Origin: Squalus acanthias
Lineage: Eukaryota
Length of the DNA: 64,000 nucleotides
NCBI GenBank assembly: GCA_030390025.1
Contig: CM059432.1
Span: 81,036,001-81,100,000, forward strand
Reading direction: 5' to 3'
Shown piece by piece: positions 1 to 64,000 of the stretch. Position 1 is the stretch's first letter. Every line of letters starts with the position of its first letter. Under the pieces are notes generated by a model. That model was given only the letters and a program-made list of their open reading frames with translations. It did no database searches and was not told the origin of the DNA. Both the position numbers and the translations under genes were made by a program.

Positions 1-59
1 CGCCCTTCCTCCTGCACCATGTCTCTAGCCTCACAGTAACCTGCCATATCTTCCTATTT

Positions 60-425
60 CTACTCTCATTAGCACAGGTAGAGAGAAGCAGACTTTTTCC
101 AGTAGTTGAGGGGTCAAGAACAAGGGGCCACAGATACAAAATTAAATGCAAGAGATTTAGAACAAGAGATTTAGAACAGAGGACAGGAGCAACATCTTTA
201 CACAGAGTTGTGAAGCTGTGGAATTCACTTCCAGGGTTAGTGGTTGAGGCAGAAACTACATCAACATTCAATGATAGGTGGATGAAGGAAAAGGGAATAA
301 AGGGATATGAGAGCAAGGCACGTAAATGTGATTAGAACTATTTACTTGTGTGGAGGTTGATTGCCAGCACGGACTGGTTGGGCTAAATGGTTTGTTTCCA
401 TGTTGTAACTTGTGTATTTCTATGT
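60..425 (+). mobile_element. Degraded 3' fragment of a CR1-clade LINE
   Basis: Decayed CR1 ORF2 C-terminal motifs (LFP..EGSRTRGH; FTQRVVKLWNSLP-like) followed by a CR1-type 3' tail; boundaries approximate. Confidence 0.6.
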
Positions 426-2104
426 TTAAAGGAAATCTGTAAATATAAGTGATATACTTATACTTGGCTGGTACATCTGTACAACCTTAATCTCTTCCTC
501 TCCCACTCCCACTCTCTCCTGTCCGAGGATGAAGGCTGACTTGCCCAGAGATGCTCTTTCTGCCCTTTAAAGAAACATTTCTATATACTCTAAATAAAGA
601 ACGTCACTACTATGTAAAGATTAAAGCTAACTGAACATTTATGCACTTCTATTACTACTACAAGAACTACTAACATTTTTAGTGTCAAAACACCATCTTG
701 TATATCCTTTATTCTCGAGGAAACCTCCTTGATTTTATGAACCAATCTGAATGACACATGTCAGAAGGGTTCACTCCTTTTGGTGTCAATAACCTCAGAC
801 AGCCATGTTGTTACCCCTGAGGACCTCCGGTTAATGAAGCATCAGTATTCAAACATGCCAGGCCATGCTTGCACTCCCCTAACTTCTCAATTTTTCTTTC
901 AACAAAGAATCTTACACACTTTCAGATGAGCGACATATTTATATCTCCCTAATGAGATGTTTTAGGGCCTGTTGCCTTGATGACTTATGCCCCCCGGTAC
1001 CAGTAAGGAATTCTTTGTTTCTATAAGTCTTCATGATTTTAATTAGTATTAGTCATTTTGATTTCCCAGCATGAAGCCCGACTACTGACTCCACTTTGAG
1101 GACACATTTAAGACAATTCTTTGGATATTTTTCTTTAACTGGGACAATTCTTAGAACATTTTTCTTTAATTAAGGCACTTTTTAGGGAATTTTACCTTCA
1201 AAGCTCCCCTCGGTAGGGGCTCTCCAATGCAGGCAGAAACCCGATTGAACCTGGGAAATTTGCTGGGTCACCAGTTCCTCGATTATGCAGGTAGATGTCC
1301 TGCTTCACTACACTTACAGCTGTGTAACTGTCACAGAGGAAAATTTACTCCTGATCTTAAATGTCATACAGCTCATTTATTTTCTGTGCAATAGAATGTC
1401 TTGCACTCATGTGTCATTCAGAAAATTTAAAGTGATTAGCCCAGGCTGCGAATAAGCTGCAATAGATCAATATATCAACAGTTGTTGCTTTACATAATAA
1501 GCGTTCCACAGACAAATTAACTACCAGTTATTGGGGAAAAGTTATGTGAGATTCATGTTCAAAAATTGAAGACCATCAAATTGCAAAGCCACTGAATCAT
1601 ACATCGTATTGTTAAAATTTCAGAGTGAGGTACATTAGAATAGGTTTAGGGGAAGATTTCCTTTGTGCGCTAGGAATAGTGAAATTGTAATCCCGTATAT
1701 AAAGAACACATTTCACGTAGTGGACAGAGAAAATTTCACACACACCTATGTTTTTAAATCAAAATAAGGAAATCTCAGTCCAAATGAGTGATACGTCTGC
1801 TGACCACAGCCATGGTTTTTTAACGTTACTCACCTGAGAAACTTCTTGACTGCAGTTTACTTTAAGATGCAGAGGGAGACACACTGCATACCATCACAGT
1901 TGTCTTCTCATATCATGGAGACTCGATACTTTTTAACGCTTCCAAGATCTGTTCTATGTGATGAAGTGAGAAAAAAAAAACACTAGCAATGGTCCTAATG
2001 TCAAATATTGCATGCTTGCTTTTTGTAAGCGAGCAGTAGGACTTGTGCAGAATGAGTGTCTGTATTGTGTGTGAATAATTAATGCTGCGATTGTACTACA
2101 AATA

Positions 2105-2418
2105 CCTCCTCCAGCCCTACAACCCTCAGAGAACTTTGCATACCTCCAATTCTGGCCTCTTGTGCACTCCCTCCATTGGCAGCCGTGCCTTCAGCTGTCT
2201 GGGCCCTAAGCTCTCAAATTCTTTCCCTACACCTCTCTACATTTCTCTCCATTAAGACATTCCTTAAAACCTACCTCTTTGACCAAGCTTTTTGGTCACC
2301 TGTCTTAATATCTCTTTATGTAGCTCGATGTGAAATTTTGTCTGATAACACTCCTGTGAAACGCCTTGGGACATTTTACTACATTAAAGGCGCTATATAA
2401 ATACAAGTTGTTGTTGCT
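2105..2418 (+). mobile_element. L2-clade LINE 3' end
   Basis: GRAFS / FLKTYLFDQAF-like C-terminus and 3' tail GTGAAACGCCTTGGGAC...AAGGCGCTATATAAATACAAG(TTG)n. Confidence 0.7.
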
Positions 2419-2690
2419 GTTGTACCATTTGAGAGTAGTACCTACTCTTGAGAGAAGTGTTAGCTGGCAGCACTGTGCTATATTACCGGCTCCACACTGT
2501 TCTCAAACTGGGGAGTAGCAAAGCACTATGCATGCACATTTTAAAAATGTAAAGTTCTGCTAATCACTGCCTGAATGCAGGGGGAATTTTAGTGTTGGTA
2601 AAGGGTTGATTGCTCTTTACTAATATTAAAGTGGTTTTTAAAATTTCAATTTTATTGTATTAAAACTTTAAAGTTCCCATTGGTTGCAAT

Positions 2691-3704
2691 TACACTGCAG
2701 CCGATGTTAAGCTGAGGTGGTGTGAAGCTATCTCCTTCAGCTGCACTCGTTTCCAGAGTTAAAGCGTGGACTTGGCTGCAGTGCTTTGTTCAGTATCTGC
2801 TGTAAGATCTTAACGATCTCTGAGTTCTTGGACAAGCCACCAATAGGCAGCAGCCAGTATGTTTGAGCAATAGATCAAGATTTATTAAACACACAGCGTA
2901 ATATACTTAATATTAGGCGATAGTTTTAACAAGTAGCTCGCAGCCCTAGGTCTCTGGAACCTCTCGGACACAGATGACATCGTCTTAAGTCTGTTCCTTT
3001 GTCCTCGCAGTACGTCTGTGTGAAGTTGTTGTTTTAGTATCGAGGTTTTAACCCTTTTCTTATCAAAAGTTGGTTTGGCCAGTGTCCATATATGGTCTTT
3101 AACAAAATCACCTTTTTTAATTGGTTCTAATGGTCAAAATACCATTGTCACTCAGACTAAGGTAGCATCCCGCCTTTCCAGTATTTTTCCACCAACTTTA
3201 CCATGTTCAGTGTTATCTTGTTTATAGTTTTTCACCCCATTGGAATTTACTTTATCTCTTTCATTTCTAGCTTCCCTGGTACAAGGCCTTTATACCAAGG
3301 GCCCATATCAGCGCTGTTTGACTAGTCTTGAGGTATCCAAACTATCTCACTTTAATCGACCAGATAAATACCTTAACTTCCATGATCTCTCTCATTTTAT
3401 GTCCTTATTCTAATTATCCTTTAAATATTGTTGCAATTAGTTTTGTTAAGCGAATTCTAAGTTCTACTTAGCATCATAATATGTTTTTTTTTAGCAATTT
3501 AGCCTTCACTCGCAGTCTGTGGCTGTTTGTTATCAAAACTGCTATTGACTGTCCTTCACAGCTGCATTTTGAACAAGTCTTAGCTTTCTCGTTACCCAGG
3601 AGTAATTATGGGTAATATTATTTGGTCAATGGCTACACTTGAAGTTATACATATATGATTCTTGTCTACTAAATATCTTTAAATATCAGCCTTTCGTACA
3701 CTGC
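2691..3704 (-). mobile_element. Candidate solo LTR or unclassified ~1-kb insertion
   Basis: Flanked by 8-bp direct repeat TACACTGC (2691-2698, 3697-3704). The minus strand reads TGTA...TGCA across the ends and has CCAAT (~3121), an AT-rich box and AATAAA (2881-2886) in U3-R-U5 order. A TG..CA end cannot be reconciled with a clean TSD. Confidence 0.4.
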
Positions 3705-4259
3705 TATAAAGCAGAAATTGCTTCAAGGCAACCAAAGTATGTAGTATAGCTGGACTAGATGCTAATTTACTCACAGCGCAACATTAAATGGGGGAGAAAT
3801 TCAGCACTTTAGCGCCTCCGGGGGTGGGGGCGCTAATGGGGCGCTACCGGCTTAGCGACCGGGTGCGGCGAAAGTACCAACGCCCACGAAATTGAAGTGG
3901 AGGTTTTCGGCAGCGGTAACCACTAGTGCCACGCTCTCCTGCAGCCGGAGGTCGTGACATCATCTGGCTGCGCAGCACCCCAGCTAAGAAATTCACTCTC
4001 GCCCCCTGCCAGAGCCCGTTAGCAACAACAGGTAGAGAAGGCGGTATGCAGTCGGATGAGTGCTGGAGGAGCGCTATATAAAGGCGTCAACATCTGGTTT
4101 ATTTTTAGTTGGCAAAGAATGCTGCCATGTCAGTTTTACATAGGCAAACCGGCGTTTTGAGCGATTTCAGCGTTTTTCACTTGAAGAAGTCTTCTGCCTC
4201 AGAAAAATTATTCACTTTCATTCAGGTGAGATTTTAAAGTGCAACATTTCCATACTTTA

Positions 4260-4675
4260 ATGGGGGCTGTTCTGGCACTGGACTTCGCCCTCCAGCATCA
4301 ACGTCGGAGGCAGCGGAGGCAGAGAGAAAGATTGCAAAATGTGGCCAAATGGGAGGAGGGCCAACAGGGCTCTCAACAGGATGCCTTACCCTCCCAGGGT
4401 ATTCCGGCAGCATTTCTCCGACATCAATTTCACTGAGGAACAGTGTCTTAGAAGGCTCCGCTTCACCAAGGACATGGTCACAGAGCTCTGCCACTTCCTG
4501 CAGCCAGACCTCGAGCCTCACATCAGGAGTACCATGGCTCTCTCAGTGCCAGTCAAGGTCACAGTCACCCTCAATTTCTACGCCAGCGGATCTTTCCAGT
4601 GTGCAACAGGAGATATATCTAACATATCGCAGTTTGCCGTCCATTGCTGCATCGGTGAGGTCACAGATGCTCTCA
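4260..4675 (+). pseudogene. 5' part of Harbinger (HARBI1-like) transposase, frameshifted and truncated
   Basis: MGAVLAL... then YPPRVFRQH...CLRRLRFTKDMVTELCHFLQPDL...VKVTVTLNFYASGSFQ, colinear with the intact ORF at 30790; TATATAAA upstream at ~4075. Confidence 0.85.
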
Positions 4676-5025
4676 CGATCGCGGCCGGCACCCCTCTTGA
4701 GGAGGTGAAAGGGGGAAGGTGCTGGCAGGTGGCCCAAAAAAAATGGCCACCTGGCATCTTCCCTTTAATTAGCTCCACCGCGGCCGCAAAAACGCCATCC
4801 TGACCCTGTTGGACATATCGTCCAGCGGTAGGTCAGGGGGCGCGACCAAAGTTTGCGGCCGAGGCGCTGCGCACACCGATGATGTCATCGCCGGAGGCAC
4901 AACACAGCGGGGCTCCACCGGCTACCGCCGCCGCTAACCTCCCGCTGAATTTCATGGGAGGCGTTAGCGGCACCGCGCCCGGGTGGTAGGTGCTTCACAA
5001 AGCAAAGCAACCCAATTTTTCCCCC
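4676..5025 (+). mobile_element. Right half of a GC-rich Harbinger MITE (family B)
   Basis: Matches 58760-59030 and ends in TIR ACCCAATTTTTCCCCC followed by TTA. Confidence 0.7.
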
Positions 5026-5413
5026 TTAAACTTAAATAAAGCCAATTACATAGGTATGAGGGGTGAGTTGGCTAAGGTAGATTGGAAAAATAGATTAAAA
5101 GGTATGGCAGTAGATAAGCAGTGGCTAGCATTTAAAGAAATATTTCATAATTCTCAACAAAAATACATTCCATTGAGAAACAAAAACTCCACGGGAAAAG
5201 TGATCCAACTGTGGCTAACTAAAGAAGTTAAGGATAGCATTAGATTGAAAGAAGCAGCTTATAAGGTTGCGAAGAATAGTAGTAAGCCTGAGGATTGGAA
5301 GAGTTTCAAAAACCAGCAAAGGATGACCAAAAAATTGATAAAAAGGGAAAAAATAGAATATGAGAGAAAACTAGCAAGAAATATAAAAGCAGATTGTAAG
5401 AGCTTTTACAAGT

Positions 5414-6326
5414 TTTTTTTTTATTTGCTTATGGGATGTGGAAGTTGCTGGCAAGGCCAGCATTTATTGCCCATCCCTAGTTGCCCTTGAGAAGGTGGTG
5501 GTGAGCCACCTTCTTGAACCGCTGCAGTCCGTGTGGTGAAGGTACTCCCACAGTGCTGTTAGGTAGGGAGTTCCAGGATTTTGACCCAGCGACGATGAAG
5601 GATCGGTGATATACTTCTAAGTCAGGATGATGTGTGACTTGGAGGGGAACTTGGAGGCGGTGGTGTTCCGATGTGCCTGCTGCCCTTGTCCTTCTAGGTG
5701 GAAGAGGTCACGGGTTTGGGAGGTGCTGCCGAAGAAGCCTTGGCGAGTTGCTGCAGTGCATCTTGTAGATGGTACACACTGCAGCCACGGTACGCCGGTG
5801 GTGGAGGGAGTGAATGTTTAAGGTGGTGGATGGGGTGCCAATCAAACGGGCTGCTTTGTCTTGGATGGTGTCGAGCTTCTTGAGTGTTGTTGGAGCTGCA
5901 CTCATCCAGGCAAGTGGAGAGTATTCCATCACACTCCTTACTTGTGCCTTGTAGATGGTGGAAAGGCTTTGGGGAGTCAGGAGGTGAGACACTTGCCGCA
6001 GAATACCTAGCCTCTGACCTACTCTTGTTGCCACAGTATTTATGTGGCTGGTCCAGTTAAGTTTCTGGTCAATGGTGACCCCCCAGGATGTTGATGGTGG
6101 GGGATTCAGCGATGGTAATGCCGTTGCATGTCAAGGGGAGGTGGTTAAACTCTCGCTTGTTGGAGATAGTCATTGTCTAGCACTTTTGTGGTGTGAATGT
6201 TACCTGCCACTTATCAGCCCAAGCCTGAACGTCGTCCAGGTCTTGTTGCATGCGGGCATAGACTACTACATTATCTGAGGAGTTGTGAATGGCGCTTAAC
6301 ACTTTGCAGTCATCAGCGAACATCCC
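5414..6326 (-). mobile_element. 3' end of a second LINE family (RT C-terminus with YKAQVRSVMEYSPLAW) inserted in the CR1
   Basis: MFADD at the 5' truncation point, A-rich tail, TSD CAAGT (5409-5413 / 6327-6331). Removing it restores CR1 ...TTTTACAAGTATGTAAAAAGG. Clade (RTE-X/CR1-like) uncertain. Confidence 0.85.
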
Positions 6327-6441
6327 CAAGTATGTAAAAAGGAAGAGAGTAGCAAAAGTAAACGTTGGTCCCTTAGAGGCCAAGACAGGATAAATTATTA
6401 TGGGGAATAAGGAATTGGCAGAAACGTTAAACAAATATTTT

Positions 6442-7285
6442 GGGCTGGATTTTGTCAATGGGGACGTGATGGAGGCGGGACTCACACTTTTTGGGTTGTA
6501 GTCCCGCCTCCATCGACTTGTGGCCAACCCGCTGTATTTTCCCTTGATTGACCTTGTTAAGCCCGCCCAGTGGGCTTAGCAGGCCAATCAAGGGACCCTT
6601 GGATACAGATGATGTCAGCCATTGACATTTCATCTGTCAAGAGCTTTTGACAGATGAAATTTCAGCGTTTGATAGCTCTGTGAAGCTATAAAACACTGAC
6701 AATATGATTTCTAACTTGAGTCCCTGTACTTAGACTCAGTTAGAAATCAATCCAGCACAGAAAGCAGAGACTGCAGCTTTTGACAGCTCCGCGGCCATTC
6801 TGCTTTCTGTGCCGTGGATATGAGGGACTCCCGACACCTTAAGGAAGCTAGCCTGCAGGACAAAGTTAAGGTAAGTAAAAGTTCTTAAAACACTTTACAC
6901 ACACCAAACACACTTACCTCTGCACTCATGCACCCATCACTCACCTGCACACCAGACATCTCGATCCCTCCAAGCCCTCCAGACCGACGGTCCGCCTCGC
7001 TAAATCGGCGTGGTTCGGACCTGTCGGGAAGCCCACACTTCAGGGCTAAAAATAGGGATTAGGCAAAAAACTGCCTGTTAACTACCTGTTAACAGGCAGT
7101 TTATTGGCACTAATCCCCTTCCCGCCTCGGGGAGGCGGGTCCCAGCACAGGTCGGGTACCCGCCTCCTGGGAAACTGGCATGGAGGCAAGTTGGGGGCGG
7201 GATGGGTTCGGGACCCCCGAATCTGCTATTTTCACACCACTCCCGCCTCCAAACCCGCCTCCACGGGCCGGTGAAAATTGAGCCC
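6442..7285 (+). mobile_element. Harbinger-type MITE (family E)
   Basis: TIRs GGGCTGGATTTT / AAAATTGAGCCC, TTT TSD; splits the CR1 NKYF-VSVFT codons; inverted copy at 56147-57011. Confidence 0.85.
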
Positions 7286-8873
7286 TTTGTATCTGTCTTC
7301 ACAGTAGAAGACACAAAAAGCATACCAAAAATGGTGGGGAACCAAGGGTCTAAAAAGGGTGAGGAACTTAACGTAATTAATATAAGTAGAGAAAAAGTAC
7401 TAGAGAAACTAATGGGACTAAAAGCCAAGAAATCCCCTGAACCTGATGGCCTACATCCTAGGATTCTAAAAGAGGTGGCTGAAGAGATAGTGGATGCATT
7501 GGTTTTGATCTTCCAAATTTCCCTAGATTCTAGAATGGCCCCAGCGGATTGGAAGGTCGCAAATGTAACACCGCTATTCAAGAAAGGAGGGAGAGAAAAA
7601 ACAGGGAACTACAGACCTGTTAGCCTGACATCAGACATTGGGAAAATGCTGGAATCCATTGTTAAGGAAGTGGTATCAGGGAACTTAGAAAATCATAACA
7701 TGATTAGGTAGACTCAACATGGTTTTATGAAAGGGAAATCGTGTTTCACAAATTTATTAGAGTTTTTTGAGGATGTAACTAGCAGGGTTGATAAAGTGGA
7801 ACCAGTGGATGTAGTACATTGGGATTTCCAAAAGGCATTCGATAAGGTGGCACATAAAAGGTTATTACACAAGATTAGGGCTCATGGAGTTGGGGGTAAT
7901 AGAGTAGCATGGATAGAGGATTGGTTAATGGACAGAAAACAGAGAGTAGGCATAAACGGATCGTTTTCAGGTTGGCAGGCTGTAACTAGTGGGGTTCCGC
8001 AAGGATCAGTGTTGGGGCATCAGCTATGAGTGGGCAGTAAAGTGGCAGATGGAGTATAATGTAGGGAAATGTGAGGTTATTCACTTTGGTAGGAAGAAAA
8101 GAAAAACAGAATATTTTTTAAATGGTGCGAAACTTTCAAATGTTGGTGTTCAGAGAGATTTGGGTGTCCTCGTGCAAGAAACACAGAACGCTAGCATGCA
8201 GGTACAGCAAGCAATAAGGAAGGCAAATGGCATGTTAGCCTTTATTGCAAGGGAGTTGGAGTATAAGAGTAAGGAACTCTTGCTACAATTGTACAGGGCT
8301 TTGGTGAGACCACACCTGGAGTACTGTGCACAGTTTTGGTCTTCTTATCTGAGGAAGGATATACTTGCCTTGGAGGTGGTGCAACGAAGGTTCACTAGAT
8401 TGATTCCTGGGATGCGAGGGCTGTCCTATGATGAGAGATTGTGTAGAATGGACCTATACTGTCTGGAGTTTAGAAGAATGAAAGGCGATCTCATTGAAAC
8501 GTACAAGATTCTGACGGGGATTGACAGGGTAGACGCTGAGAGGTTGTTTCCCCTGGCTGGAGTGTCTAGAACTAGGGGGCATAGTCTCAGGATAAGGGGT
8601 AGGCCATTTAAGACCGAGATGAGGAGGAATTTCTTCACTCAGAGGGTTGTGAATCTTTGGAATTCTCTGCCCCAGAGGGCTGTGAATGCTGAATCTTTGA
8701 GTACATTCAAGGCTGAGATAGATAGATTTTTGGACTCTAGGGGAATCAAGGGATATGGAGATCGGGCGGGAAAGTGGAGTTGAGGTCGATGATCAGCCAT
8801 GATCTTATTGAATGGCGGAGCAGGCTCGAGGGGCCGTATGGCCTACTCCTGCTCCTATTTCTTATGTTCTTAT

Positions 8874-10440
8874 GCTCCACTGACCCACTCCCACTCCCCT
8901 GGGGCAGCACTTCAGCATCCCTACCAATCTGCTGGAGCACAGATTGGTGGCCTGCTGTGACACCGTGAGATCCCCGGTGGACTGTGGTGGACCCAGCGAC
9001 GATGGCAGCAGTCAGAGCTTTCATGGCATCAAGCTGAGACTGCATGGGAGCAGTCTGAGATTCGATGCCACCAACCATTGACTGCATGACAGCACTAAGA
9101 CATTGCGTCGCTTCTGCCTGTGCTGTAATGGAAGCTGCCACATCGCCCATGACACACGTCATGAGGTCTGGATCCGCACGGTCTCTCTGGAGTCCACTAT
9201 CCTCTGCAAAGTGGAAATGTTGGGCTCCATGGTGTCACAGAGCTCTGTGCAATGTTGGAGGCAGGCTCCTCCATGCTCCTTACCATTGCCGAGAGGTTCT
9301 CAGGCACCCTTGCCATTGCACCTATTATCTCGGAGTGCATGGCCATCACCCTTCTTGTGAATGCCTCCCCATCGAGGCCCTCATCTCAGTCCTGTGCAGG
9401 AGAACTCGTGCTCGAACTCGCCCTCCGAGGAGCTGGCTCCCGAGCTACCCTTTCCCCCTGGCCTTGCTGCAGCCCCCTCATCCCCAGTGCATCACCCAGT
9501 GCAGACCCCTCTACTAAAGTTGCCTCTAAGGATCGTGTAGTGCCAGTATCTGAGGTGGTGCCTGCGGGTGAGAGATGCAGTGACGCGATGCTTTGCTCCT
9601 CCTCCTCTTCTCCTTCCTCACTCTCAGTGGGGGGCTCAGGGACAGGCTGGTCATCTGGTTGCTGATTATCTGAAAGCATAAAGGCACAAGACTCATGTTA
9701 AGGTGAGTTCAGGGGAGAAGGAAGGGAGCAAGGAATACAGATAGTATCAGGAGCTCAAAAGTGGGAAAGGCTTGTGGTGTGAGGGAGAAGTGGGATGAGA
9801 GAAGGCGAGGGGATGAACATACCGTTGTTGCCCCCAAGGGGGTGGATGTTGCCGACAGCCACGCCGCCCACCACGCTGCCCAATGAGTCACAGCACTCGC
9901 TCCTCCAGGTCTGAGAGCTGCTGGAGCTGCGCATCACCCCGCCTGTTCTCTGCTGCTCCCTCCTATTGTGAGTCATCTTGGCCTGCAAGAGAAACAAATG
10001 TGAGTGAGTCAGAGTCCAGCTATGTGTTTGGGATATATGCTTGCCATAGTTGAATAGCTGTGATTGTAGGCAAGGCATGTGATGTGGATGTGAGTTTGAG
10101 TAGGTGCAGAAGCTTGGTGGGTGAGTGGTGGGGGTGTGGTGGTTTGTGCAGTAGGTTCAGATGCTGGTATGTAGGTCCTGGTGAAGCATGTACTCACCTT
10201 GACCACCCGAGTGAGATCGTTGAATTTCTTCCAGCACTGTGTCAGGCTGTGTACGACCACACTACTGGCCGAGACCTCCTGGGCCACTTTCCTCCACATT
10301 GCCCTGAAGACCTGGGACAATGGACTCCTTCCAGTGTCCGGGAACAGCACTGCCCCTCCTTCACTCCACTCCCGCGATCAATGCCTCCAATGCTTTGTCT
10401 GTGAAACAATGAGCTCTCTCCCTGGGAGTGGAATCAGCTA
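8874..10440 (-). pseudogene. Myb/SANT-like gene of Harbinger element A (3 exons, decayed)
   Basis: Exon 1 ends 10198 (WRKVAQEV...QCWKKFNDLTRVVK|gtgagt); exon 2 9982-9823 (AKMTHNRREQQRTGG); exon 3 from 9669, truncated by the CR1 at 8873. Confidence 0.8.
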
Positions 10441-11501
10441 TCACGATCAGTGGATTGAGTTGTTAGCAGGTCGCCTTCACAGCCAGCAATGCTGATAATG
10501 AGGATCTCCGCAATGATGCAACCTCCCCTTTAAGAGCTGGAAGGGGCCAGTGTGAAGGATCATTCCTAATTGCATATCACCTGAAATTCATATCGCTCTG
10601 CTGGTAGCACCCCTCTTAGGTCATTAGCGCTTGATTTAGCGCTCCAGTTCTTTCCAGGAGCGCTAACAGCCAATTTAGGGGCAGCTCAGAGTCATTAGCG
10701 CCTGACGCTAATTTTTCACAATTTCAAAAATTGCCGCCCCAAACGAGGTGATACTGAATTTCTCCCCCAGTGTTTCTAAGTTAATAATGTAACATGTTCC
10801 ACTTTTGACAAACATTACATCTCATAACAGTGGATCCAGCATTTGCAGATTTCAAGGCAAAAGCCAGAGTTCCTGTTCTGTATGGAATCTACAAGCTGCA
10901 ACTTCCAGATTAGACATTGATACAAGTTTTGTGTGCAAAAATATTGGTATTATTAAACATATTTAATAAGACTATTTCTAATAAAGTATTCTTAGACAAT
11001 CAATCTCACTGAATCCATACACAAAGATATCTGAAATTGTGTTCCGTGTTAAGCAAAAAATAAGGTTTGAAGTGACCCGATTATTTCAAGTGAAAAACTG
11101 TGCTGAAAAAGCTTTAGTATAAATGTGAAATAGTTGTTCATGGTCCTTTACTGTTTGAAGTTATTCTGGGGACAGTCTCCAGGGATCTGTGGCACTCGCA
11201 ATAGGGCACTTATGCAACACTTTTCCTCGATGCCAACCAGTTTGGCTTTGGATCAATGTAAATGGCACATTGTAATTAAGATTAAGTCACCAGAGAACGA
11301 TGCAGAGCTGGCAATGAATCTCAAGTCAGCCAGTCCATGTCACTCTAAGAGGATACATGTTTTAAAGGGTGCCCCAAGATGTCAGCCAAACTGTTCTGCA
11401 ACGTAGGTTGGAGTCAGTTGAATAGTCTTAGAATGATCTATTGTACAGCAGTGGAAAGAAGGAGCCATTCCATTGTGACTTCTAATTTATAGTTCAGTCG
11501 T

Positions 11502-12256
11502 TGGTCGTGAAATTCGGCTCTTTTGCGCCTGCCGTTCGCGCCTCTGGGGGTGCAAACGGGGCACAAAGGGCTTATTGCCCGGGCGGGGGTGCTGATAGCG
11601 CGCCCTGAGAAATTCGGCGGGGCGCTACCCGATAGAGGTGCGCCCCTGCAGGTAGCGCCCGGGCCGCTGTGCCACCGGCAATGACGTCATCGCCGAGCGC
11701 CATGACCCCTTAGCGCCCCGCGGCAAAAATTCAGCTGGGCCCCATGAGGCTGCCGTGGGCGGTGTCAGCGCCAGCCTCGTGGGTCGCGAGCTGGGCCGAC
11801 CTCCGCTTGCGGGGCGCTAAATAAAGGGAGGTGCAGCTGCGACCTGCGCCGCCATTTTTGTTTGGCCGACCTCCAGGTCGGCCCTCCGTGGTGACCCTTG
11901 GCTTGGTCCTTGGCCGACAGCGTGTTGCCACGGCACCACGCCGCCCTGGTGGGCAAGTGTGGGCCATCGGAGGCCCTGCAGATCTCGCAGCATCCCTCCC
12001 CTTTAACAGAAGGGGAGGGGCATTGAAATGCGACAGTACTACATGGAGCGGCCGTGTAGCACTCCGGCGCTACCGCGCTTTGCGCCCCCGACACCGCCCC
12101 GAGAGCAAGTGGAGCGCCCGAGATAGCGCTCCGCTTCCTTGCCGAGGTAGTAAGCCGAATTTAGCGGCCGGGGCGGTACTTCCGTGCTGAGCGCTAAATC
12201 TCTGGCAATAATTCGGTTACCGCCCCCAAACGGGGCGTAACCGAATTTCGCGACCC
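11502..12256. mobile_element. GC/CpG-rich Harbinger-type MITE
   Basis: TIRs GGTCGTGAAATTCGG / CCGAATTTCGCGACCC; many GGCGCT motifs; TGACGTCA at 11682; GCCGCCATTTT at 11848. Confidence 0.8.
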
Positions 12257-12560
12257 TTGTCTTTAACTGGTCCCTGACTATCACTGGGAGCAGCAGAGAC
12301 TCCTGAGGTGACTTCTAACATCAGTAATATTTGTGCCGTGCTTTCTTCCTCATGGCTCATTATAAATCAGCAATTTATGTCAAATGTATATAAATATAAT
12401 CAATGCTATTACTGAAACTTTAAATTGTGATTCCAATTGGTTTTTTTTTACTCCCCCCAATCCCCCGAATCCCAAGTGGATTCTTTAGCTGTTGTGTTCA
12501 TTGTGATTATATAGCTTCCATTGTGTGTTAACCTGAGATATGTTCCTGCATCAGTAGCCA

Positions 12561-13033
12561 TAAAGAAAGAAAGACTTGCATTTATATAGTGCCTTTCACG
12601 ACCACCGGACGTCTCAAAGCACTTTACAGCCAATTAAGTACTTTTGGAATGTAGTCACTGTTGTAATGTGAGAAACGCGGAAGCCAATTTGCGCACAGCA
12701 AGCTCCCACAAACAACCATGTGATAATGACCAGATAATCTGGTTTTTTGTTATGTTCATTGAGGGATAAATATTGGCCAGGACACCGGGGAGAACTCCCC
12801 TGCTCTTCTTCGAAATAGTGCTGTGGGATCTTTTACATCCACCTGAGATGAGAGAGCAGACGGGGCCTCGGTTTAACATCTCAGCTGAAAGATGGCACCT
12901 CTGACAGTGCAGCACTCCCTCAGCACTGCACTGGATTGTCAGCCTAGCTTTATGTGCTCAAGTCGCTGGAGTGGGACATGAACCCACAACCTTCTGACTC
13001 AGAGGCGAGTAGTGCTACCAACTGAACCACAGC
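12561..13033 (-). mobile_element. Full-length tRNA-headed Deu-domain SINE (SacSINE1-like)
   Basis: Minus strand: A/B-box head (GTGGTTCAGTTGG...GGTTCATGTCCC), Deu core (GAGATGTTAAACCGAGGCCCC...AAAGATCCC...GTCCTGGCCAATATTT), L2-like tail and (CTTT)n. Confidence 0.85.
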
Positions 13034-13206
13034 GTAAAGTATTGAGCAAGTAAAGTTTATTGGTCAGGATTCCTGCTGGGCTTTATAGAACAACAGACAC
13101 ATTTGTATTTGTTCAGCAAATAACAATGTGGCAAAAGATGTACAAGTGGTGGTGATAAGTAACATATTTCAAACAGACATTTTTCCTTTTCTTTTTTTCC
13201 ACTTAG

Positions 13207-13345
13207 GAGATGATGACAAAACTGATAACGGAGACACCTGATCAGCCAATTCCATTTTTAATAAGTCACCTGCAAAATAAGCAAGGAAGTCCCAGCCAGC
13301 TACAAAGAACACTTTCAGGCTCAGCTGCTCTGTGGGCTGAAACTG
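13207..13345 (+). CDS. C8orf34: C8orf34 orthologue, coding exon (RIIa/Dpy-30-like dimerisation region)
   Basis: Polypyrimidine-TAG acceptor and G|GTAATG donor; [46 protein letters not shown], nearly identical to the human C8orf34 sequence as recalled. Confidence 0.92.
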
Positions 13346-13759
13346 GTAATGACAGAAACTGTCTTCAGTACAGTTCTTCAAACATGTAGAGTATTAACTG
13401 TTCTAGTAATCCTTGAATATCTTTCTTTCCTCAAGAGTAAAGTTTAGTTCACACAGCAGCAGGTCACATTACTATCTTATGGCTTTGTTGTGAAATTAAA
13501 TTATATAAAAGAACACTGGACTAGAAATTCCACACTATCATGAGGCCGAAATCCCGTGTACTGGCAGTGGAGAGACAGGAAATTGAGGCAGAACCCATTT
13601 CTGCTGGGTTTCTACAATTTTTGGCACCCATGTGAACTTCTGATGGAAGGCAGGGGTGAATGTTTCTTCTTTCCGGCCCCTTTTGGGGGTATCTGGCAGG
13701 ATCCTGGGCTCTCCCAGAAATCCTACCAGTTACATCTCCTGCACAACCAGTAAGTACAG

Positions 13760-14620
13760 CTGCATGAAGCAGGCATACCTGATGTATTGGGCTGGCCATT
13801 GAGGCTATTATTGAAGAACTGGAGGGTGTATGCAGGGACATTGGGCTGAAGGAGATCAGCGGTAAGGAGAGGCATTTGAAGGTGATTATAAGAATGATAA
13901 AGTTGATTCTGTGAGATGCAGGAAGCCAGTGGAGCTTGATGAAGGTGGGGTGATAGGAACACTGTCCTTACTGTAGCATTTTACATTACTTTTCGAAGCA
14001 GGGAGGCCAGCAAGGAAAGTACTAGTGATAAAAACATGGATTCACATTTCAGCAGCAGAGGTGAGAGATAGGGGCAGAGGTAGTGACATTGAGGAGTCGA
14101 TGGAAAATGGTCTTGGTGACAGATTGGGTATGGGCCAGAATTTTGGCTCAGGGTAGAGCATTGTGCCAATGTAACACCTCACCGGAGGTGACAGCCAGGG
14201 AGCGGGATGAAGTCGAAGCTAGATATGCATATGCGTTTGTGGAAGTCAAAGAGAATTGTTTCAATTTATCAACATTAACCTGGAGGAAGTTTTGTTTCAT
14301 CCACGTTTTAATGTCAGATAGCCAGTTGGAGATGATATGAAGGCAACAGGTGTGGGGTCGATGAAGGAGGTGATGAAGTAGAGCATATACATGATGGCTG
14401 ACTCTGTACTCCAAGAGATAACATGTAAGTGATGAAGAAGAGGGAGTCAAGAATTACACCAAAGGTGGGCACGGGAGGAGAAACAATTGGAAGTGAAGTA
14501 ATGTGTACAGTGTGACAGATAGAAATAGATTCAGGAGCGAGCAGTGCCACACAGTGGACTGTGGAAGAGAGACATTCGAGGAGTATGGAATGGTCGACAG
14601 TGTTGAACGCAGGCAATGCG
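13760..14620 (-). mobile_element. Old L2-clade LINE RT fragment
   Basis: AFNTVDHSILL and LSDIKTWMKQNFLQVN motifs, heavily frameshifted. Confidence 0.65.
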
Positions 14621-15353
14621 AGATTGCAGCCATAATCATCATTCTCATTTTACTAATTTCAAACGTGTGATTAGTAAAACTGTTTTAACAAACGATGTAT
14701 CTTGCTATTCCTAACTCACCAACTGTATGATAGACTAATTTCACTTCCCTCCATGAACACAACACTACCTTTGCTAATTTACCACAAGAGATCATCATGA
14801 AACAATATTTTTGGTTAGTTATGATGGAAAGGCTCATTTCTTTGAATTCTAGTTTCCGCTGCACTGAGTACCTGCCTTTGTCCTATCTCCATATTGTGGC
14901 AGAGTATAAAGTGTGGCTTCAATTGGCTTGGTGACTTCAGATGGCTGTCAAATTACTCTGAATCATGCTCAAGTCTAGGAAAGCAAAGCCCAGCCATGTG
15001 GAGGAGAAAAGAGGTCACTGGCTATCAATTATGCATGGGAACCCTGGCTTTTTTGCTGCCTAGTCTAACGATGCTGAGGGCAACTTTTATCACTTTTCAC
15101 TCTGGCTAGCTCAAAGCCGAAGGATTGAAGGACCATCCAGGCCTGTATTCTTAGTATCATTCATGGACTATACAGTATTTTTACCTACTGAACCATAAAG
15201 GGAGTGCCATAAGAAGTGCATCACATATAATTAAGCAAGCGTGGCTGCTGCTCATCCATTGCTGCACGTTGGCTGCTTGCTCCAATTGTAACATTTGGAA
15301 TGCTAGAACTTAATATTGAATGAACTGCAGTTGGCCATTTAGACTGGCACGCA

Positions 15354-15964
15354 GGGTTAAATTCTGCTCTGCAGTGGAGAATGAGGGAGAATTTGGGCGC
15401 TGAAGCCTACCGCCGCCTCACTGCCCTGACCTGGACTTCCCTCCCCTTGTTGAGACTGCTGCTGGCTGTTCCTTCCCGCCCACCACGTTCAAAAGGCAGC
15501 AGGGAAACTGATCCAGAGCCCCGGCAGATTATCCTGGCTTCACTTACTGCTGCTTCCCAGGGCAGCCATATGGAAGGTGGCATTGGATTCCGGGAAGGGG
15601 TGGCAACAGTTTGAGATCCCCTAGTGGGGAAGAGGGCCTCCTCTCCATCCAGTCGTGCTCCCACTTACCTTCTTTTATAGGCCTTGATCTCTGCTGAGGC
15701 CTATAAGGCAGGTAACTTTAGAATCTTCAGGGTTCTTCTGTCCCTTTTAAATGCCTGGCCACCTCTTTTGGTGCTGCAGCAGTAGCATTTAAAGGGGCAG
15801 AAATATTTTTGGCCGGCCACTGGCAGGCTCCATCATGGTAGTGGGAATCCCAGCGGAAATCCACCATGCATCTTGATTGACCTCCGACCCCAGAAAATGG
15901 CTTGGGGTTGGGTCAGCTTCAGAGGGATAGGTGGATGTCTCCCCTCCAGAGGAGTAACCAGCCC
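15354..15964. mobile_element. Highly degraded Harbinger-like MITE
   Basis: GC-rich block with GGG...CAGCCC-like ends and internal TTTAAAGGGG motifs; weak support. Confidence 0.35.
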
Positions 15965-16191
15965 ATAAGTTCTGAAAATATCTGATGTAAGGAAGGAATT
16001 TTATAATGACATGTAGCTGGAATATTGAACAGTTTGGGGATACAGTTGGCCCCATAAATAATTTTGCATCAAAATTTCTGAGTATAATAAGCATGTATAA
16101 ATATCCACAGATTACTTATTTAATAAATGGTATATTAGCTTAACCAGCTTCCAGTTCCTTCATGCTGATTTATTGTTTGCTTTTCTTTCAG

Positions 16192-16323
16192 AAAACAAAG
16201 GGACACGGCGAGATTGTAGAGGTTATGATAAACCGTGGCTAACAAATGCCAAAAAACCCAAAAAGTCAAAAAGTGACCTTGCTGTCTCCAACATATCGCC
16301 ACCATCACCAGAATCAAAGTCCT
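16192..16323 (+). CDS. C8orf34: C8orf34 orthologue, coding exon (132 nt)
   Basis: TTTCTTTCAG acceptor, T|GTAAGC donor; (E)[43 protein letters not shown]; phase 1-1 continues the previous exon. Confidence 0.93.
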
Positions 16324-17060
16324 GTAAGCATGTTTTCATTTAATTGCTCTTCTTTTGGATTGTTCATTTAGTTTCAGTTGTTAGTGCTGCAGCTCTTGTG
16401 ACCTGTTGTAATCAAGCCTGATATGTCTATATGTCTGATATTTTGGGATTATTGGAATACTATACAATATTGAAAAATAGACATTTCTTGCTACTGGTTA
16501 TTTAGGGAGGTTCTTCTTTGTCTGGCTGGATTCCAGAACAATTCGATGGTGTGAGCTAGCTTGAAATTACCAATGATGCTGTAGATGATACTGATAGTGA
16601 GCCAATTAGGTTATGTATTAGCTGTCATTCAGACTCAAAATTGAATTATATTGTTGATGTTTGAAAACTAGGGCAAGTGACTTCTAAATAAAGCTTCTGA
16701 AAATATTATTATAACCAGCAGGATGGTGCTTGAGGTAAAAAGAAGACAATTCGCATAGATGAAATAATGTACATAACCCTGTAAATCAGAAGTTAGATTA
16801 TCTTTTAGACAACATTCTCCTCTTAATGCAAATATTTACAAGCTTTATGCAAATACATACAGATAGATAAAACTAATTTGAAATCCCATCTTTCCATTTG
16901 GGACTGATGTTGCTGACCGTGCATTATTCAGTTAAATTAGTTATTGCAATAGTGTTAAGCAAAGTTAAACCTCTATTAATGAGAAAATATGCATAAATGT
17001 CAGTGAGAAGCAATGAGGAAAAGCTGTTGACTGTACTTATATTTTCCTTAATGTTTGCAG

Positions 17061-17189
17061 TACCAAGGTCAATAGAACATGCTGCATGGGACTGGCGAAC
17101 AAAACCAGAAAGCCACAACTTTGATGAACTGAATCACATCCTTCAGGAAAGCAAGAAGTTAGGCAAGGCCCTGGAGAACCTCTCTCGTA
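17061..17189 (+). CDS. C8orf34: C8orf34 orthologue, coding exon (129 nt)
   Basis: TTTGCAG acceptor, A|GTGAGT donor; (L)[42 protein letters not shown]. Confidence 0.93.
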
Positions 17190-18696
17190 GTGAGTATTAT
17201 TTGTTATGATTAGTATAGTGACAGGAAGTCACAACCACCCTTTTTAACAGGAAACCACAATCACCCTATTTGTGTCCTACAAGATTGATTGATACAAAAT
17301 ACTTTTACACTGGGCTGGAGCTTTATTTTAGTAAGATACTGTGATGTTTTTGTGCTTGTTTGTATGCCTGTGTATGAGTGAGAAGGGGGAAAAGACTAAG
17401 AATAAGATGGTATTAACCCTGAGCTGGCAGAGAACTCCAGCTTCACCTTCCCCATTCCCTTGATATCCTTCTAGGCAGGGATGTTCAGAAGGATTTACTC
17501 AAGGGAATCAAGAGCTTGTAACTTTGGGACCCTTCTCTACTTTGGGTGTTCCCCTTTAGGATGTGCCGTTTTGTCCTGCAAGCAGAGATAGTAGTCTTGA
17601 ATGTTGTAAATTTAAGGAGCACATGCAGTGATTGACCAACATGCAGCCCATCCTGTGTCTGTAACTGAACATACAGCTAGTATATGCTGCATTAAGTACC
17701 TTTAAGATTTCATTGCGACAGTTTTAGATGCAAGTTTCAGCCTGTAAATGTGCCATGCTGCTGCTAAGCATTGAACGGGCTGAGAAAGGTGACAAGCAAC
17801 AGCTCAAACTTTTACGAAGAGTGAGAAATGTCTCCTTTACTCCCAGGCTAGTCTTGTGGAACTCGAGGTAATAATCTAACACTACAAACTCTATTATTCT
17901 ACCTGGCCCAACTGTATTCCACAAATGCATTGCCATAGTGCCAGGATCATAGAGCACTTGATTGTCTATGTCTCTATTTATGCCTATGTCCTTTTTCCTA
18001 AGGGCCTAATTAACAGAACATCAGCTAGTTTTGGTGGGAGTCTATTTTACTGTTGCTTTGGATCTCTCATCTCACTTGAGAGATGATCATTTTCTACTTG
18101 TGCCCTCCAGTTCTGCAACCACAGTTTTAATAACCTGCTTACACCTGGGACAAAGCAGATTGGCTATCCCAGCAAGCGGCTGGTACACTGCTGCAGTAAT
18201 TTGGGTTTTTATTGAATAAATCAGGATTTAGAGAGCCGCTTAAAACTGGATCCTGCTTCTGCCACATGCTATGGGTTAACATTTTCCGTTATTTATTTAG
18301 CTTAAAACTAGTTTTGAGCTTGTTTTTTGATATGTAGGTTCTTTATGTGTCCTGAGTGTGGTCTGATGTCTTCAACAATTCCTTCAAGAATACACCAGGC
18401 ACGCACATCAGCACACATATAAGGAATCTCACTTGATTTATTGTTGTCACGATAATCAATATTATCAACATTTTATACTAAGCCTGGCCACAATATTGAA
18501 TACTCTGATTATCTTAATGCTGTTTATTTCAATAAAAGTAATGGGGTCTATGTTAATTGAAGCTGTCAGCAGTGAGACCCATCACTCATCCCATCTCAAA
18601 CAATATGTAATTCCTAGTGCACAAGTCAGCATCAGAAAGAACAGTCCTAGTGGTTTATTAAAATCAGAAATGTAATAGGAACTTATTAGACAAGTA

Positions 18697-19467
18697 GAGC
18701 TGGATTTTGATACTGGGGCGGGTTGGGGTCGTGTCATCCGCATTTCGTGTTATCCACCCGACTGCAATTGGATGTGGGAGATTGATGCAATTTTCACTTA
18801 ATTGGGCAATTGAGTTCCAGCATTTGGGAACCCATGAACCAATTAGTGGTTTCAGTCTGAAAGTCGCCTCTGATGATGTCATCATTGTTGGTGCATTGCA
18901 GGTCAGAGACTGCCTGGTCTCAGAGATTGCCTGGCCTTTCCTGTGAGAGGACCTGGATGCAAAATGAGCAGCATCTCAGAGAGAGAGAGAGAGAGAGAGA
19001 GAGAATTTTTTTTTGCATCCAGGTCCTCTCACAGCAAAGGCCAGGCAGTCTCTGAAGACATTCAATGCAGCAGCATCAGAGGCGACTTTCAGACCTAATA
19101 CTACTACTACCTTCATCACATCTCCGTTGTAATAGTGAACCTGCAGCTGATAGTCAGCTATCCACTTGTGCTCCTGCCAGGTTTCACTGGCGTGTTTCAG
19201 ATCAGGCGTGCTTCACGTGGGAAAAGGGTTAAACTAGCTAAAACGTTTCAAAATGGCATTACAGAGCCAATTTAGGGCTTGTTAAGGGCTTTAATGGCCT
19301 CTCCCGCCTCTTGGAGGTGGGACGGAGATGGGACTACCGCACACGATTTCATCAAAATTGCGTGGAGGCGGAATGGAGGCGGGATCGGGTCCGCCCGCCA
19401 CTTTTCGCAATTTTAACCCCCCACACGCCTCCAAACCCGCCTCCACGGGTCTATGAAAATCCAGCCC
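18697..19467 (+). mobile_element. Harbinger-type MITE (family C)
   Basis: TIRs G(A)GCTGGATTTT / AAAATCCAGCCC, GTA TSD; internal inverted repeat around (GA)n; close copy at 20462. Confidence 0.85.
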
Positions 19468-19845
19468 GTAGCATCTGCTGGTCAGACTGAGAGATTAATA
19501 AAGATGGTTATAATCAGAGAGATTGACTATTTAGCTCCTTTACTAATGATTTTAAAAAAAACTGTAATTGGTATTTCTGATGTTTTGCTTGCATACACTA
19601 TTATTTTCATTAGCTGAGTTATCTAAAGGATTGGCTAGCAATTGAGTGGAAAAAGTCCAGAATTTTGGAACAATAACACCCACTGCATTTAAATAACACT
19701 GTCACAATTTTAATTTATGTATTTAATAATCATTATAGTAAATGCTAAAGCATGTATTATACAGAGGAGGCTGGCAATTATGCTTTAATCAGTTTTCAGT
19801 CCCCTATTCCAGTGCAAAAATATGGAACTTTCAATGTTCCCATGT

Positions 19846-21183
19846 TAGAATCATAGAATCATAGAACGGTTACAGCACAGAAGAAGGCCATTCGGCCCGT
19901 CGAGCCCGTACCGGCTCTCTGCAAGAGCACTTCAGTTAGTCCCAATCCCTGCCCTTTCCCCATAGCCCTGCAAAATGTTTTCCTTCAGGTACTTATCTTA
20001 TTCCCTTTTGAAACCATGATTGAGTCTGCCTCCACCACCCTTTCAGGCAGTGAATTCCAGATCCTAACCACTCACAGAGTAAAAAAGTTTTTCCTCATGT
20101 CGCCTTTGGTTCTTCTGCCAATCACCTTAAATCTGTGTCCTCTATTTCTTGACCCTTCCACCAATGGGAACAGTTTCTCTCTATCTACTCTGTCTACATC
20201 CCTCATGATTTTGAACATCTCTATCAAATCTCCTCTCAATCTTCTCTGCTCTAAGGAGAACAACCATAGCTTCTCCGGTCTATCCACGTAACTGAAGTCT
20301 CTCATCCCTGGAACAATTCTTGTAAATCTTTTCTGCACCCTCTCTAAAGTCTTCCCATCCTTCCTAAAGTGCGGTGCCCAGAATTGGACACAGTATTCCA
20401 GTTGTGGCCGAACCAGTGTTTTATAAAGGTTCATCATAACTTCCTTGTTTTTGTACTCTATGGGCTGGATTTTGATACTGGGGCGGGTTGGGGTCGTGTC
20501 ATCCGCATTTCATGTTATCCACCCGACTGCAATTGGATGTGGGAGATTGATGCAATTTTCACCTAATTGGGCAATTGAGTTCCAGCACGTGGGAACCCAT
20601 GAACCAATTAGTGTTTTCAGTCGGAAAGTCGCCTCTGATGATGTCATCATTGCTGCTGCATTGCAGGTCAGAGACTGCCTGGCCTTTGCTGTGAGAGGAC
20701 CTGGATGCAAGGGGGGGGGGGGGAGAGAGAGAGAGAGAGATGGACAGAGAACCTGAAAGGCAAAATGAGCAGCAGCAGCAGCCCTACGTCTGCTCCCACA
20801 TATTTTCCTATTGTAATAGTAGACCTGCAGCTGGTAGTCAGCTTTCGAAATGTGCTCCCGCCAGGTTTCACAATCGTGTTTCAGAACAGGCGTGCTTCAC
20901 GTAGAACAAGGGTTATAATCACAAAGGCCTTTCAAAATGGCATTATAGAGCCAATTTAGTGCTTGTTAAGGACCTTAACAGCCCATCCCGCTTCTTAAAG
21001 GCGGGACGAAGTCGGGACCAGCAGACACGATTTAATGAAAATTGCGTGGAGGCGGGATGGAGGCGGATTTGTGCCCACTCGCCAGTTTTTGCAATTTTAA
21101 CCCCCCACATGCCTCCAAACCCGCCTCCATGGGTCAATGAAAATCCAGCCCTATGCCTCTATTTATAAAGCTCAGGATCCCGT
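19846..21183 (-). mobile_element. CR1 LINE 3' fragment with (ATTCTATG)n tail, split by a MITE
   Basis: YKTLVRPQLEYCVQFW...RGDLIE...RGHRFK on minus; TAGAATCATAGAATCATAGAA at 19846 is the complement of the classic CR1 tail. Confidence 0.85.
20462..21151 (+). mobile_element. Harbinger-type MITE (family C)
   Basis: Perfect 12-bp TIRs GGGCTGGATTTT / AAAATCCAGCCC, TAT TSD. Confidence 0.9.
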
Positions 21184-21285
21184 AACATTAGTTACATATA
21201 GAATGTCTAAACCATATACTCCCAATAATTATGAAACATTTTAAGCTAGTCTACTTAAGTATCAATACTTGTGCACAGTATACAT

Positions 21286-22962
21286 TAGAACATAAGAAAT
21301 AGGAGCAGGAGTGGCCATTTGGCCCTTCGAGCTTGCTCCGCCATTCAATAAGATCATGGCTGATGTTTTATCTCAACTCCACCTTCCTGCACTCTCCCCA
21401 TATCCCTTGATTCCCTGAATATCCAAAAATCTATCAATCTCTGTCTTGAATAGACTCAACGACTGAGCCTCCACAGCCCTCTGGGTAGAGAATTCCAAAG
21501 ATTCACAATCTTTTGAGTGAAGAAGCTTCTCCTCATCTCAGTCCTAAATGGCCGTTCCCTTATTCTGAGATTGTGACCCCTGGTTCTAGACTTCCCAGCC
21601 AGGGGAAACATCCTCCCAGTATTTACCCTGTCAAGCCCTGTAAGAATTTTATATCTTTCAATGAGATCACCTCTCATTCTTCTAAATTCTAAGGAATATA
21701 GGCCTAGTCTCCTCAATCTCTCCTCATAGGACAATCCCCCCCATCCCAGGAATCAGTCTGGTGAACCTTCGTTGCAGTCCCTCTATGGCAAGTATATCTT
21801 TCCTTAGGTAAGGAGACGAAAACTGTACACAGTACTCCAGGTATGGTCTCTCCAATGTCCTACATAATTACAGTAAGATGTCTTTACTCTTATACTCAAA
21901 TCCTTTTATAATAAAGGTTAACATACCATTTGCTTTCCTAATTGCTTGCTGTACCTGCATGTAAACTTTCAGGTACAAGGACACCCAGGTCTCTCTGAAT
22001 ACCAACATTTCCCAACCTCTCACCATTTAAAAAGTATTCTGCTTTTCTATTTTTCCTACCAAAGTGGATAACTTCACATTTCTCCACATTATATGCCATC
22101 TTGCCCACTTACTTAGCCTGTCTATATCCCTTTGTAGCCTCTTTGCATCCTCCTCACAACTTACTTTCTCACCTAGATTTGTATCATCGGCAAACTTGGA
22201 TACATTATACTCTGTCCCCTTATCCAAGTCATTGATATAGATTGTAAATAGCTAAGGCCCAAGTACTGATCTTTGCGGAACCCCACTAGTTACAGCCTGC
22301 CAACCCGAAAATGACCCATTTATTCCTCCTCTCTATTTTCTGTCCGTTAACCAATCCTCAATCCATGCTAATATATTACCCCCAATCCCATGAGCCCTAA
22401 TTTTGTGTAATAACCTCTTGTGTGGCACCTTATTTGAATGCTTTTTGAAAATCCAAATAGACGACATCCACTGGTTCCCCCTTATCGACTCTGCTAGTTA
22501 CAACTGCAAAAAACTCGAGCAGATTTGTCAAACCCGATTTCCCTTTCATAAATCGATGTCGACTCTGCCCAATCCTATTATGATTTTCTAAGTGCCCTGT
22601 TACCATGGCCCTAACAATAGATTCTAGCATTTTCCCTACTACTGATGTCAGGCTAACTGGTCTATAGTTCCCTGTTTTCTCTCTCCTTCCTTTCATGAAC
22701 ACCAGGGCTACATTTGCTGCCTTCCAATCCACGGAGACCGTTCTAGAATCTAGGGAATGCTTGAAAATCAAAACCAATGCATCCACTATCTCTGTAGCCA
22801 CCTCTTTTAAAACCCTATGATGTAGGCCATCAGGTCATGGAGAATTTGTTGATTTTTAGTCCCATTAATTTCTCTGGTACTATTTCTTTATTCATACTAA
22901 TTTCTTTAAGTTCCTCATTCACACTAAACCCTTGGTTCCCCACTATTTCCAGAATGTTTTTT
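21286..22962 (-). mobile_element. CR1/HER1 LINE, 5'-truncated
   Basis: RT motifs on minus (NYRPVSLTS, YLDFQKAF, SKFADD) and HER1-type tail at 21286. Confidence 0.9.
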
Positions 22963-23313
22963 GCTATTTCTGCACCTGATCCAATTCCTAGGCCTATAAA
23001 TCTTAAGCTTAAAACTGAATGATCGAGACCTGAGTAAATTTGAAACTTGTCATCACAGTAAGGGTACTGGAGTCATTCTGTGTATTGGTGCAAATACTGA
23101 AAGACCTCAGGGATAGTAAGAGAACCAAGGATTCGAAAAGAACACAGATTAGATGCAAATTAGTGATGATTAACTTTGAAATACATCTTTTGCCGAGACA
23201 CCTTAATCTTAGTAATGTGCAGTCTGGAATTGGGAATGTATCTGAAAGGGAGAGGGTGGCTATCTGGAAGGAAGCTTTAAGAAAGGACGTGGGGGAGGAA
23301 GGTTCTAAAAGCA

Positions 23314-23817
23314 ATGGTGGTAGGGGATTCAATAGTTAGGCGAGCAGACAGGCATTTCTGTAGCCGCAGACGTGATTCCAGGATGGTATGCTACCTCCCT
23401 GGTGCCAGGGTCAAGGATGTCACTGAGTGGCTGCAGGACATTCTGAGGGGGGAGGGTGAACAGCCAGAGGTCGTGGTCCATATTGGTACCAATGACATAG
23501 GTAGAAAGAGGGATGAGGCCCTGCAGGCAGTTTTTAAGGAGCTCAGAAAGAGGTTAATAAGCAAGACCTCAAAGGTAGTAATCTCCAGATTACTCATGGT
23601 GCCACGTGCTAGTGAGTACAGAATTAGGCAGATTGAGCAGATTAATGCGTGGCTGGAGAGATGGTGCAGGAGGGAAGGCTTTAGATTCCTGAGGCATTGG
23701 AACTGGTTCTGGGGGAGGTGGGACCTGTACAAGCTGGACTGGTTGCACCTCAACAGGGCCGGGACCAATATCTTCGTGGGGAGGTTTACTAGTGCTGTTG
23801 GGGAGGGTTTAAACTAG
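23314..23817 (+). pseudogene. CR1 ORF1 SGNH/GDSL esterase domain
   Basis: VVGDSIVR, PGARVKDV, VVVHIGTND and D(W)LHLN blocks; 5' part frameshifted. Confidence 0.8.
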
Positions 23818-24357
23818 CTTGGCAGGGGAATTGGAACATGAGCATAGATTCAGAAGGGAGAGAAGCAAAGCTGGAAATGGAAGGCAGAAAATTAGTGAGT
23901 GAGTTTGGAAGGCAGAGGAAACAAAGGCTAGAAAATAGACAACAAAGGGTTTGGGCAGTGTTTAATGGTATATACTTCAATGCAAGGAGTCTAGTGAATA
24001 AGGTAGATGAGCTGAGGGCACAGATAGACATGTGGAAGTATGATAGCATAGCTATTACTGAAACATCCTTAAAGAAGGGCAGGAATGGCAGCTCAACATT
24101 CCTGGCTACTATGTTTCAGACAAGATAGAGAGAGGGATAAAAAGGAGGGGGGTGGGGGGGCGGGGTGTCGCAATATTGGTGAAAGAAACAATTACAGCTG
24201 TGAGGAGGGATGATATGTTAGAAGGATCATCAAATGAGGCCATATACATTGAACTGAAGAACAAAAAAGGGTCAATCACACTGCTGGGAGTGTACTATAG
24301 ACCCCCAAATAGTCAGAGGGAGATACAAGAGTAAATATGTAGGCAAATTTCTGAGAC

Positions 24358-26781
24358 GTGCAGAATAATAGGGCAGTCATAGTGGGGGATTTTAACTATC
24401 ATATTAACTGGACAAATCAAATTGGGCAGGGCAGACTTGATGAAGAGTTTATTGAGTGTCTTAGGGATGGATTTCTTGAGCAGTATGTAACTGATCCTAC
24501 AAGGGGGCAAGCAACCTTGGACCTGGTACTGTGTAATGAGTCTGGATTAATTAATAATGTCCTAATTAAGGATCCCCTTGGAATGAGTGACCATAACATG
24601 GTTGAATTCCATATCCAATTAGAGGGTGAGAAGGTTGGTTCTCAAACAAGCATACTGAGCTTGAATAAAGGAGACTATGATGGCATGAGAGCAGAATTGA
24701 TTAAAGTGGACTGGGAAAATAGATTAAAGGGTAAGACGGTACATGAGCAGTGGTGTTCATTCAAGGAGTTATTTTACAACTTTCAAAATAAATATATTCC
24801 ACTGAGGAAAAAAGGGTGTAAAAGAAATGACAGCCATCCATGGCTAAGTAAAGAAATTAAAGAAAGTATCCAACTAAAAACAAGGACATATAAGGTAGCC
24901 AAAGTTAGTGGGAGGATAGAAGATTGGGAAGTCTTCAAAAGACAACAAAAAGTAACTAAAGGATTGATTAAGAAAGGGAAAATAGACTATGAAAATAAAT
25001 TAGCAAAAAATATAAAAACAGATAGCAAGAGTTTCTATAGTTATATAAAAAGAAAAAGGGTGGTTAAGGCAAACATAGGTCCCTTAGAGGATGAGACCGG
25101 GAAATTAATGGTGGGAAACATGGAGATGGCAAAAATGCTGAACAAATATTTTGTTTCAGTCTTTACGGTAGAGGACACTAAGAATATCCCAACACTGGAC
25201 AAACAGGGGGCTCTAGTGGGGGAGGAGCTAAATACGATTAAAATTACTAAGAAATTGGTACTCAGTAAAATAATGGGACTCAAGGCGGATAAATCCCCTG
25301 GACCTGATGGCTTACATCCTAGGGTCTTGAGAGAAGTGGCAGTAGGAATTGTGGATGCTTTGGTAATAATTTTCCAAAACTCCCTGAACTCAGCAAAGGT
25401 CCCGGCAGATTGGAAAACTGCTAATGTAACACCCTTATTTAAAAAGGGTTGTAGGCAGAAGGCTGGAAATTATAGACCAGTTAGCCTAACATCTGTGGTG
25501 GGTAAAATTTTGGAGTCTATTATTAAGGAGACAGTAACGGAACATTTAGATAAACATAATTTAATAGGACAAAGTCAGCATGGCTTTATGAAGGGGAAGT
25601 CATGTCTGACAAATTTGCTCGAGTTCTTTGAGGACATAACGTACAGGGTGGATAAAGGGGAACCAGTGGATGTAGTGTATTTAGACTTCCAGAAGGCATT
25701 CGACAAGGTGCCACATAAAAGATTATTACTCAAGATAAAAAATCACTGGATTGGGGGTTATATTCTGGCATGGGTGGAGGATTGGTTATCTAACAGGAAG
25801 CAGAGAGTTGGGATAAATGGTTCATTCTCGGACTGGCAACCAGTAGCCAGTGGTGTTCCGCAGGGGTCGGTGCTGGGTCCCCAACTCTTTACAATCTATA
25901 TTAACGATTTGGAGGAGGGGACCGAATGTAACATATCAAAGTTTGCAGATGATACAAAGATGGGAGGGAAAGTAGAGAGTGAGGAGGACATAAAAAACCT
26001 ACAAGGGGATATAGACAGGCTGGGTGAGTGGGCAGAGATTTGGCAGATGCAATACAATATTGGAAAATGTGAGGTTATGCACTTTGGCAGGAAAAATCAG
26101 AGAGCAAGTTATTATCTTAATGGCGAGAAACTGGAAAGTACTGCAGTTCAAAGGGATCTGGGGGTCTTGGTGCAAGGAAATCAAAAAGTTAGTATGCAGG
26201 TGCAGCAGGTGATCAAGAAAGCCAATGGAATGTTGGCTTTTATTGCTAGGGGGATAGATTATAAAAACAGGGAGGCATTGCTGCAGTTGTATAGGGTATT
26301 GGTGAGACCGCACCTGGAGTACTGCATACAGTTTTGGTGTCCATACTTAAGAAAAGACATACTTGCTCTCGAGGCAGTACAAAGAAGGTTCACTCGGTTA
26401 ATTCTGGGGATGAGGGGGTGGACATATGAGGAGAGGTTGAGTAGATTGGTACTCTACTCATTGGAGTTCAGAAGAATGAGAGGCGATCTTATTGAAACAT
26501 ATAAGATTGTGAAGGGGCTTGATCGGGTGGACGCGGTGAGGATGTTCCCAATGATGGGTGAAACTAGAACTAGGGGACATAATCTTAGAATAAGGGGCTC
26601 CTCTTTCAAAACTGAGATGAGGAGAAACTTTTTCACTCAGAGGGTAGTGGGTCTGTGGAATTTGCTACCCCAGGAAGCTGTGGAAGCTACTTCATTAAAT
26701 AAATTTAAAACAGAAATAGACCGTTTCCTAGAAGTAAAGGGAATCAGGGGTTACAGGGAGCGGGCTGGAAATTGGACATGA
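24358..26781 (+). CDS. Uninterrupted partial CR1 ORF2 (APE C-terminal half + complete RT, 807 aa)
   Basis: GDFN, LDLV, SDH, PGPDG, NYRP, QHGF, DFQKAFD, GVPQGSVLGP, FADD; no stops. Belongs to a young 5'-truncated copy ending ~26975. Confidence 0.85.
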   Translation: MQNNRAVIVGDFNYHINWTNQIGQGRLDEEFIECLRDGFLEQYVTDPTRGQATLDLVLCNESGLINNVLIKDPLGMSDHNMVEFHIQLEGEKVGSQTSILSLNKGDYDGMRAELIKVDWENRLKGKTVHEQWCSFKELFYNFQNKYIPLRKKGCKRNDSHPWLSKEIKESIQLKTRTYKVAKVSGRIEDWEVFKRQQKVTKGLIKKGKIDYENKLAKNIKTDSKSFYSYIKRKRVVKANIGPLEDETGKLMVGNMEMAKMLNKYFVSVFTVEDTKNIPTLDKQGALVGEELNTIKITKKLVLSKIMGLKADKSPGPDGLHPRVLREVAVGIVDALVIIFQNSLNSAKVPADWKTANVTPLFKKGCRQKAGNYRPVSLTSVVGKILESIIKETVTEHLDKHNLIGQSQHGFMKGKSCLTNLLEFFEDITYRVDKGEPVDVVYLDFQKAFDKVPHKRLLLKIKNHWIGGYILAWVEDWLSNRKQRVGINGSFSDWQPVASGVPQGSVLGPQLFTIYINDLEEGTECNISKFADDTKMGGKVESEEDIKNLQGDIDRLGEWAEIWQMQYNIGKCEVMHFGRKNQRASYYLNGEKLESTAVQRDLGVLVQGNQKVSMQVQQVIKKANGMLAFIARGIDYKNREALLQLYRVLVRPHLEYCIQFWCPYLRKDILALEAVQRRFTRLILGMRGWTYEERLSRLVLYSLEFRRMRGDLIETYKIVKGLDRVDAVRMFPMMGETRTRGHNLRIRGSSFKTEMRRNFFTQRVVGLWNLLPQEAVEATSLNKFKTEIDRFLEVKGIRGYRERAGNWT

Positions 26782-26975
26782 GTTTGAGTTCGGATCGGTC
26801 AAGGCCCTGTGGGTGGCGGAGCGGGCCCAGGGGCCGAGTGGCCTGGTCCTGCTCCTGCTTCTTGTGTTCTTTAGAGTTGAGGTTGGATCAGATCAGCCAT
26901 GATCTCATTGAATGGCGGAGCAGGCTCGAGGGGCCGATTGGTCTACTCCTGCTCCTATTTCTTATGTTCTTATGT
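26779..26975 (+). repeat. Tandemly duplicated CR1 3' tail
   Basis: Diverged copy 26779-26873 followed by canonical copy 26874-26975. Confidence 0.75.
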
Positions 26976-27829
26976 AATCAGTGTAAAAGGCACAGAGGAT
27001 ACAGCATTTTAAAGCGCATTCAGGAGAACTTTTTTAGCCAGTACGCAACAAGTCCAACAAGAGAGGTGGCGGTTCTGGACTTAATTTTAGGGAATGAAGC
27101 TGGGCAGGTGGAAGGGGTATCAGTAGGAGAGCATTTTGGTGGTACTGATCAAAATTTAGTTAGATTTAGAGTAGTTATGGAAAAGGACAAAGATAGACCG
27201 GGAGTAAAAGTTCTCAATTGGGGAAAGGACAATTTTACTAAGCTGAGATGTGATTTAGCAAACGTGGACTGGAAACAGTTACTTGAAGGTAAATCAGTGT
27301 CAGAGCAGTGGGAGGCATTCAAGGAGGAGGTAGTGAGGGGTAAGAGCAAATATGTTCCCACAAAGAAAAAGGGTAGGACTCTCAAATCTAGAGCTCCCTG
27401 GATGTCAAGGAGCATACAGGGTAGGATAAGGCAAAAAAGGGAAGCTTAGGTCAGATACTGAGTGCTAAATACTGTAGAAAGCCTAGAGGAGTATAGAAAG
27501 TGCAGGGGTGAAATCAAAAAGGAAATTAGGAAAGCAAAGAGAGGGCATGAAAAAATATTGGCAGTAAAATCATGGAAAATCCAAAGATGTTGTATAAATA
27601 CATAAAGAGCAAGAGACTAACTAAGGAATGAGTAGGGCCTATTAGAGACCAGAAAGGTAACCTGCGTGTGGAGGTGGAAGATGTGGGCATGGTTCTTAAT
27701 GAATACTTTGCGTCTGTCTTCACAGAAGAGAGAGACGATGCAGACATTGTAGTTGAGGAGGAGTGTGAAATATTAGATGAGATAAACATAGTGAGAGAGG
27801 AAATATTAAGGGATTTAGCATCTTTGAAA

Positions 27830-27948
27830 GTAGGGCAGGCTTAACAAGGCCAATCAAGGGAAAATAGTGTGCGTTCGTCAGATGTCGCTGGGGGCGGGAC
27901 TGAAACCCGGAAACCAGAAGTCCCGCCTCCATTGAGAAAATCCAGCCC
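27830..27948 (-). mobile_element. Terminal fragment of family E MITE
   Basis: Matches 56883-57011 and ends in AAAATCCAGCCC + TAT. Confidence 0.7.
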
Positions 27949-27984
27949 TATGATTCTACATGATCGATTCTGACACCAAAGGAT

Positions 27985-28277
27985 TGCTGTACCATCAGAG
28001 GTGACATCTTTCAGATGAGATGTTAAACTAAGGCCACATCTGCGCTCTCAGGTGGACGTAAAAGATCCCATGGCGCTATTGAAAGAAGTGCAGGGGAGTT
28101 CTTCCATTGCCCTGGCCAACATTAATCCCTCAACCAACATCTAAAAAACAGATGATCTGGTAATTTATTTCATTGCTGTTTGTGGGAGCTTACTATATGC
28201 ATATTGGCTGCTGCGTTTCTTACATTACAACAATAATTCCACTTCAAAAGTACTTCATTGTCTGTAAAGTGCTTTTA
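27985..28277 (+). mobile_element. Deu-domain SINE, 5'-truncated
   Basis: GATGAGATGTTAAAC...AAAAGATCCCATGGC core. Confidence 0.75.
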
Positions 28278-30449
28278 GCTTAAGCTTCTGTCTTCTTTCT
28301 TCATAGCTCAACCCTACTACACTTAGTTGTTTCTCTTCACTGCACATTCTGTTCGACCAGTTTCACTTCACAGGAGAAGCTGGGATAACCCTGCCTCCTA
28401 ATGGTAATGTTCTCTGATATTCAGTGTCAGATTACAAGAACAACAGACAACAGGGGGTCGTAGCAATAGGCACAGGCCCAATGTATTCATGCAAATGAAG
28501 TGGGAGGGAGAATTCCAGTCCTCCTGCTTCAATTTCCTGTCTGTGTGGATCTTGGGTGCTCTAACGCACTGATATCCCTCAAAACTGGCAATGTTGTCTT
28601 TTGCCAGGACCCTCCTCAGGGTGAAGGGTCTAAGGGGGCCTGGTAGCAAGGCCAAGAGAGGCTCAAATATAAGTGGGCCTTGTTTTTGAAGATATAGAAG
28701 GTTTCTGGCTGTTCTCAATCATCATCCAGAGGCCCTATGGATAACAGGCAGATAGGCCTGCTCCTTTTTCCGGCCTGAATTACCAGTGGAAAGTCCTGAT
28801 GGGATGGGCCTGTGCCAGGGGTGTGACCAGGTGCAGCCTAGATAAGTACAGTACACTTTATGCTGTCCAGCGCTGGGTAGATGGGGCCAGGAAAGTTGGC
28901 CCCCAGGTATTTATTGAAACAAAACTGGCAAATACAATGAATTGGAAGGGAATATGCAGTTAATCCAATGGGAGCGGGTTAGATGCATGAGAGCGAACAT
29001 GGGAGGATTAGGGGCATGGAGTGAAGGAACAGTATTGGAGATAGATATATATGTAATATTCCTAGCTGTGGCGACTCAAGGTATCAGTAAAAGCAAAGGT
29101 GTGGAATTGAGTGTGAGAAATGTAGGAAACTGGAGAAAAAGTAGAAGAACTAAAAAGAACAATGCCAATTTGCAAAGAGAAACAGTAAGTGAGAAATAAA
29201 AGAACCAAATAGCAAAGAACAGCCAGGAAAACAAAAAAGCAAAAAGCAAGCAGAGGTGCAGAAGGATGGATATATAACAGGTACTAAATAAGGTCTGATT
29301 TTTATTTTTTAACGATTAAATTAGTGTTACCTTACATGTATGAGTGAGAACACATAATGAAAAGCATAGAAGCAGCACTCCTTTATATACTGGAAGAATA
29401 CTAGAAAATACCCAGGAAAAATTGAACAGAAATAGAGAGGAATAGAGTGTGATTAGCTTGCAGAGTCTGATCAGGATGTACGGGCATTGCTGTTTGCCAC
29501 TAGGGAGGTCCTTCATTTTGTATCACTCATATCAATGACACTGCTTTAGTCAAGCCGCATGCAGAATTCAATTATTGTCCGATTAATACTGAACAGTAGG
29601 TCAAAGTTTTGGTTTCTGTGAATAGGGCAGACAGTGTACATGTTTATGAGCCCTTCACTCAAATTGTGCCTGCAATTTGTCCAGAAAATCATGCCTGTAG
29701 GTTTAAGACTTCTCAAATTCAAATTTGCACATTTTAGAATTTTTTAAAAACACCTCACGGTTTGGACAGTGTTGTCGACATTTGAGTACAAAATTAGTTG
29801 TTTAGAAAATTACGTTGAACATGTTAAAATAATTGAGGTCATATAAGAGGCTGGTGAAGGTTAGATTTTTCAATACCTGCTCAGTCTTGCTTCATAGTTA
29901 TCTCTAGCGATACTTGCTTTTTATATTATAAGCCTAGGAGAAATCATTTTCTTGCAGATATTAAGTTTTGTTATAATTGCAGTCCCAGAACATGTGCTAA
30001 TATATTACCATGTATTTCATAATCAGTTGCTTACTACCTTAAGGATTTTAATAGAAATCAGAATTGTCCTTAATGTTCAAAAAAAATACTAAGGGCCTTT
30101 ATTTGCGGCCCCTACGGGTGTGTACGAGGTTGGTACTTGACAGATCCAATGTATCCCCGGGAAAAGGGCATCCAAGGGTGGAGAGTTGCGTTATTTGCCC
30201 AACTTCTGCCCATCGAATGCCCGTGAAACTCTTCCGCCTGGTAAAAGCAGGCATAAGGTCTGCTTTTACCAGTGTAAGGGGTAAAAATTCAGTTGGTTGC
30301 GCCTCCCGTTAGCGCCTTAAATGGGCGCTAATGGGGCGTTAAGGAGCTAACGCCCGGGCGCAGCGCTGTTTGCGCCGCTCGAGAACTTAACTTCAGATTG
30401 TGCGGCGGCGCTAAAACTTACCGCTGCGACCACCTGCGCGCGCAGATTG

Positions 30450-30594
30450 TGACGTCATTCCGTGGTGCAACGCCCTTGGGGCGCCCCGGAGCGGAAATTG
30501 AGTGGCGCCCCCTGCCTTACCGCCTGGCGCTTCCAACGACCGGAAGACTGGAACGTTATCAATCGGTGTGGGGCTGGGGGGGGCGCTATTTAAA
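30450..30594 (+). promoter_or_regulatory. Putative transposase promoter (CRE + TATA-like)
   Basis: TGACGTCA 30450-30457 and TATTTAAA 30587-30594, then a (GA)n leader; same layout at 44944/45081. Confidence 0.5.
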
Positions 30595-30789
30595 GGGGGC
30601 CTCTTCCTGTCTTTTTCTGTGGTCGACATTTATGCACCACTCGTTCTGAGAGAGAGAGAGAGATTCGGAGAGAGAGAGAGAGAGACTTCTACATTGACTC
30701 AACGCTTTGTGAGGTAGTTTTGCCTAGTTCATCCTAACTTTGCTGCTACTTTCGTTGCTGTACCTCATTACTTTTCTGGCAAAGAGAAG

Positions 30790-31950
30790 ATGGGGGCTGC
30801 AATGATTGGGGGCGTCATCCTGCTCCAGCTCAATCGGAGGAGAGTGAGACGCAGACAGAGAGTGGCAATGATGGCCAGACGGAGGAGGCCCATCAGGCGC
30901 ATGTACAGGAGAGCTTACCCTCCCAGGGTATATCGTGAACAGCTCTCCTACATCCACATGTCCGAGGAGCTGTGTTTGCGAAGGCTGCGATTCAGCAAGG
31001 AGGTGGTCACTGAGCTCTGCCACCTGCTGCAGCCAGATCTGCAGCCTCAGCTGAGGTCCAGGACGTCTCTGTCGGTGGCAGTGAAGGTCACAGTGGCTTT
31101 GAACTTCTACGCCACTGGCTCATTCCAAGCTGCTGTTGGGGACCTCGCCAATATCTCCCAGTTTGCGGTGCATCGCTGCATCCGGCAGGTCACCAATGCC
31201 CTCTTCACAAGGAGACGAGACTTCATCTCCTTCCCTATGACCCCAGACAAGCAGCATGACCGTGCTATGGGCTTTGCGAGGGTAGCGGGCTTCCCCATGG
31301 TGCAGGGCGCCATTGACTGCACGCATGTGGCTTTGCGTGCTCCGCGAGAAAATGCAGAGGAGTTCCGGAACAGAAAGGGGTTCCATTCCTTGAATGTGCA
31401 GTTGGTCTGTGACCACAGACAGGTGATTCTCGCTGTCAATGCCCACTATCCGGGCAGCTGCCACGATGCTTTCATCCTGCGCCAGAGTACTGTGGCAGAA
31501 ATTTTCGAGGCACCGCATCAGCCAGTTGGTTGGCTTCTCGGGGACAAGGGGTACGCATTGAGCACCTGGCTGATGACACCGCTCCGTGCGCCAAACACCC
31601 CTGCTGAGCTGCGGTACCAGGAAAGCCAACAAGCAACGAGGAACATTATTGAGCGCACAATCGGCGTGCTCAAACAACGATTCCGCTGTCTGGACCATTC
31701 CGGAGGAGCCCTGCAGTACTCGCCTGAGCAAGTTTCCAAATTCGTAGTGGTGTGCTGCATGTTGCACAACATGGCAATCCTCAGGACGCAGCCAATGCCA
31801 CCAGGCCTTGCAGCACCACAAGAGGAGGAGGAGGAAGAGGAGGAACAGGCCGAGGACGATGATCAGCAGCAGCACCAAGGCAGGAGGGCGGCCCACAATG
31901 GTCAAACTGCAAGGGCCGTCCGTCAACGACTAATAGCAAGCCGCTTCTAG
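30790..31950 (+). CDS. Harbinger DDE transposase (HARBI1/DDE_Tnp_4-like), intact 386 aa
   Basis: [37 protein letters not shown] and RNIIERTIGVLKQRF carry the D-D-E triad; acidic tail; no stops. Confidence 0.95.
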   Translation: MGAAMIGGVILLQLNRRRVRRRQRVAMMARRRRPIRRMYRRAYPPRVYREQLSYIHMSEELCLRRLRFSKEVVTELCHLLQPDLQPQLRSRTSLSVAVKVTVALNFYATGSFQAAVGDLANISQFAVHRCIRQVTNALFTRRRDFISFPMTPDKQHDRAMGFARVAGFPMVQGAIDCTHVALRAPRENAEEFRNRKGFHSLNVQLVCDHRQVILAVNAHYPGSCHDAFILRQSTVAEIFEAPHQPVGWLLGDKGYALSTWLMTPLRAPNTPAELRYQESQQATRNIIERTIGVLKQRFRCLDHSGGALQYSPEQVSKFVVVCCMLHNMAILRTQPMPPGLAAPQEEEEEEEEQAEDDDQQQHQGRRAAHNGQTARAVRQRLIASRF

Positions 31951-32244
31951 GGCCCCTGCCAGTGCTACAAACACGAATCAACCCAGCACGCAACCCCTAA
32001 GCCGGCCAAGGCACCAATAATTCCAACCACCAGCCATGTATATTTTGAATACAGAAACTTATTTATTGTACAAACTCTGTGTGTGTCAATTCCTCATGAC
32101 AAACTCATAGAAATAAACACAAAAAAACAGTCAATAACATAACTGGTTCTCACAACCTGGAGATAATGTCCAAAACACTAAACAAAAGTTGGGCCATGAA
32201 CCTCGGCCTTTAATAAAAAAATGACCAGCATTTTGGCACACCTC

Positions 32245-33312
32245 CTACTTTTTGCCCTTCGAGGGTGATCTCCTTCCCTTGCGCACTTCCCCCCTTCTAA
32301 CCCTACTGCTCCTCCGTAATGGGACCTCAGTGGCTGCAGCAAGGCTGGTGGAAGGCTGCTGCTTGTCAGACCCTGACACTGCAGATGCCCCTGAAGGACG
32401 GCCTCGACCACTTCTGGGCCTGGAGGGCCCGGCTGCAGACTGCACCAACTCTGCATGGGCGGCAGCAGTCTGTCCTACAGGCGGTGGCAAGTGCAGTGGA
32501 GAAGTGACAGTGTTGGCAGCAGGAATGCTGTCATTGTGAGAGAGGACAGCAACTCCCTGCTCGCCCGACACACTGGCACTCCCACGGGGCAGCACTTCAG
32601 CATCCGGAGCAATTTGCCGGAGAACAGATTGCTGGCCTGCTGCGGCGCGGTGACAGCCCCGGGGACATGTGCACGAACCATCGAGGATGGCAGCAGTCAG
32701 TGCTCGCGTGGCCTCAATCTGAGTCTGCATGAGAGCAGGCTCAGATGGGTTCCTGGCAGCCAGTGACTGAATTGCAGCAGTAAGCTTTAGTGTGGCATCC
32801 GCCTGTGCTACAGCGAAGTGCTCCACACTCCTTGCCAGTGCCTCAATGCATTCGGGCACCCTTCCCACTGCACCCATGAGCTCAGTGTGCATGACCACCG
32901 CCTGGCTGTTCATTTCTGCAATCAGCCGCTCCTCCTCTGCGTCCATTGCATTAGGAGTGTCTGGCATACTCTCCCTCTGGGGAGAAGGCTCCCGTTCTTC
33001 CCTCCCCCCCCCCATGGCGTTGCTGCAGCCCGCTGGGTCCTGGAACTTCACCATCATCAGCCCCTTCCCCCCTGCTCCCCCGTTCTTCCCTCCCCCCCCC
33101 ATGGCGTTGCTGCAGCCCGCTGGGTCCTGGAACTTCACCATCATCAGCCCCTTCCCCCCTGCTCCCCTCCGGGGAAGGCGTGTTCCCAGTGTGGCCATGG
33201 GCTTCCTCGGGAGAGGGTGGCACTGATGCTCCGGCTTCCTCTTCCTCCTCAGCTGCAGCATCACTCCCAGTGGCAGCTTCAGGGACCATCTCCTCAGCTG
33301 GTGAATCACCAT
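32245..33312 (-). CDS. Harbinger Myb/SANT-like gene exon 3 (acidic, helical/coiled-coil-like, basic NLS-like end); one +1 frameshift
   Basis: TTTCAG acceptor at 33313. Phase-1 frame DGDSPAEEMVPE... joins REPSPQRESM...RRSPSKGKK* if the C10 run at 33004-33013 is read as C9. Confidence 0.8.
   Translation of the reverse strand: MVIHQLRRWSLKLPLGVMLQLRRKRKPEHQCHPLPRKPMATLGTRLPRRGAGGKGLMMVKFQDPAGCSNAMGGGGKNGGAGGKGLMMVKFQDPAGCSNAMGGGREEREPSPQRESMPDTPNAMDAEEERLIAEMNSQAVVMHTELMGAVGRVPECIEALARSVEHFAVAQADATLKLTAAIQSLAARNPSEPALMQTQIEATRALTAAILDGSCTCPRGCHRAAAGQQSVLRQIAPDAEVLPRGSASVSGEQGVAVLSHNDSIPAANTVTSPLHLPPPVGQTAAAHAELVQSAAGPSRPRSGRGRPSGASAVSGSDKQQPSTSLAAATEVPLRRSSRVRRGEVRKGRRSPSKGKK
32991..33167. repeat. 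87/88-bp direct tandem duplication in Myb exon 3
   Basis: Two copies of GSRGEGADDGEVPGPSGLQQRHGGG; the homopolymer is C9 in one copy and C10 in the other. Confidence 0.95.
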
Positions 33313-33471
33313 CTGAAAGCAGGGAGGTACAAGAGTGGCTTTAGCGTGAGGACAGGGTGGCAGTAAGGGAGGAATAAGTGCAGCGAGTTAGCAAGTTGGA
33401 TTGAAAGTGTCAAAGGCTGGTATTGTGAGGGACAAGTGGAAGGACAGAGGACAAAAAGGTGATGACCTTAC

Positions 33472-33634
33472 CATTGCTGTCCACAACGGGGTCGGCGTCT
33501 CCAGTGGCGACGGGACCGATCACCCGGCTTGCCACAATCCTGTGGACGCGCTCCTCCAGATCGCTGAGGGGTTGCAGCTGAAGCCGCCCTCCACCCGTCC
33601 GTTGCTGCTGTCTCCGATTATGAGCCAGCTTAGC
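33472..33634 (-). CDS. Harbinger Myb/SANT-like gene exon 2 (163 nt)
   Basis: TTCTTGCAG acceptor, G|GTAAGG donor; AKLAHNRRQQQRTGGG...DPVVDSN. Confidence 0.88.
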
Positions 33635-33668
33635 CTGCAAGAAAAAGGACAGCATCTGAGTCAATATA

Positions 33669-33830
33669 CAGCCATGGTCTTGCCTGATGTGCCTCCCATA
33701 GGTGAATAGCCCTTACTGTATGCAGCCATGGTCTTGCCTGATGTGCCTCCCATAGGTGAATAGCCCTTACTGTATGCAGCCATGGTCTTGCCTGATGTGC
33801 CTCCCATAGGTGAATAGCCCTTACTGTATG
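33669..33830. repeat. Perfect 54-bp tandem repeat x3 in Myb intron 1
   Basis: CAGCCATGGTCTTGCCTGATGTGCCTCCCATAGGTGAATAGCCCTTACTGTATG at 33669, 33723, 33777. Confidence 0.97.
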
Positions 33831-33972
33831 CAAAGTGTGGAATGTGTGTGTGTGTTTGATGAAAGGGCCATAGGTGTTGCATGAGTGTTGTGCATTGGGG
33901 TTTTAAGACCCTCTGGCCATAGAGTGAGGTTGAGATGGAGGGATGGAGAGGTATTGAGAAAAAGCCACTCAC

Positions 33973-34209
33973 CCTGTCGACCCGAGTGAGGTCGTTGAAC
34001 TTTTTGCGGCACTGGACATGGGTCCTGGGCACCATGCTCCTGGAGGAGACGCTCTGAGCCACCTCCCTCCACACTCTTCTGAACTCGCGTGGCAAAGGCC
34101 TCCTGCCACTCTCCGGGAACAGCATGCATCGTCTGCGCTCCACTGCATCAACCAGAGCATCCAAGGCCCGCTCGGTGAAGCGATGAGCGCGTTCTCTCAC
34201 CCTCTCCAT
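33973..34209 (-). CDS. Harbinger Myb/SANT-like gene exon 1 (trihelix DNA-binding domain, NAIF1/MSANTD-like)
   Basis: MERVRERAHRFTERALDALVDAV...VWREVAQSV...RTHVQCRKKFNDLTRVDR|gtgagt; 237 nt, phase 0. Confidence 0.9.
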
Positions 34210-36567
34210 GCTTGGCAGCAAAATGGATTACAGGTCTCTCCAGGCTGAGATTCAAGGCTGCAATGAGCAGGGTGTGGCTGGGGAGCAAGTGGCCCCCCCC
34301 GCTTTAAGAAGTGTCCGGCGCCAGTGTGTCTGTGTTCCCTCGCTAACTGGCAGCAGCTGCGCTGCGCTCGTGCGCTGAGTTAGCGCCTCACTCCTAGGCC
34401 TTTGCGCCTTAAGAGAGGTGTGCAGCGCCTAATTTAGCGCTCCACTCACCTCCCGGGGCGGTAAAAGTGAAGTTTCCTGTCAGTGCCGATAATTAGCGCC
34501 AGGCGCTAATATTTGCGCGCGGACGATATTTGCGCCCCAAATGGGGCGCGACCTAATTTCTACCCCTAAGAGTTTAAAAAAACATAAAACTAAATTTTTT
34601 TCAATCATTTATACATTAAAAAACCTGTACAATAAGGTAAGGTTATTTTTAGCCCCTTTAAAACATTTAAATTTATTTAAAAAAAATTTTTTTTGTTTTA
34701 AGTATTTAATTAAATGGCATTATAATTAATTAACAATATGTAATGGTTTTTTAAAATTTATTTGATGTGTAGATGTATTTTTTTGGGTATTCCCATTCAT
34801 ACTTATGGCGTTTCCGTACATACGGAATTCCCATAAGCATGAATGGGGATTCCCTTCTTTCATTCGTTGGGCCAGCCCATGTCATCCCAGGGGCGCTCGC
34901 GAACCGCCTGCGCCCCTGTGGTACTTGGGCCTATACCCGCGGGTACCCAGAGAGGCCCAGGACAGCGAATCTCCGTACCTCCTTGACCACCAGGTACGCG
35001 GGCATTTTATTTGCGGATCGGAGGCATTTCCCCGCGGGAAGCCTCCGACCACAAATTCAGGGCATTAATGTCAAATTAATGTCAAGATCAACAGGACTGT
35101 CATCATCTATTTGCTTTGCAGGGATACCGTTACTGTTTTCATCATATAACAACTTACTTGTAACCCCAAGCATGGAGACCTGGTAGCAGCTTCTGAAAAA
35201 TTTATCTCATATTTTAGATTCATCCTTTTTACTTCACTCAGGCTTGTTTAAGAGCTGTATTTCTGAACCTTGCCAGCTGACATTATAGATAATTCAGTCA
35301 GACCCTTTTCATTTGGTTGAATTTATCTCTGCTCTGCACCTGCCATGTGACTTCTGTTCTATTGCTGAGTGTTTCATACTGTGAGATGCAGTTCAGTGTT
35401 CACATTTTATGATATTTGTGATATCTCCGGCAGAAATGAGTGAAGATGTTCAGTGCTTAAATACAGAGGAAATCACAATCCTAAGGATTTAAAGCCCTGC
35501 CATGGTCATCAATGTTAAAATCTGAAGCTGCATTGTTTTTTTGTCTGAATCAGACTCTGAACATGAGCTCTTACTGAAAACCAGGTCATGTAATTAGGGA
35601 CCAATCTTTTGTAGGTTTGTAATAAACAAAAAGGAATTAACGAAAATAAAACACCATGACAACATGTAACAACTAGTGTGAAAATGATAACTAGTTTGAA
35701 ATGTGGGTACAAACATTTTATTAATTAAAAAAAATAGGTTATTGCAGTCAGTATAACGTTAGTTGACAATCTGGGTTTCAGCTTTGACAGAAAAACAAAC
35801 GATTCGCAGATTGTGATCTCAAAACACTAGTAGAAATCCTGAAATCCAATGTACTATAAAGGATTTTTTAAATTTATTCAGATGCCTTGAAGCAATGGCC
35901 ATGGTTAAAATCCTTTATTTAGAAATATTATTATTTTTTTTGTTGCCAGCTTCTTTTGGTCTGTCAGCTTTTTTCACGTGATTCTTCAGCTTTTCGGTGT
36001 TTTGTAGGTTGGCATGTATGATGACAGTGTCCCATTCCGTCTTCTCTCCCTCACTATAGGTAACTCTCCCTCACTATAGGTAAGCACCTCCTACCTTCCC
36101 TACAGACCAAGTTGGGATCAGTAATTCATTGTGTGAGAAATTGAATAATGGTTGATTCTTAAAAATAAAAGCGAGATGATAGTCCCGATTTTGTTATCTG
36201 TCATGCCCTAATTTTAAATGCATATGAATTATAATGAACCAGGAAAGAGGGCAGAAATCACTCCTGCTCTTCCGGGCCCCACTATGGAAAGTATTTTTTA
36301 ACTTGCCTTGGAGGATCTCGCTGGTTTCCCAACAGGTCCACTGGCGGGGCGGGGTTAGAATGTCATCTGAGTCCCGTGCACATCATGGGATCCCGATCTG
36401 TATTTATTAATGAGGCTCTGGCTCCAGAGTCTGGCGGGAACGTTGCCGCCGCTAAAACCAGCAGCGCTAAAGTCACAGATTGGTGGGATTGGAGCGGGAA
36501 ATTAAGCCGCTTCATTTTAACTGGTTCCCTGCTCCTTTCCCACTGATTGGGGAGAGTTAAAATCAAT

Positions 36568-37430
36568 GTCTGCTTCTCCAAGGAAACAGTGAAAGACCTG
36601 TGTCACCTGCTACAGGATGACTTGCAGCCAACCTCCAGTACAAGCACGGAACTACCTGTTGCAGTAAACGTTACTGCAGCTCTGAATATTTTTTGCATGT
36701 GGCTACATCCAGGCTGTCACAAAGGCATCAGTAATATTAACTAATCTGCAGTCCCCACAAGCATCAAGCAGGTGATTCATGCCTCCTTTGCAAACGCTAA
36801 CACCTACATCACTTTCCCCATTGACATCCAAAAAGAACAGGAGAGGGCCCTGGGTTTTTGCAGATTGCAGGATCCAGAGTGACCCAGACTGTGTACATGT
36901 TGCCCTGAACACAATACAGTAACCTTCATGAGTCACAAGGAATTCCACTTCATCGATGTGCAGCTGGTCTGCAACCATCTGCACAGGACCATGCTGGTCA
37001 CTGACCATGCTCGAGGCAGCTGCCATATTGCTTTCATCTGAATGCCAATCATCCAATCCCCCATTATTTGACATAGGACAAGAAATGCGAAGTTTTTCCC
37101 TTAGAGACCAGGCTACTCATTGCAGATCTGGTTTATAACATCTATGTACCATCCACATACAGCTACTGAACAGAGGAACAGCGAGGTCCATGCTTTTATG
37201 AAAGCTGTTATTGAGCACATGGCAGGAATCTTAAAATAGTGATTCTGATTCCTTGACAGGTCTGGGTTTCCTCTAATACAGTCTAGCTCGAATGTCATGT
37301 ATCATTGTGTTTCGGTGAATGCTGCATAACAAGCACTCCACTTGGAGCTCCCAGGGGAGGAGGCCTATGGGGATGCTGAGAAGGTTGCTGTGGAGCAACA
37401 ATTGCCAGCTGCTAGATCCTTGGGGCTTCA
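36568..37430 (+). pseudogene. Old degraded Harbinger transposase
   Basis: FSKETVKDLCHLLQDDLQP...PVAVNVTAALN plus remnants of DCVHV, VQLVC and IEH..GILK; many stops. Confidence 0.75.
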
Positions 37431-37436
37431 TTTAAT

Positions 37437-37557
37437 TAAAAGAAAAGAAAGAAAGACTTGCATATATATAGCGCCTTTCACGACCACCTGATGTCTCAAA
37501 GCGCTTTACAGCCAATGAAGTACTTTTTGAAGTGGAGTCACTGTTGTAATGTGGGAA
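37437..37557 (-). mobile_element. 3' tail of Deu-SINE (or its partner LINE)
   Basis: Near-identical to 12561-12670. Confidence 0.75.
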
Positions 37558-37682
37558 ATTACTGATTATTAATTCCATAGCTGTCCTAATACACCTGCCA
37601 GCCACCTTCTGCAGCACCTGCATATTTGCATCCTTCAAACCACAGCAACAATGACTCCACTACTGCCAAATGGACCATTCAT

Positions 37683-38677
37683 TTCACCTAGCTTTTATTG
37701 ATTTGTGTATATGGACACCTAAATTCTTTTGCTCCTCCATAGCTCCTAGTCTCACACCATTAAGAAAATATTCCGATTTATCTTTCTTGCATTCATTACA
37801 TTTTCCTGCATTGAACTCTATCTGGCATAGTTTTGCCACTTCACTTAGTCTGCCTATGTCCCTTTGAAACTTTCTGCTCCCATCCACACAACTTACTGTC
37901 CCTTCTAACTGAGTGTCATCTGAAAACTTAGAACTCTCTGGGGGCTAAATTCGGTTGATTTGCGCCTCCCGTTAGTGCCCTAAGAGGGTGCAAATCAGCT
38001 AGCGCCTGGACACGACGCCGCTAACACCTCCCGCGAAATTCAGCGGGAGGTAGCGCCGCCGGCAATGGCGTCATCGCCGTGCGCAGTGCCCCACTCGCGC
38101 CCCGGCTGCAATATTGGGTGGTGCCCCCCCGGCTTACTGCTGGGCGCTATGTCCGCCAGGGTCAGGGGGGCCTACCTGCGGCTAGGGGTGGCGCTAGTTA
38201 AAGAGGAGGTGGCGGGCAGCCATTTTTGTTGCCGGCCGCCTGCCAGCACCTGCCCCCATTGCTGCCCCCGGCCCCCGTGAAGCTCCCCCGCGGAGTGCCG
38301 GCTGCTCTCCGTGAGCCCGGCACTCCTCTTGAGTGCTGGGCTCGTTTGCCGGCACTCCCGATCCTTGGTGGCCCAGCTGGGCGCCGGGACGTGCTGCGCC
38401 AGGCCACTCCCCTTTAATAAGAGGAGGAAGGCCTGGAGTACTGCGGCACGTAGCGCTGCGATATTGGCTCGCAGCGCCCCCAAGAGGGACGTGAGGCGTT
38501 TCCAGTAGCTCCCCTCCTCCCTCTCGGGGCGCTACCTGGGAAAATCGGCCGCGGGGGCACTAACTTCTTCGGGGCGCTAAAATTAGGGGGCGCTACCCAA
38601 TTTTTACCCCTCTATTCCTTCATCAAAGTCAGTAAAATAAATGGTGAAAAGCTGAGGCCACAGTACAGATCTCTGGG
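37683..38677 (-). mobile_element. Old CR1 fragment split by a MITE
   Basis: QRDIGRL...FNAGKC...YFLNG...LGVHIH on minus; continues after 38611. Confidence 0.65.
37940..38610 (-). mobile_element. GC-rich Harbinger MITE (family B-like)
   Basis: TIRs GGGGGCTAAATT / AATTTTTACCCC, TCT TSD; inverted relative to 58413. Confidence 0.85.
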
Positions 38678-39682
38678 GATTGATCATCAAACCTGCTGAC
38701 AAGGGTGGCACTGTTGTTGTTTGGCGAACCGATCTCTACCTTGCGGAGGCTGAACGCCAACTCTCTGACACCTCCTCCTACCTCCCCTGGACCATGACCC
38801 CACTACCGAACATCAAGCCATCATTTCCAAGACTGTCACTGACCTCATCTCCTCTGGAGATATCCCTCTACGGCCTCCAACCTCATAGTTTCCCAACCCC
38901 GCACTGTCCGCTTCTACCTCCTTCCCAAGATCCACAAACAGGACTGCCTTGGTAGACCCATCCTTTCAGCCTGTTCTTGCCCCATGGAACTGATTTCTTC
39001 TTAGCTCGACTCTATTTTTTCTCCATTTGTCCAGTCTCTTCCCACCTACATCTGTGACTCTTCTGATGCCCTCGGCCAAATGGCCTACTGCTGCTCCTAT
39101 TTCTTATTACTAATGTTTAACAGTTTCCAGTTTCCTGGTCCTAACCGTCTCCTTTTCACCATGGACGTCCAATCCTTATACACCTCCATCCCCCACCAGG
39201 ACAGCCCAACCAGTCCCCATTCACCACTACCCACCTCTGCCTGGCTGAATTTGTTCTCATATTGAACAACTTCTCTTTTTACTCCACTCACTTCCTCCAA
39301 ATAAAAGGTGTTGCTATGGGAACCCGCATAGGTCCTAGCTATGCCTGCCTTTTCGTGGGATAGTGGAACATTCTTTGTTCCAATCCTACTCAGGTCCTCT
39401 CCCTCACCTCTTTTTCTGGTACGTTGATGACTGTATCAGTGCCGTTTCCTGCTCTCGCCCTGAACTGGAAAATTTTATTCACTTTGCTTCCAATTTCCAC
39501 CCTTCCCTCACCTTCACATTGTCTGACTCTTCCCTTTCCTTCCTCGACTTCTCTGTCTCCATTTCTGGGGATAGGCTATCGACCAATATTCACTATAAGC
39601 CCACTGACTCCCACAGCTATCTTGACTACACTTCCTCCCACCCTGCTTCCTGTAAGGACTCTATTCCATTCTCTCAGTTTCT
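38678..39682 (+). mobile_element. Penelope-like element RT fragment
   Basis: IIKPADKGG, FTMDVQSLYTSIPH, GVAMGT, YVDD and YKPTDSHSYL motifs with frameshifts; short CR1 tail embedded ~39075-39108. Confidence 0.85.
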
Positions 39683-40172
39683 TCCTACCAAAGTGAATAA
39701 CCTCACATTTCCTCACATTATACTCCATCTGCCACCTTATTGCCCGCTCACTTAATCTGTCTATATCCCTTTGCAGGCTCTTTGTGTCCTCCTCACAGCT
39801 TACTTTCCCAACTAACTTTGTATCGTCAGCAAAGTTGGATACATCACACTCGGTCCCTTCATCTAAGTCATTTAATATAGATTATAAATAGCTGAGGCCC
39901 AAGCACTGATCCTTATGGCACCCTACTAGTCACAGCCCAGCAATCTGAAAATGATCCGTTGATCTCTACCCTCTGTTTTCTGTCCGTTAACCAATCCTCT
40001 ATCCATGCTAATATATTACCCCCAACTCCATGAGCCCTTATGTTGCTTAGCAACCTTTTATGTGGCACCTGATTGAATGCCTTTTGGAAATCCAAATATA
40101 CTACATGCACTGGTCCCCCTTTATCTACCCTGCTAGTTACATCCTCAAAAAACTCTAGCAAATTTGTCAAAC
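39680..40172 (-). mobile_element. CR1 RT internal fragment
   Basis: LTNLLEFFEDVT...YLDFQKAF...FADD on minus. Confidence 0.85.
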
Positions 40173-40938
40173 AAGTAACATTCGCGCCATACAAGTGCCA
40201 AGCAACGACTGTCTCCAACAAGTGAGAATCTAACCACCACCCCTTGACCTTCAATGGCATTACCATCACCGAAACCCCTACCATCAACATCCTGGGAGTC
40301 ACTATTGACCAGAAACTTAACTGGACCAGCCACATAAATACTGTGACTACAAGAGCAGGTCAGAGGCTGGGTATTCTGCGGCAAGTGTCTCACCTCCTGA
40401 CTCCCTAAAGCCTTTCCACCATCTACAAGGTCCAAGTCAGGAGTGTAATGGAATACTCTCCACTTGCCTGGATGAGTGCAGCTCCAACAACACTCAAGAA
40501 GCTTGACACCATCCAGTACAAAGCAGCCTGCTTGATTGGCACCCCATCCACCACCGGCGTTCCGTGGCTGCAGTGTGCACCATCTACAAATGCACTGCAG
40601 CAACTCGCCAAGGCTTCTTCGACAGCACTTCCCAAACCCACAAACTCTACTACCTAGAAGGACAAGGGCAGCAGGCGCATGGGAACACCACCACCTCCAA
40701 GTTCCCCTTCAAGTCACACACCATCCTGACTTGGAAATATATCGCCATTCCTTCATAGTCACTTGTTCAAAATCCTGGAACACCCTCCCTAACAGCACTG
40801 TGGGAGTACCTTCAACACGCAGATTGCAGTGGTTCAAGAAGCCGGCTCACCACCACCTTCTCAAGGGCAATTAGGGATGGGCAATAAATGCTGGCCTTGC
40901 CAGCGACGTCCACATCCCAGGAACAAATAAAATAAAAA
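40170..40938 (+). mobile_element. 3' end of second LINE family (same as 5414-6326)
   Basis: RSVMEYSPLAWMSAAPTTLKKLDTIQ and an A-rich tail. Confidence 0.85.
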
Positions 40939-40984
40939 CTGGAGGGCTCCTTCCGAGCGGTTATGGCAGCGGAACCATTGATTT

Positions 40985-42229
40985 AGCACCCCGATGGTCA
41001 ACTCAATGATGTTCCTCGTGGCAGCATGGCTGTTATTATATGAGTGCTGGCCATGAGTGGTGGGGAGCCATCAGCCAGGTGTATAGCGGATAGCCCTTAT
41101 CTCCGAGCAGCCACCCTCGGGTTCAACATGGTGGCTGGAAGATTGCTGGCACACCGGACTGGCGCAGGGTGAAGGCATCACGACTGCTGCCGGGTTACTA
41201 GGTATTCACCATCATGATGCGCTGGTCTTGGTCGCACAACAACTGCACATTAAGTGAGTGGTAGCCTTTGCGATTGCGATACATCTCAGGATTGGTATGC
41301 GGCGCCCGCAAAGCTACGTGTGTGGCGCCCTGCACCATGGGGAAGCCTGATCTCCTGGCAAAGAGAGAAGACAATGAAGTCCCTTCTCCTGGAGTACAAA
41401 CCTCTGTGACCTCCTGGATGCAGCGATGGATGGCAAACTGGGAGATGTTAGCTATGTCTCCTGCTCCTCACTGGAAGGATCCGGTGGCAATAAAATTGAG
41501 GGCAACGGTAGCCTTGAGGGCCACTAGGAGATCCGTCATCGGCCTGCTCTGAGGCTGCAGGTCTGATTGCAGGAGGTGGCAGAGTTCTGTAACCACCTCC
41601 TTGGTGAAGTGGAGCCTCCTAATACATGGCTCATGGCTTAGGTGTAAATAGGAGAGGTGCTCTGGAAGACCCTAGGTGGGTAAGGCCTCCTGCTGAGACC
41701 CCTCCTGCCCCTCCTCCCTCTGCGAGCATCTTGTCCTCTTCTTCGCTGCCTCCGTTCCATCTCCCTGTCATACTCGAGTGCGAGGGATCTGCAAGTAGCG
41801 CCACCATGACTGGGAGTAAGTGGTCTGAGCAGAACCCTTTAAATGAGAAGCAAGGCGTTCTCCACTTGCAGCAACACTCCCTGTCACCTCAGCACTTTTA
41901 AAGTACTCTAGAAAGCTCCAAACGGTTGCACAAACCACAGAGCCAGTACAAATCAAAAAGCAAGTCAGCTGCAAGTTGTACTGTTGATGATACTTTAAAT
42001 AGTGCTGCTGGGGGTCCTTCCTGCTGTTGAAAGCATGGTCAGCAGGTCGTGATTAGAGGGCGTTAAATGGAGCGCGACGTCGAAAATGGCAGATCATGCG
42101 TCAAATCAGCGTTGCACACTCATTGATGTCATGATCTGCCTCATCTACATATCTGCAGAAGCAAAGGAGCCATTTTTTCTTTCAAACTGTCCTGAACGTC
42201 CAGCGCTAAAGGCTCCAATTTCGCGGCCG
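40985..42229 (-). mobile_element. Decayed Harbinger: transposase 5' two-thirds plus one terminus
   Basis: Minus: RRLHFTKEVVTELCHLLQ, VALNFIATGSFQ, NRKGYHSLNVQLLCD, LLGDKGY; terminus CCAATTTCGCGGCC ~42228. Confidence 0.8.
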
Positions 42230-43974
42230 CAGACTCCAATAGTTAAGCCAAGCTAATGTGAGTGGTGTTGCTTGATTAGAGCACAAATAGATGAATCAGG
42301 CGTGGAGGCAGCAATTCACAACACTCCTCTAACTTTCAGTTCATTGATTCTAATGGTTGGAAAATTGAGAGCTCTGTGAATCAGGCAGGCACACTCTGCT
42401 CCCCATTCTCCAATCTTCTTTCCTGTCAAGTGAGACTCTGTATGAGGAGTGGATTTTCATAATTTCAGGGTTATAGGAAATAGATCCAATTGCAACATTT
42501 AAATCTTTGTTGCAAATGGTTTGAGTCAAGCCCCATGAATATATTAATGATAGCAGGACTCACGGGATAAAACAGCATCACATGTAACTGAATATTCCAG
42601 AAACTGGCAGTTGCACCCAGGAGAATGAACAGGCAAAATGCCGAAGGGTTCAAATCTACACATAAAATGAGAATGAAAAATTGATGTTGAAAATATTACT
42701 TCAAAATAATTAAGTTTCCTCGTGCAGTGCTTGCAATGCCATAGTAGATCTATTCAATTTTGATAGCTTTAACTGCTAAACAAAATGAGTAAAATAAAAC
42801 CAGTTTCACCAGTATTATTTAAGTGTGATGTATATTTTAAAATATGTAACTTTGTTCTATTCATAGGTTTACAGAGTACTGGTTGATGAGTTTTTGGGAT
42901 GATTCAACACTTAAATGATCCTTTACAATGTGTTACTTGGATCATCTTTGCCATAGAAGTGTGAAATTCAGGCCCCATAGTCTCCCCAGAAAGGTGTTCA
43001 GTTGACTTGATGGTGCTCTAAATGGCAGCATATTGGAGCAGTGGAGAGGAAATTTGCTGAACTTGTGCGTGTGTGGTGAGCAGATTGATCAGTGAGCCAA
43101 TCTATTCTACCAATTCTGCCCATTCAAACTGCATACCAAGTTATTGTACACCTGGATAGACTGCACAATTGTATGGACATTGTCAGTGGTCTGATGAAAA
43201 TTCTTGTAGTTAAGTGCCAGAATCTATCTTGTATGACTGACATGTACCATGGTCTGTGATTGTATAGCCTCAGGTCTGTATAACATATCCCAGAGAAGAC
43301 CCTAGGAAGGACAGGGTGACAGAGGAAGGATCTTCCTGCTACTTGACAACACAGCATGACTTCCAATCTCTGGATGGTGTGCTTTTGATAGCTGTTTTTG
43401 GTTCCCCTAACCCTCTTGAGTCTTGTCACTACTCTTCTCAGATGGTAATTGTTTCAGGGTTGGATTTGGCAAAGCTGGGCAGAGATTTATCTGTCAAGAG
43501 AAGAATGGAGTCCAAAATAAAAGTGCAAATATGTCAATTTTTTTCAGAAGCTGAACTCCTTATCCTTGTCAAAAAGTCATCAAACATAATATTGCTTTAT
43601 TCTGCACAACAAATGTATTATCAACCACAGAAGCCTACACTTCCCCAGCTCCATTAATTACTTTGGACTATCCCTTCAATCACTCTTGAACTACTCCTCA
43701 ACCCCACTATCCTCCCTCTTCTTTGCTGCACTGTAACTTGCCTCATTCTTAACCCATCATCCTGTCTTATCCACTCACTCTCACTGGGTGGGTGCTGAGG
43801 TCAGAATCTCCCTCACCTCAACTCATTTTTCTCCTCCCTCCTACTCTCCCTTACTATCTGTTTCCCTCAGCGAGGCTTTGTTCACTTTCAAAATTCAACT
43901 TGTTGCTCTGTCTCTTACACACAGACATACACACATTTTAAAAAACATCGCTTAATGTAAATGTTACCTTAGTG

Positions 43975-44718
43975 AAGTCGGACTTGGACAACACCCACAC
44001 TTGGGCTGACAAGTGCAGGGAACATTCATGCCAGATAAGTGCCAAATAATGATAATTTCCATCAAAAATAAAGTGCAACCACTTCTCCTTGGCCTTAATA
44101 GCACCACCATTGCCAAGTCATCCACTATCAACATCCTGGGGGGTCACCACAGACCAGAGCTTAATTGGACCATTCATTGCTACAGCAACTGGGTAGTAGC
44201 TAGGTACTCTGTAATGTGTGGCTCACATCCTGACCGCTCAAAGCTTCTCCAGCACTGATGAGGCTCAATTCAGAAGTGTGCTGGAATATTTACCACTCCC
44301 CTGAATGGGTGCAGCCACAATAAAAATGAAGAAGCTTGATGTCATCCAGGATAAACCAGTCTGCTTGATCAGCACCCCTATCACTGGTCATCATAGCCAT
44401 TCTCTCCACTACCAGCACACAGTGGGTGCTGTATGTATTGCAGCATCTCACCATCTTTACTTCAGCAGCATCTCCCAGCCCTGCAACTAATATCACCGAG
44501 GACAAATGCAGCAAAAGTTCTGACTTGGACATATTGCCATTCCGTCATCATTGCTGGGTCAAAATTCTGGCATTCCCTACCCAACACCACACCATCACCC
44601 ACCGACTGCAGCAGTTCAAGAAGGTGGCCCAAGCTTCCACCACCACCTCATGGCAAGTAGAACTGTGCAACAAGTGTGGTCTTGTTAGTATCACACACAT
44701 CCCATGAACAAAAATAAA
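43975..44718 (+). mobile_element. Older copy of second LINE family 3' end
   Basis: WADK..., AQFRSVLEY, KKLDVIQDK and the same 3' tail. Confidence 0.75.
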
Positions 44719-44770
44719 GCATAGGGGTGCTCAGAGAATAGTTGAGTGTTCTTACCTTTGTAAGTTGTTT

Positions 44771-45662
44771 GGGGGAAAAATTTGCTTGCTTTGCACCTCC
44801 CGTTAGCGCTCTAAGAGGGCGCTAATGGGGCGCAAAGCAACTAGCGTCCGGGCGCGGCGATGTTTGTGGCGCTCGCGAAATTGACCAGACATTTTGCGGC
44901 GGCGCTAAACACTACCACCACGATCTCCTGCCCCCGCAGACCGTGACGTCAGTCGAGCGTGCAACACCCCAGTAGCGCCCCGGACCGGATATTGAGTGGC
45001 ACCCCCTGCCTTACCGCCTGCCGCTAACAATGACAGGTTGAGGGGAGCGTTTTGCAGTCATGAAGGGACTGGGGGAGCGCTATTTAAAGGCGGCTGCTTC
45101 CTGCCTTTTTTTGTTGCCGATATTTTTGCACCACGCATTCTGAGAGAGAGAGAGAGACTTCTGGAGAGATTCAACGCTACGTGAAGGAGTTTTGGGTACT
45201 GAGCAGCACTTCGCAGGTTCATTTTGACTTGACCTTCCTTGCATTGATTTAGAAGAGACTGTGGGGGCTGCACTCTGAGCTCTTTCCCTGGATCTCTCCA
45301 TTGTTCTTTCCAGCAGATTTGATGTACAGGTCTCTCCAGGCTGAGATTCAAGGCTGCAATGAGCAGGGTGTAGATGGAGAGCAAGATCGACCCTCCCCTT
45401 TAAGAACTGGCCGGCGCCAGTGTGTCTGTGTTCCATTGCTGACTGACATCACATGAGCTTCGCCAGCGCTCTGAGGTAGCGCCTAGCTCCTTGGCGTTAG
45501 CGCCTTAAGAGAGGTGTGTAGCACCTGATTTAGCGCTCCAATCACCTCCAGGGGCGATAGAAGCCAAGTTTGCAGTCGGAGCCAATAATTAGCGCCAGGC
45601 GCTAAACTTTGCGCCCGGCCGATAATTGCGCCCCAAACGGGGCGATACCGAATTTCTCCCCC
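44771..45662 (+). mobile_element. Internal-deletion derivative of the 30278-type Harbinger
   Basis: TIRs GGGGGAAAAATT / AATTTCTCCCCC, TTT TSD; colinear with 30278-30801 and 34184-34566. Confidence 0.9.
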
Positions 45663-46425
45663 TTTCTATTTGACATAGGTTTGGTATTGTCCCAAATTTC
45701 TGACATGCAGTATTTTGCCCCCATAATTTCACAGTCATAAAGTTTGCAGTGGTCTCTGTTATAATTTGAGTTCTCTCTAGATACATTTGATGCATGCTTC
45801 ATGTAAAAGTCAATTTCCATATGCTTCCTATGAACCAAATTTGACCTTGTGTGCGAAGTATCCAGGACAGTAGCCCCCCGAGGAATGAATCCTCTTGCCA
45901 ATGACTGATAAGAGTAAATACCAGAGTAACTGATCACTAGTTTAGACTAAAACTACTAAATTATGGCCTAGAAATTCAAAGTGTTTGCGCTGGTCTATAA
46001 GGTCTGTTCCAGCAAAAAAAATGGCGGCTGCCTCACTTCTGCCCACCTCTGCCACGGGACAGCGCAGCTGACATTTTGGTAAGGGCCATAGCCGCTGGCC
46101 CCTAAAATGTAAATGAGCAGAGTGTGACGTGCACGCCAACTTGACGCCACATCTACAAACTTCGACCTTTCATTCTGTTTAATGCTGGGTACTAAGCACA
46201 GTCAGAAAAGCATGTGTGAAGCAGCCCTGCACAGACGCTGTCAGCAGTTCTTAAAGGAACACGCACATCTTTCAGGTAAGTTTAGATTTAAGCTTTTGGA
46301 CTTTTAAAAATATTTTATTGAAGTAATGACTTGATGCAATAGATGTTAAAAGTTTTTAAAGTGTGCAGGGAGTGCTGTTGGATGCTTGCAAGGCTTCAGA
46401 TGGTAAAGGAAGGCCTCTGAGAAGA

Positions 46426-46566
46426 CAGAAAATGCTGGAAATACTCAGCAGGTCAGGCCACAGCCATGGAGAGAGAAACAGAGTTCACATCTCCGGTCCA
46501 GATGCTGCCTGACCTGCTGACTATTTCCAGCATTTTCTGCTTTTATTTCAGATTTCCAGCATCTGC
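46426..46566. repeat. 33-bp-arm hairpin repeat (Penelope-terminus-like)
   Basis: Arms 46426-46458 and 46507-46539 are 32/33 complementary. Confidence 0.7.
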
Positions 46567-46619
46567 TCACTGAGGGAAGAGGAAGAAGCAGAAGAGGAGG
46601 AAGTGGAAGGAATGATGCA

Positions 46620-46806
46620 ACATAAGAGCATAAGACGTAGGAGCAGGAGTAGGTCATTTGGCCCCTCGAGCCTGCTCCACCGTTCAATAAGATCATGGCT
46701 GATCTGATCTTGGCCTCAACTCCACTTCCCTGCCCGCTCCCCATAACCCTTGACTCCCCTACCTTTCAAAAATCTGTCTATCTCCACCTTAAATATATTC
46801 AATGAG
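46620..46806 (-). mobile_element. CR1/HER1 3' tail fragment
   Basis: Complement of ...ERAGKWS* plus tail. Confidence 0.85.
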
Positions 46807-49229
46807 ACAGACAGCCCCAACAGCCCCTTTCTGGCTGGGATATCCGGGATGGAATCACCCATCTGCAGTACCAGTGACCACAACCACAATTCCCCTTTCA
46901 ACATTTGTCCCACACCTTCCCTTCCCTCTATTACTGACCATCACAGCGTCCTCTTGTCCACAAAGCTGAAATAAAAGCCACCACAAAGCAAACTTTCCAA
47001 TCCACATTTATACATATATGCATCCAATATGTCATCAAGAAATGAACGAATAACCCTTGTGCATTCCCTTAGTGACTGTCTTGCGTGTGCCTTTGCCTAT
47101 CCTAGTGATGTTATGCAGTGCTACCCCAATGGCTGCAGCATGGCTGGTGGAATGCTGCTAACTTTCAGTGGGGAACACTGCAGATGGCCGTTTAGGATGA
47201 CCTCGAGGAGCTGGTGGCTGGGTGTGTCAAATCGAGTGACAGTGTTTCTTCTTTTTCTTCTTCACTCTCCTCTCCCTCTTCTTGGTCACCCACTGGCTGG
47301 GCAGGCTGGATTTCTTGGGTGTGTGAAATGAGGAAGGTACAAGGGTAGAGTTGTGGTGAGGGGAGGGCGGGAAAGGAAGAGCTGCATGCTTACACCATGC
47401 ACAGCTTGTAAATCAGAAGATATTGTCGGATGAAAGGGAAGTGGGACGTGAGAAGGAGGATAACGTATAAGGATACCAGCATCTTGTATCCTTTTGGGCC
47501 CTACCGATGGCCAAGGGCTCAGCCATGCCCCTGCCAAGAATGGCCAGCACCGTCTCTTCCAAGGGGGTGAGGTGAAGCTAGGAATGTGAGGTGTGCCTCG
47601 TGTTTGGTATAGATTGTTGGTAGGTGAGTGATGGGGTGGGGCTTGTGCAATGAACAGTGTGTGAGGCTAGTGGTGCAGTTGGTAGGAGACGGCTTTTGAA
47701 GATGCATTCAATGACCTTGATCACTGGTCTGAGGTCAGAAAGCTTCTTTGGGCACTTGGGGGCAACACTGCTGGCAGTGATGGCCTCAGTGATCTGGTCC
47801 CACATCCTTCTTTCTGGAGGGCCGCCTGGCCCCTGTGGGTAGAGGACCTCTCTTGCAGTGTTGACCCCCTGTGCCAAGCTGGAGTGTTGTGTGCAAGACC
47901 CTGGGTGCCCTTTCCCTGGCTTGTTGAGCCATTTGCGTTGGTGCTGAAGCACTTCTACCATTTTTTTACCTGAGGAAGGCAGTTTAGCTTTAAGAGCTAA
48001 AGACTGCTATTTGGGAAATGTTTTTAATGGTTATTTTTAGAAGGCAGTTGAGCTCTAAGGGCTAAAGAATTTCTGTTTTAAAATGATTTTTATTTTTTCA
48101 TTTTAGAAAGCAGTTCCCCTTTACAGGATTGATACTGCTTTCTAAAATGACAGCCTTGCTTTAAGACAACACTGCTGTTGCTCCAGGGACGCTACGGCCA
48201 CATTACATTGGGCCTCCTGCTGAGACTACTGCCGGAAAACCAGTCTTGCACTCCAGACTTTGCGCTGTGCTAATTTAAATTAGCAGGCAGCACCAAAAAA
48301 CTGATGCTGCCTGTGCTATTCTTTCGGGCGGCCGTTAAATTCGGCTTGCGGTGGCACCGGCAGGTTTTCGGCCTACTCCCGTTTCTAGGTCTATGTCTAT
48401 TAAGAAGTAAGGTTAAACAGAAGCAAAAAATAGAATAGCAGCTTTTGATAGATTGCAATATTTTTCTTAATTTTATTTAATCTGTTATAAAACAATAAAA
48501 GCGCCAAGATCTTATATGTTCTCTTCCATAACTTGGACCATGCAACCATTATGTTAAGTTTTATGTGAGACTGAAATCTTATGGAACATCCTATCAGCTC
48601 ACAGCACAGGAAAATGCTGAAAAGCAAATGTTAACATCCCAGGCTATATGCCTCTCCTCCCTTTGAAAGCTAGTACAAAAGTACCTTCACAATTAATTAA
48701 AATTGTCAATCAAAATAGACTTAAAAACCATAACAGTGGCCTCTCAGAATCCTGCCTCAAGCATTCACAAACCTTCAAGACAAAGTAGAACTCTCGCTTG
48801 CTTGCATGCCCCCAGAAAGACAGTCTAGTGATAAATATTCATTATTTCTGTCTGCTGTGTGGTCTTTGTGTCTTCTACTACTTGGTAGGCAAGCAACATA
48901 AACAGATGTAAGTCATTTCCCTCTTGAAGCAGCATCTGCACACTGGACAGGGCTGCGGATTCTCCATCTTCCCCCAATATAAAGAAACAGAGACTGCAGA
49001 AAATCTCTCCCAACAATTAGTCACTTCAAAGTTATAATATTCCTTAAAAGTAAAAATTATTATGATTACAAATATGATGATCCCATGAGTTCCTCACAAT
49101 CCCAACTGATCAACTGTATATCATAAGGAGAGTAAGAACTTTGCATCAAATGTACTCTATCCCCGCCGCTCCCTCACACACACACGTTATTTCTCATTGG
49201 TCATAGATTTCATGTTGCTGTTCTTGCCT

Positions 49230-49632
49230 CCGAGTAATAAGGTTAAGGCTTTAAGACCCATTACAGATTTGAGCACATAACCTAGGCTGGTACTTCAGTG
49301 CCATGCTGAGTGACTGCTGCTTTACCAGGATGCCATCTTTCAGATGAGATGTCAAACCAAGGCCCCATCTGCCTGCGTTAGGTGGGCATAAAATATCCCC
49401 ATGTGCTATCAAAGAAGAGCAGGGACTTCTCCTGGTATCATTGCCAAGATTTTTTCAACAACCCCATAAAAAGATTAACTGGTCATTTATTAATTTGCTG
49501 TCTGTGGGACATTGGCCGCCATGTTTGCTTACATAACAACAGTGACTGCACTTCATAAGTAATCCATTGGTTGTAAAGCACTTTGGGTTATTCTGCAGAT
49601 GTGAGATAAGGTGCTATTTTAATGCCAATTCT
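49230..49632 (+). mobile_element. Deu-domain SINE, diverged
   Basis: Deu core and tail colinear with the reverse complement of 12561-13033. Confidence 0.7.
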
Positions 49633-49749
49633 TACCTTTCTTTATCATTTTGAGAACTACTATTTTCCAATATTAGTTCTCCAAACTTTGGAACATTTCT
49701 TATATTAAAAGCACTATATAAATACAAGTTGCTCTTTGTGGTTCTCTGG

Positions 49750-50708
49750 AAAAAAAATGGCAGCCAGCATGGGACACGGTGGCCGCCATTTCGGTAAGGG
49801 CCATAGCGCTGCCATTGACAGCGCTGGTCCCGAAATGTAAAGTAGCAGATCGTGACGTCATTGGCGTGCAACGCCTGACTTGACGCCAATCTGCAAACTT
49901 TGACTTTCTCGCTCTCTTTAACGCTGGGTCCTAAGCATGCACAGAAAAGCGTGCAATGAGCAGTATGTGAGGCTAGTGGTGTAGTTGGTAGGAGACGGCT
50001 TTTGAAGATGCATTCACTGACGTTGATCACTGGTCTGAGGTCATGAAACTTCTTTGGGCACTGGAGCCAGGTCATGGGGGTGACACTACTGACAGCGACG
50101 GCCTTGGTGATTTGGTCCCACATCGTTATTTCTGGAGGGCCTCCTGGCCCCTGTGGGTAGAGGACCTCTCATCAGTGTTGACCCACTGCACAAAGCTGGA
50201 GTGCTGCATGGGAGCCCCTGGGTGCTCCTTCCCTGGCTTGTCGAGCCATTTGTGTTAGTGCTGAAGCACTTTTACCATTTTTTTATATGAGGAAGGCAGT
50301 TCAGCTTTAAGAGCTGAAGACTGCTATTTCGGAATTATTTTTAACGTTTTTTTTCAGAAGGCAGTTGAGCTCTAAGGGCTAAAGACTGCCTATTTTTAAA
50401 TGATTTTTATTTTTTTCCTTTTAGAAGGTAGTTCCCCTTTAAGGGACCGACACTGCTTTCTAAAATGACAGCTTTGCTTTAAGACAACACTGCTCTTGCT
50501 CCAGGGATGCTACGGCCACGCTACATTGGGCCTCCTGCTGAGACTACTGCCGGAAAAAGAGTGTTGCACTCCAGGTTCTGCGCTGCGCTAATGTTAATCA
50601 GCAGGCAGCACCAAAATACCGTGCTGCCTGCGCTATTATTACGGGCAGCCTTTAACTTCGCCTCACGGTGGCACCAGCAGGTTTTTGGTCTACTCGAATT
50701 TCTAGGCC
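49750..50708 (+). mobile_element. Shorter derivative of the 45965 Harbinger family, left end lost
   Basis: Colinear with 46015-46210 and 47645-48391; ends GAATTTCTAGGCC. Confidence 0.8.
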
Positions 50709-50850
50709 CGACTATTTAAAGCAGAAGGCTGTATTTTGCACAAACTCATTATGAATTTTTGCGAAAGTAAGATTGATTGATTTGTTTATTAAAGTCCTAA
50801 ATGGAGCAATATAACATTTAGGTGGTAAAGGGTTTTATTACTGTTACATT

Positions 50851-51610
50851 GGCTCGTATTTTCCGATGCCTACGGGTGTGTACGCGCTGTCTACACACCC
50901 GTAGGGACATCGGAAATGCCGGTTTCAGGCATGCGAAGCACATGGGCTGAAAACCGCCATTTCCGATCTGTCAAGAATGCTCTTGACAGATCGGACGCCT
51001 GCCCTAGAGAAGGGCCTCTGCGGGCAGATAATTCCGCTTTCTGCAGAACCTCCGCCCGCTGAAAACACATAAAAATCTTACGCCTGGTAAAAGCAGGCGT
51101 AAGGCCTGCTTTTACCAGCATAAGAGTTGAAAAAAAGGAAAATAATAATTTTTTTTCACTCATTTATAATTTAAAAATACTTTTAAAAAAGGTAAGTTTA
51201 TTCTTAGCCCCGTTAAAAACTTGAATTATTTTTTTCAAAAAATTAAATTTTTGTTTAAAATATTTAATTTAATGTAATTGTAACTCATTTAAAAAATGTG
51301 ATGGTTTTTTAAAAATGTATTTAATGTTTTAGTGTTTTTGGGGTGATCTCCATTCATATATTTGACAGGTCTATCTGTCAAAAGTATGAAGGGAGATTCC
51401 CTTCTCCTATTGGCTGGCCTGGCCCACGTGATCCCAGGGACGCTTGCGAACTGCATGCGCCCCTGGGATACGGGGGCCCTGCGCATTCGACTGTGGAGAG
51501 GCCCAGGAGCGGAAGTGTCTGGACCTCGGGACCCCTCAGGTAAGAGCGTAGATTTTATTCTGATAGGAAGCATCCGCATGCAGTAAGCCTCCTATCGGAA
51601 ATTACGGGCC
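50851..51610 (+). mobile_element. Harbinger-type MITE (family D), uninterrupted
   Basis: TIRs GGCTCGTATTTTCCGAT / ATCGGAAATTACGGGCC, ATT TSD; AT-rich core. Confidence 0.85.
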
Positions 51611-51779
51611 ATTGTATTTTTCTCTATTTCTATTACCATATGCTGTTCCCAGGCCAACTTTACTATTTGCTGATGGAACATAGGTTTGGCTTTTATGATT
51701 CCTCCCTTCTGCCATTTTTTCCCATTTGCCCTGTATGTCAAAGTTGCTTTTTCTTTATTGCTTCTTCATCATTATGTTT

Positions 51780-52420
51780 AGGCTTGGCTTAATTGGTAGA
51801 ACATTTACTGTAGGATTAGTAATTAATGAGCTCAAGCCCCTTTCCAGGGTTTGAGCTCACAATCTGGCTTAACACTTCAGTTATGTGCAGAGAGGCTGCA
51901 ATATTATTGGACGAGATGTTAAACTGAGGCGCAGTCTGTCTGTTCCTATGATTTGGGTGGCTGTCAAAGATCCCACGGCACTATTAGAAGACTAGCTAAG
52001 TTTTTTGATCAACATTCCTCTTTCAGCTAATACCACCAAAAAACAGACCAATTGGGCATTCACCTGATTGCTGTTTATGGGATATTGCTGGTATAGTATG
52101 GTTGCCCATTTACCAACATAACGGTCAACAACAACAACTTGCATTCATATAGTGCTTTTAACATAGAAAAACATCCCAAGAGGCTTCAGAAAGTAATCAC
52201 AGAAAAATGGATGTTGAGCCAAAGAAGGGGATATTAGAAGGAGTGACTAAAAGCTTTCTCAAAGAAGTGGGTTTTAAGGAGGGCCTTGAAGGAGGTGGAG
52301 AGGTTTAGAGAGGGAATCATAGGGATCAGACAGCTGAAGTTACTGCGCTTCAAAAAATAATTCAGTGTGTAAAGAGCTTTCAGATGTTTTGATATAATAA
52401 AGCACCATATAAATGCATAT
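51780..52420 (+). mobile_element. Diverged Deu-SINE with a minus-strand L2 3' end inserted (~52127-52340)
   Basis: Deu core 51910-52120; (CAA)n-ACTTGCATT L2 tail complement; SINE tail resumes ~52342. Confidence 0.65.
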
Positions 52421-52589
52421 ACTATTTTATTATATTTTGTGCTTTCCAGTTGTTCTTGTTTATGCCTTTAGTTAGCTGTTGGGTGTGTATATATCTGGAT
52501 TGGTGACCCCCTCTTGTGGACAGGCACATAGTCTGCTTTGAAAACAGTTGAAATGCTGCTTTTACAAGCCATATACCCACTGCACCTAT

Positions 52590-53126
52590 TACATAGGAAC
52601 ATAGGAATTGCTAGATTAAAAAGAAACAAGGTCCATCTAGTTCGCCTTCTACTATACTGGTAGTTGCATGATACAATGATAATGGAATTGTTGACTAATC
52701 ATAGCAAACCATCTCTATCAATTATTATACAACAAACTCAGACATGACGTAGTGGAGAACTTTGGGAACCATATGCCCAAAGTCACCTGTTCCTCCCAAG
52801 CATGCTACACATACCACATGTTATGCCTCAAATTACTCATGTACTGTATCCCAGAATGTTATTTTCTGAAAGAAATCTATCTAATTTGTATTTAAATGAA
52901 TCAATACTGTTTCCACTGTCTCACTAGGGAGCCTGTTCGATAGATTGACCACTCGTTCACTGAAATATTGTTTTTGCAGATTAGTTTTGAATTTGAATTC
53001 CCCTTCAAGCGCAGGCTGTGTCCTCTGGTTCTACTGTTCTGGACAAGGTGAAATAACTTATCAAGGTCTACATTATCTAGTCCCATCAGAATCCTAAAAA
53101 CAACAATTATACCAATCATATCCATC
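52590..53126 (-). mobile_element. CR1-clade LINE 3' end with a distinct longer 3' UTR
   Basis: VFRILMGLDNVD...NSRTRGHSL on minus; (TTCCTATG)n tail. Confidence 0.7.
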
Positions 53127-53593
53127 AATATTAAAACTAAATTAACATGGCAAAATTATTGGTAAATGTTATTAAGCCCAGACACACCTTATTTGCAAGA
53201 ATCTGATCTTCAGAGCTCCAGTCATCGACAGAATACATAATAGCACTACAATTGTTGATTCATTCTTCCTTTAGCTATTCACTAGTCCAAGCTTCAGGCT
53301 TATGTGCAAATACAGAGATTATGATTGGTTCTTTTTTAATCATAAATCTCAATGTAACCTGACAGATAATTTGTTATTGTTTCTCAAAAAAAGTTTTAAT
53401 ATATGCCAAATAAATGAAGATGTTGAAGGGTTATAGAGACAGTTATCATGAGTCAATACAACTAACGAGCTTAGCTAAAGCCTTGCTTTTCAGCTGCACT
53501 AGCTAATGGCAAGTATTCCAAGTCTGCATAATTAGATTTTGCCTTATTTCTGTCTTTGTTTAATTGTGCTTTCCTTTGTAGTTTGTTAATCTT

Positions 53594-54225
53594 CATAGGA
53601 ACAGGAGCAGGCCATTCAGCTCCTTTAGCCTGTTCCGCCAGTCAATTGCTGATCTGTATCTTAACTCCATCTACCAGCCTTGGTTCCATAACCCTTAATA
53701 CCCTTGCCTAACAAAAATCTATCAATCTCAGTTTTGAAACTTTCAATTGGCCTAGTCTCAATAGCTTTTTGGGGAAGAGAGTTCCAGATTTCCGCTACCC
53801 TCTGTGTGAAGAACTGCTTTCTGACATCACCCTAAACAGCCTAGATCTAATTTTAAGGTTATGCCCCTTTGTTCCGGACTCTTCCACCGAGGTAATAGTT
53901 TCTCTCTATCTACCCTATCATCTCCTTTAATTATCTTAAACACTTCAATTAGATCACCCCTTAATCTTTGATATTCAAGGGAATACAAGCCTAGTCTATG
54001 CAATCTGCCTTCATAATTAATCCTTTTAGCCCTGGTATCATTCTGGTGAATCTGCACTGCACCCCCTCAAAGGCCAGTATATCCTTCTTGAGGTGCCCAG
54101 AACTGAATGCAGTACTCCAGATGCAGTCTAACCAGGGCTTTGTATAGCTGTAGCATAACATCCTCCCCTTTATATTCTAGCCCTCTTGAGAAAGAGCCCA
54201 ACATTCCATTACCCTTTTTAATCAT
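53594..54225 (-). mobile_element. CR1 LINE 3' fragment
   Basis: LYKALVRLHLEYCIQFW, LRGDLIEVFK and tail. Confidence 0.85.
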
Positions 54226-55949
54226 TCTACCTTTTTTCCAAGTGAATCTGTCTTCCTTCATTTTTCCCTCATATCCCAAACTGGTATCAGAATGATATTA
54301 ATAAAGGAATGTTACTGTTATACTCAGCTAATCAGGGAAACACTATCCGCTTACTAGAAAGTCTGTCTCAAGACCCTGCTTTTAAAAACAAGCATCAGCT
54401 GCCAGATAGAAGAGTTATGGGAGTTGGTTCTTCCCAGCTGACTGCAGCCAATTTTTGGTTCCTTGTCAGTGTTGAGCACTGCCAGGCATGAATTTTCTTA
54501 GGTTTGCCATATTTCGCTGTCATTGTACGAGATGTGGAGATTTCACAGGTAACCCATACAATGCAAGTCATCTAATAAGGCTGTGATTAATGAGGTACTG
54601 TTTAAATGCTGAATTATTCAGGATGGGAAGAGTCAACACTTCTTCTCTGATGGAGTAACACATATAGGGATGTGCTGAATATGTTTGATCTTCTCAATAT
54701 GTTTGTTCTGCTAATGAAGAAAATAAAGTGATCAGGATCCAGGTTTTGTGGAGCTGCTCTTTAGGAACACAAGTAATGCAATTACGCTTAATGATTTCAG
54801 AATGCTGGCGATGGTAAATATCACACTTCTGATATTCATGTACTGTAATTCCGTTACTTATTTCTAGATTCTCTAGACTGACATCAGAATGACAACACCT
54901 TGAAATAGAATTTTCCAACTACCCAATGATACTTTTTCATTAAGCTTTCATCCAAAATGCACTCTTCTGCTGGCTATGTGGTTAAATGCACTACCAGGTT
55001 GGTACTGAGCCATACTAGGAAGGTCACCAGTCTGTGCTGAGTTAGCTGATCTCAGCCATTGCAGAAATGGAGATGCTACAATTTGTTTCAATGGCCCTTG
55101 GATGGGAGATGAAAAATCAGTCAGGATTTTCATCTTCTGGTGTCACTTCTGCTGGGTGCCAGAAGCGCCCAATCAAATAAGGACAAGTGTAATCTAACAA
55201 GGTGGTATTGATGGAGTGATATCATATGCCATTTTCCATCTTTAATAACACTGGATGCTAGTCATGCCTGTATAAAATTGGGCAACAGGAGAAGCAGTGG
55301 CAACTTTATAATAACACAGCAGGCACTTAAAATAAGAGAGGGATGTTCCATTTAAAGTCCCTTACCAGCTGAGGTAAATTTTCAAAATGGAGACAGCTGG
55401 ATGGGGAACTTCAGGGATTTTGTGTGGCCCTTTAAACAGCTTCTGGCATTTCAATTCTGTAGCCCCAGCTATTGCCCACCCCATCCCTCTTGGTGAGCTC
55501 ATAAGCTTAGCAACACAGACAAAAAAACAAATGTACCACACAAGAGTATTTCAGAAGTATATCTTTTCAGACCTTGTTAATGGGGTCCTTGAGTTAACCG
55601 CAAGTTATTATTCTAGTTGAAATAGCAAGTAAGGCAATCATCAGCAATAGCAATACATCAGGAAACAGTGATGGTAAAATATGCAAACATACTTTATATC
55701 TTATTGCTTTTATAATTTAGAACTATAATTTTCTCTCACCTAATAGTGGGGATAGATTAGCTGTTAATCCAGCAGTAAATCCAAAACTGCTCCTGTCCTG
55801 AACTACAATGTTCCCAATTAGTTTGTCACTCTTTGTCATCATTAAACTGGTTTAATTTCAGCTTAGTTTAGGAACATAAGATAACATGACTTTTGTTGTG
55901 AAATGTTGTTCTTTGTAAAGGCAGGCAAATAGTTTGGGAATTGGTGGGA

Positions 55950-56133
55950 TAGAACATAAAAACCTAAGAACATATGAAATATGAGCAGCAGTAGGCCATT
56001 TGGCCCTTTGAGCCTGCTCCGCCATTCAATAAGATCATGGCTGATCTTCTACCTCAACGCCACTTTCCTGCACTATCCCCATATCCCTTGATTCGCTTAA
56101 TATTCAAAAATCTATCGATCTCTGTCTTGAATA
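55950..56133 (-). mobile_element. CR1/HER1 3' tail
   Basis: Matches 21286-21452. Confidence 0.85.
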
Positions 56134-56146
56134 ACACAGAAATTCT

Positions 56147-57011
56147 GGGCTGGATTTTACCAGCCCTGAGGCGGCGTGTCTAGAGGTGGGACTGCTGGGA
56201 AAATCCAAAAAAATGGGAGTGGGTCCCAAACCCACTCCCAGCCTGCCTCCAACCAATCTTCCCGGGAGTCGGGTCCCCGATTTGCACAGGGTCCTGACTC
56301 CTAGAGGTGGGAAGAGGATTATAGCCACTTAATTGCCTGTTAACAGGTAGTAAGCAGGCAGTTAAGAGGCTTTTTCCCATTTTTCGACTGCTGCTGCGGG
56401 CTTCCCGATGTCGGGGAACCCCGCCAGGGTAAGTGAGGCGTGATGTGGGTCTACTGTAATTTTTGTGTATATATGACAGCTGCAGAAGTGGTTTAAAAGA
56501 TTCAATGGGACACTGGTGAGTATCAGAGCTAAGGAAAAGTTATGAAAGTAATTTTTTATGTGTTTAGATGTTTCTGCAGGTGACAAGCTGTGAAGTGTGT
56601 GTAGGCTCATGTCATCGGGAGAAGTGACAGATGGCTTCTGCAATCTCAGCTGTAGCTGCCATCTGTTTTATCCTAAGGAGAGAGTAATTGGAGAGCCTGC
56701 GTACAAGGGCTCACCTTTGGACAGTGATTGTCAGTGTTTGACAGCACCTCAATGCTGTCAAACACAGTCAAATCATCTGTCAAACAAGTGTGGTGCATAT
56801 GCCTTTAAGAAAACTGGCAGATGAAGTGTCATCAACTGACGTCATCTGACACTGGCTTTCCCTTAATTGGCCGGCAAGCCCGCAGGGCGGGCTTAACAAG
56901 GCCAATCAGGGCTAAATAGCGTCAGTTCGTCAGACGTCGCTGGGGGCGGGACTGGAACCCGAAAACCAGCAGTCCTGCCTTGAACTCAGCCTTCCAGGTA
57001 AGATTCCGCCC
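56147..57011 (-). mobile_element. Harbinger-type MITE (family E), inverted relative to 6442
   Basis: TIRs GGGCTGGATTTTACC / GGTAAGATTCCGCCC; flanks TCT/TCC; shared CCTGTTAACAGG palindrome. Confidence 0.8.
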
Positions 57012-57439
57012 TCCGTGTTATTATTAAAGACATTACAATCCCTAATGAAAATCTAATTTAAGGTGTTAAGCCTAACCTTAACCTTAACCCTAATTCTTTG
57101 AGTGGTAATATTACCAGAATTAAGAACCTACTAGAAAACAAACAACAAAAATGAATGACTGGCAACAATAATATCGATATGGCAACGACAAGTTAACTAT
57201 AAAGCTCATAGCATTTTAGAATCTACATAGCTATTAAATAGAATGCAAACTAATGCAACCACTTTATGAATAGCTTTCAAGTAGGAACAAATATCTTTCA
57301 AGTGGGAATGGGCAAGCTGGTTTTGAATTCAGGCTCTTGCTTCCCCCACCTAATCCACTTTACAAATCTGAAACCAACTTTTAATCTGGACAGTGATGAA
57401 AAATTAGGAACAACACTGGGGAAAAAGTGAAAGAAAACA

Positions 57440-59210
57440 TCAGATAAAGGTGGAGAAATGGAAAGGTTTCAGGAGGGAGTTCCATAAAGTAGCATCAAGG
57501 TGACTGAAAGCGCTACCACCAGTGGTGAGCAAATGGAGAAAGGATCACTGGAGCCAGAGGAACAGAGCAATCACGGGGGTGGGGGGGCTTTTGGGCTGGA
57601 GGAGATAAGGTGGTGCAAGATCACAAATAGATTTATAGATGAGGACAAGGATTTTGAACTTAATGCTATTTGGAAACGGAGCAATTGCACGTCAGCAAGG
57701 ATGAGGATAATTGGCAAGTGGGACATATTGAGAGATGGGATACTTGCGGAAGAGGTTTGGACAAGTTGGAGTTTGTGGAGGATGAGAGGTCAGTAAGCAG
57801 AGCACTGGAGCAGTTCCGTCTGGAGGTGTTAAAGGCATGTATAATGGTTTCAGTGGCAGAGAGGATGAGGTGCAGGAGAGGTGAGAAATGTTGCTGAGAA
57901 AAAGTGAGAAAAATACCAGAAATAGTGAGAATACCAGAAAAAACAAATTAAAAAGATCATATTTTGCTAATTGTTAGTTGTTAAAACCAAAAAACTAAAT
58001 AAACTGATAGAAACTTTGTCACAACACAACTCTATTTAAATAGAGTTAAATATCAGCACAATTTCAGAAAAGCACACAAGAACAACAACTTGCGTTTATA
58101 TAGTGCCTTTAGAATAGAGATTGTCAGAAGATACTTCACTGAGGTGTTAGGCAAAAATGGAGGCTGAGCCAACGAAGGAGAGATCAGGAGGGCCAAAAGT
58201 TTGGTCAAAGAGGTGGATTTTCAAGAGGGTCTTAAAGGAGGAGAGGTGAAGGGTTTTAGGGAGGGAATTCCAGAGCATGGGACTTGGGCAGCTGAAGGCA
58301 TGGCTGCCAATGGTAGGGCAAAGGAAGGGGATGCACAACTTGCAACAGGAGGAAGAGTACAACATCAAGCTGTGGCTCTTCCTTGACGCATGTCAAGCAT
58401 CAGAGAAACAAAGGGGGAAAAATTGGGTGGCGCCCCTTTTGGGGCGCTATCATTGCTGGGGTGCTAATTTTAGTGCCCCAAAAAAGTTAGCGCCCCTCTG
58501 CCGTAAATTCAGTAGTAGCGCCCCAAGCAGGAGGTGGGGCGCTACTGGAAGCACTCCCCTCCTTCTTGGGGTGCTACTGCTGAAGTTCGCGGCACTATGT
58601 GCAACAGCGCCACGCGTGGCGGTACGTAGCGCCGCGTCATTGCAGGCCTCCCTCCCCTGATTAAAGGAGAGGGGCCAAGTGCTGCACACATCGGGGCCCT
58701 GCTGGACCAGCGAGGTGCCGTGAAAACAGCCCGGCCCTCAAGAGGAGGGCCGGGCTGAGCGATTGCGGCCGGCACCCTGCATAAAAAAGGGAAAGGGGTC
58801 AGGTGCTGGCAGTCGGCCAAAATAAAAATGGCCACCCAGCACCTGCCCTTTAAGTAGCGCCACCGCCACTGCAAAAAATGCCCTCTGATCCTGTTAGACA
58901 TATCGTCCGGCGATAGGTCAGAGGGCGCAAGGGAAGTTTGCGGCCAGGGCGCGAGCGGGGCGCTGTGCACATCATCGCCTGCGGTGCAGCACTGTGGGGA
59001 GCTACCGGCTACTGCCGCCGCTAACATCCCGAGCGCTAGGGTATTTGCGCCCCGTTAGCGCCCCCCGGAGCAGGTGTGAGGATATGGAGTGATTTGAACT
59101 CCAGGATGAGAATGAGATTTGGGGCCATTGTAGGTCACCAAGAACAGGGGTGATCGGTAAGCGTCATCTAGTGTATGAGATAGGGTATGGGCAGCAGAGT
59201 TTTGGATGAG
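57440..59210 (-). mobile_element. Two old L2 fragments (57440-57890; 58076-58360 continuing 59075-59210)
   Basis: GSHAFS...LWNSLP...FKTLLKIHLFDQ on minus; (CAA)n tail complement at 58076-58090. Confidence 0.6.
58413..59072 (+). mobile_element. GC-rich Harbinger MITE (family B), right end lost
   Basis: TIR GGGGGAAAAATTGGGT; homologous to 4676-5025 and 37940-38610. Confidence 0.8.
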
Positions 59211-60419
59211 CTAAATAAAGAGGGAAAGAAAGGTATAATTAAGAGAGAGAGAGAAAAAAAAAGAGATATAAGACAAAGTAAAGAAAAGACCTGACAAGAC
59301 ATCTTTGAAGTATGCTTTCCTTGAAATTATCTTGGCAGCTGCTAGATGCAAAAGGACTGGAGTCTGTTTGAAGTTGGTTCTTGCAGCAGGTAAAATGCAA
59401 CAGTTTGGAAGTGGAACAAACCCCAAATTACTTGCAGATCGACATTAATAAATACATGCTGACTAGTGTGGAACACTGATCTGAGTCAGTACTGGCCAAA
59501 TTAATTCATTTTCCAGGGGAAAATGTTGCCACCAATTAAACTTTGATTAGCTTGGATGTTAGGTTTGGTATTGTGCTCATCTCTGCAATAAAATGCATGA
59601 AAGTGGAACAGGTATTAAACTTTATTTGAGCTCTGACGCAGGTTTAAAATCTGACCTATATTTCCCAGTTGCAACACCAGCTCTGCATTGTACCCCAGAA
59701 TGATAATGTTCCCGCCACTTCTGAATGGCAGGATTTATACAGTTTAATTTAATGTAAGCATTGAGTACAGAAAATGTTATACGTTACTATCCATGGACCC
59801 TTTTTGAAATTGTTATTGTGGTACAATCACCTTTTGCCTTGTTTTAAACAACTTTTTCAAAGCTCCATGTTGTAGTCTGTCAACTAATTTACATTGCTTA
59901 TGAGCTTCAGTAAACTGCAATAAATCTTTGGACTGTGTATCGGAAGGAGAGCGGAGGTGGACTGTGGGGGTGGGGGGGGGAAGTAATTATTTGATGGATA
60001 CAAAGTTATAGTAGTTTTCAAAAACATTTATAGCTACAAGAGTGCTTGAACAGGATGATGAGAAATGAGCAATAGGTTTGCAGTTTAATTTTAAGAAAGT
60101 AAAACCTGTTGCCTTTGATGCTGGTATGAGGTCTCTTCCCAATACTCCAGTAGCTGGGTCTGTGTAACAAAAAGGGTTGAAATATTAATATATTTTTTGC
60201 AGGTTCTGGGATCTGTCACTCGTACTTCATCACAGTTTTCCTGTTGACAGTAGGAATCACACAAATGCCACTGACATTGTTAGCAGTTCATTTCAATTTG
60301 TTTAATTTAAAGTAAGAATTTTACACATGATTCTAAAACAGTGCAATCTGTTTGTTAAAAGGGCACAACCTTTTAACTTTATTTTAATTTTAATTTTTTC
60401 TCTTTTTTTGTTTGGCCAG

Positions 60420-60448
60420 GTATTGCTACTCCTGATGAATTTGATCAG
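60420..60448 (+). CDS. C8orf34: C8orf34 orthologue, 29-nt coding exon
   Basis: Long T-rich tract + CCAG acceptor, CAG|GTAAGT donor; (S)IATPDEFDQ aligns with recalled human SIAISDELDK; phase 1 matches the exon ending at 17189. Confidence 0.88.
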
Positions 60449-61090
60449 GTAAGTGCTGGTTTTTGTACTTTAATTTCATAAAACAGGAATAAAATATTGT
60501 AAAGGTTCATTATTTTCACTGATGTAATCTAGTTATGTTGCAAACTTTTAAGCATGGATGTTAGTAACTAAATGTTACAAACCAAGAGGACATCTTCATA
60601 TTTTGACAACTTGTTCGAACTGTACTGATAATACTTTTAAGTGTTGCCGTGGATTATTTTGTGCAGTCTGGGGAAGGGACTGGAATATGTTTAACAGCTG
60701 CTAATAAATATGGTTGGTGCTCCAGATTTTACTTTGGCTGGTTGTATCCAACACACATTCAAAAACAGGAATAATAGAAAACTGGCCAGTCATTACGTAT
60801 ACATTTAGGGCTGGATTTTGCCATTGGTGGCGGGTTGGGGGCGAGTCAGGTGGTTGGCAGGTCCCGCTCCCGCCTCCGATGTCAGGCGGGATAATTTCGC
60901 TATTTTGCCCTAATTAGGCAATTGATTCCCAGTGTGTGCGCACCCCTGGCCCAATGAGTCTTTTGGACCTGAAACTCGCCTCTGATGACGTCATTTATGC
61001 AGCTGCATTTAAGGGGTCCAAGCAGCCTTGGTTCATTTTCTGCCTCAGAACTTTTATTTGCTAATCTCCTAACGGTTTTGTCCTCTTGAA

Positions 61091-63053
61091 ATGTCTAGTT
61101 CAAGGTCTAAGGCTGCACCCCGGTTTGATGATGACTCCCTCCATGCTCTGGTGGAGGGAGCCAGTGCTCAGAAGGAGGTGCTGTTTCCTTCCTCTGGGAG
61201 GAAAAAACCTCCCCAGCAGACGAAAGCTGTGTGGCTGCAAGTGGCACAGGAGGTCAGTTCGAGATCAATGTGCAGCAGAACCTGGCTGCAGTGCCGGAAG
61301 AGGCTTAATGACCTTGTCCGCACAGGAAAAGTGAGTACAACATCCCCATGACCCTCAATCTGCTCCCCATCACCTCTCATCACCAGCACTCTGCATTGTC
61401 AACCTCTTCCTCCACATCCCACTTTACCCTTATATCCCTTGCACCCTTAACCATCTGTCTCTCTATGTACAGAATCACTTAACTATTCGACTATGCTGCC
61501 CTCACACTCCCTATCACTGTTATGCTATGACAACAACTAACAACACACTGGGAGGGCCCTTGGTCTTGGGACCTCACTCCATTTTTGTGTCCTTCTAAGC
61601 ATCTATGCTATGGATTCTCTGCACTCACTCCATCATTCTCACTCAAACTCCACTTGTGTCCCTCATTGCAGGAAAAGAGAGCCCACAATAAGAGGGAGAG
61701 GGCGAAGACAGGAGGAGGGCCGCCCTCAGTAGCCCAGCTCACCAGCGCTGAGGAGGCGGCCCTAGAGATCGTGGGAGCTGAGGAGGATGTGTAAGTGGGG
61801 GACGGACAGATGGGCGCATCAGAGCAAGCTGGTGACAGAATAGTTTTGCATCTCTCTCATTGACATTGCATGAATGACTGATATGGCTTCTGATGCTGAA
61901 ACAGATTGACTTATGATCATCTGTACAATTCATGTGCATGCAACGTTTATCTCACATGTCTTAACTCATTCCTTTACTCCCCCACAGGACCATTGACAGC
62001 CCCTCTCCCCACTGTCCAGGTGGAAGAGCCTGAGCCAGAAGACTCCTCAGAGGAAGCTGCAACCTCTGAGGGCGCAGCGTCAGCAGAATTCAGTGCACCC
62101 AGCACCAGCGCAGATACTCACACCTTGGTGAGACCTTTGGGAGATAGAGTAGTGTTGTCACCTGGTGTATCACAGCTCACAAGTGAGCATCAGCAGATGG
62201 TGGAGACAGGGACAGCAGTGGAGAGTCCTCGTCGGAGGCCGCAGTGCGCTCCCAGCTCGGCTCAGCTGCATGTCGACCCTGTGCCTCCGGGTCCATCCAG
62301 AAGGAGGGCGGTGCTGGAACTCCAGGAACAGGTGCAGGAGTCTCTGGCAGGTTTTGTCTCCAGGGTCACTGCGAGTGTGAGAGGATGGAGGAGTCCATCG
62401 CTAACATGAGCAGAGCCTTTGTGGAGGCATTGGCGCATGAACGCATCACCATGGAAAGGATGGCAACCTCTGTGGAAAGGATGGCTACAGTGGAGGAGAG
62501 GATGGCTATGGCTATGGAGGAGCTAAGTCGCCAGAGTGTTGAAAACATGGTGATTGTTCAGAATAGACTGACATCTCTGGAGGAGCGATGGGCAGCTATT
62601 GAGCAGAGAAACCAGAGCTTCATGGAAGTCCTCTGGAGTAGAACTGCCAGTGCAGATATGAGTCCTCATGGTCCCCTTGAAGTGTAGCAAGGTGCTGTTA
62701 AGTCACTTGCTAGCTCTGAAGTGTGGCTGACCCATGAGAGGGATGTTGGTGGCAGACAACAAGGAAGTGGGGGCTCCTCTCCAAGCGCTCACACTCCCAT
62801 GCCACTGCAGAGCCCTCGGTCAGAGCCCCACCAGAGTCCTCACCCAACTGAGATGGGTGTCTCATCCCCTGCACAGCCGCAGGAGCAGCAGACTGTTGCC
62901 GAGCCCGCACAGGCTCGCAACCCCAGAGGACGCCTGCCATAGGTGTCGAGGCAGGAGCAGCATATAAATGAGCAAGGGGCCTCCACATCTGCTGAAGCCA
63001 CAGGGGAAGCACCACGTAGGAGCATGCGTAAGAGGAAGATAAAGCACAAGTAG
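61091..63053 (+). pseudogene. Myb/SANT-like gene (exons 61091-61330, 61672-61831, 61988-63053)
   Basis: PRFDDDSLHALV...WLQVAQEV...RTWLQCRKRLNDL|gtgagt; TAA at 61792 and later frameshifts/stops; ends RRSMRKRKIKHK*; AATAAA at 63120. Confidence 0.85.
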
Positions 63054-63311
63054 TCACAAGGGTAGTCACTTGGATGTTCTGTTGTGTTTAATTGTTAAGT
63101 GCCATCCTTTAGTCTATGTAATAAAATGAAGTGACGGCAAACTGTTGAAGTTCTGGGCTGTGTCATTTCGCTAATGAAAGTTCCACATTGAGGGCTCAGG
63201 GCGACTTGGATTTGTCATCATGGTGGTCAGAGTGATAGGAAGCCACAGGTTCTTGTCCATTGTCTATGGTGTGGTAAGAAGATGTGAGCCAAATGTGTTT
63301 GATTGCGCAAC

Positions 63312-64000
63312 CTAAGCAAATCTGTCCAAGATGAGTGCATCCCTTGCATCCCGGGCAGCAATTTGCTCGCGTCCTGCTGCTACTGGTTGATGCGCCTCGC
63401 ACAAGGTCTTCGTTCTCGCTCTTCTCCTCATCCTCATCCTCATCTGAGGAGGCTATGCGCTGAGCCACTTGTCCCTCCGGCAGCTGCAAGCCACGATGCT
63501 GTGCGAGGTTGTGAAGTGCACAGCAGACCACGACGATTCTGGAGACCCTGGCTGCTGAGTACTGCAGGGCTCCACCTGATCTATCAAGGCATCTGAATCG
63601 CATCTTCAGCAAGACGATGGTTTGCTCGATAATGGATCTGGTCAAAATGTGGCTGGAGTTGTAGCGCTCCTCAGCTTCGTTGGATGGGCTCCTCAACGGC
63701 GTCATTAGCCACGTCTTCAGGGGATAGCCCTTGTCTCCAAGTAGCCATCTGCAAAGTTGGTTTGGCGGTCTGAAGAGCGGAGGCACACTAGACTGGCGCA
63801 GGATGAAGGAGTCATGGCAACTGCCAGGGCACTCGGCGCAAACATGCAAAATTTCCTTCTTGTGGTTACACACCAGCTGCATGTTGAGGGAGTGGAAGCC
63901 CTTGCGGTTGACAAAAAGAGCTGGATTGTGATGGGGTGCCAGTCTACGACGCCCTGCACCCTTGGAAAGCCTGCCATATTTGCAAATCCAACTGCATGCA
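63312..64000 (-). pseudogene. Harbinger transposase 3' half, frameshifted
   Basis: [49 protein letters not shown]; original stop at 63312-63314. Confidence 0.88.

Follow-up and report, generated by a model that had tools for sequence, protein, structure and literature searches.

The window, a 64,000-nucleotide stretch of Squalus acanthias contig CM059432.1, contains a genuine full-length PIF/Harbinger transposon, an element of the cut-and-paste type, at 30278-34566 (Table 1). It is flanked by a target-site duplication (TSD) of 3 bp and of the TWA type, TAA on both sides, and bounded by 12-bp terminal inverted repeats (TIRs) that agree in 11 of 12 bases. Within it, a transposase gene (DDE_Tnp_4, E 5e-38) converges with a second gene, which encodes a Myb/SANT-like domain (Myb_DNA-bind_5, E 2.6e-9) and whose exons are homologous to P0243, a Myb-like protein of the sawshark Pristiophorus japonicus. 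The Harbinger identity, TIRs and perfect TAA duplication proposed in a sequence-only reading of this DNA are all borne out, the TIRs being short and imperfect.

Table 1. Features of the element and its surroundings, in window coordinates
Feature	Positions	Strand	Remarks
Three coding exons, host C8orf34 homologue	13207-17189	+	13207-13345, 16192-16323, 17061-17189; upstream of element
Older host repeat, left part	30093-30274		Outer limit approximate; 72% to 50982-51133
TSD, left, TAA	30275-30277		Single TAA in empty paralogue
TIR, left, 12 bp	30278-30289	+	11/12 bases match right end
Left subterminal region and transposase leader	30290-30789	+	78% like left end of derivative at 44771
Open transposase gene, 386 aa	30790-31950	+	Pfam DDE_Tnp_4 E 5e-38
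3' region common to both convergent genes	31951-32244		AATAAA at 32112, 32212 (+) and 32062-32067 (-)
Myb exon 3	32245-33312	-	Conserved reading to 32245; premature stop of spliced frame at 32953-32951
Tandem duplication in exon 3, 88/87 bp, with frameshift	32991-33165	-	G runs: 10 (33004-33013), 9 (33092-33100)
Myb intron 2, 159 nt, GT-AG, phase 1	33313-33471	-	Splice-site reading
Myb exon 2, 163 nt	33472-33634	-	Splice scan; homology to P0243
Myb intron 1, 338 nt, GT-AG, phase 0	33635-33972	-	54-bp unit, 3.1 copies, at 33665-33832
Myb exon 1, 79 codons, Myb/SANT-like domain	33973-34209	-	Pfam Myb_DNA-bind_5 E 2.6e-9
Right subterminal region and Myb leader	34210-34554	-	82% like right end of derivative at 45276-45663
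TIR, right, 12 bp	34555-34566	-	Paired with left end
TSD, right, TAA	34567-34569		TAA copy matching left side
Older host repeat, right part	34570-35063		Outer limit approximate; 74% to 51121-51478

The chance of such ends plus a TSD at one given position pair is about 3e-8. We rejected the mismatch between the two TIRs as a sign of decay, because an older derivative at 44771-45662 has the identical asymmetry, which makes it a family trait. Across the 64 kb of the window there are nine Harbinger-type termini. Four TAGCGC-type motifs occur in the left subterminal region and four in the right. The promoter-like motifs that had been pointed out are present, their promoter role being putative: a CRE-like octamer at 30450 and a TATA-like motif at 30587 in the left leader, which also has a candidate 5' UTR intron at about 30714-30784, and a TATA-like motif near 34303 in the right leader.

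When the element was excised in silico, its flanks aligned without a break to a paralogous repeat at 50982-51478 (510 columns, 73%, E 7e-77), which has one TAA at the junction position. The element is thus nested in an older repeat. Among the joints listed, no exact empty-site joint or empty allele was found, the near misses resembling paralogues of the host repeat; X7 contigs matched 196 unique flank bases exactly and recovered no junction. As to the proposed location in a shark intron, the C8orf34 exons upstream are evident, but the intron itself is deduced, as no C8orf34 exon was found downstream of the element within the window. The element is probably located in a long C8orf34 intron, after these three exons.

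The transposase frame is uninterrupted, as had been claimed, and the acidic residues agree with the homologues: D176, D226, D252 and E288 are each the commonest residue among 120 sequences. Ahead of the catalytic glutamate, glutamine stands at the conserved positions N277 and H280, which are kept by 91% and 82%, respectively, of the homologues with a letter there. The fold is predicted with confidence (pLDDT 89.7), and a fold search with the model gave weak matches to DDE transposases and integrases alone (best E 6e-3); a sequence search against solved structures gave no match. Of the 18 transposase variants among the 40 of 158 rows listed, 11 were synonymous, against 23% expected (P 7e-4). 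At 2% divergence, and counting substitutions only, chance by itself would leave such a frame open in about 45% of cases. Changes of the D78V and P34A type are near-private to this copy. A complex prediction of the transposase (residues 1-335) with a C-terminal piece of the Myb-like protein returned a score of 0.00 and no verdict on their association.

The Myb-like gene had been described as a convergent three-exon gene with canonical splice sites and compatible phases. Its layout, GT-AG introns and phases 0 and 1 are confirmed, and exon 2 is the top-scoring candidate exon within the window in a rough splice scan, but the gene is not intact as assembled, the main lesion having escaped the earlier reading: the spliced frame ends after 253 residues and leaves a conserved C-terminus of about 250 residues in another frame, extending to 32245. 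In P0243, a single open reading frame of 554 residues with the same domain order as the element, counterparts of the Myb domain, of exon 2 and of this C-terminus follow one another without a break; aligned to the element, the protein changes frame from -3 to -1 at the tandem duplication. In a long family contig (X17 record 22), 91 bases are missing at 33004-33096, which gives an open frame of 459 codons; joints skipping 89-95 bases at the duplication also occur in X1 contigs. Since P0243 is continuous and the long contig lacks these 91 bases, the normal form of the gene is in frame. A programmed frameshift common to the family was rejected, as the long family contig reads in frame here.

Homopolymers are common sites of assembly error. 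With nine Gs in place of ten, the Myb frame would be open over 489 codons (488 residues), and a run at 33004 shorter by one base was found in three X1 contigs and one X7 contig; neither these nor any other contig could be assigned to the locus at that position. The frameshift of the assembled gene may stem from an assembly error of a single base in the G run; in its assembled form the copy does not have the two intact reading frames of an autonomous element. In X15, a putative RNA run, no splice joint was seen among the 15 of 38 joints listed, and its pieces continue through intron 2 and past the donor site of exon 1; this speaks neither for nor against expression.

The nearest sequences are proteins annotated as 'putative nuclease HARBI1' and Myb-like proteins, which come from Pristiophorus japonicus and from further sharks and rays; P0001 (65%) is the nearest to the transposase. 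The tree places the transposase in a clade, supported at 99/99, that comprises 32 rows from sharks and rays. The protein collection contained no identical or near-identical transposase (best 65-66%), so the element represents a separate family. A scan of metagenome and viral contigs found no relatives of the transposase.

The family is very abundant. Summed X1 contig depth, which is not a copy number, reached 3e5-1.3e6 over the element but 7-8.6 over its unique flanks, and 10,296 of 41,000 short X1 contigs, too short for copy counting, were at least 99% alike. Over seven long X17 pieces of the element (short or unlisted pieces left out), 50 of 2524 bases differed (2.0%). This divergence may greatly overstate the age of the copy, because just 5 of the 39 element positions listed are near-private, in that at least 94% of X1 depth reads otherwise. 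With the divergence of about 2% from long family contigs, the few near-private substitutions in the rows listed and the nesting in an older repeat, the proposed recent insertion is supported as one of relative youth.

Little CpG decay had been adduced as well. It holds for the ends, where the observed/expected ratio is 1.02 and 0.80, but not for the transposase (0.58) and Myb exon 3 (0.38), the window as a whole having 0.42. We rejected CpG content as a clock, since the derivative, at 78-82% likeness, still has 0.80; it cannot date the copy.

X17, a run labelled as another organism, covers the element at even, low depth and has zero depth on the unique flanks. As traces of shark DNA, or the DNA of a relative, would account for this pattern, we make no claim of horizontal transfer. 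About one third of the sequence words occur in runs labelled as other organisms.

Taken as a whole, the locus is quite probably a Harbinger that inserted at a TAA within an older repeat, likely in a C8orf34 intron, and whose Myb-like gene is frameshifted as assembled, leaving a copy that is likely non-autonomous. The earlier description as near-intact and possibly active is not supported for this copy, given the frameshift in the assembled sequence and the deviations of the transposase at N277 and H280; the copy is likely an ordinary young member of a family rather than an intact active element. The Myb-like protein of Harbingers is described as binding the element ends and taking the transposase into the nucleus, both proteins being required (PMC2836001, PMC9392472). 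The copy is likely unable to move itself, because its Myb helper gene is, as assembled, broken by duplication and frameshift. In the course of events we envisage, the G run of exon 3, six Gs long in the single long contig spanning it, would have lengthened, and the unit would then have been duplicated, one of its G runs gaining a base. With the frameshift, the conserved stretch of about 250 residues would be lost, and with it a basic tail resembling a nuclear-import signal. The ends appear intact, so that the proteins of another copy could probably mobilize this one. Expansion of the family likely proceeded through several competent lineages and would be geologically recent.

Three other readings were weighed. 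If the tenth G were an assembly error and the duplication of 29 Myb residues harmless, both proteins could be functional and the copy autonomous. The lesion is indeed a single homopolymer base, and its removal leaves an open frame of 489 codons; the transposase is open with a confidently predicted fold, near-private substitutions are few, and contigs with the shorter run exist. However, these contigs are not assignable to this locus, the long family contig spans the site without the duplication, and the copy has both the near-private D78V-type and P34A-type changes and the glutamines at N277 and H280. We consider autonomy unlikely. Still less likely is a continuing role for the frameshifted gene, either as a 253-residue end-binding protein without the C-terminus, which would dampen transposition, or through slippage on the G run, which would yield some full-length protein. 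Exons 1 and 2 and their splice sites are intact, and the mRNA, with its stop in the final exon, would be likely to escape decay; against this, the in-frame long contig argues that the shift is no programme common to the family.

We give hardly any credence to a domesticated gene like HARBI1, in which the insertion would be old and fixed and selection for the host would maintain the transposase. The frame is open and several shark and ray relatives do group in the tree into cross-species clades that evolve slowly, but the transposase is in none of these, its best cross-species identity is 65%, and ends, TSD and partner gene are retained in a very abundant family that is about 98% alike. Genes of the domesticated type (HARBI1, NAIF1, MSANTD) are single-copy, lack ends and TSD and are conserved across species, none of which was found here. 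HARBI1, NAIF1 and MSANTD1-4 derive from the same two Harbinger genes; as described in PMC9392472, they are single syntenic host genes, whereas the element is repeated and has its ends and TSD.

The non-autonomous transposon that we favour agrees with the PIF/Harbinger group of the PHIS superfamily, as characterized in PMC4482050, in its TWA TSD, its two reading frames (DDE transposase and Myb/SANT), the G at the first position of its ends and its length, which is near the mean of about 4.1 kb reported there. As assembled, it falls outside the definition of a potentially active element given there, which is based on two intact reading frames. Harbinger3_DR of zebrafish, reconstructed, active in human cells and developed into a gene-transfer system (Sinzelle et al. 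2008, cited in PMC2836001, PMC3016246, PMC9392472), is likewise a two-protein vertebrate Harbinger, and going by its description the mechanism is likely alike; its reported target consensus is centred on CWG, whereas the element lies at TAA between flanks without that palindrome. Harbinger-Snek of sea kraits (PMC8437027) resembles the family in its large recent expansion in a vertebrate and in the coexistence of full-length, single-ORF and short non-autonomous forms. It differs in having 269 intact copies in one species and in the horizontal transfer proposed for it, whereas the transposase studied here belongs to a clade of cartilaginous fish.

The exceptional standing assumed for such an element is a weak premise in view of the hundreds of intact vertebrate Harbingers described from a sea krait (PMC8437027) and the zebrafish reconstruction (PMC3016246, PMC2836001); young Harbingers are already on record from sea kraits, newt and coelacanth. 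For cartilaginous fish, the superfamily is named in passing in two shark genome papers (PMC8455134, PMC12498223), is unmentioned in the main text of a Greenland shark preprint, and was absent from elephant shark in a 2022 survey, which called for a study of other cartilaginous fish (PMC9179366). We found no family-level description of a shark Harbinger in the literature searched; subscription papers, Repbase, Dfam or supplements could contain one.

By itself the copy carries little weight: it is young, probably disabled and belongs to a known superfamily. The family is of modest value, given the sparse Harbinger records from cartilaginous fish. It is conceivable, if rather doubtful, that the copy marks a Harbinger family, very large and young, that belongs to a single shark lineage and still moves today from naturally intact copies. 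It would then be a natural two-protein vertebrate Harbinger that needs no reconstruction, and its intact copies, if they still move, would offer natural protein pairs for the study of a mechanism without a close solved structure. In a genome that evolves slowly and is dominated by LINEs, such DNA-transposon activity would be unusual.

The limits of the element are fixed without recourse to its terminal inverted repeats (TIRs), since both flanks match a paralogue (50982–51478) of the older host repeat that encloses it, with one TAA between them. When the element was removed by script and the flanks were joined, the alignment ran over the junction (510 columns, 73% identity). The TIRs and the TAA target-site duplication of the sequence-only reading are borne out: 11 of the 12 terminal bases match and TAA stands at either end. 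TAGCGC-type motifs, candidate binding sites, occur four times in each end and nowhere in the 3.4-kb middle. The host repeat also carries a hairpin-capable 34-bp inverted repeat (82%) at 34785–34854.

Coordinates of the element, its genes and related features in the window
Feature	Position	Strand	Remarks
Element, full span	30278–34566		4289 bp
Transposase ORF	30790–31950	+	386 aa; DDE_Tnp_4, E 5e-38
Myb exon 1	34209–33973	-	Myb_DNA-bind_5
Myb exon 2	33634–33472	-	
Myb exon 3	starts at 33312	-	
C8orf34 homologue, exons (DUF5586)	13207–13345, 16192–16323, 17061–17189		together residues 23–156
Derivative	44771–45662		892 bp; non-coding; arose by deletion from a related Harbinger; ends 78–82% like the element

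The three exons of a C8orf34 homologue lie upstream, and the product of the third is identical to shark proteins. For the other ∼450 residues the window has no match at E values up to 1, so the element is probably located in a C8orf34 intron of more than 46 kb, where its transposase shares the strand of the host gene. Of the intronic location proposed earlier, the exons are thus found and the intron itself is probable. In three gene models, P0124 and P0244 (both sawshark) and P0253, Harbinger-like sequence is fused to domains from the host (C8orf34, a PML-like TRIM, an Ig protein); intronic copies probably misled the annotation in these cases.

The window contains nine termini of Harbinger type, together with several fragments of decayed transposase and Myb genes. 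Decayed copies or termini are found at 3790–10768, 36574–38610, 40936–41794, 58413–59054 and 61115–63973, some of them interrupted by LINE fragments. The derivative has the same left/right TIR asymmetry as the element and is flanked on both sides by TTT, not TWA. An 808-aa ORF at 24355–26781 was called by eye from its translation as a LINE-type reverse transcriptase.

The transposase frame is uninterrupted, as had been claimed, and has the acidic residues D176, D226, D252 and E288. Its predicted model is confident (pLDDT 89.7), and a fold search with it gave only weak matches (best E 6e-3), for the most part to DDE transposases and integrases. In sequence searches, 357 proteins reached E 1e-30 or better. 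Most of the 120 listed belong to sharks and rays, and the best match among them has 65% identity. A tree was built from the window protein and 37 of these 120, hand-picked from the longer and better hits and leaving out the decayed copies in the window; it places the protein in a 32-row clade of sharks and rays (support 99/99), without a close partner. At 94 columns at least 80% of homologues agree, and the window protein departs from them at three (N277Q, H280Q, E359Q); the first two sit on the helix that leads to E288. Harbinger transposases of distant sharks and rays also form several short-branched shared clades (P0004/P0005, P0009/P0012, P0019/P0023/P0063, P0039/P0040, P0008/P0020/P0028), which look like domesticated genes of cartilaginous fish. 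The 5′ leader of the transposase contains a candidate short intron (30714–30784), with a GT donor, a pyrimidine tract and an AG right before the ATG.

The exon layout agrees with the proposed convergent three-exon Myb/SANT gene, both introns being GT–AG, in phases 0 and 1. The claim of a near-intact element is not supported for this copy as assembled, however: the protein from the spliced frame stops at 253 aa, and exon 3 contains a tandem duplication with units of 88 and 87 bp and G runs of 10 and 9. Downstream, another frame is open for ∼250 codons, as far as 32245, and this region is conserved, the C-terminal part matching a decayed copy at 8872–9442 and 11 proteins in the representative protein library. 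Two of these, P0252 and the sawshark protein P0243, also have the Myb domain in a single ORF; P0243 carries a single copy of the duplicated motif and switches frame relative to the element at the duplication. A 704-base contig from X17, a sequencing run labelled as another organism, omits 91 bases there, leaving an open frame of 459 codons. The frame switch and this contig indicate a normal gene of ∼458 aa, broken in this copy as assembled. Since removing a single base from the longer G run gives a protein of 488 aa, it is also possible that the tenth G is an assembly error.

Contigs of four sequencing runs were aligned to the window. On unique flanks, run X1 gave single long contigs at a depth of 7–8.6, with differences at 2 of 829 and 0 of 566 bases, and therefore comes from the same species or a very near one. 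Its summed depth on the element (3e5–1.3e6) is not a copy number, and we take from it only that the family is very abundant. Seven long element pieces from X17 together show 50 differences from the window in 2524 bases (2.0%). The differences between family copies include many transversions (60 of 90 places in X17), whereas transitions of the CpG type would be expected in methylated vertebrate repeats. Among the 40 of 158 variant rows listed (39 inside the element, one in the host repeat), most differences are common to part of the family, so the copy may be younger than 2% implies; at 5 of the 39 element positions, at least 94% of X1 depth reads otherwise. Low CpG decay, previously taken as a sign of youth, is no clock for this copy. 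In the listed rows, a selected subset, 11 of 18 transposase variants are synonymous where 23% would be expected (P 7e-4), which suggests that they arose in competent lineages under selection. An open transposase frame at 2% divergence has a 45% chance of occurring anyway and so does not require selection. The joints listed included no splice joint or empty allele, blanks that carry no evidential weight.

The element shows all four features that define PIF/Harbinger (PMC4482050) but, as assembled, lacks the two intact ORFs. Young vertebrate Harbingers are already known: published accounts describe 269 intact copies in one sea krait species (PMC8437027), a recent burst in newt (PMC5741667) and, in a review, ongoing accumulation in coelacanth (PMC5381603). 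The superfamily is also mentioned for whale shark and grey reef shark (PMC8455134, PMC12498223), and a reconstructed zebrafish Harbinger is reported to function in vertebrate cells (PMC3016246). A search of the literature library found no description of this shark family.

The element is a real young Harbinger copy of a very abundant shark family, which upholds the recent insertion claimed for it; its helper gene is frameshifted as assembled, which weakens the accompanying suggestion of activity, and we consider it rather unlikely that the family is still active via naturally intact copies. Two reports (PMC2836001, PMC9392472) describe Harbinger transposition as dependent on both proteins: the Myb-like partner attaches to the ends and brings the transposase into the nucleus, and excision is as a rule precise. 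Through the frameshift, the helper protein would lose its helical middle and its basic tail, the latter a putative nuclear-import signal by its composition. Given this and the two-protein requirement, the copy is likely non-autonomous, yet mobilisable in trans.
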